Below are positions 1 through 64,000 of a stretch of 64,000 bases of DNA, in pieces (position 1 is the stretch's first letter; the number at the start of each line of letters is the position of its first letter). The notes under the pieces were generated by a model, which worked only from the letters and a program-made list of their open reading frames with translations, searched no databases and had not been told where the DNA came from. The stretch is from a virus. The translations under genes and the position numbers were made by a program. The stretch lies in the IMG/VR virus record IMGVR_UViG_3300035698_006348, positions 1 to 64,000 of that record; one strand, 5' to 3'.

Positions 1-2
1 AT

Positions 3-386
3 GACGCTGTAGGTGGAATACTTGAATTTGAAGATGCTGCAAGAGTATCTGGTGCTGGTGGAGTTATTAAACAATTATTACTTATTGATGATGCTGGTCA
101 AGATGCCACACTTCAATTATGGTTATTCAACCAAACTTTTACAGCAATGGTAGATAATGCTGCTTGGGCACCATCTGTAGCAGACTTAGAAAACTTGATA
201 GCAATTGTCTATTCAACTGATGGTACTTGGAGTGCTGCCGGAACACCTTCAGCAAATATTATACCAATAGCCAATAGATATGATCTTGTTGGAACTAGTT
301 TATTTGGACAACTTGTCACGACTGGGATTCCAACTTACACAGGGACTGGTAATTTAACAGTTAAAATTGGAATTCTTCAGGATTGA
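3..386 (+). CDS. 5'-truncated putative virion/structural protein
   Basis: Frame is open from nt 3 (DAVGGILEFEDAARVSGAGG...) through the track ORF 147..386; lies in the late/tail region. Confidence 0.5.
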   Translation, partial: DAVGGILEFEDAARVSGAGGVIKQLLLIDDAGQDATLQLWLFNQTFTAMVDNAAWAPSVADLENLIAIVYSTDGTWSAAGTPSANIIPIANRYDLVGTSLFGQLVTTGIPTYTGTGNLTVKIGILQD

Positions 387-394
387 GGTGAAAA

Positions 395-1099
395 ATGAGT
401 TTACTTTTTGGTAGAAATAGGGCATTATTGGGGGCTAAAAAAATATATAAATTTAATTTTGATATAACTCTAGCAACCTTCACCGCCAAGATGGCAAAGC
501 GCACAGCCCCCGGCCCGTTTGACACTGCCCCTATAATTCAGGGCAACTTTGACGGGAGCGGTGTGCCTGATGTTGTGAGCTATCCGAGAGGGGCGCAGAT
601 TAGCGATAATTTTTATGCTAACTTTGACCCGTATCAGGGGAGTATAGTTGGATGGTGGACTCCTGAAAAAAGCAGAAATGCCACCCAAACAGATGACGAA
701 TATTTTGTTTCTATAAGTGGCGTTTTAACGTTTACCTATGAACATGACCAAGAAAGAATACGGTTTTCTATCGGCGGACAAACGATGTATGCTGATCATA
801 CTACCGTAGCGGGAACAACATATTGCATTAACGTTAGGTGGAATCAAAATAACGCATTAGATGGTACTAATTATGCGTGTATTACTATAAATGATACTCA
901 TACGTTTGGGATGTCTACACAACCAACTGCTGTGGCTCCTGGTGCAACAATTCATATTGGTTCTAATGGACTTATCCGACCTCTCAATGGGATAATGGAA
1001 GGCACAACGGCTTACCGCCGTGTCCTCTTCGACGGGCAGTGGGGAACAGATGTCGGAAATGGTGACGAATTAGCTCTAATATATGATGGTGGTGTATAA
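395..1099 (+). CDS. LamG/concanavalin A-like domain tail fibre protein, N-terminal part
   Basis: Beta-rich; GSIVGWWTP...TVAGTTY...IHIGSNG...GIMEG..AYRRVL pattern resembles the C-terminal domain of 2031..4859; RBS GAGGTG upstream. Confidence 0.55.
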
Positions 1100-2031
1100 T
1101 GAAACTTATATGCCAATATTGTGGAAAAGAATATAAATCTCTCGGAAGAAATAAAAATCAGAAATATTGTTCACGAGAATGTTATGGTCTTGCATCTATT
1201 GTAGATATTCCAACAAGCGTTTGCCCAACATGTGGTAAAGAATTTGAGTGGAAGAGGGCACATAAACCACAGAAATATTGTTCTAGGAAGTGTTCATGCG
1301 AATCTCTAAAGGTTGATACTACTAGACTGTGCGAATACTGTGGAAAAGAATATGATCCACATTTTCAAACAAGCAAAAGAAAATATTGCTCTCATGAATG
1401 TGCAAACAGAGCTATGGATACTAGAATAACAACTAAATGCGAATCATGTGATAAGGAGTTTTTAGTCAGACCTCATGATTATGCTAATGGATTAGGTAGA
1501 TATTGTAGTAACGAGTGTAGACATCAGGCTAAGAGAAATAAAATTAAACGGACTTGTGTAACTTGTGGTAAGGAATTTTATACAATTCAAAGTGAAATAA
1601 ATCGTAAAGGTGGAAAGTATTGTAGTAGAAATTGCTTTTTCCTCAGTGATTCTTTTACTGGACATGGAAGAGGTCGTGGTGGAAAACGAGCCGATTTAAA
1701 TAATATATATTTTCGCTCCTCATGGGAAGCGAATTATGGGAGATATTTAAATAAACTAATTGGAACATATATTATAAAAGGATGGGAATTTGAGCCTGAT
1801 GTTTTTGAATTAGATGGTGGAAATTATTTACCTGACTTCAAGATAACGAATATGAAAAATGAAATTAGTTACCATGAGGTTAAGGGTTATATGACAAAGA
1901 AAGCACAAAATAAAATGGATGTTATGAAAAATACCTACCCAGATATTAAAGTAGTGCTAATAAATAATCTTGTATATAAAAGAATAGAGAAAACTTATGC
2001 AAGTTCAATTCCAAATTGGGAGGTGAGATAA
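1099..2031 (+). mobile_element. Free-standing putative homing endonuclease: repeated CxxCGKE...KYCSxxC Zn fingers plus C-terminal PD-(D/E)xK nuclease
   Basis: Five CxxC..YCS..C repeats; FRSSWEAN...FEP...YLPDF...HEVKGY motif; AT-rich relative to flanks; TAATG overlaps at both ends. Confidence 0.75.
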
Positions 2032-4859
2032 TGGCTAGAAAACCAGAAGAAATCACCGGTGGGCAAGACATTGTTTTCGCATTTCCTACCTCTGGCGTTG
2101 CTGGTGAACTTGTTACAGGCGATGGTGAGGCGCATAGTTTCCCTAATGCTAGTAATGAGCTGAACGTTGGCAACCTTGATGATAATCTCGGCCCGAATCA
2201 GGACAGCATTGTGGCGTTCAATGGGACGACTACGAGTATCAATGCAGGCAGTGAAGCGAGTATTGATGACCTAGCTGATGCTGCGTTTACGGCTGAGGTT
2301 TGGGTGAGGGCTGATAGTATAGGGGAAGGGGCAGCCAGGATTTTAGACAAAGGTAATGTATCTAGTGTTGGGTGGGTTTTATTATTACATCCAAGTTACG
2401 GGGTAGAAGCATTGGTTTATTGTGACACAACGTCTGCTGATACTCGGTTAGCTTCTGAGGTTTATGGGGGTATATTAGAAGATGGCAAATGCCATCACGT
2501 TACAATGTTCTTTGACGATGCTGGCGATAGAAAGGTTTATATTTCCATTGATGGAGTTTGGGCAACTTATGCAAGTCAAACGGCTGGTGTTGGTGCAATA
2601 CTTTCAGACGTATCTGAAAATTTAGTTATTGGCTCAAAAAGCGATGGATCAGATACCTTTGACGGCGCAATGTCCTTCGCTCGTATCTCAGACAACGACA
2701 GATATTCGCATGGCACAGACTTTGTACCACCTCACAATTTACCCGCTAACGATGGTAATACGGTTCGCCTATTTGCGATGAACGAAGGAACAGGCACAAC
2801 GATTACCGACACTTCCACCAACGCTCAAAACGCAACCCTTAGCAACGGCACATGGGAATCGAAGTGGGCTGACGAAGGCACGCCAATCATCCCAACATCG
2901 CTGGCTTTCAACGGGGAAGATACCAGCGTGAATTGTGGCAAAGAAGCGGGACTGAACGATTTGGCTGATGCTGCGTTTACATTTGAAACGTGGCTTAGAC
3001 CAAGTGGAGAAAGCGGGTTTAAGCGAATTGCTGATAAAGGTGATGGTTGGAATATATTGTATAGTCTTGACGCTAACACAATACAAGTAAGTGTTTTTTG
3101 TGCCACGACAAACGCATTATCAATAATAATAAATAACCTTAAAACAGATAACGAACATCATCACATCGCCGTGTTTTTTGATGATGCTGGTGATAGAAAA
3201 ATATATATTTCCGTTGATGGTGTTTGGGCAGCTACTTACAGCACACAAACTGCTGGGGTAGATGCGATTGTTACTGATGCAAGCGATAATCTGTATATTG
3301 GAAATCGCTCTGCTGGGGATAGAACCTTTGACGGTGCAATGTCAATGGCTCGCATCTCAGACAACGACCGTTATTCACATGGCGGAGCAGACTTCACCCC
3401 CCCACCACGAACCTCAACCGTTGCCACCGATGGCAATACGCTTCTACTGCTCAACATGGACGAAGGCACAGGAACAACCCTCGACAACGCAGAAGGAACC
3501 GCCGCTCGTGATGGCACAATCTCGAATGGAACATGGAACACGGTAGCGGATATGGCTACCGATGCTCCAGGAAGTAGGATTTATAATTGGGGCTACGTGT
3601 TAGGCTCAGATGCCGCCAATGAAGGGCTGTACGAGGACATCACGGTTACCGCTGGCGATGACTACTCCATTCGGGCAGTTGTTGGGAGCGATGGGCTTGT
3701 ATCACAGCCTAAAGTTATCCTCTACGATCAGGACAACACAGCTGAGATTGGCTCGATTACGGGCGTTGCAGCTGAAGCATTTGGGACGACTCAATACGAG
3801 TTTACAGGCGAAGTCCCCGCCGGTTGTACGACTATGCGGGTCAAGGTTGTAAACGCCGCTGCTAGTGGTGAGGTTTATTTCCATCAGGTTATGGTATTGC
3901 CAAATAGCGTTGTCAACGGTGGCATGGAAGGCACATACGATGACGAGAGCGCTGGCGGTGGTGGGACTGTCAATGTTGCGCCAGGGTGGAATGCTTTTGA
4001 CATCCTTACAGACGGAACAGACACACTTGATGAAAGCGCAACCGCCCACAGCGGAAGCAAATCACAACAAATAAATGTATCTGCGACAGGCAAAGGAATA
4101 AGAAGTGCTACGAGTTTATTGGCCTCTGATAAATGGTATCTTCTAGAACTCAATTTATACGGAACGTCTGGTTCTGTTCAAATTTCGGATGCCGCTCTAG
4201 CTTATTTTAATGCAACTGTCACTCCTCCAGTGGGTGTATGGACAAAATATAGTTATATTTTATTTTCCACAGCAAACAGAGAGCTTCTTATTCGCTCATC
4301 CGGTGGAGCCGCAAATTTCCTTGTCGATGACATATCAGTCACCCCCCTTTCAGACGTTGAGATCACAGCAGTAGCCGCCTCAGAAGCCAACAGCACGGAA
4401 GGCACGGGGCTTCGGGTCGATGGACGTGACACCCTCACCCAGCCGATTCCTGCGGGCAGTTTGGGGGCAACGAGTGGGAAGATTAGGTTCCCGTATACGC
4501 CTCGACATGATACGGCTGACACAAGAGATTTTAATTCCGATGCGTATGTAGCAAATATTTATAAAGATGCAAATAATTATATTTCTACGTATTGGCTTAC
4601 ACTTGGGAAATTGAGATTGCTTATAAATGTTGACGGAGTATCAACAAACACTTCTTTGACAGCCAACACAGTTGCTGGAACAGAATATTCAGTAGAAATT
4701 CAGTATTCATCTAGCCAAATTACACTGTCGGTTGATGGTGATATAAAATTGACCGTTACCCCTGCTGCTGGAATTGATTTTGGTGCGAATATTCCAGATA
4801 CAATTTATGCAGGTTCAAACAACAGTGGAACAAGTCAATCAGATGCAGTGTTCGGATAG
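2031..4859 (+). CDS. Large LamG-repeat/carbohydrate-binding tail fibre or receptor-binding protein
   Basis: Two near-duplicate LamG units (FTAEVWVR/FTFETWLR...HHV...IG...TFDGAMS.ARISDNDRY) plus CBM-like NGGMEG segments; start at ATG 2031 after GGAGGTG. Confidence 0.75.
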   Translation: MARKPEEITGGQDIVFAFPTSGVAGELVTGDGEAHSFPNASNELNVGNLDDNLGPNQDSIVAFNGTTTSINAGSEASIDDLADAAFTAEVWVRADSIGEGAARILDKGNVSSVGWVLLLHPSYGVEALVYCDTTSADTRLASEVYGGILEDGKCHHVTMFFDDAGDRKVYISIDGVWATYASQTAGVGAILSDVSENLVIGSKSDGSDTFDGAMSFARISDNDRYSHGTDFVPPHNLPANDGNTVRLFAMNEGTGTTITDTSTNAQNATLSNGTWESKWADEGTPIIPTSLAFNGEDTSVNCGKEAGLNDLADAAFTFETWLRPSGESGFKRIADKGDGWNILYSLDANTIQVSVFCATTNALSIIINNLKTDNEHHHIAVFFDDAGDRKIYISVDGVWAATYSTQTAGVDAIVTDASDNLYIGNRSAGDRTFDGAMSMARISDNDRYSHGGADFTPPPRTSTVATDGNTLLLLNMDEGTGTTLDNAEGTAARDGTISNGTWNTVADMATDAPGSRIYNWGYVLGSDAANEGLYEDITVTAGDDYSIRAVVGSDGLVSQPKVILYDQDNTAEIGSITGVAAEAFGTTQYEFTGEVPAGCTTMRVKVVNAAASGEVYFHQVMVLPNSVVNGGMEGTYDDESAGGGGTVNVAPGWNAFDILTDGTDTLDESATAHSGSKSQQINVSATGKGIRSATSLLASDKWYLLELNLYGTSGSVQISDAALAYFNATVTPPVGVWTKYSYILFSTANRELLIRSSGGAANFLVDDISVTPLSDVEITAVAASEANSTEGTGLRVDGRDTLTQPIPAGSLGATSGKIRFPYTPRHDTADTRDFNSDAYVANIYKDANNYISTYWLTLGKLRLLINVDGVSTNTSLTANTVAGTEYSVEIQYSSSQITLSVDGDIKLTVTPAAGIDFGANIPDTIYAGSNNSGTSQSDAVFG
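2200..3545 (+). repeat. Internal tandem duplication (about 220 aa units) in the LamG protein
   Basis: DLADAAFT, FFDDAGDRK.YIS.DGVWA, ARISDNDRYSHG, M.EGTGTT and SNGTW each occur twice. Confidence 0.85.
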
Positions 4860-4870
4860 GAGATAATTAC

Positions 4871-5149
4871 ATGGCGAAATTTAAAGTACAAAGCATAGAA
4901 GAACAATCGAACGGGAAAGTAAACTGTGACACCTTCGTGCTGAACGAGGAAGATGCGGTTATCGGGCATTTCACAGTTGTGTTGGATGCCGCCGAAGTCA
5001 ACGCCGCGAGTGGAACATTGGCACAAAGAGTGGCGGTTTATAAGGCTCTGTTCTTTGCTGACGAACGGATTGCCAGAACCACCGAGAGCGAATCGGCAGT
5101 GGTGAAGATGCAGGCTGACATTAACTTTCCTGTGACGGTAGAAATTTAA
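4871..5149 (+). CDS. Hypothetical protein (possibly tail-fibre associated)
   Basis: ORF with AGGAG RBS directly after the fibre gene; similarly elevated GC. Confidence 0.6.
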   Translation: MAKFKVQSIEEQSNGKVNCDTFVLNEEDAVIGHFTVVLDAAEVNAASGTLAQRVAVYKALFFADERIARTTESESAVVKMQADINFPVTVEI

Positions 5150-5236
5150 TATTATGGAGACTGTTAGATTTTCATAGGACTTTTGGAAGCGTAGAAAATC
5201 ATTTTATTCATAAAAAATAGGCTAAGGAGTATAACA

Positions 5237-6037
5237 ATGAATGCAAAAGGCATTTGGGTAAATAAAGAATACGAACTAACAGAAGAGGACTTAAAAAGTG
5301 CCGATTTTGCTATATGCAAATATGGTAGTTTTTTACACAAAAATGTACAAAAATGCTATGATAATGGTGTACCATTCATTTTATTCTATGAAAATGATCC
5401 AGAAACAATGGTCGAAATGGGGCTCAATCCAAACAGTTGGGGAGACGACCACAACAAATGTTTACTAGATATTGTAAATGGAGTACAGTCAGGTGGTGTG
5501 AATATAGCAGTAAATGGAATTATGGTTGATAGTTCTAAAGTTTATATGGATACAGGTGGTACAATTACTGCTCAATGGATTGTTCAAACGGGTAGACATC
5601 TGTTATCTAGAATTAGAAAACTCACTGGACTAAAAACTTTTCTATACATGAATCAAAATCCAATAGTAGCACACAGTGGCTCAATGGAATCTAGAGAAGC
5701 ATTGTTCGCTTACATAAATGAAAATGATGGAGTGTCTACTGCGACCTTTGTTGGGGGTCTAAATGAAGATGGCTATCCAAAAGATAGTGACTCACCATCC
5801 TTACCTTACGATGGTGGTAACGGTTGGAGATTCTGGTTATACAATGTAAATTCTAATGGAGTACTAGATGTGGTTTATTACAAACCAAAAGAGTTTCTAT
5901 ATGAAGTACTTTCATATAATCAAGTTCAAAGTGAAAAACCATTAGAAGAAGTACCACCACAAGGAAATTTAGATTTTATATCAAGACTTACGAAAGTTAT
6001 AGACATAGCAGCAGAAGAATGGCTAAAGTATAAATGA
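5237..6037 (+). CDS. Putative endolysin, divergent GH25-like fold
   Basis: N-terminal KGIWV/DFAICK, central MVD, FLYMN and WRFWLY echo GH25 motifs; position at the end of the late operon. Confidence 0.45.
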   Translation: MNAKGIWVNKEYELTEEDLKSADFAICKYGSFLHKNVQKCYDNGVPFILFYENDPETMVEMGLNPNSWGDDHNKCLLDIVNGVQSGGVNIAVNGIMVDSSKVYMDTGGTITAQWIVQTGRHLLSRIRKLTGLKTFLYMNQNPIVAHSGSMESREALFAYINENDGVSTATFVGGLNEDGYPKDSDSPSLPYDGGNGWRFWLYNVNSNGVLDVVYYKPKEFLYEVLSYNQVQSEKPLEEVPPQGNLDFISRLTKVIDIAAEEWLKYK

Positions 6038-6642
6038 ATATAATTCTAGCCATCATAACCATAATATTATCAGGTATACTAGTCTATAAGGCATACGCAG
6101 TAAGGGACGTATCAATAATTGGTTCTGCTATTCCAAGATTATTACTGGGAGGATTTCTCTTATTCCCAGATTTAACTTCAAACACTAATCTAAATTTAAC
6201 ATTATTTATAATTATAATATTCGCTTCTGATTTAATAGTAAACACTCTAAGATGGGTATCTAAAAAAGGATTGACTTATGGATATCACAGAGCAGCAATA
6301 AAAACACTATTAGCAATAGAATCTCGTTATAAAGCAATTATAGAAAACACCATAGTAGGTATATATGTAATAGACTGTAAAGGTAACTTTCTATATATAA
6401 ATGATAGGGCTTTAGAATTATTTGGAATATCTGAAACTGAGTCCAACCATCTAACTATATTTTCTGTATTGAAAAATGGCAGTACTCTATTATCTCTAGT
6501 AGAAAAATGCGTAGCTGGAAAATTAGATGAAATAGTTTTATACACAGAAGCAATACTAGTAAATAAAAATATAATCGTAGTAGGCAAAACTTCTATAAAT
6601 GGCTCAACAACAATAACAGGTATTGTAATAGAGGGAGAATAA
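6034..6642 (+). CDS. Membrane-anchored PAS-domain protein
   Basis: Three hydrophobic N-terminal helices, then a classic PAS start ESRYKAIIENTIVGIYVIDCKGNFLYINDRALELFG. Confidence 0.75.
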   Translation: MNIILAIITIILSGILVYKAYAVRDVSIIGSAIPRLLLGGFLLFPDLTSNTNLNLTLFIIIIFASDLIVNTLRWVSKKGLTYGYHRAAIKTLLAIESRYKAIIENTIVGIYVIDCKGNFLYINDRALELFGISETESNHLTIFSVLKNGSTLLSLVEKCVAGKLDEIVLYTEAILVNKNIIVVGKTSINGSTTITGIVIEGE

Positions 6643-6645
6643 AAT

Positions 6646-6909
6646 ATGGAGTGGAATGAGATAGTAGCCCTAGTATCAATATCTGTAACAGTCTTATTAG
6701 GGTTACTACAACTAAGAAAAATAAGATCACAAGCAGATCATGAACAAGCTTCAGCTACCAAAGAATTAGTAGAAGCAGCAAACATACTTCTAATACCATA
6801 CCAAAAAGAAACAGAAAGATTAAGATTAAGAATAATAGTATTAGAAGACATCATAGCAGACTTAGAAGAGGTGATACAATCTCTAAAAGTGACAGTAGAC
6901 TCCCTATAG
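6646..6909 (+). CDS. Small single-TM coiled-coil protein (holin/lysis accessory-like)
   Basis: N-terminal TM helix and heptad C-terminus; last gene before the terminator. Confidence 0.5.
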   Translation: MEWNEIVALVSISVTVLLGLLQLRKIRSQADHEQASATKELVEAANILLIPYQKETERLRLRIIVLEDIIADLEEVIQSLKVTVDSL

Positions 6910-6972
6910 GATAGGAATAGAGAGCTAAAACGAAAAGAATAAGGAAAGCTAATTATTAAATTAGCTGTATAT

Positions 6973-7015
6973 CCCTAAAGGGCATTAATAGGCTCTTTAG
7001 GGGTTTTTTGTTTTT
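6973..7015 (+). terminator. Intrinsic terminator of the late operon
   Basis: CCCTAAAGGGC...GCTCTTTAGGG hairpin followed by T-tract. Confidence 0.8.
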
Positions 7016-7476
7016 AGGTATATAACGAGACCTATTTCCATTCAAAGTCTCCAATTGGTCTTCCTACGAGGTCCATTTTCCTCCGATAAGGGTTCCAAGA
7101 AAATATTTTTAGAATCTGGAGAGAAAACGCAGAACCCAGTGGTTAAGAGTAACTATTCCTATAAGAAGGGGGGGGGAGTAACTTTCTCCAGCTATGGAGT
7201 AAGAATCGATAAGTCCAGGAGTCTTTCGATAAGCGATTTGGAAAAATAGGTTAGGAGTCTTTGGAAACCGATAAGCATTGATAAAACTACTTGAGGAGTC
7301 TTTGGGGTACAGTCCGTCTGCGACAGAGCTGTAATGCGACAATTTTTATCTGAATAGGGGGGGTACAATATTAGAGTTTCCTCATAATAGGAAATTGCTC
7401 CCCCCAAAACGCTGATTATATGAGATAATAGAGTTATCTCAGAGCTTCTTTTGAGTGTAGAAAAAGGAATTTATAA

Positions 7477-8121
7477 ATGACTAAGCAGACCAAAGTTATA
7501 TCTCAAGAAGTTGAAAAACAGGAAGTAGTAAACACTTTTTTAAATGCTAAGGCTACTCATTCCGGAACACGAGTAGAATTATTAGCAGAAATTATTAAAG
7601 ACGCGGGCAAGGTAAATAAGTTAATGATTTTACAATCCCTCGCTTATATCGCGGGTGTTACAAAGAATAAGGAAGGAAAAGAAGAAAAAACTTTTGATAG
7701 GTTACGTGATTACAAAGCTATTGCAAATGTCTCAGATGCTACGATTAAGAGCATATCCTATTCTCTTTATGAGACAGTAGGGAATAAAACCCAAAGTGTT
7801 TCAACAGGACAATTTACTAAGCGTCTATTAAAACAATTCGTTGATAATAATATCTCGCAGTCCTGCTTCTTTGTAGGACAATTCAAATCCTCAAGTAAAT
7901 TCTACAAAGTATTTATCAGTGTACAAGATATACTTGATAAACTAGCGGCGACTGAATTAATACTTGAAACAAAAGATACTTTTGAACGTGAACACCCGCG
8001 CATTATTGCACAGGCATTAGAGACAACGAGTACTACTTCCTCTGCTTTACGTGATGTTCCTGATCTATTAGGAAATATTGTTAGTAGTGAACCTAAAGAG
8101 GAAACACTTCCTTCAATGTAG
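7477..8121 (+). CDS. Hypothetical protein (first early gene)
   Basis: 214-aa ORF with AAGGA RBS and its own terminator. Confidence 0.7.
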   Translation: MTKQTKVISQEVEKQEVVNTFLNAKATHSGTRVELLAEIIKDAGKVNKLMILQSLAYIAGVTKNKEGKEEKTFDRLRDYKAIANVSDATIKSISYSLYETVGNKTQSVSTGQFTKRLLKQFVDNNISQSCFFVGQFKSSSKFYKVFISVQDILDKLAATELILETKDTFEREHPRIIAQALETTSTTSSALRDVPDLLGNIVSSEPKEETLPSM

Positions 8122-8142
8122 ATTGTAAGTAAATAGAATAAT

Positions 8143-8169
8143 ATCCCTTACATAATGTAAGGGATTTTT
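8143..8169 (+). terminator. Intrinsic terminator
   Basis: ATCCCTTACA-TAA-TGTAAGGGAT followed by TTTT. Confidence 0.75.
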
Positions 8170-8405
8170 GTATTTAACAAATAGGTAAACAAACCCAGGA
8201 GCATATAGATTATAGAACAACAATTCTAAGAATGAGCAGACTGTTTATTATAACCACTGTTCACCTTACGACTATGGAATTGAGGGATGTTTGTTCAATT
8301 ATTCGTACTGTACAACTAATCGAAAGTTAAGTGGAATTGTTCACTTACCTGTTCACTTAGTAGTATAGCTGAGTAACTGAGCCACCTATATAAAGGGATA
8401 CTATA

Positions 8406-8705
8406 ATGAATAAAACACTATTGACCACTTTGGAGATATTACAGTCTGATAAACGTTTTAAAGAGGCTTTGCAAGCGGTACTGAATAATATTGAAACCTC
8501 AGATTTGAAAGAAATTTTGCTCCATGTTAGAGATAAAAAAGAAGACTACGCTGCCGAAGATGTTGACTTATGGCAAACCATTAAGATTCAAGGGAAAGGT
8601 ACTACTGCCATGAGGAATAGGCGTGTGTATTTATGCCAATTGATTATTGTCATCAAAGGACTGGAACGTGTGATTGAGAAAAAACTTAGCCTTCGTAATG
8701 ACTAA
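8406..8705 (+). CDS. Hypothetical protein
   Basis: ORF with RBS, same strand as neighbours. Confidence 0.6.
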   Translation: MNKTLLTTLEILQSDKRFKEALQAVLNNIETSDLKEILLHVRDKKEDYAAEDVDLWQTIKIQGKGTTAMRNRRVYLCQLIIVIKGLERVIEKKLSLRND

Positions 8706-8734
8706 GCACCACCTGTATATATAAGGAGTAAGTT

Positions 8735-8974
8735 ATGGAACTAACTATGGAATTACTCACCGAATTGGTTGGTGAGATAGCAAGCAAAGAAAAGGTGGAT
8801 TTATATTTCTTGTTTAGGGCTATGAAGCCCCAGACATATAAAGACCGTAGAAATATTATACGGCAAGCTATCTTTAAGATGGCAATACATTTAGCTGGTT
8901 GTGGTAAAATGTACAGCTCTGAAAGGTTTACCAACTGGCATATGTACTTATTAGATAAGTATAGGATAGGATAA
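8735..8974 (+). CDS. Hypothetical protein
   Basis: AAGGAG RBS. Confidence 0.6.
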   Translation: MELTMELLTELVGEIASKEKVDLYFLFRAMKPQTYKDRRNIIRQAIFKMAIHLAGCGKMYSSERFTNWHMYLLDKYRIG

Positions 8975-8978
8975 TATA

Positions 8979-9224
8979 ATGGCTATGGTAACTGAGAAAG
9001 TATCTTTCAAGATTGAAGGAGTGGAAGTAATTGGTAAATCTCTACGGAAAGCAGTTGAGATTATTGTATCAGAGTTACAAGTATTTAAACACGAAATAGA
9101 CGAATTTTTTGGATTTGCTGGTTTTCAATTAGTAGACGGCAGTATAATACTTATTGAGCCTGGTAAGTTTGGCTTCATTAGTAAAGTGGAAATTATAACT
9201 AACTACCCAGAGGAGGAGGTATGA
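8979..9224 (+). CDS. Hypothetical protein
   Basis: Tightly packed ORF. Confidence 0.6.
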   Translation: MAMVTEKVSFKIEGVEVIGKSLRKAVEIIVSELQVFKHEIDEFFGFAGFQLVDGSIILIEPGKFGFISKVEIITNYPEEEV

Positions 9225-9343
9225 AGATGCTATGGTTTATATTCCTTGTGTTGTTATTAGTAGCACTTGTAATATCAATAATTCCAGCTATCGGGATGGC
9301 TTTAGAAACTATACGTATCATTGGAATTCTTATTAGTTTGTAA
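9221..9343 (+). CDS. 40-aa hydrophobic peptide (not in ORF track)
   Basis: GGAGGAGGT RBS; ATGA overlap; MKMLWFIFLVLLLVALVISIIPAIG... Confidence 0.6.
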   Translation: MKMLWFIFLVLLLVALVISIIPAIGMALETIRIIGILISL

Positions 9344-9470
9344 ATGTCCAGATTATTTGTTTAGTTAGTATATACAATTTCGGAGGATTGTATATATTAT
9401 AGTGAGTAAATAATTACTTACTCCCACGTAGAGGCTACAGTGGGAATTTGACTTACTTAGGAGAAATAAA

Positions 9471-9776
9471 ATGGCAACACTAATTAATATTTGTTATAAT
9501 GATGGCAAGGTTGAAGAAGATGCAATTGTAAGTAACATTGGAAAGCTTGTATCTGGTAGTCACAATAGTGTTAAGAAGGAATTATGTCCAGCTTGTGGAA
9601 AGAAAATAAAGTACGTTGATCCAGAATATCCAGAAGCATGTAATTGCAATGGTTATTATAATCCATCAGACTTGATGAAAGCAATCCTCAAAAATGGTAT
9701 TTATGGTGAAGTGGAAATTACTATTAGTGCATGTCAGAAACACCACATATCAGTTAAGGAGGAAAATAATGGCTAA
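9471..9776 (+). CDS. Cys-rich Zn-binding hypothetical protein, paralogue 1
   Basis: CPACG...CNCNG.YNPS.LM.A...CQ; AGGAG RBS. Confidence 0.65.
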   Translation: MATLINICYNDGKVEEDAIVSNIGKLVSGSHNSVKKELCPACGKKIKYVDPEYPEACNCNGYYNPSDLMKAILKNGIYGEVEITISACQKHHISVKEENNG

Positions 9777-10083
9777 ATTGGTTAAAATTGAATACAATGG
9801 ATTTGTGGAAGAGGCTATTGTAACAAATGAAGAGGATAGTATTTCATCTGGAAGTTATCATTCTCCATACGTTGCAATATGCAGAGCGTGTGGAAAAACA
9901 ATTAAGCATAATGAGAATAGTCTTCCAATTTCTTGTGAATGTGATGGTGATTACTCTCCATCGTCATTAATGTTGGCGATGATTGAACATAATTTTCCAC
10001 CAAAAATAGTGACTAGTAAGATGACTTGCCAAGATATACATATTCCAACAAAAGAATGGGAAGTTATAAAGGTTTGGTGGTAA
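9769..10083 (+). CDS. Cys-rich Zn-binding hypothetical protein, paralogue 2
   Basis: CRACG...CECDG.YSPS.LM.A...CQ; start at MAKLV after AAGGAGG. Confidence 0.65.
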   Translation: MAKLVKIEYNGFVEEAIVTNEEDSISSGSYHSPYVAICRACGKTIKHNENSLPISCECDGDYSPSSLMLAMIEHNFPPKIVTSKMTCQDIHIPTKEWEVIKVWW

Positions 10084-10283
10084 TGACAGATTTATCAGAA
10101 GAGACTATTCTTAGGTTACTTAGCTTTGGTGTTAATCAGAAAGCTGAGTTAGTAGAAGTAACCATTGAGAATGGGGATACTGTAATTCAGTTTAGACTGA
10201 AAGCCCCAGAGGTTCTTCCTGGAGTTATAATAGCTAAGAATGAGACCACTACTGTGGTTCTCATGGAGGATAAACATGGATGA
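10083..10283 (+). CDS. Hypothetical protein
   Basis: TAATG overlap start (MTDLSEE). Confidence 0.55.
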   Translation: MTDLSEETILRLLSFGVNQKAELVEVTIENGDTVIQFRLKAPEVLPGVIIAKNETTTVVLMEDKHG

Positions 10284-10785
10284 ATTGAACATAACCACAG
10301 CATGTGCTTTGGTGGTAAGTATAGTAATAATCTTATTAGGTTACTTTTGGATTGGGGTTAGTATGTTAGTAATTATTCCAATTCAAGTAGTATGGAAATG
10401 GAAAACAAAATGAATAGAAAAGAAATAGTGACTGGACGTTTAATAACAATTATAATCCTATTATCATTCACTATTGGTGTAATAGTAGGAAGTACACTTT
10501 GGAGGTTATTCTCATGACTAGCAAATATAGAAAAAATTTACGAAAACAAAGATGGAATAAAGTAGCAGAAATATTGGCATATCTATTTGTATGTCTATTA
10601 CTATTTACTTTTGGATTCCTATTATCATCAATCCTAGTACGGATTATGGTTAATGGGATGGTTCAATGAACAACCACAAATATAGAAAGAAATTGTGGAC
10701 TTTACTTATCATAATATTATTTATGATACTTAGTTATATTATTGGATATTATATATCTGATTATATGTTTTGGATTGGAGTGTAA
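10276..10785 (+). CDS. Four translationally coupled single-TM peptides (10276-10413, 10410-10517, 10514-10669, 10666-10785)
   Basis: Hand translation gives 45, 35, 51 and 39 aa, each with one hydrophobic helix, chained by ATGA overlaps. Confidence 0.6.
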
Positions 10786-10786
10786 A

Positions 10787-11242
10787 ATGAGTGGAATACT
10801 TAAGAAAATTGAAGACATTGTAAAACCAGTTGGGCTTGCAAATGAGAAATTACGGGAAGCCAAGTCCTTTTTTGAAGATACAGAAGATACTTCAAAAGCC
10901 AAACTCAAAGACCTCATTGAAATGGGAGGTTTAGATGGAAGTACATGGAGAGCCTCATACGGAGGAAACACACTGAAAAGAACCAGTATAATCTACTTAC
11001 ACAGCGATTACCGCAGTCAAGCATTCTTGAAAAATTTTCCAAGAACACATTTGGGAATAGTTGACATTTACTCAAATTGGGAAGGCGAATTAATTATAAG
11101 AGGGTCAGTAGAAAACATTATAAAATTCACTAAGAACCATGGAATGTGCATTATTAATCTTAGAGTAGCAAAAACTGGCTTATTCTTTGATGTAGAACGA
11201 CCAATCCACTGTCCGAAGTTCTTTGAAGGTGATTGGTGTTAA
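10787..11242 (+). CDS. Hypothetical protein
   Basis: Likely start MSGILKK after GGAG. Confidence 0.6.
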   Translation: MSGILKKIEDIVKPVGLANEKLREAKSFFEDTEDTSKAKLKDLIEMGGLDGSTWRASYGGNTLKRTSIIYLHSDYRSQAFLKNFPRTHLGIVDIYSNWEGELIIRGSVENIIKFTKNHGMCIINLRVAKTGLFFDVERPIHCPKFFEGDWC

Positions 11243-11244
11243 TA

Positions 11245-11671
11245 ATGAATCTATTTCTTTTAGCATATGTTAGTATTGGGGTATCTTTTATGGTTACCAT
11301 AACTGTAGCAACTCTAAAAGGTACTAAACCCAATCTTTGGGTGATAATATCAAGTATAGTAGTTTGGTCACTTGCTGGCCTTACTTGGCCGATATGGGCA
11401 TTCGTAACAATGTTATACACAGTAAGCAACCATAGATAGGAGGAATATAATGAAGGTACTTATTGGAGTTTATCTAGTTGGATTTCTTATTTTTGTAATA
11501 AGAATGGTATTTTGGAGCATTACATATAATAATAAAACTGATGGTAATATTGATATTGGGCTACTAATATTTAGTGTGCTAGTTTGGGCACTTATTGGAA
11601 CTCTCTGGCCAATTGTTGTAATAGCAACTATGGCATATGGAATGGATAAACAGAATGATACAACTGGATAA
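11245..11671 (+). CDS. Two paralogous 2-TM membrane peptides (11245-11439, 11450-11671)
   Basis: Both share the W..(A/I)G..WPI motif and hydrophobic helices. Confidence 0.6.
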
Positions 11672-13039
11672 TGGTATATCTGAGGAAGTCAACGTTCACG
11701 GCAGATATGATATAGGAAGTAAAAGAGTAACTGTGGTAATTAATGGTGAAAGTAAATTCTGTGGAGTGCCAAATATGTTATGGGCACCACTTGTGTATGA
11801 ATATATTATTTCATTGTTAAAATTTAGACAATTTGGCTATTTTGAAGATACAAGTAAGCTTATGGTATATGTGCGTAAACAAGTTAAAATGCAAAAAGAT
11901 ATGGATGATTTAAAATGCACCATGTTAATTGTAGAAGTTACTTTAGCCTGGTTCTACTTAGGTGAGGGCTTAAAGAGATTATGGAGGCATATAAGAAAAT
12001 GATACAACTGGATACTAATTGGATTGTGTCTGCTAAGACCCTAAATCCAAATACATTTTATTTAATGAGAGAGGGGCAAAATTTCCGTGTAGCTGTCCTA
12101 AATTTGCAAGGAGTTTTTGGAATTGTAATTTCTCCAAGCCAATTAGCGGCAGGAGAGACCATAAGTGCAATTAGTAAAATCTCTGGTATTTCTTCTATGA
12201 GAAAAATAGCCTCAAAACTGGAATGTAACAAACAAACCGCTCACCTGTTTGTGAGGAATGGATAATATAATGGATAAAAATAAACAATACGTTATAAGTG
12301 GGAAATATACATTCTTGTTAGATGGATTAGAGTTATCATTAGAATTTTACAATGATTACGATGTTAAACTCTGTGATTTACCAAGCGAAGAATGGGCTCA
12401 GAAAGCTGCGGATTATGCAGTAATTGTGCTAACTCTTGGGTATTGTGATAATATTGGAGACTTACAAAATGTAATGGTAACTGCTATCAAAGATGCCGCT
12501 GAACCAGAGGATTTGAAATGAGGGTCTCCAGGATTTATCCCACGTTATGTAAGTGTGGTAAGCCAGCCTTCTATAATATAGTGGAAGAAAACAAAGCAGC
12601 CAGACAAGTATGTGGTAAATGTCTGACCAATAGGGAAAGAAAACTGGTAGAGAAGGCAATCCCAGTAAATGAATATACAAAGATTGGAACCATCTTCGGT
12701 TGCAGAGAGGTAAATTCTGGGGATGTTACCCAAGTTATGGAAAGAATGACCAAATTTGAAAAGTCTCGTGGAGAGAACTCAAAAGTAGTTTCCGAAATTA
12801 GAAGGGAGAAGAAATCCAAAGATGAATTACTATATGGGGAATTGTCAATGCAAGCCAGCATTTACTTTGGTTTGGTTGGAATTGTATATGAAAAACCACC
12901 AATCGTTGTACTAAATGGTAGGAATTTTAGCTTAATATGTATTATGGGAAAATACGTATTATGCGATGTAAAAAACAGACCAATCTTTTATTCTAATGAG
13001 CATGGAAAAAAGGTCGGCTATGTGAAAGGAGCTAAGTAA
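11637..13039 (+). CDS. Four hypothetical proteins (11637-12002, 11981-12265, 12258-12521, 12518-13039)
   Basis: Overlapping ORFs; the first two contain MIQLD near their starts; the last has CxC..CxxC. Confidence 0.55.
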
Positions 13040-13092
13040 CCCATGAAATAATATAGATATATATGATAAAATATATAATTATGATAAAATTG

Positions 13093-13129
13093 GAGCCATG
13101 TCGGTACCGAGATACGGCTCTTATTTTTT
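13093..13129 (+). terminator. Probable intrinsic terminator
   Basis: GAGCC...GGCTC stem followed by TTATTTTT. Confidence 0.55.
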
Positions 13130-13224
13130 ATGTATTTGGTTATAACCCACGTTGAGCTTACAGCCCACGGAATTGGTGAGTATGTGAGCAAAAATTATGT
13201 GGTGTATATAAAGGAGGAATAACG

Positions 13225-14462
13225 ATGAATAAGAAGAAACGAATGATATATGCAATTGTGGTTGTACTTGGTCTATTTTCTGGTATCTCTGGTCTTATCT
13301 GGTTAAATCTAGCCTATCCAGAAATAGGTATAATTCTCTTTTTTGGTATTTTAATAGGATGTGCAATATATTTTACATATGAGCTTTTTGGTATGATTTT
13401 CTAAGAAAGGAGGTAATATGGGATATACCAAAGAAGAAGAAGCTCTTTATATTATATGTGCGGATAGTGAAAATTTAACTTTGCTATTAAAAAGAATTCC
13501 AAAAGAGTCTAAAATTATTGGGATAAAAAAAATAAGTAAGACTAGAGAAAAAGTTATTTTTACCATGAACAAATCTAGAATAGAGGCTACATTTAGCCAA
13601 AAAAGTAATTACTCCCCATTAATTACAATATATACATTTTCAACAAATGAAAAATTGGCAGAAAGAGTGAGCATGGATATTGGATAAACAGTAAAAAAGG
13701 AGGTACCATATATGTTACCACCAATTCAAAAAGTATTCTTTACAAATCTGTGTAGGAGAACCACCTCCATATCACACATACTAAGGATAATGCCAGTTCA
13801 ATCAGAAGTGATTGGAATAGCTAAATTATCCCCAATATTACAAAGAATAACTTTTGTTTCATATGGGTTTAGAATTAATATCTTGTACCAATCAAACCTA
13901 ATAGCACCACTTAACTTAAATGTTATGAACTACCCAACTATAGCAGCCTTAAGAAATCAAATTGCTGTAGATAGATCCACATTTGGAGGATAAAATATGG
14001 CAATCCCTACTAATAGATATTACACAGGTGTTATTAGTATTCTCCAAACATTGGACATTGATTCCATTAAAAAATTGGAGATAAATAAAAATGGGAGTGG
14101 AAAAATACTATATACCAAAAAACGTTTCGAGAATTGTTATAAAATAATAAAAAATGATAATGGCTTATACTCACTGGAGTTTATATATAGGTCACATGGA
14201 TTTGTAGGATAAAATGGATATATTACAAAAAAAATTATCCTTCCTAATGAGCAAGTTAAACACCACAATGGATGTAAAAGATATTTTACCATTTATATGT
14301 GTTGACGGTGTAAAGATTCTATCCTTTTACGTAACTAATAATGTATATGGAAAAACATATTTAGAGATAGATATAGAGTCTGATGGTGAATATTGTTGTA
14401 CTATTGATATAATATTAGACAGAAAAAAGTTTGACTCTGTGGCAATATTTCCTATATTTTAA
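13225..14462 (+). CDS. Run of small hypothetical proteins (13225-13404 TM peptide, 13418-13687, 13712-13993, 13997-14212, 14214-14462)
   Basis: Strong GGAGG RBSs; 13418 and 13712 share IP/MP..S.(I/V)IGI.K(I/L)S. Confidence 0.6.
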
Positions 14463-14473
14463 AGGAGTAGTTT

Positions 14474-15583
14474 ATGGGATCAATGAAATATCCAACGATT
14501 GATACTATCGGTTTGGAGATAGAAGTTGAGAATCTCTCTCAACGGAAACTACAAAACGAAGTCAATCCAGCATTATTTTCAATGGTGCATGATGCATCTA
14601 TTGAAAGCAATTCCCCAGTGTTTGGTAATATTCCTATTGTTGTAACTGGGGGAGGTAGAATCCCCAATGTAGGTACTTCTACAATTGGTACTGAGTTAGT
14701 ATCAATTCCTATGGTGATAGAAGGAAACTTTGATCTTCTTTCCCACCTAAAAGAAGTAACTAATATCTTAATTATGAATGGAGAGCCCTTAGAATCATTT
14801 AGAGCATCAACCCATGTCCACGTAAATATTCCCTGGAACTTACAAATTCTAAAGAATATCATGATTTTAGGTGGACATTTAGAAGATTTGTTTTTTAGAA
14901 TTGGCGGTATGGGGTCTACTTTCAGAGGATTGAAAGTAAACAATAGTCAATTCTGTAGACCAATTACTCTTTGGGGACCGCAGTGTGCTGAAGGCAGAAA
15001 CGGTGTATTCCAATTATTTAACATTGAAGATTTATTAAGGTCTAGAACCACATCTGGGTTCTGGAATAGATATGGAGGTATAAATATAACTAATAGTCAG
15101 GTATCAAGATATCACCCAGTTAGGTACACATGGTTAAATCTATATAGTTTGTTATACCATGGTACTCTGGAATTCAGAGTGTTCAATAAAAATTTGAATC
15201 CTCAATTTATCTTGGCAATCATTGATCTCTGCCAATCTTTCTCAAGAACAATTTTGAAAGAATTACCAGAAAATTTGGAAATGAACTCAGTATTTATTTC
15301 TAATGGTAATCAGGAAGAACGCTTTGAAAATATGATTGAGTTACTAGATATATCAGAATCCAAAACACTTCGGACTATCTTTAACCGCAGTAAAGAAGTT
15401 GTATTGGAAGAGGGGTATATCTATAGCCATCTAAATAGGGATACAAGATATAACTTTAACAGATATCAACCAAAGATTGTAACAAACGTATCTCGGTTTG
15501 AAATAGCTGATATCCATCATATAAATCGTGGAAGTCAGTATCTGGAAGATAACGTCTCTAGACCACTAGAAGAAGGAGAATAA
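14474..15583 (+). CDS. Putative amidoligase enzyme (Amidoligase_2, glutamine synthetase-like COOH-NH2 ligase)
   Basis: GLEIE, DASI, ELVS, HVHV, RY..LN and TLEFR motifs. Confidence 0.8.
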   Translation: MGSMKYPTIDTIGLEIEVENLSQRKLQNEVNPALFSMVHDASIESNSPVFGNIPIVVTGGGRIPNVGTSTIGTELVSIPMVIEGNFDLLSHLKEVTNILIMNGEPLESFRASTHVHVNIPWNLQILKNIMILGGHLEDLFFRIGGMGSTFRGLKVNNSQFCRPITLWGPQCAEGRNGVFQLFNIEDLLRSRTTSGFWNRYGGINITNSQVSRYHPVRYTWLNLYSLLYHGTLEFRVFNKNLNPQFILAIIDLCQSFSRTILKELPENLEMNSVFISNGNQEERFENMIELLDISESKTLRTIFNRSKEVVLEEGYIYSHLNRDTRYNFNRYQPKIVTNVSRFEIADIHHINRGSQYLEDNVSRPLEEGE

Positions 15584-15586
15584 CAT

Positions 15587-16717
15587 ATGTGCCAATTAAT
15601 ATTTGTAAAGAGTAAAGATCCAAAAATTGCAGCGACAATTACCTATTTACAGATGTACATTGATTCAATAACTGAGCACCAGGATGGTTATGGTGCATAT
15701 GCTAATAATAGTCTCTTTGTTAGTGATGGAGTGGCATCAAACATCACAAATTTACATAGAATCCTTACAAAAATGAATGCCACTGAGTATATTGGGCATG
15801 TTAGGAAAGCCACAAGCTTTAGAGGAAAGAAAGATGTTAAAAACTCTTTCTCCCATCCATTTGATAAAGAAGACTTTACTCTTGCCCACAATGGAACACT
15901 AACATGGGATAAAATTGTAGATGAGACTGCTTTTGAAGCAACAAGACCAGAAGTAAAAAGTATGATAGACTCTGATGTATTTGCAACTTATCTCCAAAGT
16001 GTTTATAATGGCAATATGGTGACCAGTGTACAGCTTGCAATGCGAAAGTTTAATGGTAAATTCGCTTTTATTATATTTGATAAGACTGTCCAAAAACATT
16101 TTATTGTCAGAGGAAAAGCCACATTGTACAAAGCACTTATCACCGCTGGGGAAGAAACAATACTAATTATAAACACAGAAAAAGAATCTCTAAAACGTGG
16201 GCTAGTTCTTACCATAAATATACTAAACACTTATGGATTAAAAGTAGAAGACTTTCCGAAAATAGAAGAAATTCCCGCAGAAACAATTTCTATTATTGAT
16301 GGATATGACGTAAAGGAGGTAGGAAAAATAAAAGAAACCACAGCAACTTACTATCACTCTACTTACAAAGAGAGTACATATATAGCTCCAGCATCAAGTT
16401 GGCAGTATGCTCCACCAACTGGGGCTAAGAAGTTAATTGATTACTGTGTTGACTTTATACGGGACACTGGATTAAGTCTTGCTGAACTAGATATGGTGGC
16501 AAAAGTTGTATTGAATACACCCCTCTTTGGAATGAGGAAAGAAGACGTGGAAAAACTTACTCTTGTTTTGGATGAGCTTCAGAAATTAAACTCACAAGAT
16601 AAGATAAATGCATTTTTATATGGAGATTGTAACCTGACTAATTTACAGTATCCATATATGCTAAATGAAGTAGACGAATTATATGGAGGCCAGAGTGCAG
16701 ATACTATATTTATCTAA
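15587..16717 (+). CDS. Class II (Ntn) glutamine amidotransferase
   Basis: N-terminal MC, DGYG, GHVRKAT, SHPF, AHNG and DSD motifs. Confidence 0.85.
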   Translation: MCQLIFVKSKDPKIAATITYLQMYIDSITEHQDGYGAYANNSLFVSDGVASNITNLHRILTKMNATEYIGHVRKATSFRGKKDVKNSFSHPFDKEDFTLAHNGTLTWDKIVDETAFEATRPEVKSMIDSDVFATYLQSVYNGNMVTSVQLAMRKFNGKFAFIIFDKTVQKHFIVRGKATLYKALITAGEETILIINTEKESLKRGLVLTINILNTYGLKVEDFPKIEEIPAETISIIDGYDVKEVGKIKETTATYYHSTYKESTYIAPASSWQYAPPTGAKKLIDYCVDFIRDTGLSLAELDMVAKVVLNTPLFGMRKEDVEKLTLVLDELQKLNSQDKINAFLYGDCNLTNLQYPYMLNEVDELYGGQSADTIFI

Positions 16718-17453
16718 ATTTAAGCCATCAGCAAGAATCCTTCGGGATGCTTTGAATAATGCTGGAGTTACAACCACACTTGCAGGTGAGTGTGAAGACC
16801 TAAATGGCCCATTTATTAGATATGGTCATAAAGGTAGTATTGGGATTAGAAATAATGCTGTTGATTTAAATTTTAATACTCGTAAATTTATTGAAGCTTC
16901 TGGAAATAAAATGATTATGTCAAAAACATTTACAGAGGCTGGAGTAGTAACTCCACAGTTCTACCAAATGACTAAAGATCCAGAAGATTATCCAGTAATG
17001 GTTAGAACAACTCTAAGTGGGTTTAAAGGAAGAGGGATTTATATCTGTGAAACAACAAAAGAGTTTGAGTCCTTCTGCGACCAAAAAGGAAGCTTCTGGA
17101 CACCATTCTTAAATATCTCAAGGGAATATCGGGTTCACGTTGTGAATAACCAAATTGTAAAACTCTTTAAGAAGGTATACTCTGGTGAAGAACCAGAAGA
17201 TTACCCAATTAGGAATATGGATAATGGATACCACTTTTCTATTAGAAATAATATGAATCCATTTGTAAAATTGGTTCAGTTTGTTGATAGAATTTGTGAA
17301 GTAATGCCTATTGGGTTTACTGCAATGGATATAGGATTCTTGGAGAATGAAAGAAAATATATCCTGATAGAAACAAACTCTGCTCCAGGGCTAAATGAAA
17401 ACTCAGCTGGCCTCTTTGTGGATGAGATAAAAAGGAGACTAGATGATCTTTAG
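16683..17453 (+). CDS. RimK-like ATP-grasp ligase
   Basis: YPVMVR..GRGI, EYRVHV, AMDI and ETNSAPGL motifs. Confidence 0.85.
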   Translation: MEARVQILYLSKFKPSARILRDALNNAGVTTTLAGECEDLNGPFIRYGHKGSIGIRNNAVDLNFNTRKFIEASGNKMIMSKTFTEAGVVTPQFYQMTKDPEDYPVMVRTTLSGFKGRGIYICETTKEFESFCDQKGSFWTPFLNISREYRVHVVNNQIVKLFKKVYSGEEPEDYPIRNMDNGYHFSIRNNMNPFVKLVQFVDRICEVMPIGFTAMDIGFLENERKYILIETNSAPGLNENSAGLFVDEIKRRLDDL

Positions 17454-18207
17454 AGGGCAAACACGAATAATGAGGGAGGTGGATATTCTAACCAAAAACA
17501 TTATACGTGGATACCCTATCAACATTGCTCTGATTGCTCAGAGTGGCATGGGAAAAACAACTCTAGGTTTAAAAATATTGGGTGATGTGGGCATTCATCA
17601 ATCTCAAGTAAGTGGACCACCTGATTTTAATTTTGACTTCGGAAAAAGACACCATCTTTTTGATGAAGTACATGAATTAAAATATCCAGAAGCTTTATAT
17701 GAGATTATGGATAGAGGGGACTACACAATGCTCTTAGCCACAAATGAAAGTGGTGATTTAAAAGAACCGCTATTAAACAGGTGTATTCCATTAATCTTTG
17801 AGGCTTATACAGAAGGAGATTTATATAATATCCTTGGAGATATCATTGGAGACGAACTAAGTAAAGAGTTGTATCCAACTATAATTGATTCTTGTAAGAG
17901 TAATCCACGGGAATTGAAAGTATTAGCAGAACGATTGCTATATGTTAATCGGGAAGTAAAACTTACATCTGTAAGAATGTTAAAAGATGTAATGGAAGAT
18001 ATACTAAATATATACGGAGGCTTAAACCAGAATGATAGAATATATCTTGACAAGTTAGATTCTCTAGGTGGAATGGCTAGTCTTACTTTATTAGAAAATA
18101 GCACTGGGTTATCGAAAAGCTCATTGTTACGTTTAGAGCCAGAACTAATAGCCAATGGGTATATTAAAATTTCCTCACGTGGAAGAGTTTTAGTCAAAAA
18201 ATATTAA
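17443..18207 (+). CDS. RuvB-like AAA+ ATPase
   Basis: F.GQ, Walker A SGMGKTT, Walker B FDEVH, ATN..G.L..PL.NR, and C-terminal EP.LI..GYI..SSRGR typical of RuvB. Confidence 0.8.
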   Translation: MIFRGQTRIMREVDILTKNIIRGYPINIALIAQSGMGKTTLGLKILGDVGIHQSQVSGPPDFNFDFGKRHHLFDEVHELKYPEALYEIMDRGDYTMLLATNESGDLKEPLLNRCIPLIFEAYTEGDLYNILGDIIGDELSKELYPTIIDSCKSNPRELKVLAERLLYVNREVKLTSVRMLKDVMEDILNIYGGLNQNDRIYLDKLDSLGGMASLTLLENSTGLSKSSLLRLEPELIANGYIKISSRGRVLVKKY

Positions 18208-18225
18208 GAATTATTTGGAGGTACA

Positions 18226-19170
18226 ATGAAACAAATTTTTAATTACAACACAAACAGCAAGTATCTTTTACACTCACCAGCTTTTAAAGAAATATCTGCG
18301 GTTTTAAAAGATAAAGGATTTGAAACTGTTTACCAGCTGGAAGTTGATCCTAATATTACATTCCTAATAGAAATAGAAAAAGATGACCTACGTCTTTATA
18401 AACCATCTACAGCCCCAGTTGAGGCAGGATATATTGAGATGGCTTATAAGAATAATGAGTATTCTAAATTTATTGGGCATATGCTATTAGTTGATAAATA
18501 CGGAACTAAGCTATATGATTTTACAGACAAAACCCCACTCAGTATAGGGGTTAAAAAATGTGAGGTTTTCTATGATTTGGGATCAGATATGCTGGAAGAA
18601 TCACCACGTATATTCTTTTTTAAGGATACTGCTATTGTTAATGACAGCAGGAAAACAAATATATTTGCCATGTTAAAAATAATCTATATGTCTGCTGGGC
18701 TTATGATACCCCAAAAGGAAACTGAATTCGGATCTGGAGTTGTATTTGGTATCATAAGGAAATTGGGAGGAATGGAAGATAAAACAGTACTTACAATAAA
18801 ACTGGCAGAACCAGTGTTATATCCAAGGAAAAAATTAACAAAGAATCCAAAAGAAAGTAAAAAACTTGGGAAAATTGGTGCAAAAATTGCAAGAAAACTT
18901 GTGAAAGATAAAAGAAAGGCAGAAACGAATGTATTGACATATAGTACTTCCATGAAATTATCAGAACTCCTAAAAACAAAATTGGGAGAAGGAGCTGAAA
19001 TTCCAACAGTTATTAATGACATAGAATTGGATAAAGTGGAATCAATGGCTGTTAGAAAAGGACGGCTATACATAAAAATTAGTACTAATGACCCAGCCAC
19101 ATTTGAAAAGGTTTATAGCACCTTCAATGATGCGGCAATAGCTTTATATACGATCATAGGAGTAGACTAA
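18226..19170 (+). CDS. Hypothetical protein
   Basis: 314-aa ORF, GGAGG RBS. Confidence 0.65.
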   Translation: MKQIFNYNTNSKYLLHSPAFKEISAVLKDKGFETVYQLEVDPNITFLIEIEKDDLRLYKPSTAPVEAGYIEMAYKNNEYSKFIGHMLLVDKYGTKLYDFTDKTPLSIGVKKCEVFYDLGSDMLEESPRIFFFKDTAIVNDSRKTNIFAMLKIIYMSAGLMIPQKETEFGSGVVFGIIRKLGGMEDKTVLTIKLAEPVLYPRKKLTKNPKESKKLGKIGAKIARKLVKDKRKAETNVLTYSTSMKLSELLKTKLGEGAEIPTVINDIELDKVESMAVRKGRLYIKISTNDPATFEKVYSTFNDAAIALYTIIGVD

Positions 19171-19529
19171 TGTTATACCATGCAAAATGTGGTGGTAGTA
19201 TCACTATTGATATTGCCCAAAATATATCCACGGTAGCTTCGTTTGGAATTGGTTATTCAGAGCTAAGAACAAGTCTTATTAAACTAAACTTCAATAAAGG
19301 TGCAGCAAATGCCAGGGCGTTCTATTGTGTAAACTGCGATAGAGTCATTGAGCCAGAAGAAGTTGTCGGTAAGTGTATGCACTGTGGAGAAACATTCCCA
19401 GCTGATAAGCTGTATATTCCAGAATGTGGTGGAGTATACTGTGAAAAATGTGCTAAAGAAGAGTTTAAATCATACAAGAAAAAGAACGTACTTGTAATTC
19501 TCAAAACTTGTAAACTGGTAATTAAATAA
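19170..19529 (+). CDS. Zn-ribbon protein
   Basis: HxxC plus several CxxC pairs. Confidence 0.65.
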   Translation: MLYHAKCGGSITIDIAQNISTVASFGIGYSELRTSLIKLNFNKGAANARAFYCVNCDRVIEPEEVVGKCMHCGETFPADKLYIPECGGVYCEKCAKEEFKSYKKKNVLVILKTCKLVIK

Positions 19530-19541
19530 AAGGAAAAACAA

Positions 19542-20438
19542 ATGACAAAGTATGGAACTGACCCAGAAGTGTTTATCTCTACTGAAGTAATTCCAAGTAG
19601 TTATGATGAAAATTTTATTAAAGATATTCCGTTCTGTGATATTCCCATCTCACTAGAACGAGAGGGCAAGATTAAACCAATGGATGAAGATGTAAGACAC
19701 CCATTGTATTTTGAAGGAAAAGACTATAAAGTTATTGGTGATGGTGTAGCGTTAGAAGTTAATTTGAAAAGACCACACACTGATCCAAATGAAATGAGAG
19801 AAATTGTTTTAGACGCTTTAGCCACAGTAGAACTGGAGGCTGGGCTGAAGTGTGAAGTTATCCCAGTTGTAAACTTTGATTATCAGAGATTCTGTACTCA
19901 AGAGAATATGATGGATGAACGGTTTGCGACATCTGTTATCTTTGGCTGTGACCCAGATGAAGATGCATTCGATGTATACGACTGTAATACCATAGATGCT
20001 ACAAGCCATCCATATAGATATGGTGGTGGTCATATTCATCTCTCCGATATCGGAGAGGCTGTAGAATATCCAAGAGTGATTACTAAATTATTAGCACTTA
20101 CAGCTGGAAACTTCTGTAACGCTAATACTAAATTCCCTGAGTTAACGAAGGTACGTGGCGAACTATATGGTAATCCCGGAAGATTCAGAAGGCAGAGTTA
20201 TGGAAATGGAACAAAAGGTGTTGAATACCGTTCACCATCCAATGAGTGGCTTACCTTTGAAAAGAGTACATTTGAATTACTATTTAAATGGATTGATACA
20301 GCAGTAATCTTATTCAATAGCCCAGATGGTAAAAGTGTATTGGAGAAGTTTGAATTTCCAACATTCTCTGCAATAAAAAGCTGTAATGCTGAAAAATCAA
20401 ATGTTATTTTGAAACAATTGGAAAAATATCTACAATAG
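19542..20438 (+). CDS. phiEco32-like COOH.NH2 ligase type 2
   Basis: G.DPE, DG...E.N, FGCDPD, R.GGGHIH, R..LYG..G.FR and VEYRSPSN.W motifs. Confidence 0.85.
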   Translation: MTKYGTDPEVFISTEVIPSSYDENFIKDIPFCDIPISLEREGKIKPMDEDVRHPLYFEGKDYKVIGDGVALEVNLKRPHTDPNEMREIVLDALATVELEAGLKCEVIPVVNFDYQRFCTQENMMDERFATSVIFGCDPDEDAFDVYDCNTIDATSHPYRYGGGHIHLSDIGEAVEYPRVITKLLALTAGNFCNANTKFPELTKVRGELYGNPGRFRRQSYGNGTKGVEYRSPSNEWLTFEKSTFELLFKWIDTAVILFNSPDGKSVLEKFEFPTFSAIKSCNAEKSNVILKQLEKYLQ

Positions 20439-20447
20439 GAGAAAATA

Positions 20448-21179
20448 ATGAATTGCAGTTTAAAAATTGTATACAAGGGCTTGGTGGATTGTCCAAGTAA
20501 AAGTTATGGTAACTACTGTGGGAATACTGTCCCATTCTCAAGATTTATGAGGGATATGTCATTCACGTATGATGTGGATTATTCCTGTAGGGAATCACTC
20601 CTATATGGAATCAGGAAGTTTACAAGGATGCTTGATGGCCATAAAGAATTATACGGCACAAGGGATTTTTGGATTTATATCTCCGCAACAGAGTATATTG
20701 CTTCAGTGAAAACAACCAATATGATTGAGGAGTTATTTTCAGCAGATGGATGGGGAGTTAGTGTAGAACGAGATAAAAGCATAGCTAATGGTGTAAAAGT
20801 TAAAATTAATCCATACAAAGGATGGGCTGGGCAATTTTCATACAGTTTTATACTTCTGATGTTATGTTTAGAAGTTAGCACGTTTCCCACAACTCCAGAA
20901 GACCTTATTGCCCATATGCTGAGGATAGATATGGTTATACGGGTTGACTGCTTATTTACAGGCTTTGCATACAGACTGCTAAAGGCCTCTCCGCATTCAA
21001 TCCCAAGAGGTGATTTGGGCCCAAGAATAAATGGTTGCTGTAATGCAATAAAAAATTCACCCCTCAATGTGGATAATTTACGTTGGTACAGAGCAAATAT
21101 CAGAAGTCAGTATAATTTTGATACTGAAATATTATCCAAAATGGGATTAAATATTGGTATTTTTAAATTTAGAGGCTAA
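20448..21179 (+). CDS. Hypothetical protein (SCRES motif family)
   Basis: ORF within the amidoligase cluster. Confidence 0.6.
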   Translation: MNCSLKIVYKGLVDCPSKSYGNYCGNTVPFSRFMRDMSFTYDVDYSCRESLLYGIRKFTRMLDGHKELYGTRDFWIYISATEYIASVKTTNMIEELFSADGWGVSVERDKSIANGVKVKINPYKGWAGQFSYSFILLMLCLEVSTFPTTPEDLIAHMLRIDMVIRVDCLFTGFAYRLLKASPHSIPRGDLGPRINGCCNAIKNSPLNVDNLRWYRANIRSQYNFDTEILSKMGLNIGIFKFRG

Positions 21180-21195
21180 AAAAGGAGTATAAAAA

Positions 21196-21813
21196 ATGAA
21201 AATCGGGATCGCATATCCAACATTGCATACCAACTTCCTAAATACATGGGAAGATGTAAAAGTAATTGAATCACGAGATGATATCGCATGGGCTGATTTA
21301 GTGGTGTTTACTGGTGGAGAAGATATAAGCCCATCCATTTATGGGCATCGAGCTACCTACACAAGTGGAACCAACATGAAAAGAGATAACACGGAAAAAA
21401 ATGTCTTTAATTATGCTTCTAGATTAAATAAACATATGCTTGGTATTTGTAGAGGACACCAACTAATTGCTGGGCTTAAAGGAACTAGACTAGTCCAGGA
21501 CATTAATCAAGAAGAATATAGACATCATGGATATCACCATAACGTTGATTGGGAAGTACCACCGATAGACAGATCATACCCATTTGCAGAAGCTGGAAAA
21601 GAGATTGTGGACTTATACTCAGATGGAGTAAATAGTTTGCATCATCAAGGATACACTGATCCAAGCTTTAGTACATGGGTATTGGGGGTGTTTGGTGAGA
21701 TTGTTGAAGCAACAATTAATAAAAGAATTATAACAACACAGTTTCACCCAGAAATGCTATCCACTTTTAGGTCTTTCTTAGAGATAGTAGAAAGATGGGT
21801 AGAGAGATGCTAA
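21196..21813 (+). CDS. Class I glutamine amidotransferase / peptidase C26 (gamma-glutamyl hydrolase-like)
   Basis: TGGEDISP, GICRG.Q, NSLHHQ and QFHPE motifs. Confidence 0.9.
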   Translation: MKIGIAYPTLHTNFLNTWEDVKVIESRDDIAWADLVVFTGGEDISPSIYGHRATYTSGTNMKRDNTEKNVFNYASRLNKHMLGICRGHQLIAGLKGTRLVQDINQEEYRHHGYHHNVDWEVPPIDRSYPFAEAGKEIVDLYSDGVNSLHHQGYTDPSFSTWVLGVFGEIVEATINKRIITTQFHPEMLSTFRSFLEIVERWVERC

Positions 21814-22319
21814 ATCCACTAGGTGATTATATTCTTTCTATGACTCCATCTGGAAATGATGTTAAGAAAAGATTTGGTGATCTAAGCCTACGAATTAAAC
21901 AAGCAATTATTACTGCCAATCGGGATTCCTATCCAAAAATAAATAGTATGAAGCTGGAGTTTGAATCTAAAAATACGACACAATTTAATAAAGATATGGC
22001 TAAATTGAAAAAGTATGTAAAAGAATTAGAAAAAGATTTTGAATGGGTTATACCGTCTATTAGTAAAAATGCTTTGGACGGTAAAAAACTGACTTTCTCT
22101 GAGAAACTTAGGGAAGAACATGCTATGGGAATGGCTACTCCTGATGTTATAAGAGTGAGAGGCGGTGATGTAAGAATGGCTGAAGGAGATACACTTCATG
22201 TGCAAGCACCCACTCAGCCCTATTATTCACCCCCACAAGTTAGAACTAGTAGTGGGTTCTCAACAACTACAGCAACTGATGGCACTTCCACAACATATAC
22301 TCATTCAGATAATGATTAG
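21807..22319 (+). CDS. Hypothetical protein
   Basis: Coupled ORF with low-complexity C-terminus. Confidence 0.55.
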   Translation: MLNPLGDYILSMTPSGNDVKKRFGDLSLRIKQAIITANRDSYPKINSMKLEFESKNTTQFNKDMAKLKKYVKELEKDFEWVIPSISKNALDGKKLTFSEKLREEHAMGMATPDVIRVRGGDVRMAEGDTLHVQAPTQPYYSPPQVRTSSGFSTTTATDGTSTTYTHSDND

Positions 22320-22333
22320 AAAAGGAAAATAAT

Positions 22334-23221
22334 ATGAAAGACCGCGTTGGAATGCAGATTCTGGCATCAAAGAGAACTAATGGACAAATAGGAAATACAA
22401 CTTCAATCTCTCAATTTTGTGCAGCCCTATATGATGGACGATCAGAGAAAAAGATCGTCCTAGTCAGAAACAGTGTGGATTCATGTAGAGAGAGCATATA
22501 TGCAACTTACGCACAAGCCTATGATGCAATACCAAACTCCCATCAAATTGTAAGCGAGTGCTCAGTCTTCATTGGTGTATCACCAATGTACAAAAATGGG
22601 ACACCAGAAAATGTAAAAAAGAAAGTGAGGCAGATTCTTGGTTTTAACTACACTGGTGCCAGTCATATATGGGAATCAAGAGTTATCCAAGAAAGAAACT
22701 TTAATGGAATTACACTTAAAGGTAAATTGGTTACACCAAACATCATATCCCTTATAACTTTTGTACTAAAATATCCAAGTATAAGTACAGTTTCCCATCA
22801 ATCCATGATTACTATGGGAATGGGAGATATTGACCATGGTACCTATGGTATTAGTAAAAATCAAGTTTTCCTAACTACAATGATGCTTCATGCAGTGGAG
22901 CATAGAAAAAGTTTCTGTAGTGTTGTCTTAGCCTTTGGAAACCAAGCCTCAAATGGAATAGGGACTTATTTACTTAAGTTTCCTCCAAAAAGTTTTATTG
23001 TGGAAGCTATTAAATACTATATTAAATATAGAAAAACATTTGATAAAATGTACTTTACTCCAGATTTTCTATTTGCAGGAACAGTTTTTGAAACCAAAGA
23101 AGCCTATGATATTTTCTTTAAAACCCTGGTTGAGCTTATGCCAAATACTATACATCCTGATACAAATTGCCCAGAAGATGAAGATGATTGGGATGAAGAA
23201 GATGAGGATTATGATGATTAA
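22334..23221 (+). CDS. Hypothetical protein (SCRES motif family) with acidic tail
   Basis: DSCRESIY; C-terminal EDEDDWDEEDEDYDD. Confidence 0.6.
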   Translation: MKDRVGMQILASKRTNGQIGNTTSISQFCAALYDGRSEKKIVLVRNSVDSCRESIYATYAQAYDAIPNSHQIVSECSVFIGVSPMYKNGTPENVKKKVRQILGFNYTGASHIWESRVIQERNFNGITLKGKLVTPNIISLITFVLKYPSISTVSHQSMITMGMGDIDHGTYGISKNQVFLTTMMLHAVEHRKSFCSVVLAFGNQASNGIGTYLLKFPPKSFIVEAIKYYIKYRKTFDKMYFTPDFLFAGTVFETKEAYDIFFKTLVELMPNTIHPDTNCPEDEDDWDEEDEDYDD

Positions 23222-23933
23222 GCCCACTTACACTAATACCAGAGTATCTATATATGTAAAAGATACAGAATCTGGAAATATCACTTATCGTCTTGGTTCT
23301 TATTGTAAAGATATATTATTAAATGGGATTGTAGCTATTTTACGTCTCGACAATAAAACGATTGGGCTAACACTTCCAGTAGACACAAAACCTAAGCATA
23401 TCCATAGATTTATAAACATACTCAATAAAATTTATGGGGTGGAAATTACATGGGAAACTATAGAATCATTACCTGTACTATGGATAGAAAATGAAATACC
23501 AACTCATCTGTATGTATTTATAATCCATCTAATTAAGCATGGAGAGTTTGATTTTTATAGTGATATATATAATGAACTTACACCTGGGTGGGATTTAGCT
23601 TTTGGACGTAGCAGTATAGCGAGTTGGCTACTCAGTAAAATTCCAAATGACACACGGTCTACCTATATGCTATCTTCTGCTTTTTATGCTTTTCTTAGAC
23701 CAGAAGAAATAGTTGAGGAAATCCCGAAAAATATTGGTTGTGCTATGGTGATTGAATTATCCAAAACACACCGTATGTTTTATTTTGTTAGAGTTAATTT
23801 TGAATGGTTCGATAAAAGGTTTAAAGAGCAGTTAACGACCCATGTGGATGATTTAGTAATGTGTATGTCAGAAACTGACTGGTTATTGATTAGAGCTTAT
23901 ATTACATGCCTTATACATATGAAAAGGAGCTAA
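23211..23933 (+). CDS. Hypothetical protein (YCKD motif)
   Basis: Likely start ATG 23211 after GAGG. Confidence 0.55.
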   Translation: MMIKPTYTNTRVSIYVKDTESGNITYRLGSYCKDILLNGIVAILRLDNKTIGLTLPVDTKPKHIHRFINILNKIYGVEITWETIESLPVLWIENEIPTHLYVFIIHLIKHGEFDFYSDIYNELTPGWDLAFGRSSIASWLLSKIPNDTRSTYMLSSAFYAFLRPEEIVEEIPKNIGCAMVIELSKTHRMFYFVRVNFEWFDKRFKEQLTTHVDDLVMCMSETDWLLIRAYITCLIHMKRS

Positions 23934-23934
23934 G

Positions 23935-24303
23935 ATGGAGAACAAAATGGTTAAAGAATTACTTACAGAAAAAGAACTAATGGAAAAAGTAAAACAAGCA
24001 AATAATATAATGAAACTTAGATATGATAGTGATGATTTTAGTATGATATGGGTCTTACGTTTTAAGTATAATGGAAATAATGATTACTTTATATATAATG
24101 CAGAGGGAGACTATAATATCTTTATTTCTCCATATTATATATCTATCTCTGGAAATATGGGAGCAATTATGAAGTTTTTTGACAATCATTATGGAAATAT
24201 TTTCCCAAAATTAGAAATAGACTCAGAAACAATGGAAGTTATGTTAGAAGAATGGCGTGGATTTAATAAACTAATGCCTATTATAAGTGGAGAGGATAAA
24301 TAA
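23935..24303 (+). CDS. Hypothetical protein
   Basis: AAGGAG RBS. Confidence 0.55.
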   Translation: MENKMVKELLTEKELMEKVKQANNIMKLRYDSDDFSMIWVLRFKYNGNNDYFIYNAEGDYNIFISPYYISISGNMGAIMKFFDNHYGNIFPKLEIDSETMEVMLEEWRGFNKLMPIISGEDK

Positions 24304-24304
24304 A

Positions 24305-25522
24305 ATGTTAAAAATTTCTGGTAAATATAATGAAGCAGTAGTATATGCAAATGAAGTTGAAGAGACTGCCAAAGACCAAATCATTGAATTGTGTAACCAA
24401 CAATTTACTGCTGGATGGGCTATTAGAATGATGCCAGATTTACATGCTGGTGCTGGATGTGTAATTGGAACAACTATTGATCTGAAAGAGAATAAGAAGA
24501 TTGTACCAAACCTCATTGGGGTAGATATTGGCTGTGGGGTTAGAGTTGTACATCTAGGAAAGGTGGATATTGATTTTGATAAATTAGAAAACTTTATTAG
24601 AACAAATATCCCAACTGGATTTCATGTTAGAAGTAAACCTCATAGGTTATTGGAAGAAACAAGACTACGTGATCTATGCTGTTATTCAGATGTTTACAAG
24701 CCAAAGCATAAATTAGCCATTGGAACTCTCGGAAGTGGCAATCATTTTATTGAGATAGATAAAGATAACCAAGGAAATAAATATTTACTAATCCATACTG
24801 GTAGTAGAAATTTAGGGTTCAGGATAGCTAATTTTTGGCAAAGAAGAGCTATTGAGACCATTGGTATAGCCAAAATTAAATATAGGGAGGATGTAATTGC
24901 CCATGCAAAGAAAACAAATGAAGAAGGTACTATCCAAGATAGACTTAAAGGAAATTTTTTAAGGACACCACCAGAGGCATTGTGTTATCTAGAAGGAGTA
25001 AACTTTGATGGTTACATGATGGATATGAAGGTAGCCCAGGAATATGCAGAGCTAAACAGAAAAGCCATAGCAGAGGTTATCATCGAAGGTATGGGATTTA
25101 CACCTATTCATCAATTCTCATCGGTCCATAACTATATTGAAGATTCAAGAATTATTAGAAAAGGTGCAGTCTCTGCCAAAGAGGGTGAACGGCTAATTAT
25201 CCCAATCAATATGAGGGATGGGGCTTTACTATGTGCTGGTCTTGGGAATAAAGATGCAAACTATTCTGCTCCACACGGGGCTGGTAGACTATATTCACGT
25301 GGTGATGCAAAGAGAAAACTTAGCATGGCTACATATGAAAGTGAGATGTCTGAGGTTTATACAACAAGTGTAACTCCAGAAACTCTTGATGAATGTGCTG
25401 GAGCGTATAAACCAATAGAAGAGATTATTAAAAACATTGATACTCTGGTAACAGTTACTGAACATATAGTACCAGTATACTCACTAAAGGATATCCCAGA
25501 GAAAAGAAGAAGGAGAAGGTAA
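24305..25522 (+). CDS. rtcB: RtcB family RNA ligase
   Basis: MPDLHAG, GVDIGCG, GTLGSGNHF, HTGSR, HNY, RKGA, SAPHGAGR and DE..AYK motifs. Confidence 0.95.
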   Translation: MLKISGKYNEAVVYANEVEETAKDQIIELCNQQFTAGWAIRMMPDLHAGAGCVIGTTIDLKENKKIVPNLIGVDIGCGVRVVHLGKVDIDFDKLENFIRTNIPTGFHVRSKPHRLLEETRLRDLCCYSDVYKPKHKLAIGTLGSGNHFIEIDKDNQGNKYLLIHTGSRNLGFRIANFWQRRAIETIGIAKIKYREDVIAHAKKTNEEGTIQDRLKGNFLRTPPEALCYLEGVNFDGYMMDMKVAQEYAELNRKAIAEVIIEGMGFTPIHQFSSVHNYIEDSRIIRKGAVSAKEGERLIIPINMRDGALLCAGLGNKDANYSAPHGAGRLYSRGDAKRKLSMATYESEMSEVYTTSVTPETLDECAGAYKPIEEIIKNIDTLVTVTEHIVPVYSLKDIPEKRRRRR

Positions 25523-26225
25523 TGCCCACTGTAACATATTGTTTTTATGGAGTGTATAGAACTATGTATAAAATGGATAATATTCTATGTAAAGTTACTG
25601 AGGATAATGGGTATTACAGAACAACACATATACCATCAGCTACAACTGGTTTAGAAGCTATCCGTAGTAAATTCCCCATAACTCCTTTGGCAACCGTAGT
25701 ATATAAAGGACTTTATGAAGAACATGGTTTTAAAGGATTTAATATTATCGACTGTGAAGATAAGCATATATGGTTACATGCTGGCGTTGATTTAAATAAT
25801 AAATTTGTGTTTGAATATACACCAAAAAAGGCGGGTGTAGTGGATAAAGATGGGTTTATTTGGATATAGAAAAGGATAAGATAATGGAATTTGATTTTTA
25901 TGGAACATATAAGGATATGTTTAAAATGGGCACTGTGATAGCTTTAGTAACTCCTGATGAGCATCTTGGATTCAGAACTGAATTTATATCTGCTGCTATA
26001 GAAATAGCTAATAAATTCTCTGAAGAACCATTGGCAAGAGTAACATATAAATCTATACTATCAGAAGGATGGAAAGGATTTACATTAACTGATGCAGAGG
26101 ATGGACATATTTGGCTAACTGCTGGTACTAAAGAAGATCATTATGGTAATAAAGAGTTTGTATTTCTATCTAATATGGAACAAAAACAATCAAAAGTGGA
26201 TAGTGAAGGTTTTGTATGGATGTAA
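25522..26225 (+). CDS. Two tandem paralogous hypothetical proteins (25522-25869, about 25883-26225)
   Basis: Shared FYG.Y..M.KM, PLA.V.YK, KGF...D.ED.HIWL.AG, N.FVF and VD..GF.W. Confidence 0.7.
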
Positions 26226-26240
26226 AAAAGGAGGAATAGA

Positions 26241-26850
26241 ATGGCTGCTATTGATAAAATCTATGGCACAACACAAGAATTTCTTGAGTTTTTTGAATGG
26301 TGTAAGAAAAATAAAAAGAGTGCTTTACCATATTTTTATTATGCTAGTAATGAACATATTACAAATATCAGAATGAAAGAGTGGAATGATGGGAAAAATC
26401 ACGTGATTTCAAACTTCCCAAAACACATTGATGTATGGATGCTTAATAATTGTCCACTAGAGTTTATTACTAAGAAAATTAAAGAACAATATAATATGGA
26501 TTAGGAGAATTAAAATGAGAATTGATATTGAAACAGTGAATCTTATACAGTATCTACGGAGAATGATTAATCAAACACCATTAGAAGAAATTGAGTGGTA
26601 TTCTGAGGGTAAACAATTAATACCTCCACCAGAAACTATCAAAGAGTTTAACTATATTGGATTAAGTAATATTCAATTTGTAACATGTGATTACAAAGAT
26701 TGGAGAGAAGATTGGCCAGTAAATGCTGTACCCTCTAGGGAACGTAGAGAATATCTACGGGATGGTGTGGAAGACTTTTTTATTGACAATAAGGATATAC
26801 TTAGTAGATTGGCAGAACTGACTAAAGAAATATATAAAGAGGAGAATTAA
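26241..26850 (+). CDS. Two hypothetical proteins (26241-26504, 26515-26850)
   Basis: Strong RBSs. Confidence 0.6.
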
Positions 26851-27225
26851 ATGAGTGAAAATGAGAAATGCCCAGTGTGTAATAGTGATGGTGTACTTAT
26901 GCAAACAGAATTTTATAATCAATTCTATGTAGTATGCTCTAGGTTATTTGATTGTGGTTGGAGAAGACAAGAAGCATTTAATACAGAAAAAGAAGCTTGG
27001 CAATCCTGGGATTACCGCCCAGAAAATGATATTGAATCGGGGACAACATCTTATTTACAGACACGTTGTGGAATACAAAAAATATCAATAAAAAAATTGA
27101 GAACAGAAATGGAAAGATTAAAAGATATTATCAATCGAACGCATGATGAAGCATGTAATATATTTTGTGATTCTGGTATAAATTCAGGAAAATTAATGGA
27201 AATTTTAGAGGAAGAAGTAAAATGA
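26851..27225 (+). CDS. Lar-like Zn-ribbon protein
   Basis: CPVC...YVVC...CG...TEKEAW..W..R. Confidence 0.5.
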   Translation: MSENEKCPVCNSDGVLMQTEFYNQFYVVCSRLFDCGWRRQEAFNTEKEAWQSWDYRPENDIESGTTSYLQTRCGIQKISIKKLRTEMERLKDIINRTHDEACNIFCDSGINSGKLMEILEEEVK

Positions 27226-27980
27226 AACTAAATAAATCTGTAAAATTATACAAAGTACTACGTGGTGGCGGGAACTCATGCCATGGCGGTAACTGTGTTT
27301 GGTCTCTACCTGATGGTGATACACCAGGTAAATGGATGCCAAAAATTAATGATAAACTAGTAGTATGTAAAAATGGATACCATCTTATTACAAGAAACTT
27401 CCTAATTGACTGGATTAATTTGGGAGTTTATGAAGCGGAATGTAAAGGAAAAACTTTATTATCTGGTGATAAAATTGTTACAAAAAAAGTTAGACTACTA
27501 CGCAGAGTTGGGCTTTTGGATAAAAGACTGGTCAGACTTTTTACTTACGATTGTGTTGATAGAATATTACCTATGTTTGAGAATGAGAATCCGTATGATA
27601 AAATCCTAAGAAAAGCAATAGAAACAGCAAGATTATATGCAGATGGTAAAGCAACAGAAAAAGAAATAATTATGGTAAGAGAGGAGGCTGAAAATATACT
27701 ACTAGCATGTACCACAGACACTAGAACAAAATATGCAATAACTGCTGTTATATCTGCTACTCTATTATATGATAATCCAAAGAATCTTAACGTATTGCTT
27801 TGTGAACTGGATTTTGTGGCATATATTGCAAAAAGTGTTGCAAATAGTGCAAGAATCTCAAAGGCACATGCTATGATGGAACAAGGTATAAAATGTAATA
27901 CCACATATATTAGCGAAAGAGCCTGGCAAAGCGATAAATTGTTTGAATATTTAGAGGTAGGGAATAAACTATACTCGTAA
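27222..27980 (+). CDS. Conserved phage hypothetical protein with Imm5-like C-terminal segment
   Basis: C.NGYH N-domain; RLF..DC...L...R.AIETAR.YA.G...ER.WQ. Confidence 0.5.
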   Translation: MKLNKSVKLYKVLRGGGNSCHGGNCVWSLPDGDTPGKWMPKINDKLVVCKNGYHLITRNFLIDWINLGVYEAECKGKTLLSGDKIVTKKVRLLRRVGLLDKRLVRLFTYDCVDRILPMFENENPYDKILRKAIETARLYADGKATEKEIIMVREEAENILLACTTDTRTKYAITAVISATLLYDNPKNLNVLLCELDFVAYIAKSVANSARISKAHAMMEQGIKCNTTYISERAWQSDKLFEYLEVGNKLYS

Positions 27981-28000
27981 TAAAATAGTTTTACTTAATT

Positions 28001-28040
28001 AAAAAGAGCCCGATGGGAAAGTCCATCGGGCTCTTTTTTT
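28001..28040. terminator. Bidirectional terminator between the converging early and replication operons
   Basis: AAAAAGAGCCCGATGG-GAAAGT-CCATCGGGCTCTTTTTTT. Confidence 0.9.
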
Positions 28041-28049
28041 ATGGTTATA

Positions 28050-30353
28050 TCATTTATTCAGTATCTGGAAAAACTTAGATTTATCTCTGTAAATTGTGCC
28101 TCCTTTTAACTCTGACTTCCACATATAAATATACATAGCAAATACTTCATCTACTGTAGTATTAGTTGGACAATTAATTGTTTTACTAATACTATTGGTA
28201 ATATACTCTTGCCATGCTGATTGCATGTTTACATGGTCTTTCCAATCAAGATCATGAGCAGTAATAAATACTTCCTTAAGCTTATCTGGAACTCCATCTA
28301 TATCTTGTAGTGAGCCTTTAGCTATAATTTCTTTCTTTATTTCCTCTAAATTTTCAACCCCATATTCTTCTAGTTTTCTAAATAGAATTGGGTTTACTTC
28401 TACAATCTTATCCTTTACAGAATTACCAACACCCTCTGTTATATATCTAGTGTAAGCTAAAGCAAAGAATGGTTCAATACCAGAATTTACTCCAGCTAGT
28501 AAAGCAATACTTCCTGTTGGTGCTATTGATGTAACTGATACATTCCGTAATGGAAAGTCAGTACGTTCAATAGGTTTATTTATTCCAGATAGTGGGGAAT
28601 TTAATACTCTATTTACTGATGAGAAGTCAATCTGCTCCGCATCATAATCAGGAAATGTTCCGCGTTCTTCTGCAAGTACATTTGACTCCAATATAGCAAA
28701 GAATGAAATAAACCATCCTAAATAATTTGCGAGAGTTATAGCATCTTTGGAATTATATGGCATCTCCAGCTCTGCTAACAAATCAGCAAACCCCATAACA
28801 CCTACACCAAGCCTACGCAATGCTTTGGATGTAGTGTTGATTTCATCAATCTGGGTCTCCGAGATCGTCTGAACATTATCAAGAAATCTTACGGACTTTC
28901 TAACTAAAAACTCTAAGAACTCTAAATTGAGTGCCTTCGTGTTAAAATCATATACACTATGTAAGTTAATACTACCTAAGCAACATGATTCATGTGGTAA
29001 TAGGGGGACTTCACCGCATGGGTTGGTCGTATCTATATCTCCCTTATACTTCCTAACTATATTATCTTTGTTTACTCTATCTAAGAATAGAATTCCTGGA
29101 TCTCCAGACTCCCAAGCCCGTAAAGCAATATTATATAAAATAGCTCTGGCTGGTACAGTTTTTACTACCTTCTTATCAACAACAGATAATAAATTCCAAT
29201 TCTTATCCTCAATAACTGCTTCCATAAAATCATCTGTAATTCCAATAGAGACATTGAAATGAGTTAGTTGATTGTTCTGTAATACATGAGATAAATCTTC
29301 AATGTTTCCAGCATCCTTAGAATACGCCTGGAATTCACTAATCAGGCGTTTATTTTTTTCAGTTAATGTAGATTTATAATCTATAAATTCAATAACATCT
29401 GGATGAGTAATATTCATAATACCCATCTGTGCTCCTCTTCTAGAAGCCTGTTGTATTACTTCTCCTGTATGGTCAAACAAGGTCATAAAAGATAATGGAC
29501 CAGAATTATGTGAAATAAATCCATTTGCAATAAAATTATGAAACGGCTTTTTCATCGCTAAATCATACACCTTCTCAATACCAACATATTCAATGGAAAT
29601 AATCTTATCAAAGTATATTTCCTTGTGTAATCTTGGATTTCCTACTGCAATTAAGTCTCCAACAGAGAATTGTTTTGTTTCTTGCCAATCATGTTTAGAA
29701 TTTAAAAACCTATGATTACTTGTCGCCTTTATTGAATATCCGTCTTCTGTGGTTATTTTATAGACCTTTTCCTCTCCATTGTAAATAATATCCACTATAC
29801 TATTTAGACCCAATGAATTATTTTCTTTCATACACCTAATAAGAGGAAAAACCTTGCCTCTAGACCTTCTATCAAATAATGTGGAAAGAGTTACTTCCTC
29901 TTTTTGTTTCCATCTTGCACTATCTTTATATACAACTGTGTCACCAGTCAAACAAGCCTTACCTCCAGTAGTTTTTATCTCAGCACCCTTTTCTCTAATA
30001 CGAGAGAAATTATATCCTACTCCCCCTCCCCAAGCAAACACTTCAGCAGACTTACCTAAAGCATCATATAATGATTTTCGTGAGTCCTCTATTGGAATCA
30101 CAAAGCAGTTCATAAGATTCTTTATACCAGTACCAGCATTAGCTATAACTCTCCCACCTGGAAGAAAAGCATTATTACTAATCATATTGAAGAAGTCTCC
30201 AGCTAACTTGGAGACTTCTTCTTTTGTTTTACCATATGAAAGTTCTGCATTAGCCACTGTTGAACTTACTCTCCAGCAAGCCTCTTCCCATGTTTCTTTT
30301 GGATCCACAGCATACTTCATCTTGAATATTCTGTTTGCTACATCATTTAACAT
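28050..30353 (-). CDS. nrdJ: Class II (adenosylcobalamin-dependent) ribonucleotide reductase, intein-containing
   Basis: FLPGGR, NCFV, GGGVG, RRGAQM, TNPCGE, SIAPTG and SKTIN motifs; no class I small subunit in the window. Confidence 0.85.
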   Translation of the reverse strand: MLNDVANRIFKMKYAVDPKETWEEACWRVSSTVANAELSYGKTKEEVSKLAGDFFNMISNNAFLPGGRVIANAGTGIKNLMNCFVIPIEDSRKSLYDALGKSAEVFAWGGGVGYNFSRIREKGAEIKTTGGKACLTGDTVVYKDSARWKQKEEVTLSTLFDRRSRGKVFPLIRCMKENNSLGLNSIVDIIYNGEEKVYKITTEDGYSIKATSNHRFLNSKHDWQETKQFSVGDLIAVGNPRLHKEIYFDKIISIEYVGIEKVYDLAMKKPFHNFIANGFISHNSGPLSFMTLFDHTGEVIQQASRRGAQMGIMNITHPDVIEFIDYKSTLTEKNKRLISEFQAYSKDAGNIEDLSHVLQNNQLTHFNVSIGITDDFMEAVIEDKNWNLLSVVDKKVVKTVPARAILYNIALRAWESGDPGILFLDRVNKDNIVRKYKGDIDTTNPCGEVPLLPHESCCLGSINLHSVYDFNTKALNLEFLEFLVRKSVRFLDNVQTISETQIDEINTTSKALRRLGVGVMGFADLLAELEMPYNSKDAITLANYLGWFISFFAILESNVLAEERGTFPDYDAEQIDFSSVNRVLNSPLSGINKPIERTDFPLRNVSVTSIAPTGSIALLAGVNSGIEPFFALAYTRYITEGVGNSVKDKIVEVNPILFRKLEEYGVENLEEIKKEIIAKGSLQDIDGVPDKLKEVFITAHDLDWKDHVNMQSAWQEYITNSISKTINCPTNTTVDEVFAMYIYMWKSELKGGTIYRDKSKFFQILNK
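29505..29954 (-). mobile_element. Mini-intein (150 aa, no endonuclease) in NrdJ
   Basis: Starts CLTGDT; block B ATSNHRF; ends VYDL...NFIANGFISHN|S; removal restores GGKA-SGPLSF. Confidence 0.9.
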
Positions 30354-30363
30354 AGATAATCCC

Positions 30364-31194
30364 TTATTTTAATAATAAACCTTGATAATCTTTACTGAAT
30401 ATAAATACTTCCCGTGACTTTTCAGCACCTGGGAACATTCCATAAGCCCACTGTTCAGGCTCTGCTCTTATAAAATCTCTGTACAAGTTACCTATATAAT
30501 CTGAATTATTATAAGTCATAATCCAATTCAGTTTATTCGTAAGAAGGTCTCTTAGTTCTTCATGAGGGAATCCTTTATGTAAACTACCATCTTTACCATA
30601 ATACTCAGAATTATTACCTAAAGCATAAGGGGGATCAAGAAACATAAACGTATCCTCTGTATTATTATTTATTGTATCTCTAAAATCCTGTAAATCTACA
30701 GAGAAGTTATCTACTTTGAATTTAGATAAAAAGTTTACATTAGACTCTTTGAAGCCTTTTTGTTTCTTTGCCATACTTCCAGACATTCCTCTACCTGAGA
30801 AAGAGGCTCTATTTAAAACATAGAACTGTACAGCTTTTTGATACTGAGTTTTGTATACAGTCTTCTTTAGGGCTTTAAAATCATCAACAGAAATAGGTAA
30901 AAACTCCATTGCAGCTTTTGCAACACCTTCTGCGTTGTCTATAACTTCCTTCCAAAAATCTACCAATAATGGATAACCATCGTAACACTTTGTTTTTACT
31001 CCTACTGAGGCAGTAGATAACTCTACCCAAGCCCCACCAACAAATGGGGAGATAATTTTTTCTACTTCCCATGGAATACATGCTAGTATTTGTCGAATAG
31101 CTTTTGATTTTCCTCCTGGATACTGTAATGGAGAACGTGGTAGATTCTTTCTAGGCAACAACTCCCCTAAATTATTTTCTATATGCAACATCAA
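30364..31194 (-). CDS. DNA adenine methyltransferase (Dam/D12 class)
   Basis: YPGGKS, PFVGGA and FLDPPY motifs. Confidence 0.9.
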   Translation of the reverse strand: MMLHIENNLGELLPRKNLPRSPLQYPGGKSKAIRQILACIPWEVEKIISPFVGGAWVELSTASVGVKTKCYDGYPLLVDFWKEVIDNAEGVAKAAMEFLPISVDDFKALKKTVYKTQYQKAVQFYVLNRASFSGRGMSGSMAKKQKGFKESNVNFLSKFKVDNFSVDLQDFRDTINNNTEDTFMFLDPPYALGNNSEYYGKDGSLHKGFPHEELRDLLTNKLNWIMTYNNSDYIGNLYRDFIRAEPEQWAYGMFPGAEKSREVFIFSKDYQGLLLK

Positions 31195-31675
31195 CTACTT
31201 CCTTTCCATCATCTTTAGATAAGCCCGTAATTTTACTCATAAATTGAAGAGTTCCTTGTTGAGTTATTCCACCAACAGCACTTCTCTTTGATTTATTAGC
31301 TAATTCCTCAATAGGTACTTCTATCAATTCTGGAGTATCCACTTTAATAAAAACTCCCTGAGCAATACCTTTTCCTTTCTCCAGTAAAACAGGTGCACCT
31401 GTAGCATTGAATACCTTTACAAAAATCTCACCTGGATGATAAAAAGCATCCCCAACACCTGCACCTACTAAATGATTAGAGCCTCCCTTCGGTTTTATAA
31501 GTAACATATACCCTTCTGGTATTTCTACACTAACCCCAGTAGCAACTACTCGTATAGAATGAGGAGCAACATATATTTTCTCTGGAGCAAAGAAATCCAT
31601 CCCTGCATCTGTTGGATTCTTGCGTTTTGGTAATATACCTTCTTCTCTTATTTTAGCGACTCGTACACTTTTCAT
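31172..31675 (-). CDS. dut: dUTPase (trimeric)
   Basis: DAGMD, ATGV, GV.D..Y.GEI, IAQ and R..GG motifs. Confidence 0.85.
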   Translation of the reverse strand: MKSVRVAKIREEGILPKRKNPTDAGMDFFAPEKIYVAPHSIRVVATGVSVEIPEGYMLLIKPKGGSNHLVGAGVGDAFYHPGEIFVKVFNATGAPVLLEKGKGIAQGVFIKVDTPELIEVPIEELANKSKRSAVGGITQQGTLQFMSKITGLSKDDGKEVVDVAYRK

Positions 31676-32214
31676 TTTACCATCTCCAAATATATAGCTA
31701 AATCAGTTACATGTGGAATTCTAAATACTCCCTCAATTTCACATCCAATATTGAATGGGTGCGTCACTAAGAAAGTAGTAGCAACCTTTCGTAATTGTTT
31801 TACATTAGATATTCTGTCCTCAACAAATATATCTAAATTTAAAAGTACACTTGAGATATCCTTTCTCTCTACAAAGTATAACTCATAATCCTCTAACTTT
31901 GTTCTATTTAGCCATGTCTCAGTAACTAAAGTTAATTTACTAGCATCCCTCTGTGTTACAAAATAAATAGAATGCCCATCCTCTTGTAGTTTAAGTAAAA
32001 AATTTTCTATTTCTATAGTCATAGGTCTTTTATCATAAAGAGGAACAATATCTTTAACAAAGTCCCAATACATTTGAGAAAATTCCACTGGAGCTCTCAT
32101 CCAATATTCATCATAAGACATATCATACCCTTTAAGCTTATTCTCTTTAACATGATTATATAAAACCTCATGCCAAGGATACACCACACCATCTAAATCA
32201 AACCCGATCCTCAT
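31672..32214 (-). CDS. HAD-family 5'(3')-nucleotidase
   Basis: FDLDGV, VT.R, VEDR and PFN motifs. Confidence 0.8.
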   Translation of the reverse strand: MRIGFDLDGVVYPWHEVLYNHVKENKLKGYDMSYDEYWMRAPVEFSQMYWDFVKDIVPLYDKRPMTIEIENFLLKLQEDGHSIYFVTQRDASKLTLVTETWLNRTKLEDYELYFVERKDISSVLLNLDIFVEDRISNVKQLRKVATTFLVTHPFNIGCEIEGVFRIPHVTDLAIYLEMVK

Positions 32215-33134
32215 CTTTGATCTCCTTTATTATATTTTTTCCTTTTAGTTACTTTACTAGGAAATTCAAAAGCATACTTACTATTTTCCTTTACAAGCTT
32301 TTCAAAATCTTTAGCTGTATTTCCATCACTAAAGAAATCAGTTATATCATACTTATCTTCAAAACCACTGAACGTATATATATGTGACCTATACAAACCA
32401 AGATTCTCAGCTACCTTTATAGCACCTTTAAGCCCAGCTTTATCATTATCATAAACAATGTAAATCTCCTTCTGTCCTGCAAAATATCTAAACCATTCAT
32501 TCTGCCATCCAGTAGCTCCAGTACTTTGGGCTACCGCTGGAAATCCATTCTGTTCTAGCATTATTGCATCTACTGGGCCTTCACAAATGTACACAACCTC
32601 TGTAGTAGCTAATGCCTCTGTATTATACAGGACTATTTCAGAATATTTCTTATAGTAGAGCCTAATTGTTTTCTTAGGTATCTCTTTTCTTAGTTGAAAA
32701 TTCGTAAATTCTCCATCTTTATACAGAGGAATTGTGTAGTATTCTTCAAAGTACCCTAACCTAAATCTGTCTATTGTTTCGTCTGTGTAACCACGTTTAT
32801 TATACCAATAGTCTCTGTTATTCTTTCCATTTTCAAAAAACATTTCAACAAGTTTAGGATACACTACAAAGTTATCTCTTGTAGCATTCTTTGCTACTAT
32901 TGGTGCAACATACTTATTTGCATCCCTAACACGCTCTTTAGCCTTTGTAAATGTATATCCTTTTACCTTTATTAGATAAGTGTAAACGTCTCCAACAATA
33001 TTTCTTGAGTTCCAAAAGAACAGTTGTCTATCAATATCTAAAACTAATGAATCATGTTCTACAGCATGTTTCCACCTTCCACTACCCTCCAATTCAAAGT
33101 CTGAACCAACAATTGATTCTAAAAGAGTACTCAT
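32211..33134 (-). CDS. DNA primase (Toprim)
   Basis: ICEGPVDA, YDNDKAG and KYDITD motifs; start MSTLLE at a TAATG overlap. Confidence 0.9.
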   Translation of the reverse strand: MSTLLESIVGSDFELEGSGRWKHAVEHDSLVLDIDRQLFFWNSRNIVGDVYTYLIKVKGYTFTKAKERVRDANKYVAPIVAKNATRDNFVVYPKLVEMFFENGKNNRDYWYNKRGYTDETIDRFRLGYFEEYYTIPLYKDGEFTNFQLRKEIPKKTIRLYYKKYSEIVLYNTEALATTEVVYICEGPVDAIMLEQNGFPAVAQSTGATGWQNEWFRYFAGQKEIYIVYDNDKAGLKGAIKVAENLGLYRSHIYTFSGFEDKYDITDFFSDGNTAKDFEKLVKENSKYAFEFPSKVTKRKKYNKGDQR

Positions 33135-33221
33135 TATACAGCAAGGCAAACACGGATACTAATATATAAAGTAAACAAACCGACTAAAATAAAAAAAAGC
33201 TCTACCATAATATTCTCCTTC

Positions 33222-34756
33222 TCAATAGCAATAATCCCAATCACACTCCCACTCACCATCATCATTTTTTGAAATACTAAGACAGTCTTGCTCATCCATA
33301 AGATTTAATAACTGCTTTACTTCTTCTTCCAATTTTTTAATATGCTGTTCAGAGTCTTCTATATTTTTGTCTAAATTTTCTTCAAGCATATCAATGGTTT
33401 TATACAGCCCCTCAATAGTAGCATCCTTCTCTTTGTTTAAATCAACACACTCTGTATAATATCTTTCCCAATCATCACACAACGTTTGAAGATAATCAAT
33501 AAATACATTATCTTCTTTTATAGTTGTTCTTAATTCTCCTTTAGTAATCATCCTATCCTTTCCTTTATATAGTCTGAAAGCTTTATAGACATATCAACTA
33601 AATAGAAAAACGCACTAATTCCTCGTGTAAATAATAGATAGAACATAACAGGGTACCAAAATATAGAAATTGCAATTACTTTATATGTAAGAAATAAAAC
33701 ATCTAATAGGATATCACCTATAATTCCCTTTTCTATATAAGAATACAACCTTATCGTATATAAACTTATAAATACAACAAACCCAATTTCAAAATACTCC
33801 TTTTCAGTCATGGTACTATCCTAAAGGTCTAATAATCTATACATTGATTTAACAATTTCATGTGTGTCTCTTACTCTACCTGTAGCAGTTGCTATTTTTT
33901 TTGCGAGTAAGCTTTGATTTCTATCATCTTTCTCAAGCTCAGATATGCCTGTACTTGGAGCAGGAGAAACACAAACCTCTCCCAAAGCTTCTGATAAATC
34001 AGCCACATCATTATTTAGCTCAATAAGAACCTTTTCTAGCTCTACAAAGTTCCTATCAATCCAACCATTTTCCTTATCAATTTCCATTCCTGCGGCCTTA
34101 ATTTCCCGTTCTGTTGACATTACAATCTCCTTTATATAAATAACTTAGTTTTATCCACTAATTTCTTATTCTCTATTGCATAATATTTCATACATAGAAA
34201 ACAATACAGATAACGAATGTTATCCTTATACACTATTTCAAAACAACCATTACACGTTGGGCATTTCATGTACTCTGTCCAATAAACTATAAATCTTTAA
34301 TTTGCAAGCGGCCTTATAAATAGATAATCCAAACTCAATATCACTACTGGTTACCATATTTCCTTTATTAGAGATGATTGTAACAAACTCTCCATCTATG
34401 GTAGTAATTGAAAAGCTAAAGTCTTTTGGATTACTAAATTGCCCAACAAATAATTCTAACCCAGACCGTAAACAGCGATCCTTATACATACAAAATATAT
34501 CAATGAGTTTCTTTTTAAACCCAATCTCTATATAAGAGATTCTAGTTAAATCTGACCTATTCTTTATATGGTATGGATTTACCAATGTAATTTCCCCAGT
34601 GGTATTATCCTTTACCCATGTGTATGTATAATATAAAATATAGTATAGAATAATTATTTCTTTTTCCTTTAGTTTATCTACATCTAAAGTCTTTATCCAT
34701 TCCAATTTATCAGAAAATATATTGAGTACTTTACTTCTTTTCACAAATATCTCCAA
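33222..34756 (-). CDS. Hypothetical proteins (33222-33551, 33548-33811, 33821-34120, 34250-34756)
   Basis: Co-oriented ORFs. Confidence 0.55.
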
Positions 34757-34759
34757 TCT

Positions 34760-35281
34760 CTAATGTCTGTACTTTCCATTCTTTAATATCTTCCTAACAG
34801 CATCTCTATAGGAATATGGATAGAAATTATTTGTATCAACTCCACAATCAAAAGAAGATGATCCCTGTGAATGTGTTAATGTTCCATGGCTATGCCCGTA
34901 AATATGATAAGAGCCATGATACGATTTATTCCAAACCCTCATTGCATAATGACATAAAACAAACAGCTTTCCCTTTATTCTTATTTCGTGAATGGTGTCA
35001 TAAAAATCAAAAAACTTTTCTTTATTCTTAATGGCTAATCTATCATGGTTGCCACTTATAAGAATAATCTTACCATTCAATCTATCAAAATATTTATCAA
35101 ATCTATTTCCAAATGCAAAGTCACCTAAATGATATATGGTGTCATTATTAGTAATAACAGAATTCCATCTTTTTATTATTTCATTATCCATCTCCTCTAC
35201 ATCTTTAAATGGTCTCTTACAATAACCTATAATCTTACTATGGCCAAAATGTGTATCAGCAGTAAAAAAAATCTTATTCAT
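34760..35281 (-). CDS. Calcineurin-like metallophosphoesterase
   Basis: DTHFGH, LGDF, GNHD, HY, GHSH and CGVD motifs. Confidence 0.9.
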   Translation of the reverse strand: MNKIFFTADTHFGHSKIIGYCKRPFKDVEEMDNEIIKRWNSVITNNDTIYHLGDFAFGNRFDKYFDRLNGKIILISGNHDRLAIKNKEKFFDFYDTIHEIRIKGKLFVLCHYAMRVWNKSYHGSYHIYGHSHGTLTHSQGSSSFDCGVDTNNFYPYSYRDAVRKILKNGKYRH

Positions 35282-35988
35282 AACTAAAATAATCCTGACT
35301 ACTATGTTCTTTCTTTCCTGTTATAAAATATTTATATAGTAAAACAGATAAAAACATCCATACATTCATTCTTCTATCAACGTTACCAAACTCAGTCTCC
35401 TTTAGAAACTTAGAAGAAAAGAGTTTATAATCATAATATGGAGCACCATTTTTAGACTCACCTTTATTTTCTATAACTATCCTGTCTAATACTTCTTTTT
35501 TAGTCTCATCTCCAAATGGAATAAGCTCTACTGTAATTCTTAACATTATTCTTCCTTTCTTAACCACCTAATAGATATAAATGGAAACCGCCAACTAAGG
35601 CAAAGTGTGATATATTGCATCTCTCTAAAAATACTATAGCTTCCAAAGTTTTCACAATAAATTCGCCGAATAGGTGTATAAAATTTTACCATTTCCTAAC
35701 TGCTCCAAATTTATCTAATTCTACTTCACCAGTTATTATTAAGTCTGTTGGTACAAAATCTCCCATAAACTGTCCTAAATACATTGGATGATTATCAGCT
35801 ATAATTTCTAAACCACATGAGCAATCAATTGATGTATCTTTTGGGGGTAACGGCCATACTCTCCTACAGCGTGGGCAACAAAACAACTTCGCTGGCTTTG
35901 GAAGTATAAGCCCACTAACTAAAAAGGATTCTTCTCTAGCATCATCTAGTAAATAATCTTTTAGTGGTAATCTTTCAGTAATTTGCAT
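35274..35988 (-). CDS. Hypothetical proteins (35274-35567, 35686-35988)
   Basis: MLRITVELIPFG family-like; Cys-rich second ORF. Confidence 0.5.
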
Positions 35989-36359
35989 TATAAAATCCCT
36001 TCATATCCAAATGGAACCCTTGACACAGAAGTAAACCCACTGTCAACAAGCTTTTTACTCATCTCTTTTCCTGCTTCAATATTCCATGTATGGACAACAA
36101 TTAGTACATTTTTATATTTATAATTATCACACATCCATCTAACAACTTCCATTCCACAATCTTCTCTAAAAGAATCTACAAATACTTCACCACCTAAATC
36201 ATGGTCTAATTTAATAACATCAAACTCAGAGTTTTTAAGTGCCTCTATTGCTTCTGTGGCTGTTTTACAATAGTGTACATTATCATTATACTTACCATGA
36301 AACTTCTTTGCTCTATCTATCCTATCTTCACTATCATCTAAAAATAAAACTTTAGCCAT
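35988..36359 (-). CDS. Cyclic-phosphate-processing receiver-domain protein
   Basis: FLDD...LDHDLG...G.EV..W...HT.N..AG..M signature. Confidence 0.75.
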   Translation of the reverse strand: MAKVLFLDDSEDRIDRAKKFHGKYNDNVHYCKTATEAIEALKNSEFDVIKLDHDLGGEVFVDSFREDCGMEVVRWMCDNYKYKNVLIVVHTWNIEAGKEMSKKLVDSGFTSVSRVPFGYEGIL

Positions 36360-36375
36360 GTTAATCCTTTCATAT

Positions 36376-36654
36376 CTACAGCCCACTTTTAACAACTGGT
36401 GAGTTTAATACAATATATCCCTGCATTTCAAGAAGTTCATAAATTCCTGTAATTTGTTTTTTCAATCTTTCTATCTCAGCATTCAACCTATCTTCTTCAG
36501 GGCGAGTATTCCAGGCGGCCCAGGCTTCGGCTTCGGTCTTAAATTGCATTGTTTCTATACCGCACTTACGACACTCAACAACATAGTACACTCGATCTAA
36601 ATCACCAGTAAGTAAATTCGGATCACATCCGCAAAACGGACACTTTTTATTCAT
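36376..36654 (-). CDS. Lar family restriction-alleviation-like protein
   Basis: CPFCG...VECRKCG...EAEAWAAWNTR. Confidence 0.7.
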   Translation of the reverse strand: MNKKCPFCGCDPNLLTGDLDRVYYVVECRKCGIETMQFKTEAEAWAAWNTRPEEDRLNAEIERLKKQITGIYELLEMQGYIVLNSPVVKSGL

Positions 36655-36674
36655 CCTTACCTCCATATAAAGAA

Positions 36675-36700
36675 TGGTGCCACAAATAAAAGTGGCACCA
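36675..36700 (-). terminator. Probable terminator hairpin
   Basis: TGGTGCCAC/GTGGCACCA stem with TTCTTT on the minus strand. Confidence 0.5.
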
Positions 36701-36712
36701 AACATACCTAAC

Positions 36713-37165
36713 CTACCCTACAGCGTCTGCATAAGCAATTGCCATTAGTTTACAATCTTCTAAAGTCTCGGCTGTAAACCCAACTTCTAAAGCTTTACTA
36801 TCTTCTGGGTGCTTTTTCAAATGTTCATCAGACCATCCAGAGGTATTAGTAAGATTACCTGCTTCAACTTTATCACCAATCTCAAAACCAAAAAATGCCT
36901 TATGTGACCAACCATACCATTTATTCATTGTTTTGCTAAAACCAATTGAACAAACTTTATCTTCTGGATTTGATAACTCAGGAGCAATCCCCATATCAAC
37001 ACATAATTTCTTTGCAAAACGTGACGGCCCAATAAAATGACCCTCTGGAGTAAAAGCTGAAGTAATAATCATTACCTTTTCAGAGGCATTCTCATCAGCA
37101 TCATACTCAATTCTCTTTACTACATATCCTGCCTTATATTTCCGTTCCTTTAAAATTCTAGTCAT
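36713..37165 (-). CDS. Conserved phage hypothetical protein
   Basis: SIGFS...KWYGWSH.A..GF.IGD motif. Confidence 0.6.
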   Translation of the reverse strand: MTRILKERKYKAGYVVKRIEYDADENASEKVMIITSAFTPEGHFIGPSRFAKKLCVDMGIAPELSNPEDKVCSIGFSKTMNKWYGWSHKAFFGFEIGDKVEAGNLTNTSGWSDEHLKKHPEDSKALEVGFTAETLEDCKLMAIAYADAVG

Positions 37166-37728
37166 ATGAATCCTCTGCCGCTACACTTGCGGCTAACTCT
37201 ACAAACTCTTGTGCCGTTTCATCGTAATCATACAATTCAGCAATATCTAAATCAGTCATTCCACCATCATCTCCACTAGGAGGATCGCAAGCTTTCATTT
37301 CATAATCCTTTCCTTACTATAATATTATTTTCCTTATCACTAATAATTGCTTTTAATTGGTTAATCATATCATCTAAATTTGTAAACGAAAATAAAAGCA
37401 AAACCTTTCCATCTTCTGTTACAACGAAAACTTCTCCACTAATAATATTGCTTGAGAATGATACACGTACATCTGCAAGAGAATATGTAGATTTAATTCG
37501 TTGCACCAACGATCTAACAATTAGTAACTTTGAGTACATAAACCTCCTTTCCAAATAGACATATATGGAACTGCACCATAAGATACTCTTCAACAAGTTA
37601 TGTCTACAATGACAAAATGAATAACGCTGACCCTTGCTCGTTTTTCATCTCTATAGTATCATTATAACAAAATCATAGACATAATACAAATGACAAATGT
37701 CATGTCTTTAATATGACATTCATACAAA

Positions 37729-37770
37729 AGACTAAAACTGTCAATATGCTAAATAAGACAGTTTTAGTCT
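37729..37770 (-). terminator. Intrinsic terminator
   Basis: 14-bp inverted repeat AGACTAAAACTGTC/GACAGTTTTAGTCT with T-tract on the minus strand. Confidence 0.65.
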
Positions 37771-37779
37771 GATTAATTC

Positions 37780-38100
37780 TTATCCTGCTTTAAGCTCTCG
37801 TGAATATGTTTTCAGAGGTTTGATAGCGGCATCATAACCAAAGTAGGACACCAATGAAGCTAAAGCTACCATAATAGTAAACTTCAAAAGTACAAGCCAA
37901 CTCATAGCCAATACCGGTGATTCAACGCTAATCCCAAGCCAAAACAAAGCAAAGGGCATAAAAATATTAATAATTGGAATAGCCAATACATAGAATAAAG
38001 CTGGAAGATCCAACTCTGGATTCTTTGCAATCTTTCGTACCACAAATTTAATAAATTCTACGAACAAGGCGGTCAAGCCGCCAGAAGTCAATACAGTCAT
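37780..38100 (-). CDS. 3-TM membrane protein (holin-like topology)
   Basis: Three hydrophobic helices and a basic C-terminus. Confidence 0.5.
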   Translation of the reverse strand: MTVLTSGGLTALFVEFIKFVVRKIAKNPELDLPALFYVLAIPIINIFMPFALFWLGISVESPVLAMSWLVLLKFTIMVALASLVSYFGYDAAIKPLKTYSRELKAG

Positions 38101-38116
38101 AATAATTCTCCTTTAA

Positions 38117-38665
38117 TTACCATTCTTTTATCATTGTTTGTATATAAACATACATATCTTCAACAATATGTTCTTTAGAGATAGTACCATTATTATTGAT
38201 AAGTCCATGTGGTCTATACTTATCTAGGCTAGTTTCAGAATCTGTTAGCCCTAGAGGGGAATCTAAAAGTGTATCAGAATATGGACGATTAATTATAAAG
38301 GTTATTGGAACACCAACATGTGCTTCAGTTACAAAATCAACCTCATTTGGATATCGCCAATCATCAATAATAATAAAATCAAAATCTTTCCCACAACTAA
38401 ATAAAGTATTGAGTGATTTCTTTATCCAAACATCTTTATCATACTCCCTAAATACCTTTCCACAGTCTATTAGTAGTTTCCGTCCTCTTTCATCCTTTTC
38501 CCCATCCCAACCAAGAAATGAGCAAATTCTTTTTAAACTAGACGCTACTGGTAAAACTACAGACTTGTATTTAGTATTCAATACATCATTTAACTCATCT
38601 GCTATTGTACTTTTACCAGCCCCTGCTTTACCTCCTATGAAGATAACATATCTATTTCCAAGCAT
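38117..38665 (-). CDS. Deoxynucleoside monophosphate kinase-like P-loop protein
   Basis: GKAGAGKST, GRKLL...G...R, IIDDWRYPNE and SET.LD motifs. Confidence 0.8.
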   Translation of the reverse strand: MLGNRYVIFIGGKAGAGKSTIADELNDVLNTKYKSVVLPVASSLKRICSFLGWDGEKDERGRKLLIDCGKVFREYDKDVWIKKSLNTLFSCGKDFDFIIIDDWRYPNEVDFVTEAHVGVPITFIINRPYSDTLLDSPLGLTDSETSLDKYRPHGLINNNGTISKEHIVEDMYVYIQTMIKEW

Positions 38666-38666
38666 C

Positions 38667-39151
38667 TTATTCTCCTTTCCTATCCGAGTGATACTCCTCT
38701 AAAATTCCTTCTAATACCTTATGTGAGATAGCCCCATCCATTACGAGAAAATGAAGGATAAAAGCTAAGCTATCTATCCCAATAACTATAGAGTTATTTG
38801 TAGCAATAAAAAAACCTTTCCCACCAACTTGTTGTAATACAAGTGTATTTAGATGTGGAATATTTTTTATAAGTAGTTTTGGGGCATCTTTTTCCACTAT
38901 TCCTCCTTACTGAATAAGTCATACTCACAGTCTTTAAGCACCTGTTGGGCAGAAAAATTTACATCAGCCACTGCTGAACCAAACTCTTTTGCAACAGACC
39001 TAAATTTACTCTCTACAGATTCCCACTCTAGTAGATTTGTAGTACGTTTCTGGGTAACCACCATAGTAGCTACCCAGAGACCTTTTTCATTCTTGATTGT
39101 TTTTGTATCTAATATAATCTCTTTACCAATATAGTCTTCTTCTTCCGACAT
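38667..39151 (-). CDS. Two small hypothetical proteins (38667-38897, 38897-39151)
   Basis: Coupled ORFs. Confidence 0.55.
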
Positions 39152-39179
39152 ATTATCCTTCCTACAGCCTAAGCTTTTA

Positions 39180-39863
39180 TTAGATTGACTTTCTGTTCCA
39201 TTTTTGGAATGGTGCTAATCTATTGTGTAATGATTCAAGAATCTCTACGTCACCCTCATTATGATCCATTACTCGCTGTAAAGCGGCATTGTCACCATAC
39301 TTAGCATCTCTCCAATCACTCCAATCAATCTCTGTTTTACCATCAATACCTAAGAATTTTGTAGCAGTTCTCAGTGTACTATTATGAAGCTGTAGTTTAT
39401 TTCTAACTGTGTAATACAAATCCCAATGATATACTTCTCCAAAGCTAGGAAAATCTAAGTTATGATATAAAGCTCTAGAACGAACAAATGGAATATCAAA
39501 GCGTGTACCATAATATGTAACAATAATAGAGTAATCCCGCATAGCTTCAACAAGGTGCTGAGTAACAGTCTTATCATAATTCTTTGTTACAATATCTTTT
39601 TTGGTGATTCTGTCTGCGATAATTTCGCCTTCTTTTGTTTTAATACACCAAGTAAGAATAACACCAAAATCTGCTTTAAGATTGTCAACCTCAATATCTA
39701 AGTACCCTACTTTTAGTCCAGGTTCTTTATACCACGGTAGAGCTCTATCTGCTGGTTTTCGACCATCTACTACCTTTCCCTGAGCAAAACAAGCAGGATG
39801 CTCTTCAAAACGATGTCTATGTGTACATTTTATAATATCTCTAATACCCTTTTTAAAATTCAT
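39180..39863 (-). CDS. RNase H-like (DnaQ/YprB-type) 3'-5' exonuclease
   Basis: LDIE, TYYG..FD.PF, DLY and HNEGDV motifs. Confidence 0.8.
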   Translation of the reverse strand: MNFKKGIRDIIKCTHRHRFEEHPACFAQGKVVDGRKPADRALPWYKEPGLKVGYLDIEVDNLKADFGVILTWCIKTKEGEIIADRITKKDIVTKNYDKTVTQHLVEAMRDYSIIVTYYGTRFDIPFVRSRALYHNLDFPSFGEVYHWDLYYTVRNKLQLHNSTLRTATKFLGIDGKTEIDWSDWRDAKYGDNAALQRVMDHNEGDVEILESLHNRLAPFQKWNRKSI

Positions 39864-40290
39864 CTGTTCTCCATAAAAGTTCCCTAGTTCTTCCTATTTG
39901 TTCACCAGTCAGGTTATGCTTCTCTATCATATATTCCAAATACCCTTCATTAGTGAAAACATCCCCAAGACTAAACCCTATCCTTCCGCACATAATAGAA
40001 AACACTTTCATAATTGTTATTGTGGTTAGTTTAACTTTTTTTGCTATATCTGATAGCACCATTCCATCCATAACAAACTCTAAAATCTGTGTCTCTAATT
40101 CAGAAAACTGTTTATTATCTTCTAGTCTTGTAATAGCTTTTTCAAGTGATAAAATATTATAGTAATCATCAGACATATCATGTCGTAAATCTCCATAACT
40201 TTCACCAAAAAGCATATTCTGATTTGCTGTTGGAACAGATTTTATAGCTATAAAATTCTTTAGCAACTGTTCAACATACCAACTACCCAT
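39853..40290 (-). CDS. Sigma region-4/LuxR-like HTH protein
   Basis: FSELETQILE...G...SDIAKKVKLT; likely start MGSWY. Confidence 0.5.
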   Translation of the reverse strand: MGSWYVEQLLKNFIAIKSVPTANQNMLFGESYGDLRHDMSDDYYNILSLEKAITRLEDNKQFSELETQILEFVMDGMVLSDIAKKVKLTTITIMKVFSIMCGRIGFSLGDVFTNEGYLEYMIEKHNLTGEQIGRTRELLWRTDEF

Positions 40291-40972
40291 TATTAAACTC
40301 CTTTTGACATACTCCTCTGTAACTACAATTCTTGCATACAAAGTTTCCGTAATTATACATTCCAATAGCAGGGTATACTTCATTCTTTATACCACTTACA
40401 ACATAAGGAAACACATAGTTACTAAAATAATTAATCTTACTTTTATTTATTGTAAACTTGTACGACTTTGGTTTCGTGAGTAGTGCATATATAATTTCTT
40501 TTGGCTCCTTTCTATATAATTTTACATAGGCTATATAATATAACATAAACTGAATATCATTGTCAAGATTATAAGGCTGTGAAGAAGAAGTTTTCCAATC
40601 AATCAGTAATCCTGATGTGGTTATTCTATCTATTTTGCCAACTATATCTACACCCTGAAAATCAAGTTTAAAATATTTTTCTACTTCATCATCCTCCGAT
40701 AATAGACTAGAAAATTCTTCATAGAAATTATATACACAAGCCTCTATCTTATTTTTTGCACTCTGTGAAATAATATTATACTTAGTGTATAATCTTTCTA
40801 AATTAGCAAGAGCTTTTGGTAAATTCCTCCAATCTTTTTCAATAGAGTCATGTACAGCACTTCCAACAGCCATTGCACTAGTCTGTACAGATAACTCTGG
40901 GTAGGTACGCCTATAAAAAGCACGTTTTGGACATGTTAGATAATCCTTTATCATTGATTGGCTTATTCTCAT
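40283..40972 (-). CDS. Cas4/RecB-like PD-(D/E)xK exonuclease
   Basis: S.S...Y..CP, G..VH, E, G.IDR, DWKT, Q...Y and C..C..R..C motifs. Confidence 0.85.
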   Translation of the reverse strand: MRISQSMIKDYLTCPKRAFYRRTYPELSVQTSAMAVGSAVHDSIEKDWRNLPKALANLERLYTKYNIISQSAKNKIEACVYNFYEEFSSLLSEDDEVEKYFKLDFQGVDIVGKIDRITTSGLLIDWKTSSSQPYNLDNDIQFMLYYIAYVKLYRKEPKEIIYALLTKPKSYKFTINKSKINYFSNYVFPYVVSGIKNEVYPAIGMYNYGNFVCKNCSYRGVCQKEFNNG

Positions 40973-40975
40973 TAG

Positions 40976-41711
40976 TTACCAAGCACCCTTCCGCTGGTTT
41001 GCATTCTGAGTACGCCAAACATCTATAATAGATTTATACATATTTAGAATATTTTGCTTCTGTTCTAAAAGTACAGAGAGAGCAACTAATTTCTTGCGTG
41101 GTTCTACAAGCTCATTGTTAATACCTAACTGTTTTATTGTATTTGTTAGGTACGTTATAGAAGGCCGTTTACCATCAATAAAGAAGTCTTTGTTTAGGTA
41201 GGCTTCCTTCATTACCTTAGCCTCTGTATTTTTTATATCCAAAGACAGTAATGAAGTCTCTATACTAATTGCCCCTATCTCAGTAATCAACTTCTCCATA
41301 TCATCAAAATCTGGAGCTTCTAAAAGTTTACTCATAAAATTTATCAACCTTTCGTTCAATCTCATAGAAAGTCATACAGTACTCAAACATTCTCTCTAAA
41401 TACTGTATAGAATAATATGGACTCAACAATAAACATTCCTTTATAAAATATTCTACTTCAAACGTTTTAGTAAATATAGAGTAAAAAGATAAATCAGCAT
41501 CTCCTTTCGGTAAGGAAGACAAGGCACCAAAGACATTTTCCAATGTTGCATTAATCGCTGAGATATCATCATTATAAATATAAGTTATTGTCTCTGGACT
41601 TAGCCCACAAACAAATAAACGTAAAATCTCCAATGAAGCAATATACTCTAAAATCTCTGGGTTTATTGTCGTATGTTCCTTAATATAAGTTATAAATTTT
41701 TTCCAATTCAT
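40976..41711 (-). CDS. Two hypothetical proteins (40976-41365, possibly UvsY-like; 41328-41711)
   Basis: Helical ORF ending WRTQNAN.RK, in a recombination context. Confidence 0.45.
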
Positions 41712-42154
41712 TAGCTTTCGGCTATTTTATCATACATGGAATCTAACTCATCTCGTAGTTTAGTTGTATTATTCACAAGCCATATAAAATCTTCAATAGC
41801 TAGAACAACGAATTCTTGAACACCATCTGCTTTACGTGCTCCAGAAAACTTACCAACTAAAAAACCGAGCCCCCATACACTTTTAGCTTCCATAATTATT
41901 TTATTTAGCCACTCCCGTTTAAAAGTTAATTGACTAGCACCACCATACCCAACTTTACACTCTATTTTCATCTCTCTTGGAATTGATGGCACACTACCTT
42001 TTACATCTCCCATTAGGGCTGGCTCATCCAAAACTGTTCCTAATGCCCCAGACCCTGCTACACGTTTAAATTTACCGTCAATAATTTCTTCATTAAATTT
42101 ATCTGCAATATCCCGTTCAAACTTACTTCCTTTAACTTTCGATTTACTGACCAT
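41711..42154 (-). CDS. Hjc-like Holliday junction resolvase
   Basis: SK.KG..FER, R..GSGA, GD and IECK motifs. Confidence 0.8.
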   Translation of the reverse strand: MVSKSKVKGSKFERDIADKFNEEIIDGKFKRVAGSGALGTVLDEPALMGDVKGSVPSIPREMKIECKVGYGGASQLTFKREWLNKIIMEAKSVWGLGFLVGKFSGARKADGVQEFVVLAIEDFIWLVNNTTKLRDELDSMYDKIAES

Positions 42155-43446
42155 TACTTATGCTTATCTCCAAAAACTCTACAGATGTCTGCCATAAATT
42201 TAAGTTCTACAGTACCAGTTGGACCAGAGCGATTCTTTAAAATTATTGTTTCCATTATGCCCTTATCCTTTGTATTAGCATCATATAACTCATCTCTATA
42301 TATTCCAATAACAATATCGGCATCCTCTTCAATATTACCTGATTGACGTAAATCGTGTAAGACTGGCCGTTTATTATCTCTCATCTCAACACCACGATTA
42401 AGCTGTGATCCAAGAACAATTGTAATATCTAATTCTCTTGCCAATAATTTTAAATCTCTACAGATTTGCCCAATCTCTTGTGTAGCATTTGAATCCCTTC
42501 TTGCCAATAATTGTAAGTAGTCAATGTAAACTGTTTTTAGACCCCGTGTTTTAGCAAATCTACGTATACTACTGATAATCGCAGTCATGGATGGATCGTA
42601 CTTAGCATCAATAAAGAATGGATATTCTTTTATAGTTTTTATAGCATCAGAAATCTTATTCATTTCAATTTGAGAAAGTGTCCCTAACTTCATACTTGTT
42701 AATGAAATCCCAGTTACTGACGCTAAAACTCGTTCTATAATACTAGTCTCACTCATCTCTAATGAGAATAATATAGATGGTACACCTAACTTAGCTTGAT
42801 TATAAGCTAAAGAAGCCATGACTGAACTTTTTCCCATGCCAGGTCTTCCTGAGACTATCCATAATTGATTTCCTGCCATACCATTTGTAGCTATATCTAA
42901 TCCAGCTAGTCCAGTTGAAATACCCTGAACACCTGGATTCTCTACTCTATCACATAATTCATCCCATGATTGTTTAAGAATACTTGTTAAATCTCTCGCT
43001 CCATGAATTGAGTCTGCCTCTAAAGAATCTAATTCTCTCTTATACTTATAAATAACAGAATCAACATCCTCTGTTATTCTTATTTCTTCGTTGACACCTG
43101 ATGAAAGCGAAATAATTTTTCTTGCTTTATACGAGCTAACAACTACTCTCTCATATTCCATTAGGTTATTTTCATTATATTCTAATGAATAAATATGTTG
43201 TATATAACCATTTCCACCTACAGAAGCTAAAAGATTCTTAGATTCTAAATGAACAGAAACAAGCTCTGTATCAGGTACAAGACCATCTAAAATAAGGTCT
43301 GCTAACGTACTAAATAATAATTGATTTGGTGAAGAAGAAAACATATACGACTTTACTGCACTAAGTGTAAAAAACATATCTTTATTTCTAAACACCAAAT
43401 TTATAAGAGCCAATTCAGCATCAGAAGAAAATAGGTTATTACTCAT
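42154..43446 (-). CDS. dnaB: Replicative DNA helicase
   Basis: GRPGMGKS, FSLEM, IDYLQL, SQLNR, DLRQSG.IEEDAD and KNRSGPTG motifs. Confidence 0.95.
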   Translation of the reverse strand: MSNNLFSSDAELALINLVFRNKDMFFTLSAVKSYMFSSSPNQLLFSTLADLILDGLVPDTELVSVHLESKNLLASVGGNGYIQHIYSLEYNENNLMEYERVVVSSYKARKIISLSSGVNEEIRITEDVDSVIYKYKRELDSLEADSIHGARDLTSILKQSWDELCDRVENPGVQGISTGLAGLDIATNGMAGNQLWIVSGRPGMGKSSVMASLAYNQAKLGVPSILFSLEMSETSIIERVLASVTGISLTSMKLGTLSQIEMNKISDAIKTIKEYPFFIDAKYDPSMTAIISSIRRFAKTRGLKTVYIDYLQLLARRDSNATQEIGQICRDLKLLARELDITIVLGSQLNRGVEMRDNKRPVLHDLRQSGNIEEDADIVIGIYRDELYDANTKDKGIMETIILKNRSGPTGTVELKFMADICRVFGDKHK

Positions 43447-43858
43447 CAAATGGACTCCTAAATCTTAATTTACGGCGTAACTGTTTATCAATTTTTTCAA
43501 ACACTTTATCAACATCTACAACTGGATTTCTATCATTGTATGCATCATCTACATATTCTGATAATCGTCTTTTGCATATATATGATAGTAATGGGTAACA
43601 ATTCTCTTTTGGATTAAACTGCTTAACAAAAGCTAAATCAACTATAGATAAAAAAACATTTTTTCTTCCAAAAAGTTTAACCAACTTAGCAACTTGTGGA
43701 ATCAACTTAGCATCGAATGGCAAAGAGAAGATTTGAGCATATAGTCCAACTAGAAAACTAGCTGGGTTCTTAGCATCAGCTAATCTATCATAAAAAACAG
43801 TGACAATATTCTCGTCCATACACACCTTACTGTGGAGAGAGATTATCTCTCTCCACAA
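43439..43858 (-). CDS. Hypothetical protein (possible helicase loader by position)
   Basis: Between the SSB-like gene and dnaB. Confidence 0.45.
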   Translation of the reverse strand: MWREIISLHSKVCMDENIVTVFYDRLADAKNPASFLVGLYAQIFSLPFDAKLIPQVAKLVKLFGRKNVFLSIVDLAFVKQFNPKENCYPLLSYICKRRLSEYVDDAYNDRNPVVDVDKVFEKIDKQLRRKLRFRSPFDE

Positions 43859-43867
43859 ATTTATTTA

Positions 43868-44689
43868 CTAAAGTTCTAATAGTTTATTTGCAATATCTTC
43901 TGCATCTGATTTAGAAATACTTGCCTGAATTTCAGCTTTCTTAAATTCAGCGTCTTCTTTTGGAAGAGCTGGCTCAGTGGAACGAGCGGCAAATATATCC
44001 CGTAATTGTACTCCACGTAACAAATCTTCAATCTCTGGTCGAGTCAATGAAATGGCGGCTGAATCATGGGAGAATAGCTCAGCCACAGGCATATTTACAA
44101 CTTCTCCTCTAGTACCAAGGTCTGCAACAACCATTGTATTCTTAGTTCTTCCAGCTCCAGTAACTACGAATTTAATATCATAATTATTCAAGCCAATTTT
44201 TTCTCCATCTTCTTTACGTGTATTTTCATCAACAATAACAATCTGCTGAGTTAACGTTGGACCAACTGTAATAAGACCAATAACATTAATCGGACCAGGA
44301 GCTACACCAGCTAACATTGCATTACATGATGGGCAAGCCCCAGGAATGTTTCCATTTTCTTGTGCTTTCACAGCAGAATTACAAGATGGGCAAATTTTTC
44401 CGACTGTTCTATCTAAGCCATTAAATACAAATCTTTGTTGTCGTGGAGAGTACCCAGTGATATCTCTAAAGTTACTTGGATTCTCAAGAATAATCCGTTT
44501 ATTATTTCTACAAACTGGACAATCCTCACCAATACATTTTACTGGATATTTTCTATTTACAAAGTGCTGGAAATACTCAGTAGCATTTGGATCCAAAATC
44601 CGTATATTATGCTCTCCAGCATTCAATCTAATATAATTAGTTTTCTTAAATTCTTTACGTTCTTCTTGCTTTGTAATATTTGCAAACAT
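43868..44689 (-). CDS. gp32-like ssDNA-binding protein with Zn ribbons
   Basis: RL..G...IRIL, QH, C...CPVC, YDI...G.G..T motifs; position next to recA and dnaB. Confidence 0.6.
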   Translation of the reverse strand: MFANITKQEERKEFKKTNYIRLNAGEHNIRILDPNATEYFQHFVNRKYPVKCIGEDCPVCRNNKRIILENPSNFRDITGYSPRQQRFVFNGLDRTVGKICPSCNSAVKAQENGNIPGACPSCNAMLAGVAPGPINVIGLITVGPTLTQQIVIVDENTRKEDGEKIGLNNYDIKFVVTGAGRTKNTMVVADLGTRGEVVNMPVAELFSHDSAAISLTRPEIEDLLRGVQLRDIFAARSTEPALPKEDAEFKKAEIQASISKSDAEDIANKLLEL

Positions 44690-44695
44690 AGTTGC

Positions 44696-44974
44696 TTACT
44701 CCTCTTTCTTTATAATGTTGCCTAATGTGGTCACAGCCGTTTCTTCCAAAATGGCTTTTGCCTTATCTCTGGGCATTGTCTTTGTCAGTTCTAAAATCTC
44801 ATTATATTTTATAGCTCTTCCCTCCATTCGTAAAAGTAAGTGCGTTGCTAAAGCCTCAATGTATTCATCATCAAGTACTTTATCCTCTGGAATATTTGAA
44901 ATTTCATCGTACAATTCCAGGTTTTGAAAACTACCTAAACTATAAATCCTTTTTACCCTGATTGTCCGTTCCAT
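44696..44974 (-). CDS. Hypothetical protein
   Basis: R.YSLGSFQN.E motif. Confidence 0.55.
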   Translation of the reverse strand: MERTIRVKRIYSLGSFQNLELYDEISNIPEDKVLDDEYIEALATHLLLRMEGRAIKYNEILELTKTMPRDKAKAILEETAVTTLGNIIKKEE

Positions 44975-46007
44975 CCTTACTTACCTCCTTTTCTTCCTCA
45001 ATAGGCTCTTCAATTAACTTCTCTGTTATACAATAATTATAACATAATTTTGTAATATTGTCAAGATGACTTTTGTCACTATTTAAGGCTGTCACTGTTT
45101 TTGTTACACCGTGTCCTAAAACCTCACCTTCAAATGCAATATAACTACCCCTTTTATCTAAAATTCCTTGCATAAGAGCAAACTCTACTAAGTCCATTGT
45201 ATTATCAATTCCAGTCCCAAAAAACATTGGAAACTTGAAAGCTTTGAATGGAACGGAAAGTTTATTTTTCTTTATTACAAAATTTGTATACGCCCCAATA
45301 ATAATCTTATCATCTTTAGGGTCTTTTATCTTTGCACCTTGTGTCAACTGAATTACTAGTGAATCATAATGCTTTAGAGCATTCCCACCAGTTCTAGCAA
45401 ACCCACCAAAAAAGCTTCCAATATTTGCTCTAATTTGATTTACAAAAACAACCGCGGTGTTTGAAGCACGTATTCCAAATGAATTACGCCTCAAAAATTG
45501 AGTAAGCAATCTGCTAACAAGAGCAATATTTGCATCGCCTAAATCTTTTTCTTTTTCTTTCTCTGGAGCAAGTGCTCCAACAGAATCCAGTACTATTAAA
45601 TCAAACTCTTTTGAAGTTATCCCATATTCACAAATCTGTAGTGCCTGTTCACCAGTCTCTGGCTGTATAAGAACAAACCTTTCAAAATCAGTTATACCAG
45701 AGATAGTTGTGATATATTTATGATCTATTGCGTTTTCTTGGTCAACATATAAAACTTTGCCACTACAATTCTTTGCTATTGATAAGCATAAGGTTGTCTT
45801 TGCAGATGATTCTGGACCGTATATCTCAGTTATTCTACCCCGTGGAATTCCACCTATACCTGTTGATATATCTAAAGATACAGAACCTGTCTGTATAACT
45901 TCAAGTGGTCTATCATCATAAATCATTTCTTTAAGTGTTTCTTCACTGTAGGTTTTATTCAGTAGACCCATAAAACTTAGAGCTCCCTGTTTTTTAGCTT
46001 TTGCCAT
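44940..46007 (-). CDS. recA: RecA recombinase
   Basis: TGS.SLD, GG.PRGRITEIYGPESSAKTT, LDSV.AL, NQIR, GGNALK and KNK motifs. Confidence 0.95.
   Translation of the reverse strand: MAKAKKQGALSFMGLLNKTYSEETLKEMIYDDRPLEVIQTGSVSLDISTGIGGIPRGRITEIYGPESSAKTTLCLSIAKNCSGKVLYVDQENAIDHKYITTISGITDFERFVLIQPETGEQALQICEYGITSKEFDLIVLDSVGALAPEKEKEKDLGDANIALVSRLLTQFLRRNSFGIRASNTAVVFVNQIRANIGSFFGGFARTGGNALKHYDSLVIQLTQGAKIKDPKDDKIIIGAYTNFVIKKNKLSVPFKAFKFPMFFGTGIDNTMDLVEFALMQGILDKRGSYIAFEGEVLGHGVTKTVTALNSDKSHLDNITKLCYNYCITEKLIEEPIEEEKEVSKDGTDNQGKKDL
45036..45064 (-). promoter_or_regulatory. Consensus sigma70-type promoter inside the recA 3' end
   Basis: TTGACA-17 bp-TATAAT with extended TG on the minus strand. 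Confidence 0.75.
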
Positions 46008-46016
46008 TAGACTCCT

Positions 46017-47894
46017 TTACTTTATCCAAAAATCTTCTATTTTCGAGCTAACCTCTGCTGGAATTTTACCAAGAAAAGGTTGCTCTGCTTCTTTCATACT
46101 CTTAGCTATAAATGCTTCTGCCTCCTCAGCTATATCTTCTTTTACAAGACAAGATACTTCGTCATGAACAGTCAAAATAATTCGTAAATCCTTTCCAAAT
46201 GGATTATCATAAAAAATATTACAGATAGCAATTTTCATAATATCTGCACCAGTTCCCTGAATAACAGTATTGAATGCTTGTCTGCGTAAACTACTTATAT
46301 GCTTATCCCTCTCTTTATACCCATCAACTCCAGGAAAAAATGTTTTCTTTGGAAGGTATCTACGTCTTCCAAGAAGTGTAGAAGTATATCCTATCTCTAC
46401 TGCTTTGTCTTCAACAACGTCTTTCACTAAAAATAATGTTGGATGCCCAGCTTTATATTTATTTAGGTAATCTCTAGCCAATTGAACACTAAAGCCAAAA
46501 TTATGTGCTAGACCATATTCTGTAGAACCATAAATCAAAGCAAAATTATAACCCTTAGCAATCGTTCTCTGTTCTTTTGTTACTTCCTCATATGGAGTTT
46601 CAAATATCAAACTAGCAGAGGTTGTATGTAAATCAAGATTATTTACGTAAGCAAATATCATGATTGCTTCTTTTGTAAAATTAGCTGTTATCCGTAGCTC
46701 TTGTTGAGAATAATCAATAGTAATTATTTTATATCCTTTTGGTGCTCTAAAACAAGAACGATAACTTATATCTGCTGGAATATTTTGTAAGTTTGGATTA
46801 GACGAACTGAATCTTCCAGTATGAGCGATTAGCTGATTAAAATTGGCATGTAAATTTCCTGTAGAGGGCTCAATATTCTCAATAAACTCTTCTCCATAAG
46901 TGGAGACAAGTTTTGCAAATTCTCTGTATTGTAGTAAATGCCCTATAAACTTATTCCCTTCTCTGAATGGTTTTAGATACTTTGCTCCAGTAGACTTTAA
47001 CAATAAGCCAGTATCAGCTAATGCCAACTTTATTTGAACGTGAGACCCTGGATTGAAAGCATATTTGAAATAAGACCTAATTGCCTCTGGCTTAGTAATA
47101 TTTACTAAAACCTCTCTTGCTTTTTTCGTCTTTGCTCCAGCAATCTTATATCTATCTGCTACTTGTAAAGCAGAATCAAAGTTTTCTAATTGTAGCATGT
47201 CAGTTAGAGATTCAAGAGCTAATTCTTTTTGTTCAATTGCTTGTGGCTCAGCTTTTTCTAATAAAGCTAACCAAGCTTCTTTATCAAATGGAACACCTTT
47301 TATTTCCATATCAACAACTACAGGTAGTAATCTCATTTCTAAGTCCATTACTTGACCAAATTGTGCAATAAGCTCACTCTGAATCTCATAAATCTCTGTA
47401 GTGTATTTTACATCAAGAGCGGAGTATTGTAATTGATCTGAAGTTAATTCAGTCAATTCTCCAAGCTCATAAAATTCTTTTCTAACAGACTTATCTATTT
47501 CTACACCTAAGTATTTTAAATATAAATCTCCCATAGAATAAAATCGTTTTGAATCTTCGGCACCATTTCTTAAAATGGTTTCTGCATACATTGTACAGTA
47601 TAATTTTTTTAGAAGTATACCAGTCTTAGCAAAGATTACAGAGACATCAAATTTTATATTGTGCCCTATAACAAATTTATTTTCTATAAGAGCGATAAGA
47701 TAATTAATATTTTTAAATTTTAAACAATCGAAAACAAATATTTTATCTCCAATTCCTATTTGTATAACATACAACTTACAAGTAATAGGATTTAATGAGC
47801 TAGTTTCCACATCAAGAACAACCTTACTATACTTACAGCAGTAATCAATAAAAGTCCCCATTTGAATAACATCTGTAATTTCTATAAATTCCAT
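46017..47894 (-). CDS. polA: Family A DNA polymerase with 3'-5' exonuclease
   Basis: DVET, HNIKFD, TGRFSS.NPNLQNIP, DYSQQELR, AK..NFALIYG, IQGTGADIMK and VHDE motifs. Confidence 0.95.
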   Translation of the reverse strand: MEFIEITDVIQMGTFIDYCCKYSKVVLDVETSSLNPITCKLYVIQIGIGDKIFVFDCLKFKNINYLIALIENKFVIGHNIKFDVSVIFAKTGILLKKLYCTMYAETILRNGAEDSKRFYSMGDLYLKYLGVEIDKSVRKEFYELGELTELTSDQLQYSALDVKYTTEIYEIQSELIAQFGQVMDLEMRLLPVVVDMEIKGVPFDKEAWLALLEKAEPQAIEQKELALESLTDMLQLENFDSALQVADRYKIAGAKTKKAREVLVNITKPEAIRSYFKYAFNPGSHVQIKLALADTGLLLKSTGAKYLKPFREGNKFIGHLLQYREFAKLVSTYGEEFIENIEPSTGNLHANFNQLIAHTGRFSSSNPNLQNIPADISYRSCFRAPKGYKIITIDYSQQELRITANFTKEAIMIFAYVNNLDLHTTSASLIFETPYEEVTKEQRTIAKGYNFALIYGSTEYGLAHNFGFSVQLARDYLNKYKAGHPTLFLVKDVVEDKAVEIGYTSTLLGRRRYLPKKTFFPGVDGYKERDKHISSLRRQAFNTVIQGTGADIMKIAICNIFYDNPFGKDLRIILTVHDEVSCLVKEDIAEEAEAFIAKSMKEAEQPFLGKIPAEVSSKIEDFWIK

Positions 47895-47929
47895 ATACTC
47901 TCCTTTCACTGTTTGTTATTGTGTACATA

Positions 47930-47958
47930 ATTATAACATACTTTTACTAAAAAGTCAA
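47930..47958 (-). promoter_or_regulatory. Leftward promoter 1
   Basis: TTGACT-17-TATAAT with TG extension. Confidence 0.75.
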
Positions 47959-47995
47959 GGTTTATTAGAAAACTCTAATGTTAGGTAATAACTTA

Positions 47996-48024
47996 TTGAC
48001 AAATTGATAAAAATATGGTATAAT
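47996..48024 (+). promoter_or_regulatory. Rightward promoter 1
   Basis: TTGACA-17-TATAAT with TGG. Confidence 0.8.
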
Positions 48025-48107
48025 CTATAAGTACTAACAAACAATAACTAATTAAAGATTAAAGATAAGTAATAGCAGAAAATGTTTTTAATCTAATCAC
48101 TGTATAT

Positions 48108-48136
48108 ATTATAACACACTTCTTCTAAAAAGTCAA
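48108..48136 (-). promoter_or_regulatory. Leftward promoter 2
   Basis: TTGACT-17-TATAAT. Confidence 0.75.
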
Positions 48137-48184
48137 GGGTTAATGCAGTTACATTAGAAAACTCTCATAAATCTACTTGTACCC

Positions 48185-48213
48185 TTGACAAATATTGAAA
48201 AGTGTGTTATAAT
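48185..48213 (+). promoter_or_regulatory. Rightward promoter 2
   Basis: TTGACA-17-TATAAT with TG. Confidence 0.8.
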
Positions 48214-48315
48214 AGTACTATAAGTAATTAAGTACTTAAACATTAAATACTTAAAGATTAACCATTAAAAGAAAGTAACTAAGTAATTGCGGAAAAAATC
48301 CGCATGGAGAAAATA

Positions 48316-48785
48316 ATGTCTAAATATAAATGTTCCATCTGTCATAAAGAATTTACAAATGTTTTGATGGCAGATAGTTGTGAAAAGAGTCATGATATTA
48401 TGTATGTTCCATTAACAAAGGCAGATATTCTTCGCTTAATTCAGTTTATTATAACAAAAGATGAGAAATTACTAACTGAATCATTGGTAACAACTTTACA
48501 GAAATATTCATCTACTCTGAATAAATAATAGCCACCATATAGCGTGCACTATAAAAAGAGGTAATCCATGTGAAAGTTATATGTCCTATTTGTGATAAAG
48601 AGATACTAAAGACTGATTCTAAGCAGATTGTAGCTATTGATCGTCCAGATAAGATGAATATATTCTGCCACCTATCATGTATAAATAATACAAATTTGGA
48701 GGAATATCTAAAAGATAATAAAAACTATACTAAATTCCTTTCTATACATACTGCTAGGAAAATAAAAATAAATATGAAAAAATAG
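48316..48785 (+). CDS. Two small Zn-finger proteins (48316-48528 C2H2-like; 48570-48785)
   Basis: YKCSICHKEF...CEKSH; CPIC...HLSC. Confidence 0.55.
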
Positions 48786-48791
48786 TAATAT

Positions 48792-48821
48792 TTGACAAAA
48801 TGTGCACTTTCATGGTATAAT
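48792..48821 (+). promoter_or_regulatory. Sigma70-type promoter for the Cys-rich peptide and tRNA block
   Basis: TTGACA-18-TATAAT with TGG. Confidence 0.7.
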
Positions 48822-48841
48822 TAAGATAGTGGAGAAAATAA

Positions 48842-48970
48842 ATGACAGAAAAAGATGAGGTTGAAGAGGTAGAGGAAGAATGTTGCCCTGAATGTGGATC
48901 CCCATACTATGTAAAAAATGGTAGATGCTCAACATGTTTATCTTGTGGATTTTCTCTATGTGGTATTTAA
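48842..48970 (+). CDS. 42-aa Cys-rich peptide resembling the NrdJ C-terminal Zn/redox tail (not in ORF track)
   Basis: MTEKDEVEEVEEECCPECGSPYYVKNGRCSTCLSCGFSLCGI; GGAG RBS. Confidence 0.65.
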   Translation: MTEKDEVEEVEEECCPECGSPYYVKNGRCSTCLSCGFSLCGI

Positions 48971-49077
48971 AACTATACCGTTTACTTTCATTTGACCAAA
49001 CTTGTAGAGCTTGTGGATCAATTATTACTGGGCATAGAAAATACTGTCCTGTTTGTGGGGCAAGAATCTAATATTAT

Positions 49078-49150
49078 AGGGGCATATTTCAATTGGCAGA
49101 ATACTTGCCTTGGACGCAAGTGGTTGGGGATTCAAATTCCTCTGCCCCTA
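49078..49150 (+). tRNA. tRNA-Pro(TGG)
   Basis: AGGGGCA/TGCCCCT acceptor; CTTGC-CT TGG AC-GCAAG anticodon arm; TTCAAAT T-loop. Confidence 0.8.
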
Positions 49151-49220
49151 CTAGATGCAATAGTTCCTAAAAGCTATAGCTCCCTTTGTAAAGAGTGACA
49201 GCCTGGAGAGACAGGCATAT

Positions 49221-49294
49221 GGACAGGTAGCTCAATTAGGTAGAGCACTAATCTCCAAAATTAGTGGTTCTGGGTTCGATTCCCAGCCTGTGCC
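49221..49294 (+). tRNA. tRNA-Trp(CCA)
   Basis: TAGCTCAATTAGGTAGAGC D-arm; CTAAT-CT CCA AA-ATTAG; GGTTCGATTCC; one acceptor-stem mismatch. Confidence 0.85.
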
Positions 49295-49303
49295 GCTAGA
49301 CAT

Positions 49304-49376
49304 TCCTAGATAGCTCAATTGGTAGAGCGAGCGGCTGTTAACCGCTAGGTTAGTGGTTCGATTCCACTTCTGGGAG
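49304..49376 (+). tRNA. tRNA-Asn(GTT)
   Basis: TCCTAGA/TCTGGGA acceptor; AGCGG-CT GTT AA-CCGCT; GGTTCGATTCC. Confidence 0.92.
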
Positions 49377-49380
49377 CCTT

Positions 49381-49848
49381 ATCTGTATGATCAAAACCTC
49401 GGCCAGAAGCAGTACTGGTCTATACGTAAGTTCTGCGTATAATCAAAAATGCACGGGCAGTATATGGAAGGTCTGCCTCTGTACAGATATAATACTGTAA
49501 TACACTTATGGATCATGCGTTCTTTAACGCTTCTTTTCTGTGACAAATCTCGTATATAGAAAAATACACAGATGCATAATACAGATCATGGAGTATATTA
49601 CAGTAATTCATGCTAACAACATGGCAAAACAGCCTTATGAGTTACTATGTAAGGTGAGGTTAATCAGCAGACCTAAAGATTCGCAGACGTGCGGAAGCTG
49701 AGAAAGTTTGGGTAAGGTATCACATTTGGGTCTAGATTTAGTCTCTGCGTGAGCTTCACTAAATGTGATACTCATTCCCAATTAAGTCCATGTTTTTCAT
49801 GGCAATCCTCCCTGATCTCCAGTCTAATACTGGTGGGAGGAGACTGGT
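49381..49848 (+). ncRNA. Block of putative structured non-coding RNAs
   Basis: No long ORF; several nested closing stems and hairpins (see findings). Confidence 0.5.
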
Positions 49849-49850
49849 AG

Positions 49851-49953
49851 TCAAATATTTGTTGTTACTCGATATACAACTAAAATAAGATCAAGTTCTA
49901 AATGTTTGTTGCTACTTGGTATGCAACTGAAAAAAGGCCAAGTTCAAATATGT
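49851..49953 (+). repeat. 2.2 tandem 46-47-nt repeats, each an H-type pseudoknot with compensatory changes
   Basis: Units at 49851-49896 and 49897-49943, partial unit at 49944-49953. Confidence 0.75.
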
Positions 49954-49967
49954 AAAGGAGCTTTATA

Positions 49968-50420
49968 ATGGATAACGGAAATAATTCTTTTTTTAGTGAG
50001 GTTATAAATTTTGGTGAGCTTAGAGATGAAAATGGTAAACTAGTGTACTCATGGCCATACTCTAAGCGTTGCCCAGATTGTGGGGAAGAAGCAATGGTTG
50101 GAGATAAGTGCACCGCTTGTGGAATTGATAACTATCAGGAGAAATGTCCTAAATGTAGTAAATGGGTAAACAATAGGCAAATAAAGGAGTTTGGACATTG
50201 CACATTCTGTGAAAGGGATATTATTCATAAAAAAAGTAGGGCTACTGCTATTGCATTAGAAAAAATTAGGATTGATACACTTATAGAGGATGTTAAATTA
50301 CTTTCTACACGTGATTTAGTTGAATCATTAGATTTAAGTTTAGATTATATAGACCCAGCTAGTTTAGTGTTTTTAAATGAGCTAAAGGAAAGGATAAAAG
50401 GAGGAAATATTGGCAGATAA
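49968..50420 (+). CDS. Zn-ribbon hypothetical protein
   Basis: Four CxxC pairs; AAGGAG RBS. Confidence 0.65.
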   Translation: MDNGNNSFFSEVINFGELRDENGKLVYSWPYSKRCPDCGEEAMVGDKCTACGIDNYQEKCPKCSKWVNNRQIKEFGHCTFCERDIIHKKSRATAIALEKIRIDTLIEDVKLLSTRDLVESLDLSLDYIDPASLVFLNELKERIKGGNIGR

Positions 50421-51099
50421 GAGAATTACTATTCCAGACAGTAGAAAGCTTAGAAATCTTAGGCAATACAAAGATATGTCTGAAGATGAATTTAATGCAG
50501 TTATGGAAAAGAAACAGAAGAAAGTGTCTGTAAATAATTCGATGGAATCTCGTATTGAGGATAAAATCAATACCCTAGCTGTAGACTATGATTTAGACGA
50601 CCTAAATGCCAATGATATTATGATGCTTAGGGCTTTAGTACAAGCACTTATAAGTCTGGAAGATTATGAGATAGAAATTTATAAACTTAGGGGAGAAGGA
50701 ATTAATATTGGTAATATTGCTGTACTAGAAAAATTATCTAGGGTTTCTTCTGATTTACGTGCAGATATTAGCAAGTTTCAAACAGATTTAAATATAACAA
50801 GAAAATATAGAGCTTCCGATAAAGCAGAGTCAGTTGTAAAGGAATTAGAAACTCTAACGAAAAAAGCAAGAAAATTCTATAAAGAAAAAATGTCTTATGT
50901 TTTATGTCCAGAATGTAATATGTTACTTGCAACAATCTGGGTACACTATCCAGAAGTAAATAATAAACTAACCTTTATCTGTAATAGATTACTTGATGAG
51001 GATGGTAATAGATGTGGACATAAATTTTCTGTTACTACTAAAGAACTAATGGAAAAACATGGTGTGAATGTTGACCATTTTCCAGAGAGTATGAAATGA
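50410..51099 (+). CDS. Hypothetical protein, possibly terminase small subunit-like
   Basis: Helical with C-terminal CPEC..C..C; upstream in the same operon as terL (positional inference). Confidence 0.35.
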   Translation: MADKRITIPDSRKLRNLRQYKDMSEDEFNAVMEKKQKKVSVNNSMESRIEDKINTLAVDYDLDDLNANDIMMLRALVQALISLEDYEIEIYKLRGEGINIGNIAVLEKLSRVSSDLRADISKFQTDLNITRKYRASDKAESVVKELETLTKKARKFYKEKMSYVLCPECNMLLATIWVHYPEVNNKLTFICNRLLDEDGNRCGHKFSVTTKELMEKHGVNVDHFPESMK

Positions 51100-51356
51100 G
51101 TGATTTTATCTTTTTACATATAGGGTATTTTTTCTTTGGAATGATTATTGGTATAGTCCTGGCCTCTTTAAAAAATAAACAAAGTAGGCATTATGTAGTT
51201 AGACCGAAGAAACCAAATAAGCCTCCTAAAGTTCCAGCATATCCACAAGTAGGTAAAAATTGGATATTTTTTAATCCGACTGGTTCCTATGATGATGATC
51301 CATTTGTAGTGCAAGATAAAAGTATAAAGAGGTATAAAATTGGAAAAGGAAAATAA
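51096..51356 (+). CDS. Small membrane protein
   Basis: N-terminal TM helix. Confidence 0.5.
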   Translation: MSDFIFLHIGYFFFGMIIGIVLASLKNKQSRHYVVRPKKPNKPPKVPAYPQVGKNWIFFNPTGSYDDDPFVVQDKSIKRYKIGKGK

Positions 51357-52323
51357 AACAGCAGTAATTACTGGTGTTTATGGGCAAGATGGTAGTTACT
51401 TAGCAGAGTATCTTCTATCACTCAACTACACAGTATATGGAGTATCTAGACCAAAACATACTGGATACATTCCAGAGTATATGTATAAAATATTGGAGCA
51501 TGAGAATTTTAAAAGTGTATCAATTGATGTAATTGATGCTGGGGCTGTATTTGGAATTGTAAATCAGATAAAACCTGATGAGTATTATAATTTGGCTGCT
51601 ATCTCATTTATTCCTATTTCTTGGGATAATCCATCCTTAGTTTTGAATATAAATACAATTGGCACACTAAATGCTTTAGAGGCAATAAGAACTTGTTCAC
51701 CAAATACTAAGTTCTATCAAGCTAGTTCTAGTGAGATGTTTGGAAACTCTAGAGATGTTCCACAACATGAAAATACACCAATGAATCCAGAAAGTCCTTA
51801 TGCAATTTCAAAGGTAACTGGACATAATTATACAAATAACTATAAAGATAGTTATGGAATCTTTGCTGTATCTGGATTAGCATTTAATCATGAGTCTCCA
51901 CGTAGACGGAAGGAGTTTGTTACTAGAAAGATTACAAATGCTGTGGTTAGAATAAAAGCTGGTTTACAAGATAAATTATTTTTAGGGAATATTTCTGCTA
52001 AACGTGATTGGGGTTTTTCAGGGGATTACGTAAAAGCAATGTGGCTTATGCTACAAAATAGTGAGCCAACAGATTTTGTGATTGGAACAGGTATTGATTA
52101 TTCTGTCGAAGATTTCTGTAAAGAAGCCTTTAGCTATGTAAATTTAGACTATACTAAATATGTAGAAATTGACGAAAAGTATATTAGACCTGTAGATGTT
52201 CAACGATTGTTGGCAGACCCCTCTATGATTGAACAACGATTGAATTGGGTGTCTATTATTGGCTTTAGTGATCTTGTTTCTATGATGATGGAGCACGATA
52301 AAAGTTTAGTAGGGTTACATTAG
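51340..52323 (+). CDS. gmd: GDP-mannose 4,6-dehydratase
   Basis: ITG..GQDGSYLAE.LL, YNLAA.S, QASSSEMFG, SPYA.SK, FNHESPRR..EFVTRKI and RDWG motifs. Confidence 0.95.
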   Translation: MEKENKTAVITGVYGQDGSYLAEYLLSLNYTVYGVSRPKHTGYIPEYMYKILEHENFKSVSIDVIDAGAVFGIVNQIKPDEYYNLAAISFIPISWDNPSLVLNINTIGTLNALEAIRTCSPNTKFYQASSSEMFGNSRDVPQHENTPMNPESPYAISKVTGHNYTNNYKDSYGIFAVSGLAFNHESPRRRKEFVTRKITNAVVRIKAGLQDKLFLGNISAKRDWGFSGDYVKAMWLMLQNSEPTDFVIGTGIDYSVEDFCKEAFSYVNLDYTKYVEIDEKYIRPVDVQRLLADPSMIEQRLNWVSIIGFSDLVSMMMEHDKSLVGLH

Positions 52324-52336
52324 AAAGGAAAGGATT

Positions 52337-53242
52337 ATGAAGAACGTATTGCTTATTGCAGGTGGAAGACGAGTTGATCTTGGAAGACGCTTTGAACAAG
52401 CTGGTTATACTCCTATATTTTATGAATTATGTTCTACTGCACCAGTTTCTACTTATTTCAGAACTGTAAAAGGTTTGAAATGGGATGATAAGAAAATTTA
52501 CTGGGATATTGAAGATACAATTAAACGCTTTAATCCAAGTTTTGTATTTCCATTACAGGATGCTGCAATTCCTATCTTGGCTAGAATAAAACAAAGAGGC
52601 TACGATAATATTATTGTATCTGATGAAAAGACTGCTAATATTTGTACTGATAAACAATCTTTTGAAACCTTTATGTTAAGTAATTTTCCGTTTATTTACC
52701 CGTATCCAGAAGTACATAAGAAAATGATTGTGAAACCAAGATTTGGTTATGGATCAAGGGGAATTACAATAGAGGAGTCTCCAGAGCTTATAGTTCAACA
52801 TAATAAAGTATGTCAGAGATTTGTAGAGGGTGTGGAATATTCAGTTGATGCTTATTTTGATAAAAAGAATTCTTATGTAGATTCAGTACCTAGAATAAGA
52901 AATATAATTGGAAGGGGAGAAGTTGTTTCTAGTACTACAAAAGAAAATAAGCTCTTACAGTACTACGTAAAAGAAGTTGGAAGGAAACTTCAATTATATG
53001 GTCCAATTAATTTTCAGTTTATTGTAGGAAAGGGAGCACCAGCCCTAATAGAGATAAATGCTAGGTTTGGTGGTGGGATGACACTCTCTATGGAAGCAGG
53101 ATTAGATATTATTAAGTTACTAGAAATTGATCGTGGATTATCAAAAGAATGTTATAGTGTTGATAAATGGAGGAAAGGCTTAACAGTGGAAAGATCATAT
53201 CAAGACCACTTCTTTACTGAGCCTTGTACTCTAATGGGATAA
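52337..53242 (+). CDS. ATP-grasp protein (CarB-like, glycan-cluster type)
   Basis: GRRV.L, C.DK, KPRFG.GSRG, EYSVD and IEINARFGGG motifs. Confidence 0.85.
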   Translation: MKNVLLIAGGRRVDLGRRFEQAGYTPIFYELCSTAPVSTYFRTVKGLKWDDKKIYWDIEDTIKRFNPSFVFPLQDAAIPILARIKQRGYDNIIVSDEKTANICTDKQSFETFMLSNFPFIYPYPEVHKKMIVKPRFGYGSRGITIEESPELIVQHNKVCQRFVEGVEYSVDAYFDKKNSYVDSVPRIRNIIGRGEVVSSTTKENKLLQYYVKEVGRKLQLYGPINFQFIVGKGAPALIEINARFGGGMTLSMEAGLDIIKLLEIDRGLSKECYSVDKWRKGLTVERSYQDHFFTEPCTLMG

Positions 53243-53256
53243 ACGAAAGGAGTTTT

Positions 53257-53694
53257 ATGTTTACTTATACAGAAAATAGGAAATTAATTGGATATGCTTA
53301 TGTTTGTGGAGATATTCTCCATTATGGGCATGTGCTCCATTTACAAAACTGTAGAGCTTTATGTGATAAGTTAATAGTTGGCGTTCTAACAGATGAAGCT
53401 ATTATGGAAAAGAAACAGAAGCCAATTATCGGATTACGAGATAGAATGGAAATGGTTGAACTACTTCCATATGTAGATATTGTAGTACCACAGAATGATT
53501 ATTCACCTATATATAATATATGTGATATTGGTGTAGATGTTTTATTTGAAAGTACAAGTCATTCAAAAGAAGATTTAAAAGAAACATTTGATATCGCTAA
53601 AAAGAAAGGAATCAAAGTAAGAGTAATGCCTTATTATCCTAATAACAGTTCAACAGAAATAAAGGAGAAAATTAAATCTGAATGGAAGAAGTAA
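53257..53694 (+). CDS. Cytidylyltransferase (HxGH family, TagD-like)
   Basis: DILHYGH, LIVGVLTD, R...V...YVD and SSTEIK motifs. Confidence 0.85.
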   Translation: MFTYTENRKLIGYAYVCGDILHYGHVLHLQNCRALCDKLIVGVLTDEAIMEKKQKPIIGLRDRMEMVELLPYVDIVVPQNDYSPIYNICDIGVDVLFESTSHSKEDLKETFDIAKKKGIKVRVMPYYPNNSSTEIKEKIKSEWKK

Positions 53695-54092
53695 AGAGAG
53701 CAAGTTCAGCACTAAAAAGTATTATCTGGAGAGTTATGGGAGTTATTGTTTTAGCTACCATTACATATCTTGTTACTAGACAATGGATTGTTACCACGTA
53801 TATAACCGTTGTACATCATGCCACATTTCTGTTAGTTTTCTATCTGCATGATAGAGCATGGATGAAGTTTAAAAAAGATATTGGGTACTGGCGAAATGTT
53901 ATTAAAGCCTTTACATACGAAGTTATATTGGGAATGGGTATAGGTGGGTCTATTGTTTATTTATTCACAGGTAGTTGGTCTAGTGTAACACTTATCACAC
54001 CTATTTACACTGTTGTCAAAATAGTTATGTATTTCTTTTACGATAGGATTTGGGATGGAAAAAATAGATCAATTAAGAACATTAGTAAGTAG
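53682..54092 (+). CDS. DUF2061-like membrane protein (duplicated domain)
   Basis: KSIIWR...YLHDRAW and KAFTYE...FFYDRIW. Confidence 0.7.
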   Translation: MEEVKRASSALKSIIWRVMGVIVLATITYLVTRQWIVTTYITVVHHATFLLVFYLHDRAWMKFKKDIGYWRNVIKAFTYEVILGMGIGGSIVYLFTGSWSSVTLITPIYTVVKIVMYFFYDRIWDGKNRSIKNISK

Positions 54093-54597
54093 AACAGCTG
54101 AGTTTCTTATTAAAAATGGCATTGACTATTGGGCAGATTTTGGAACTTTGCTAGGTTTATACAGAGATGATGATATTATCCCGTGGGATACAGATGCTGA
54201 TATTTCTTTAGAAGATATTTGGCTTCCATATTTTATGCATATAAAAGATAAACTTGAGAGAAAGACCGGTTTTATAGTAAAAGGTAGTACAGAAGTTAGG
54301 GTCGTGTTTGAGGAGTCATTTCTAGATTTATATTTTTGGCACTTTGATAAAGATAAAATATTAGGTTACAATATAAATAAAGGATTTGAACATTTTAATA
54401 ATAGACTAGCTGTAGATCGTAATCATATCAATGAACTACCTAAAGTATTTGAATGGAAAAATAAACAGAAAATTCTATTCCCATCTAATCCAGAGGGTAG
54501 ACTTATACAATTATACGGTAAAGATTTTATGAAGCCAGATAAAACAATTAACTATTGGTCTTGGAAGAACTATTATGCTAGGAGTAGAAATAAATGA
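54055..54597 (+). CDS. LicD/fukutin family phosphotransferase
   Basis: YW.DFGTLLG.YR...IIPWD.DADI; P.NP...L.QLYG motifs. Confidence 0.85.
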   Translation: MEKIDQLRTLVSRTAEFLIKNGIDYWADFGTLLGLYRDDDIIPWDTDADISLEDIWLPYFMHIKDKLERKTGFIVKGSTEVRVVFEESFLDLYFWHFDKDKILGYNINKGFEHFNNRLAVDRNHINELPKVFEWKNKQKILFPSNPEGRLIQLYGKDFMKPDKTINYWSWKNYYARSRNK

Positions 54598-54887
54598 GTG
54601 ATACCATTGGAAGTCTTATAGATAAACTAATAACAGTAGATATGAAATTGTGGGATTCTCAAGATAAAGTTTATAAATTACGTAAAATGACAGAGGACGA
54701 ATTTAAAGAATTGTTCACAAACAGTCCTGATGAAATATTGGGATTTTGGAAGATATTAAATAAAGCAACTAATTTAAATGTACAAAGAAATGATTTGATT
54801 GAAGAAATTGACACGTTGCTTGTTGAAATGGGAAAGAGTGGGGCTGATGTTAGCAAATACATACAGAAAGCCCATAAAACTTATTAA
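54594..54887 (+). CDS. DUF4254-like protein
   Basis: TIGSLIDKL...KLW...LN.QRNDLIEEID. Confidence 0.65.
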   Translation: MSDTIGSLIDKLITVDMKLWDSQDKVYKLRKMTEDEFKELFTNSPDEILGFWKILNKATNLNVQRNDLIEEIDTLLVEMGKSGADVSKYIQKAHKTY

Positions 54888-54896
54888 GGAGTTAGT

Positions 54897-55334
54897 ATGA
54901 ATAATGAAACAAATCTCATAGTTTTTGTTAATAATACTCATGAGTTGGCGTTGTATGAAAAATTCTTTAGTGCTTTTGAGCATGTATTTATTCTTGCGAG
55001 TGAATATGTATATTGGCCAGTTGTTAAAAAGTATAAACATAGTAAAGGAAGTATTAGTGTATATGGGTTTGATAATAATATTGATATGGTAACTACAATC
55101 TTTACAGGATATAAATCAAATGCATTTTATGTTATTAGAGAGCATGTTGATGTAGAAATAATTTCAAAGATTAAACAAAGAGGAAATAAGTTAGATAAAT
55201 ACTTATGTTTATATGGTAATAAGGTTTCAGGGTTTACTAAACAAAGTAAAGAAATTAACGGAAAGGAGTTATTTGAATGTATAAAATCAACGTCTACGAA
55301 CCGACAATCTCGGGCGAAGAAATCAAAAAGGTAA
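54897..55334 (+). CDS. Hypothetical protein
   Basis: AGGAG RBS; within the glycan cluster. Confidence 0.55.
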   Translation: MNNETNLIVFVNNTHELALYEKFFSAFEHVFILASEYVYWPVVKKYKHSKGSISVYGFDNNIDMVTTIFTGYKSNAFYVIREHVDVEIISKIKQRGNKLDKYLCLYGNKVSGFTKQSKEINGKELFECIKSTSTNRQSRAKKSKR

Positions 55335-56404
55335 CAGCCGCAATAGATAGAAATGAAATAGCGATTGGCAAAGACTTAGATTTTGTTAGAACAGTTTTAA
55401 CAACTTTAACTAATTCCTCTTTTATTATTCCAGTAAATAGTGGAACAGCCGCTACACATCTTTTAGCAAAAGCTTTACAACTAAGAATGCCAAATAAAAG
55501 AATACGATTGGCAGTACCAAACAATGTTTTTGTAGCCGCTTGGAATAGTTTTTTATACGAAGATATATTTGACTTTTTTGTTGTAGATGCAGACCCATTT
55601 ACTTGGAATATTGATGTAGATCAACTTGTTTCTAATAGAGAAAACTATGACGCTGTGCTAGTTGTACATAATCTAGGTAATATAATAAATGTACCAGAAC
55701 TAAAAAGAATGCTTCCAGATAAGTTATTTGTTGAAGATAACTGTGAGGGATTTGCAGGTATGTACGAAGGATTTTTTACTCCTAGTGCTTCTTTAGCTGG
55801 TTCAATTTCCTTTTATGGGAATAAACTAATTACAAGTGGTGAAGGTGGGGCATTTGCAACAAATGACCCAGAGTTATTTAGAGAGATTCATAAGATTGTT
55901 GGTCAAGGGCAGAGTAATGTTAAGTTTATTCATCAGTGTCTTGGTTACAATTATAGAATGAGTAATTTACAGGCTGCTTTTTTATCTGGGCAACTTAGTA
56001 TTTTACCACAGTCACTTGGTAGAAAGAAAGAAATAATGGCAAGATATTACGAGAATTTAGCAGATACTTTTGGGGAACAACTTGATTATCAGTCACATGC
56101 TAATAAAACCTCGTTTAGCAATTGGATGCTAGGTTTTAGATTTCCAAGGCAGTCTACATATTCAACAGCAAATGCCTTTTTTGATGATAAGGGTATAGAA
56201 ACTAGGCCAATGTTTTATCCAATACATTATCATGGACATTTGAGTCATTTTTATGTGAAGAATACAGTTGCTGAACGACTATCAAGAGAATGTGTTATTT
56301 TTCCATCACATCCAAATATGACAATGAAAGATGTAGATTATGTTTCTGAACATATTATAAAATATATATCTATACTAAATAGCTCAAAGCTTCCAATGAT
56401 ATAA
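55277..56404 (+). CDS. DegT/DnrJ/StrS PLP sugar aminotransferase (perosamine synthase-like)
   Basis: NSGTAA.HL, VH..G, ED.CE, SFYGNKLITSGEGG, GYNYRMSNLQAA and ETRP motifs. Confidence 0.9.
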   Translation: MYKINVYEPTISGEEIKKVTAAIDRNEIAIGKDLDFVRTVLTTLTNSSFIIPVNSGTAATHLLAKALQLRMPNKRIRLAVPNNVFVAAWNSFLYEDIFDFFVVDADPFTWNIDVDQLVSNRENYDAVLVVHNLGNIINVPELKRMLPDKLFVEDNCEGFAGMYEGFFTPSASLAGSISFYGNKLITSGEGGAFATNDPELFREIHKIVGQGQSNVKFIHQCLGYNYRMSNLQAAFLSGQLSILPQSLGRKKEIMARYYENLADTFGEQLDYQSHANKTSFSNWMLGFRFPRQSTYSTANAFFDDKGIETRPMFYPIHYHGHLSHFYVKNTVAERLSRECVIFPSHPNMTMKDVDYVSEHIIKYISILNSSKLPMI

Positions 56405-56417
56405 AGGAACAGGAAAC

Positions 56418-57062
56418 ATGGCAAATATTTATGAGGTCGATTACAAAGTAATTGAAGATGATAGACTAGAAGCTTTACCAAGCATTCTATATGCAAAATA
56501 TAATGATTTAGTACTTGTTAGGAGAAGTATTTTTAACTTCCAAAATAGAGTACTTCCTAAAATTAATAATTCAATTGTATTAGAAATTGGGACAGCCTTT
56601 TTTGATAGTTATAGATCAAATCCTGTTTATAATTTAGTGGAAGATTTTTATGTTGATGTTCCTGTTAAAATGCAAGAACAAGGTAATAAATATATTAGCT
56701 GTGGATTAGATGATGAAATGGAGTTTGATTTTAATATTGATGCCATAGACTTACAATCAGTTATAGCAAATGATTACCTAGATTTTATTCTTGCTTTTGA
56801 TGTGTTTGAGCATTCTAAATATGTCATGGAATTACCTAAAGTCCTGAGCAATATTTTGAAACCAGGGGGTATTCTATTTTTTACTGTTCCATTTTATTGT
56901 AGAAAACATGATAATAAGAATGATTATTGGAGATTTACTGAGTTAGGTATTAGACAATTATTTGGTAAGTATTTTGATTTATATATAGAAAAAGTATTAT
57001 GGAAAGAAAACGATGGGGACACACCAGTACATATTGTAGTAAAGGCAGTAAACAATGTTTAA
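56418..57062 (+). CDS. Class I SAM-dependent methyltransferase
   Basis: VLEIG, VFEH, LKPGG..F.TVPF and DYWRFT..G motifs. Confidence 0.85.
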   Translation: MANIYEVDYKVIEDDRLEALPSILYAKYNDLVLVRRSIFNFQNRVLPKINNSIVLEIGTAFFDSYRSNPVYNLVEDFYVDVPVKMQEQGNKYISCGLDDEMEFDFNIDAIDLQSVIANDYLDFILAFDVFEHSKYVMELPKVLSNILKPGGILFFTVPFYCRKHDNKNDYWRFTELGIRQLFGKYFDLYIEKVLWKENDGDTPVHIVVKAVNNV

Positions 57063-57900
57063 TGTATTAGGATTTTATAATTACTTCGGTAATGGAGATT
57101 TATTTAATTCAAAAGAGTTTGTAAGGGACATTGTTGCTAATGTTCCTGCAAAAGAATATTATTACTTACATTTAAGAGACCCAAAGTTACTATATGATCT
57201 TGAGGGTGTAAAGTATAGTAAACCAAATTATCTATGCCAACCAAATAAACAATTTTACATAGAGAATAATGAATTATATATTAATACATGGATAGGTTTA
57301 GATAGTAAGTATGTCCTACCAGGTATTGGTTGTACACTAAAAAAGAATATAGATTTATATAATATGATTCTTAGTAAAACAGGTGTAAGTTTTAGATTAA
57401 CCAAACCAGCAGAGAATTATGTACCAACAATAGATTTTGATAGCTTATATTCAGTTGATGGATTAATTGGAAATATTCTAATATCAAATGGGCTTGTTTA
57501 TTCTAGTCAAGCAAAGAACTTTGATTTTACACCAATAATAGACAAGCTATCTGATAATTTTCCAAATGAGCACTTTGTGCTAACCTCTCCAACAAATTTA
57601 AAAAAGGAAAATATTTCTTATACAAATGATTTATTTCCATCATTGATTGGAGCAGATTTAAATGAGATAGGCTATCTAAGTACTAGGTCAAAACTAATTA
57701 TAGGGCGGTCTTCTGGACCATATGGTTTTTGTCAAAATAAACATAACCTATATACTAGCCCTAAAGACTTTATATCTTTTTGTTACCATAAAAACTGTGC
57801 TTCATTTGTACATGATATAAAAACAAATGCAACTATTACACACTCTTCTGCAACAGATGCAGAGGCAGTTTATAATGTAATTGCATCACATATAAGGTAA
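57055..57900 (+). CDS. GT-B (GT9-like) glycosyltransferase-like protein
   Basis: GNGD near the N-terminus; DLNEI.YLS....IIGRSSGP. Confidence 0.55.
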   Translation: MFNVLGFYNYFGNGDLFNSKEFVRDIVANVPAKEYYYLHLRDPKLLYDLEGVKYSKPNYLCQPNKQFYIENNELYINTWIGLDSKYVLPGIGCTLKKNIDLYNMILSKTGVSFRLTKPAENYVPTIDFDSLYSVDGLIGNILISNGLVYSSQAKNFDFTPIIDKLSDNFPNEHFVLTSPTNLKKENISYTNDLFPSLIGADLNEIGYLSTRSKLIIGRSSGPYGFCQNKHNLYTSPKDFISFCYHKNCASFVHDIKTNATITHSSATDAEAVYNVIASHIR

Positions 57901-57906
57901 AGGTAT

Positions 57907-58824
57907 ATGAATAAAAAACTTTTAGTAGGAATAGGTACTTTCGGGCTATTGGAATATACAAAACTAGCAATTAAATCAATTAAAGATACAGTAAAGAAAA
58001 CAGACTATGATATATTACTTATAGTTGGTAAGAATGGGGATGTTGAAACAATAAATTATGCAAAGGCAAATGGACTAAAACATATAGTCCATACAACTAA
58101 TAAAGGATTTCCGGCCTCTATAAATGATATGTATGATTATGCTTGGAAAGATAATGCTTATGAATATTTGCTTATTATGGGAAATGATGTTATAGCTTAT
58201 CCATATGCTGTTGATTCAATGGTAGAGGTAGCTGATACCACATTATATGATTGGGTATGCTCAAGAGAATTTAGTGTGCAAGCTCTTGTAAAAGCATTTC
58301 CAGTAACTTCCTCCTATTTTACAGGAAAAGCTTTCAAGTATAAATTTGGAAGTGGCCCATGTTGGGAATACTTTGATAAGTATAAAGAAAAGATTACAGT
58401 TAGCACCTCTGGTATGTCTGATACTCATAACTTAGGGTTATATAAGAAATCAATTTTTGATAAGGTTGGATATATTGATGTAAATTTCTATCCAGCCTAC
58501 TTTGAAGATAATGACTTTGCAAGGCGGTCTATGTTAGCAAATGTGAAATCTTGTACAGTTGATAATGCTTTTTATTTCCATTTCTGGAGTAGAGTTATAA
58601 ACGAAGGCTCTGGAGGATCAACTCCAAAATATTTCTCAAATAATCAGCAGTATTATATACAGAAATGGGGTGGACTCTTTACAAAAGAATTATATGATTT
58701 ACCATTTAATGGAAATGGGCATACCTTAGATGGAGACATATTTTTAAAATCAGAAATAAAAATAACGTCTAGAGAGGATGAACTCAATATAGCTAAATAT
58801 TGGACACATCTTGGGAGTGGTTAA
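57907..58824 (+). CDS. Glycosyltransferase family 2
   Basis: NKGF.ASIN, GYID.NF.PAYFED.DF.RR, F.H.WS and Y..KWG motifs. Confidence 0.85.
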   Translation: MNKKLLVGIGTFGLLEYTKLAIKSIKDTVKKTDYDILLIVGKNGDVETINYAKANGLKHIVHTTNKGFPASINDMYDYAWKDNAYEYLLIMGNDVIAYPYAVDSMVEVADTTLYDWVCSREFSVQALVKAFPVTSSYFTGKAFKYKFGSGPCWEYFDKYKEKITVSTSGMSDTHNLGLYKKSIFDKVGYIDVNFYPAYFEDNDFARRSMLANVKSCTVDNAFYFHFWSRVINEGSGGSTPKYFSNNQQYYIQKWGGLFTKELYDLPFNGNGHTLDGDIFLKSEIKITSREDELNIAKYWTHLGSG

Positions 58825-61565
58825 TGGCACTAATTGAGAATGTGAATCAAGAGGATTTAATTCTTTATGAAATATTAAAGCATCCAGTATTATCTGGTGA
58901 GTTCCTTCAAAACTTAGATAGACTCGAACATGAAGATATTTTTAAGTTTGAGTGGTATCAGGTGGATTTTTTAGCTGATTTTGCTAAGCAAGTGTCTATT
59001 GCTTGTGGAAGGGCTGTTGGGAAGACAGTTAGTCTAACTAATATGACTATATGGTTACTTATAAATAAGATTTTCCCAGAAGATTATATAGTATATACAG
59101 TTCCAAGTAAGGTTCATTTAGATCCAGTTTTTACATCTCTTACTAGAATGTTTAGAAGTAACTCTTTATTAAAGAATTTTTTACAGGCAAAGAAAGGGAT
59201 AAATGGTTCTGATTTTACAATAAACCTTTTAAATGGCACAACACTAATGTGTCGTATAGCTGGCCAATCTGGAACTGGGGCTAATGTTATTGGTTTACAT
59301 ACACCATTTATAATTCTTGATGAGTGTATTGTTGGTACTCAGCATGTTGCTATGCCAACTTGTAATAAAACAGCAGATAATGTAAAAGTTGGAGATTCCA
59401 TATTATCATGGAATGGTGAATCTATTGAAGAGGATAGAGTTATAAATGTTCGCCGTACCAAAAGAGAGCAAAAAGTTTTAGAGGTTGTATATGATTCTGG
59501 GAAAATTAGAGTAGGAGAAAATCATAAAATATATACAGATAATGGATATGTTAAAGCCTCAGAGTTAGTAGTAGGTGATAATATATACTATACTGAAACT
59601 ACTAGAAGTAATCTGCCATGGACGAAGAAAGATTATAAAATTTTGGAAAAGAATGTTCAAGTTGGAATTCGTGTAAAAGAAGTAGCAAAAATACTAAATC
59701 GTTCTGAGCAGTCTGTTTTTAGTAAAATAGAGAAAAAATATACTTCTACCCACAATTTATTTTATTCTAAGCCCCTAACAGAAAAGCAATTAGATATAAT
59801 TAGGGGATCATTATTAGGAGATGGGTCTACAGCAATATACACAAAAACTGCATCATACTCTACTAATCATAGTTTAAAACAAAAAGAGTACGTTGATTGG
59901 TTATATACTGAATTGAAATCAATTACTAGATGTAAACCACGAATTTATAAAAATGGTGGCTATGGTGAATATAACTATGCCTTTTCAACGCTAGGTCATC
60001 CAGAGATTTTTGATATTGTTTCAAAATTATACATAAATGGTAAAAAGACAGTTACACGAGAGTATTTAGATAAATTATCAAAATTAGCATTGGCTGTATG
60101 GTGGATGGATGATGGATCAAATAGTGGTGTATTGTCTTCACATTCTTTCTCAAAAGAAGAAAATGAAATTGTAATTGAGTGGATGAAGGATACTTTTTCA
60201 ATAAATTGTAAATTATATAAAGATAAAAAAAGAAACTTATATTTTATAATATTTCCTGCAAAATCTAAAAGAGAACTAAATAAGCTTTTAGCCCCCTATA
60301 TGCATAAGGCTATGAAATATAAAGTAGGTATAGGGAAATATAATAATGAATATACCTTACCAAATATTGAACTTATTGGTAAAGGCGAAGATAATAAATC
60401 ATTAGTAAAAAAAGTAGTACTTAATATTAGAGAGGTAAATACAAGGGCTGCTTATCTTTATAACTTTGAAGTTGAAAAGAATCATAACTATTTTGTAAAT
60501 GGTATTCTTACTAAAAATTCTGGTTACTACCCCTGGGGCACATGGTTAGAGTTACAACCAACACGTAATACTTGGACACCTGGAAGTAGGATTATTACAT
60601 CAGGAGTTCCAACAGGTTTACGGGAATCAAATGTTCTGTATAATACAGACATGGTAGATGGGGGATATATGAAACATAGAATAAGTGCATATGATAACCC
60701 ACGATTTACAAAAGAAGACGAAGAAAATGCCATAGCTCAATATGGTGGAAAAGATGGTGAGGATTTTACTCACTTTATTATGGGTAGGCATGGTAAACCA
60801 TTATATTCATTATTTGACAGATCCTTATTTAAGGTTGAACCCTATCCAGTATACAAACTGAAGATAAATGGTCTAAAAATGACAGGGGATATTGCTGAGT
60901 ATCTTACAAGAATAAGAACAATTCCAAATACTGATGAAGGTGTTGAAACAATTATTGGAATTGACTTAGGTTATACTGAACCGACAGCTATTGTTGTAAT
61001 GTATAAAAATAAGAAAGGCAGATTTAAATTTCATTGTAGAATAGAATTGAAGAAAGTTCCATATCCTATACAAGAGATTATAATAGATTTACTAGATACA
61101 AAGTTTGCTCCTTTTAAAATAGGAATTGATAAAGGTAGTTCAGGTATTTCAGTAATCCAGAACCTAACTAGTAATTTAAAATATGGTCATAAAAATTATG
61201 AAGATATTATTGTACCAGTTGATTTCTCATCTTCAATAGTAATTGGTTTAGATGCAGATGGTGCAGAAATAAAATCAAAGACAAAGCCATTCTCTACTTC
61301 AATTTTACAAGATTACTCAAATAATCATAAAATAGTTTATTCGTCAACAGATTTGGAAATGATAACTGAACTTGAACGAATGTCATATACTAAAACCCCA
61401 TCTGGTGATATTGTATATAAAACTTTAACCCAAAGAGGTGGGACACGGGGAGAAGATCACTTTACTGCTGCTATGCTTTGTTTTTCATTATCAAATTATT
61501 TGTATACAGATTATATAAATATGCGAAGAACTAGAAAATTAGCAGCCCCAACATGGATACGTTAA
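58824..61565 (+). CDS. terL: Terminase large subunit, intein-containing
   Basis: GRAVGKT Walker A, ILDE Walker B, SGVP.G, nuclease GIDLG/GID and D-H motifs; followed by the portal gene. Confidence 0.85.
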   Translation: MALIENVNQEDLILYEILKHPVLSGEFLQNLDRLEHEDIFKFEWYQVDFLADFAKQVSIACGRAVGKTVSLTNMTIWLLINKIFPEDYIVYTVPSKVHLDPVFTSLTRMFRSNSLLKNFLQAKKGINGSDFTINLLNGTTLMCRIAGQSGTGANVIGLHTPFIILDECIVGTQHVAMPTCNKTADNVKVGDSILSWNGESIEEDRVINVRRTKREQKVLEVVYDSGKIRVGENHKIYTDNGYVKASELVVGDNIYYTETTRSNLPWTKKDYKILEKNVQVGIRVKEVAKILNRSEQSVFSKIEKKYTSTHNLFYSKPLTEKQLDIIRGSLLGDGSTAIYTKTASYSTNHSLKQKEYVDWLYTELKSITRCKPRIYKNGGYGEYNYAFSTLGHPEIFDIVSKLYINGKKTVTREYLDKLSKLALAVWWMDDGSNSGVLSSHSFSKEENEIVIEWMKDTFSINCKLYKDKKRNLYFIIFPAKSKRELNKLLAPYMHKAMKYKVGIGKYNNEYTLPNIELIGKGEDNKSLVKKVVLNIREVNTRAAYLYNFEVEKNHNYFVNGILTKNSGYYPWGTWLELQPTRNTWTPGSRIITSGVPTGLRESNVLYNTDMVDGGYMKHRISAYDNPRFTKEDEENAIAQYGGKDGEDFTHFIMGRHGKPLYSLFDRSLFKVEPYPVYKLKINGLKMTGDIAEYLTRIRTIPNTDEGVETIIGIDLGYTEPTAIVVMYKNKKGRFKFHCRIELKKVPYPIQEIIIDLLDTKFAPFKIGIDKGSSGISVIQNLTSNLKYGHKNYEDIIVPVDFSSSIVIGLDADGAEIKSKTKPFSTSILQDYSNNHKIVYSSTDLEMITELERMSYTKTPSGDIVYKTLTQRGGTRGEDHFTAAMLCFSLSNYLYTDYINMRRTRKLAAPTWIR
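59325..60518 (+). mobile_element. Intein with LAGLIDADG homing endonuclease (398 aa) in terL
   Basis: Starts CIVG right after ILDE; GSLLGDG and WWMDDG motifs; ends YNFEV..NHNYFVNGILTKN|S. Confidence 0.9.
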
Positions 61566-63073
61566 TTATGCCTGAAAAAACAAAAGATGTTACTCCAGAA
61601 GAGGTTACACAGAAACTAGCTTTAGCTAGTAGTCTTAGTATATACCCCTCTGGCACTGCTGCACCGTGGTCACCTACAGATGTAGATAAAATGGATGTAG
61701 CTGATGTAGATACTCACTTTTCAAAAGTAGTATCTATGTGTAAGTTTTTCTATAAAAGAGACCCATTAGCCTCAACTGTTATTAATAAGGTAGTTGATAT
61801 AGCTATAAGTAATCTAATATTTGATAAAAATGATTTAAACGATAATGAGTTTAAAATCTATACTTCTATAAGAACAGAACTTACAGAGTTTGCAGAAGCA
61901 ATGGCACTTGAATTTCTATTATCTGGGCTTGTTGTTCCAGAGATAAGTTATAGCAAGGTTTTAAAAGAAAAGTTACAGATGTTTGGTATTAAAAAATACA
62001 CAAATCTTACATTACCTGTAACAATGTGGCTAAGAAATCCTAGTGATATAGCAATAAAACAATCCTTATTTTCTGATAAACCTTCTTACTATCTGCATAT
62101 TTCCGATGCTATTATATATTTCCTACAGCATGAAGGGAGATATTCAGATGGCATGGTGGATACAAAACTGTATAGAGAAATTCTTGTTTTATATCCTGAG
62201 TTTGTAGCTGCTGTTCTTAGAGGAGAAAAATACATATTATTAGAAAACGAACTAATATTTAGACGTAGACCAACAACTGATTCACCTTATCCATTACCTT
62301 TCTTATATCCATCTCTTGAGGCTATGAAACATAAACGTAATTTACGTAGAATGGATTATTCTATTGCATCTAGAGTTATTAGTGCTATTATGCTATTCAA
62401 GCTTGGATCAGATGAGTTTCCTATAACTGCTGATAATAGTGAAGATTTTGAAGCAATTAAAAATCAAATGGCATGGAGAGATACTCAAGGAAGAGATATA
62501 GAACGCATCTTCCAATTGTTTGCAAACCATACATTGGCTATTGAGTGGATATATCCTCCAACTGAGGCATTACTAAATGATATAAAGTATATAAATATAA
62601 ATCAAGACATTATTTTTGGTATGGGATTTCCAAGGATTCTTATAACAGGTGAGTCTGAAAGAAGTAATTCATCCAACCCAGAGTATGCACTTATGGGTCC
62701 AATTAAGACAATGGAGAATATGCGTAGAAAGCTAGAAGTTATTCTTAATAAGATTCTATATAAAATTAAAACTATGAATGGTCTAAAAGGTACTCCTGGT
62801 GTACATTTCTCAGAAATGAATTTAGTTAGTTTTGAGGTCTTTATCTCTGGGTTATCAGAATTATATACAACAGGTAACTTATCTAGAGAAGCTTACGCAG
62901 AAGCTTTTGGATATAATTGGAATGATGAAATTCAGAAACGAATTGATGAGCAGGCTATTATTGAAGATTCAGGAATACCCGAGTTTGCACCTGTGCCTCA
63001 TTCACAGAATCCAGAGAGTACAACTGAGCCTATGGTGAAACCTGTGAAAAAGGATGAAAATACTAAGAAATAA
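61553..63073 (+). CDS. Portal protein
   Basis: 506 aa directly after terL; portal-like size, DPL..TVINK and helical pattern. Confidence 0.7.
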   Translation: MDTLIMPEKTKDVTPEEVTQKLALASSLSIYPSGTAAPWSPTDVDKMDVADVDTHFSKVVSMCKFFYKRDPLASTVINKVVDIAISNLIFDKNDLNDNEFKIYTSIRTELTEFAEAMALEFLLSGLVVPEISYSKVLKEKLQMFGIKKYTNLTLPVTMWLRNPSDIAIKQSLFSDKPSYYLHISDAIIYFLQHEGRYSDGMVDTKLYREILVLYPEFVAAVLRGEKYILLENELIFRRRPTTDSPYPLPFLYPSLEAMKHKRNLRRMDYSIASRVISAIMLFKLGSDEFPITADNSEDFEAIKNQMAWRDTQGRDIERIFQLFANHTLAIEWIYPPTEALLNDIKYININQDIIFGMGFPRILITGESERSNSSNPEYALMGPIKTMENMRRKLEVILNKILYKIKTMNGLKGTPGVHFSEMNLVSFEVFISGLSELYTTGNLSREAYAEAFGYNWNDEIQKRIDEQAIIEDSGIPEFAPVPHSQNPESTTEPMVKPVKKDENTKK

Positions 63074-63169
63074 GTAAATTATACATAACTTTATATGTTT
63101 TTCACTAAAATGGTGTATAATTATAATGAATCTAGGTATGGAAACAACCCTTACCTAAGAGGGATGTCT

Positions 63170-64000
63170 ATGAAGAAAACTGTTGTATTGACAACAAATT
63201 TAAGATCATTGACAAGTAATGATCTTAAGAAAGAAACCTTTGCGTCTATAGTTGAAAAAGATACCCGTCCTATTACGTGGGCAACATTTATCCTTACGGA
63301 TGATATCCCAAATGGGAATAAGCAACGTGTTCCAAAAGATGAGTTTGCTAACCTAATTAGTACTGGTGTTTTTATGCCTGTGAAAATGAAGCGTGGTGAA
63401 ATTGCCAGAGGACATAAAGATTCTGAGCCTCTTGGTGTTATCTCCCATTTACTAGAAGAAAAAAACCAGGTATATGGTTTAGCTGCTTTATGGGATAAAG
63501 AACGCCCAGAAGATATTGAGCACCTAAAAAAATTATTTGACGAGGATGGTAGTTTACAACTTTCATGGGAAATTTCCTATGAAAAAGAGGAAGCGTCTGC
63601 CGAATATGAAGGTGTTACTGATTTACATGATTTAACTTTGAATGCTGTCACACTTGTCGGAATGCCGGCATATAAGGGCAGAACACCGATTACGGCATTA
63701 GCATCAGAAGATCAGGAGGATATTTTGGACGAATTGAAAGTATTACAGGGAAAATATGATGAGCTTGAAACTAAGTACAATAAGCTTGTTTCAGAGGCAT
63801 CTACTAAAGAAGCTTCTTTAGCAACTACAGAAGCAGAACTTGTTGTATTACGTGAGTTTAAAGCTGGTATTGATGAAGAAAACGAAAAGGCTGAAAAGTT
63901 AGCTGCAATCAAAGTTAAATTTGAAGAAGCTTCTCTTGAGCGTGGTACTGAGTTTTTCGATGAAAAAGCCGATTTACTTTTATCATTTACTGATGAAGGT
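63170..64000 (+). CDS. Prohead protease/scaffold protein (3'-truncated; not in ORF track)
   Basis: Open to the window end: PNGNKQR...GH...SWEI...VG.PAY followed by an acidic coiled coil. Confidence 0.6.
   Translation, partial: MKKTVVLTTNLRSLTSNDLKKETFASIVEKDTRPITWATFILTDDIPNGNKQRVPKDEFANLISTGVFMPVKMKRGEIARGHKDSEPLGVISHLLEEKNQVYGLAALWDKERPEDIEHLKKLFDEDGSLQLSWEISYEKEEASAEYEGVTDLHDLTLNAVTLVGMPAYKGRTPITALASEDQEDILDELKVLQGKYDELETKYNKLVSEASTKEASLATTEAELVVLREFKAGIDEENEKAEKLAAIKVKFEEASLERGTEFFDEKADLLLSFTDEG

Follow-up and report, generated by a model that had tools for sequence, protein, structure and literature searches.

The closest known relative of the RNA studied here is CptI, the antitoxin of the CptIN system of Eubacterium rectale (PDB 4RMO), which, in the sections of Rao et al. 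(2015, PMC4627078) that we consulted, is encoded as tandem units of ~45-47 nt, two of them full and a third partial. The crystallised RNA is an H-type pseudoknot with a 5-bp stem S1, a one-base loop L1, a stem S2, and a 9-nt A-rich loop L2 ending in G, and successive units are separated by A-rich single-stranded junctions that contain the scissile A (PMC4627078). The same sections state that a CptI unit alone is enough for antitoxicity, and the processed RNA of E. rectale is described there as ending in an A that bears a 2',3'-cyclic phosphate. The selectivity of these antitoxins is high, since none of six non-cognate pairs was rescued at toxin identities of 35-44%. In the part of the literature that we saw, experiments covered two CptIN systems, neither of which protected against the coliphages used, and an anti-phage role of the family therefore stands unproven. 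On the viral side, the closest described case is pseudo-ToxI of Pectobacterium phage ΦTE (Blower et al. 2012, PMC3475682), a non-coding antitoxin-like repeat carried without a toxin. According to the sections of that report that we used, RNA mimicry by pseudo-ToxI was put forward as the means of suppressing abortive infection; the wild-type phage has 1.5 repeats and no complete unit, and it escaped ToxIN only after its repeats had been expanded in the laboratory to 4.5-5.5 or had recombined with toxI (PMC3475682). Within the literature searched, it is the only phage mimic of a type III antitoxin RNA to have been described, and the parts of that literature covered by the search (including PMC12283969, PMC5086642, and PMC13682666) hold no paper on a phage-borne CptI.

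We analysed a window of 64,000 nt, a stretch taken from a complete virus record of 86,463 nt that has direct terminal repeats and encodes replication, terminase, and portal genes. At positions 49851-49951, Tandem Repeats Finder locates the tandem repeat that an earlier note on this DNA had described from the letters alone (period 47, 2.2 copies, 78% matches, score 130). It is a short tandem array of the CptI kind, in which two full units and a partial third show the succession of S1, one-base loop, S2, and A-rich loop of the crystallised RNA, with A-rich junctions predicted on either side of each unit (Table 1). As to the genome around it, relatives of its DNA polymerase were recovered in 33 loci, with identities of at most 27-39%, too distant for a syntenic array.

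Table 1. Position of the array, of its structural parts, and of the features around it (window coordinates).
Feature	Position	Strand	Basis or remark
RtcB RNA ligase gene	24287..25519	+	PHROG 1075 E 4e-118; Pfam PF01139 176.6 bits
Second consensus promoter	48185-48213	+	12 of 12
Nearest upstream consensus promoter, TTGACA-18 nt-TG-TATAAT	48792..48821	+	promoter scan, 12 of 12
tRNA cluster: Pro-tgg, Trp-cca, Asn-gtt	49078..49378	+	ARAGORN; Rfam tRNA 60-69 bits
Non-coding spacer, 472 nt	49379..49850	+	between tRNA-Asn and array; strongly structured
Leader stem-loop, stable	49806..49841	+	9 nt 5' of array; minimum-free-energy fold of 49379-49850
Junction 1, TCAAAT	49851..49856	+	predicted CptN cleavage motif at 5' end of unit 1; scissile A at 49853
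Unit 1	49854..49900	+	predicted 47-nt processed pseudoknot RNA
Unit 1, S1	GTTGT 49861-49865 / ACAAC 49876-49880	+	sequence
Unit 1, S2	CTCGAT 49868-49873 / ATCAAG 49890-49895	+	one C.A mismatch, C49870/A49893
Unit 1, L2, 9-nt A-rich loop	49881-49889	+	
Junction 2, TCTAAAT	49897..49903	+	between units; one-base T insertion relative to family consensus TCAAAT
Unit 2	49901..49946	+	predicted 46-nt processed pseudoknot RNA
Unit 2, S1	GTTGC 49908-49912 / GCAAC 49923-49927	+	sequence
Unit 2, S2	CTTGGT 49915-49920 / GCCAAG 49937-49942	+	all pairs formed
Unit 2, L2, A-rich loop	49928-49936	+	
Junction 3 and partial third unit TCAAATATGT	49944..49953	+	3' motif whose cleavage would free unit 2
Downstream ORF, 150 aa, cysteine-rich, double zinc-ribbon-like	49968..50420	+	RBS AAGGAG 49955-49960

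By sequence comparison, the array is homologous to CptI, which serves the type III toxin-antitoxin family CptIN as its RNA antitoxin. A 29-nt degenerate pattern derived from both phage units has exact matches in two other viral contigs, one of which (L036) carries two units, then a terminator hairpin, then a CptN gene of 180 aa. The protein matches NCBIfam model NF047359 (CptIN) at 200.8 bits, for a cut-off of 90, and owes its name to this match and to CptN of PDB 4RMO; it gave no match in Pfam or in PADLOC, where CptIN matched no model. The hit to the crystallised CptN is at E 2.6e-20, so the toxin subfamily that goes with arrays of the phage kind is only distantly related to it. A search of bacterial genomes with a single CptN protein returned nothing, whereas an alignment-based search succeeded and gave 156 relatives, from which 80 loci were retained. 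Among these Bacillota cptN loci, 76 of 80 have exactly two units upstream of cptN, between a promoter and a terminator, with a spacing of 46 nt in 72 of the 76; there, too, a partial third unit, TCAAATG, stands just before the terminator. A profile of 128 distinct toxin-linked units, built with the exclusion of the phage array and of four toxin-less viral loci (L035, L123, L124, L128), recovers unit 2 at E 1.4e-14 and unit 1 at E 2.6e-11 in the 86,463-nt genome, where the next best match reaches only E 0.73. The resemblance to a type III antitoxin RNA that the earlier note had pointed out is thus upheld, and the profile matches and cptN-linked arrays narrow it to CptI. The Rfam search that the note had suggested, run on 48500-50500, yielded no family for the repeat at E up to 10, the matches listed being three tRNAs and two weak chance hits only; the phage GenBank collection likewise gave matches to tRNAs only.

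The fold is borne out by covariation. Across an alignment of 134 distinct units, 96.3% of the cells are paired (99.9% in S1), and both pseudoknot stems covary, with double changes at 8 of the 12 pairs. The covariation score is 0.239, whereas shuffled alignments average 0.145 and none of 500 reaches the observed value; when the register is slid, pairing drops to 18-36%. This supports the H-type pseudoknot with an A-rich loop read earlier from two units, which has the architecture of crystallised CptI. The compensatory differences between unit 1 and unit 2 are also as claimed, both stems being present in the sequence. One detail lacks support across the family: the proposed seventh pair of S2 (A49867/T49896 in unit 1) is unpaired in 43 of the 134 units, and in the solved structure its place is taken by the one-base loop L1. 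Structural support comes here from covariation and not from folding energy, because minimum-free-energy folds do not model pseudoknots, and the one computed for the array is not unusually stable (z -0.47). In the 134 aligned units, the junction motif reaches a conservation of 90% or more at either end. The predicted CptN cleavage motif stands at all three junctions of the array, with a one-base insertion at junction 2 that none of 132 other units has at that column; the predicted cut positions follow from an alignment with processed E. rectale CptI.

No toxin gene accompanies the array, as the earlier note had said: NF047359, the CptN alignment, and PF13958 are all without match in the six frames of the complete genome, and in the same frames, terminal repeats included, neither CptN nor ToxN is matched at E up to 10. 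The surroundings also depart from those of cptIN loci, in which the array has its own promoter, a Rho-independent terminator precedes the toxin, and cptN lies directly downstream. In the phage, the array has no cptN, dedicated promoter, or terminator, sits downstream of a tRNA cluster that ARAGORN places on the same strand, and is followed, as had been noted, by a zinc-ribbon protein gene with no terminator-like site in between. The product of that gene gave sub-threshold zinc-ribbon matches only in Pfam, no match in PADLOC or PHROG, and atlas leads to zinc-ribbon clusters only, so its description as zinc-ribbon-like, and not as a relative of CptN or ToxN, stands. Judged from the sequence, the promoter at 48792..48821 is the likely source of a transcript with the tRNAs and the array: from there to the array, the sole terminator-like site is a weak hairpin at 49517-49530, between the tRNAs and the array, and no promoter-like site occurs on the plus strand in 49531-49850. 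The spacer 49379-49850 is itself peculiar, with a fold z-score of -4.32 (0 of 100 shuffles as stable), a GC content of 37-45% against 25-30% nearby, nothing matching in Rfam at E up to 10, and no similarity to the fetched loci or to the remainder of the genome. Bacterial cptIN loci have their own leader hairpin at the position equivalent to the leader stem-loop of the phage, to which it is unrelated.

We propose, with a probability of roughly two in three, that the array is an early-transcribed RNA decoy keeping host CptN inactive, comparable to pseudo-ToxI and directed at a second toxin family. Starting from the homology to CptI, the retained pseudoknot and junction motifs, the absence of the toxin, and the recurrence in unrelated phages, we infer that the mimic is expressed during infection and suppresses the toxin, with its transcription, cleavage by CptN, binding, and benefit to the phage as the successive parts of the process. 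A copy of CptI would have been acquired from the cptIN locus of a bacterium or prophage, with the toxin gene, promoter, and terminator left behind. First, host RNA polymerase would transcribe the array early, on a rightward transcript with the three phage tRNAs. Second, host CptN, an endoribonuclease that processes its own antitoxin, would cut the precursor at the three A-rich junctions. Third, two pseudoknot RNAs of 46-47 nt would be freed and would remain bound to CptN in an inactive protein-RNA complex. Fourth, infection would deplete the labile antitoxin of the host, yet CptN would stay inhibited, abortive infection would fail, and the phage would complete its cycle. The mismatch in S2 of unit 1 or the insertion in junction 2 could impair folding or cleavage. 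As in ΦTE, a non-coding repeat similar to a host-type antitoxin is carried by a phage that has no gene for the toxin. Unlike pseudo-ToxI, it matches the CptIN family and not ToxIN, it already has two complete units and three junction motifs in a natural phage genome, and it is joined by seven more distinct toxin-less CptI units, mostly next to tRNA genes, in unrelated viral contigs. RNA anti-CRISPRs, which are solitary CRISPR repeats carried by phages and act as decoys for Cas proteins, follow the same logic, the phage carrying as a decoy the RNA with which a defence protein of the host works but not the protein itself; they differ in the defence system and in the RNA.

Seven other distinct viral contexts (eight contigs) contain copies without the toxin, which lend indirect support to the neutralisation of a host toxin. 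They came from four scans of viral contigs that yielded 22 contigs: 12 canonical with cptN, 8 toxin-less (7 distinct), and 2 (L131, L174) that are chance pattern matches and were set aside. The whole records of the eight toxin-less contigs contain no CptN, and two of these records, at 172.9 and 122.3 kb, represent complete genomes. This recurrence bears on the idea, which we regard as unlikely, that part of a cptIN locus once recombined into the phage and left the units as decaying, functionless passengers. Plain decay of bacterial loci does produce toxin-less units: two metagenome contigs (L137, L140) have a promoter, one unit, a terminator, and the retained start of a truncated toxin, and two others (L135, L139) have two degraded units. 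Decay would also fit two unique blemishes of the array, namely the insertion in junction 2 and the C.A mismatch of unit 1, the sole unpaired case at pair 21-45 among the 134 units. Nor does the phage lineage itself speak against it: nine sequencing runs on record contain the region, all DNA and labelled salt lake metagenome (none recorded as RNA), and the array is identical in contigs from four of them, so selection is not measurable within the lineage. The rest of the sequence argues the other way. Unit 1 differs from unit 1 of a Hungatella hathewayi locus (L074) at four of 50 columns, and unit 2 from its nearest bacterial relatives at five of 50, four of which make up two fully compensated S2 pairs. 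All 11 family-invariant columns are kept in both units, and each of their remaining bases is present in at least five other units, except for the inserted T and the column adjacent to it at junction 2. Promoter, leader hairpin, terminator, and toxin are all gone, unlike in the four decayed loci. Both stems, read from the sequences, are fully paired in all seven distinct toxin-less viral units, the flanks of which are unrelated to one another and to those of the phage array. Finally, five of eight toxin-less contexts, the phage array counted, have a tRNA gene within 500 nt on the same strand, in records with only 2-8 tRNAs each, which is not expected of random debris.

The same neighbourhoods bear on a cis-acting role, which we find improbable: the array would be a processing or stability module, possibly cut by host CptN or another RNase, that parts the tRNA and non-coding section from the downstream mRNA, or it would be a translational operator of ORF 49968, as the earlier note had offered by way of alternative. 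The array ends 5 nt from the Shine-Dalgarno sequence of this ORF, with no terminator between them, and there is a similar layout of unit, RBS, and ORF in one other contig (L142), while the units of two more (L124, L128) abut tRNA genes. Yet the 3' neighbour changes from one toxin-less context to the next, being a tRNA, an unrelated ORF, or non-coding DNA, and no relative of ORF 49968 occurs at any other toxin-less locus, which makes an operator for this ORF in particular unlikely. The known role of the homologous RNA is, moreover, to bind and inhibit CptN, and an operator has no need of intact CptN junction motifs flanking each unit.

Much less plausible still is that the repeats are tandem promoters, a weak sigma-A pair for ORF 49968 formed in each unit by TTGTTG, 16 nt, and TAAAAT or TGAAAA. 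These hexamers can be read in the sequence, but the promoter scan (threshold 9 of 12) lists neither unit, the equivalent sequence in bacteria lies past the actual promoter, inside the transcribed RNA, and covariation preserves base pairing and not the hexamers. Barely credible, despite a repeat-then-ORF order that resembles type III systems, is a new toxin-antitoxin pair in which the array neutralises the zinc-ribbon protein rather than CptN, given that no terminator separates the two, that ORF 49968 is double-zinc-ribbon-like and dissimilar to CptN and ToxN, and that it is absent beside the other orphan units and has no relatives in the viral contigs.

If the array is a decoy for CptN, it is, as far as the literature searched goes, the second case of RNA antitoxin mimicry, and a natural, complete phage genome has a mimic of another toxin family's antitoxin with both units already in place. 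Counterparts exist in no fewer than seven further viral contexts that are unrelated. We hold it possible, at somewhat less than even odds, that toxin-less CptI units form a recurrent, independently acquired class of RNA anti-defence elements in phages of Bacillota, typically placed in phage tRNA clusters, where they would profit from strong transcription and from release by tRNA-processing enzymes or by CptN, and that in this phage the units, the tRNAs, and RtcB make up a kit against RNA-cutting defences. The RtcB family seals breaks with 2',3'-cyclic-phosphate and 5'-OH ends, the type of end left by RNases like CptN, and RtcB may be connected with CptN in this phage. RtcB is encoded in none of the five other records that bear orphan units, and the idea of an RNA repair kit is for this reason confined to the present phage. 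Were such a class real, it would provide the first natural evidence of CptIN as an abortive-infection system that phages must disarm. Phages that carry the antitoxin argue for an anti-phage action of CptIN in nature, despite the lack of protection in the tests so far. The association also supplies a searchable rule for annotation, i.e., CptI-like units beside phage tRNA genes.

Both phage units are of the "unit 1" type, a pairing seen in only 5 of the 76 bacterial loci. We found no cptIN locus with the S2 variant of unit 2, and a metagenome scan for CTTGRT gave six loci, none of them with the exact variant, so no cognate host locus emerged, which counts against the decoy reading in view of the high selectivity of CptI RNAs. 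Among the contigs of the four runs are a few short ones that resemble the array over 49900-49950 alone, differ from it there at 4 positions, and have dissimilar flanks; these may be other CptI-like units of the same habitat.

Judged by its sequence, the array is a member of the CptI repeat family, because an independent profile of 128 distinct units, built without the window and without L035, L123, L124 and L128 (the four toxin-less viral loci that the unit alignment held at that stage), finds both of its units. In the whole 86,463-nt genome, this profile matches unit 2 (E 1.4e-14) and unit 1 (E 2.6e-11), and the next match has an E of 0.73. The earlier note had proposed a resemblance to type III antitoxin RNA, to be checked against Rfam: no Rfam family matches the array at E up to 10, and the homology came from this profile of toxin-linked units, which bears the resemblance out. 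A degenerate 29-nt pattern from both window units has exact matches in two other viral contigs. The viral contig L036 carries two like units and a partial third; next come a terminator hairpin and an ORF of 180 aa that matches the NCBIfam equivalog 'type III toxin-antitoxin system CptIN family toxin' with 200.8 bits (cut-off 90) and the CptN chain of PDB 4RMO with an E of 2.6e-20. Relatives of this toxin in the database number 779 at E up to 1e-5, and several carry the label CptIN family toxin in records of Clostridium, Bacillus, Roseburia and Lachnospiraceae. We aligned 26 relatives and used the alignment to search bacterial genomes, which gave 156 relatives; we retained the 80 best loci. In these 80 loci, the 260 nt 5' of the toxin start have a near-uniform layout: consensus promoter, short leader hairpin, unit 1, unit 2, partial third unit TCAAATG, terminator hairpin, ribosome-binding site and toxin ATG. 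Exactly two units (E up to 1e-5) are present in 76 of the 80, spaced by 46 nt in 72 of these 76; the other four loci comprise three with a single above-threshold unit and one ended by a contig edge.

The window locus differs from this arrangement. Its RNA is a CptI homologue but toxin, own promoter and terminator are missing, so that the locus falls outside the definition of a cptIN system. The absence of a toxin, already remarked upon in the earlier note, extends to the complete genome: the virus record has direct terminal repeats and is rated complete, and searches of its six frames with the CptIN model, the CptN alignment and Pfam ToxN found neither CptN nor ToxN at E up to 10. The 3' end of the array lies 5 nt upstream of the AAGGAG of a 150-aa ORF which, as had been noted, looks like a zinc-ribbon protein rather than a toxin, with zinc-ribbon matches only, all sub-threshold, and no relatives among viral contigs. 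The site scan also agrees that no terminator-like site follows the array and separates it from this ORF.

Features of the array and of its presumed transcript
Feature	Position	Strand	Detail	Basis
Sigma-70-type promoter	48185	+	12-of-12	promoter scan
Sigma-70-type promoter	48792	+	12-of-12	promoter scan
Weak terminator-like site	49517-49530			site scan
Tandem repeat	49851-49951	+	period 47, 2.2 copies, 78% matches	Tandem Repeats Finder
Unit 1, stem S1		+	GTTGT/ACAAC, 5 bp	read from sequence
Unit 1, stem S2		+	CTCGAT/ATCAAG, one C.A mismatch	S1 loop with 3' part of unit
Unit 2, stem S1		+	GTTGC/GCAAC, 5 bp	read from sequence
Unit 2, stem S2		+	CTTGGT/GCCAAG, fully paired	S1 loop with 3' part of unit
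A-rich loop, each unit			9 nt, between the stems
Predicted processed product, unit 1	49854-49900	+
Predicted processed product, unit 2	49901-49946	+

The H-type pseudoknot with compensatory changes seen in the two window units holds across the family. In an alignment of 134 distinct units (out of 183 at E up to 1e-5, after removal of four duplicate loci), 96.3% of the cells are paired (99.9% in S1 and 93.8% in S2), and changes on both sides affect 8 of the 12 pairs (105 cells). The covariation score is 0.239, against a shuffled mean of 0.145 (sd 0.005) and with none of 500 shuffles as high; sliding the 3' strand by 1-3 columns leaves only 18-36% of cells paired. The nested minimum-free-energy fold of the array shows no unusual stability (z -0.47), as expected for a pseudoknot. 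The crystallised CptI of E. rectale is described as an H-type pseudoknot of 45 nt, composed of S1, S2, an L1 of one base and an A-rich L2 of 9 nt (A27-G35), and its 3' terminus is the scissile A with a 2',3'-cyclic phosphate; a single unit suffices for antitoxicity, and two L2 mutations, each on its own, abolish it (Rao et al. 2015, PMC4627078). We aligned by eye the repeat from a primer in Table 2 of that paper with the unit family of the window, and in this alignment stems, loop lengths and junction coincide. The outermost S2 pair proposed in the earlier note did not fare as well: it is unpaired in 43 of the 134 units and corresponds, in the by-eye alignment, to the L1 base of E. rectale CptI. 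TCAAAT precedes unit 1 and trails unit 2, and TCTAAAT separates the units; the by-eye alignment places the predicted CptN cut 3' of the first A in AAAT.

All 11 invariant family columns are kept in both window units, and every other base is present in at least five other units, except for the inserted T and the displaced column of junction 2. Unit 1 differs in four of 50 columns from the first unit of a Hungatella hathewayi locus; unit 2 differs in five from its nearest relatives, and four of these differences form two S2 pairs with compensated changes. Two details speak against full function: unit 1 has a C.A mismatch, the sole unpaired cell at its pair among the 134 units, and junction 2 has an inserted T that is unique in the aligned family. 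At the third S1 pair, 57 of the 76 two-unit bacterial loci have U-A in their first unit and C-G in their second; both window units are of the 'unit 1' type, as in 5 of the 76. The two units are systematically non-identical in this CptIN subfamily, unit 2 being one base longer in 37 of the 76 loci; cptI repeats are described as near-identical in a published account.

Units without a toxin recur in other viruses. Four scans of viral contigs gave 22 different contigs: 12 canonical, with cptN after the units, 2 chance matches, and 8 that lack cptN both within 1.5 kb of the units and in the rest of the record. The latter represent seven distinct contexts, because two of them, L145 and L147, do not differ over 3,028 nt; two of the records are complete genomes with terminal repeats (172.9 and 122.3 kb). 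Outside the unit, no similarity links the flanks of these contexts to one another or to the window, which suggests independent acquisitions. By our own reading of the sequences, the stems are fully paired in all seven distinct toxin-less viral units. On metagenome contigs, by contrast, the toxin-less units appear to have arisen by decay: two contigs retain promoter, one unit, terminator and a truncated toxin start (L137, L140), and two have two degraded units each (L135, L139). A tRNA gene lies within 500 nt in 5 of 8 contexts, window included, always on the same strand: tRNA-Pro starts ~12 nt 3' of the unit in L124, in L128 the unit directly adjoins tRNA-Thr on the 3' side of that gene, tRNA-Thr lies ~455 nt downstream in L145/L147, and the unit stands between tRNA-Tyr and tRNA-Trp in L158. 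Records of 105-173 kb (the four larger among those checked) have only 2 to 8 tRNA matches each. L123, a 144-kb viral contig, retains the bacterial promoter, leader hairpin and terminator as well; directly 3' of its unit and degenerate terminator are at least 4 tandem copies of a ~40-nt unit (~1590-1860). In L036, whose canonical cptIN is the nearest to the window's units, this system adjoins a phage antirepressor gene (1938-2789, - strand; ANT/KilAC and ORF6N domains), so it is possible that some CptIN systems are carried by prophages and take part in competition between phages.

CptN cuts up the precursor of the repeats, and the pseudoknots so released keep the toxin inactive (Rao 2015, PMC4627078; Blower 2012, PMC3475682). 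The window array would most likely work as a decoy on this toxin: 1) the early transcript of the phage would supply CptI-like RNA; 2) the three junction motifs around the two units would allow excision of both; 3) the RNA would keep CptN bound once the host antitoxin supply fails; and 4) placement in a tRNA transcript might, speculatively, give high expression and an alternative release by tRNA-processing enzymes. The working mode would resemble that of phage ΦTE, which keeps ToxN bound with pseudo-ToxI (Blower 2012, PMC3475682). Unlike pseudo-ToxI, the window array concerns another toxin family (CptIN), is complete without expansion and is set in a tRNA cluster. No description of a phage-borne CptI was found in the open-access main texts covered (including PMC12283969, PMC5086642 and PMC13682666).

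Other observations bear on the toxin that would be targeted. CptI RNAs are reported to give no cross-protection between systems whose toxins are 35-44% identical (Rao et al. 2015, PMC4627078). Since toxins of the window-related subfamily are 58-65% identical to that of L036, and the aligned units have 85% mean column identity, cross-reaction of the window units with subfamily toxins is conceivable. The CptIN systems tested so far are reported to leave E. coli unprotected against the coliphages tried. CptN occurs above the model cut-off in 8 of 401 sampled Bacillota genomes, a sporadic distribution that fits an accessory system. Among the sequencing runs that contain the region, none is recorded as RNA, and the DNA runs are all labelled salt lake metagenome. 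No locus with the S2 variant of unit 2 was found in the viral and metagenome scans. Short contigs in runs X1 and X4 match only unit 2 (49900-49950, 4 differences) before running into unlike sequence, and may be further CptI-like units of hosts or other phages in salt-lake samples.

The genome encodes a family A DNA polymerase, RecA, a DnaB-type helicase, primase, ribonucleotide reductase, terminase and portal. The array sits just right of a divergent promoter region, from which replication genes run leftward; small zinc-finger ORFs and tRNAs run rightward, as do the array and, further on, the genes for terminase and portal. The tRNA genes Pro, Trp and Asn lie upstream on the + strand, 472 nt away. 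Co-transcription of array and tRNAs from host-type promoters is plausible, because two such promoters lie upstream on the + strand and the only terminator-like site before the array is weak. The spacer between tRNA-Asn and the array (49379-49850) is highly structured (z -4.32, with none of 100 shuffles reaching its stability), has a G+C content above its surroundings and an 11-bp inverted repeat (~49728-49738 with 49760-49770), and gave no Rfam match and no similarity to any of the sequences compared; it could be a novel non-coding RNA of the phage. RtcB RNA ligase seals the kind of ends that CptN makes. The phage has an RtcB gene (24287-25519; PHROG 1075, E 4e-118; Pfam RtcB, 176.6 bits) that may repair RNA cut by defensive ribonucleases of the host; we treat it as context only, because RtcB was found in none of five other orphan-bearing records searched. 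Several small cysteine-rich (CxxC) ORFs without family assignment surround the tRNA/array region (48304-49071 and 49968-51099). Further along the same strand (51340-58821) are sugar-nucleotide genes (epimerase/dehydratase, ATP-grasp protein, cytidylyl/adenylyltransferase, aminotransferase and glycosyltransferase) with a possible role in modifying glycans or DNA. Amidoligase, glutamine amidotransferase, COOH-NH2 ligase and RimK-like ATP-grasp genes cluster at 14474-21810 (PHROG) in what looks like a peptide- or amide-ligation module. Finally, a 921-aa ORF (58800-61562) matches terminase large subunit and helicase-like proteins towards its two ends and a LAGLIDADG homing endonuclease in between (residues 326-510), which suggests that the terminase holds an intein.
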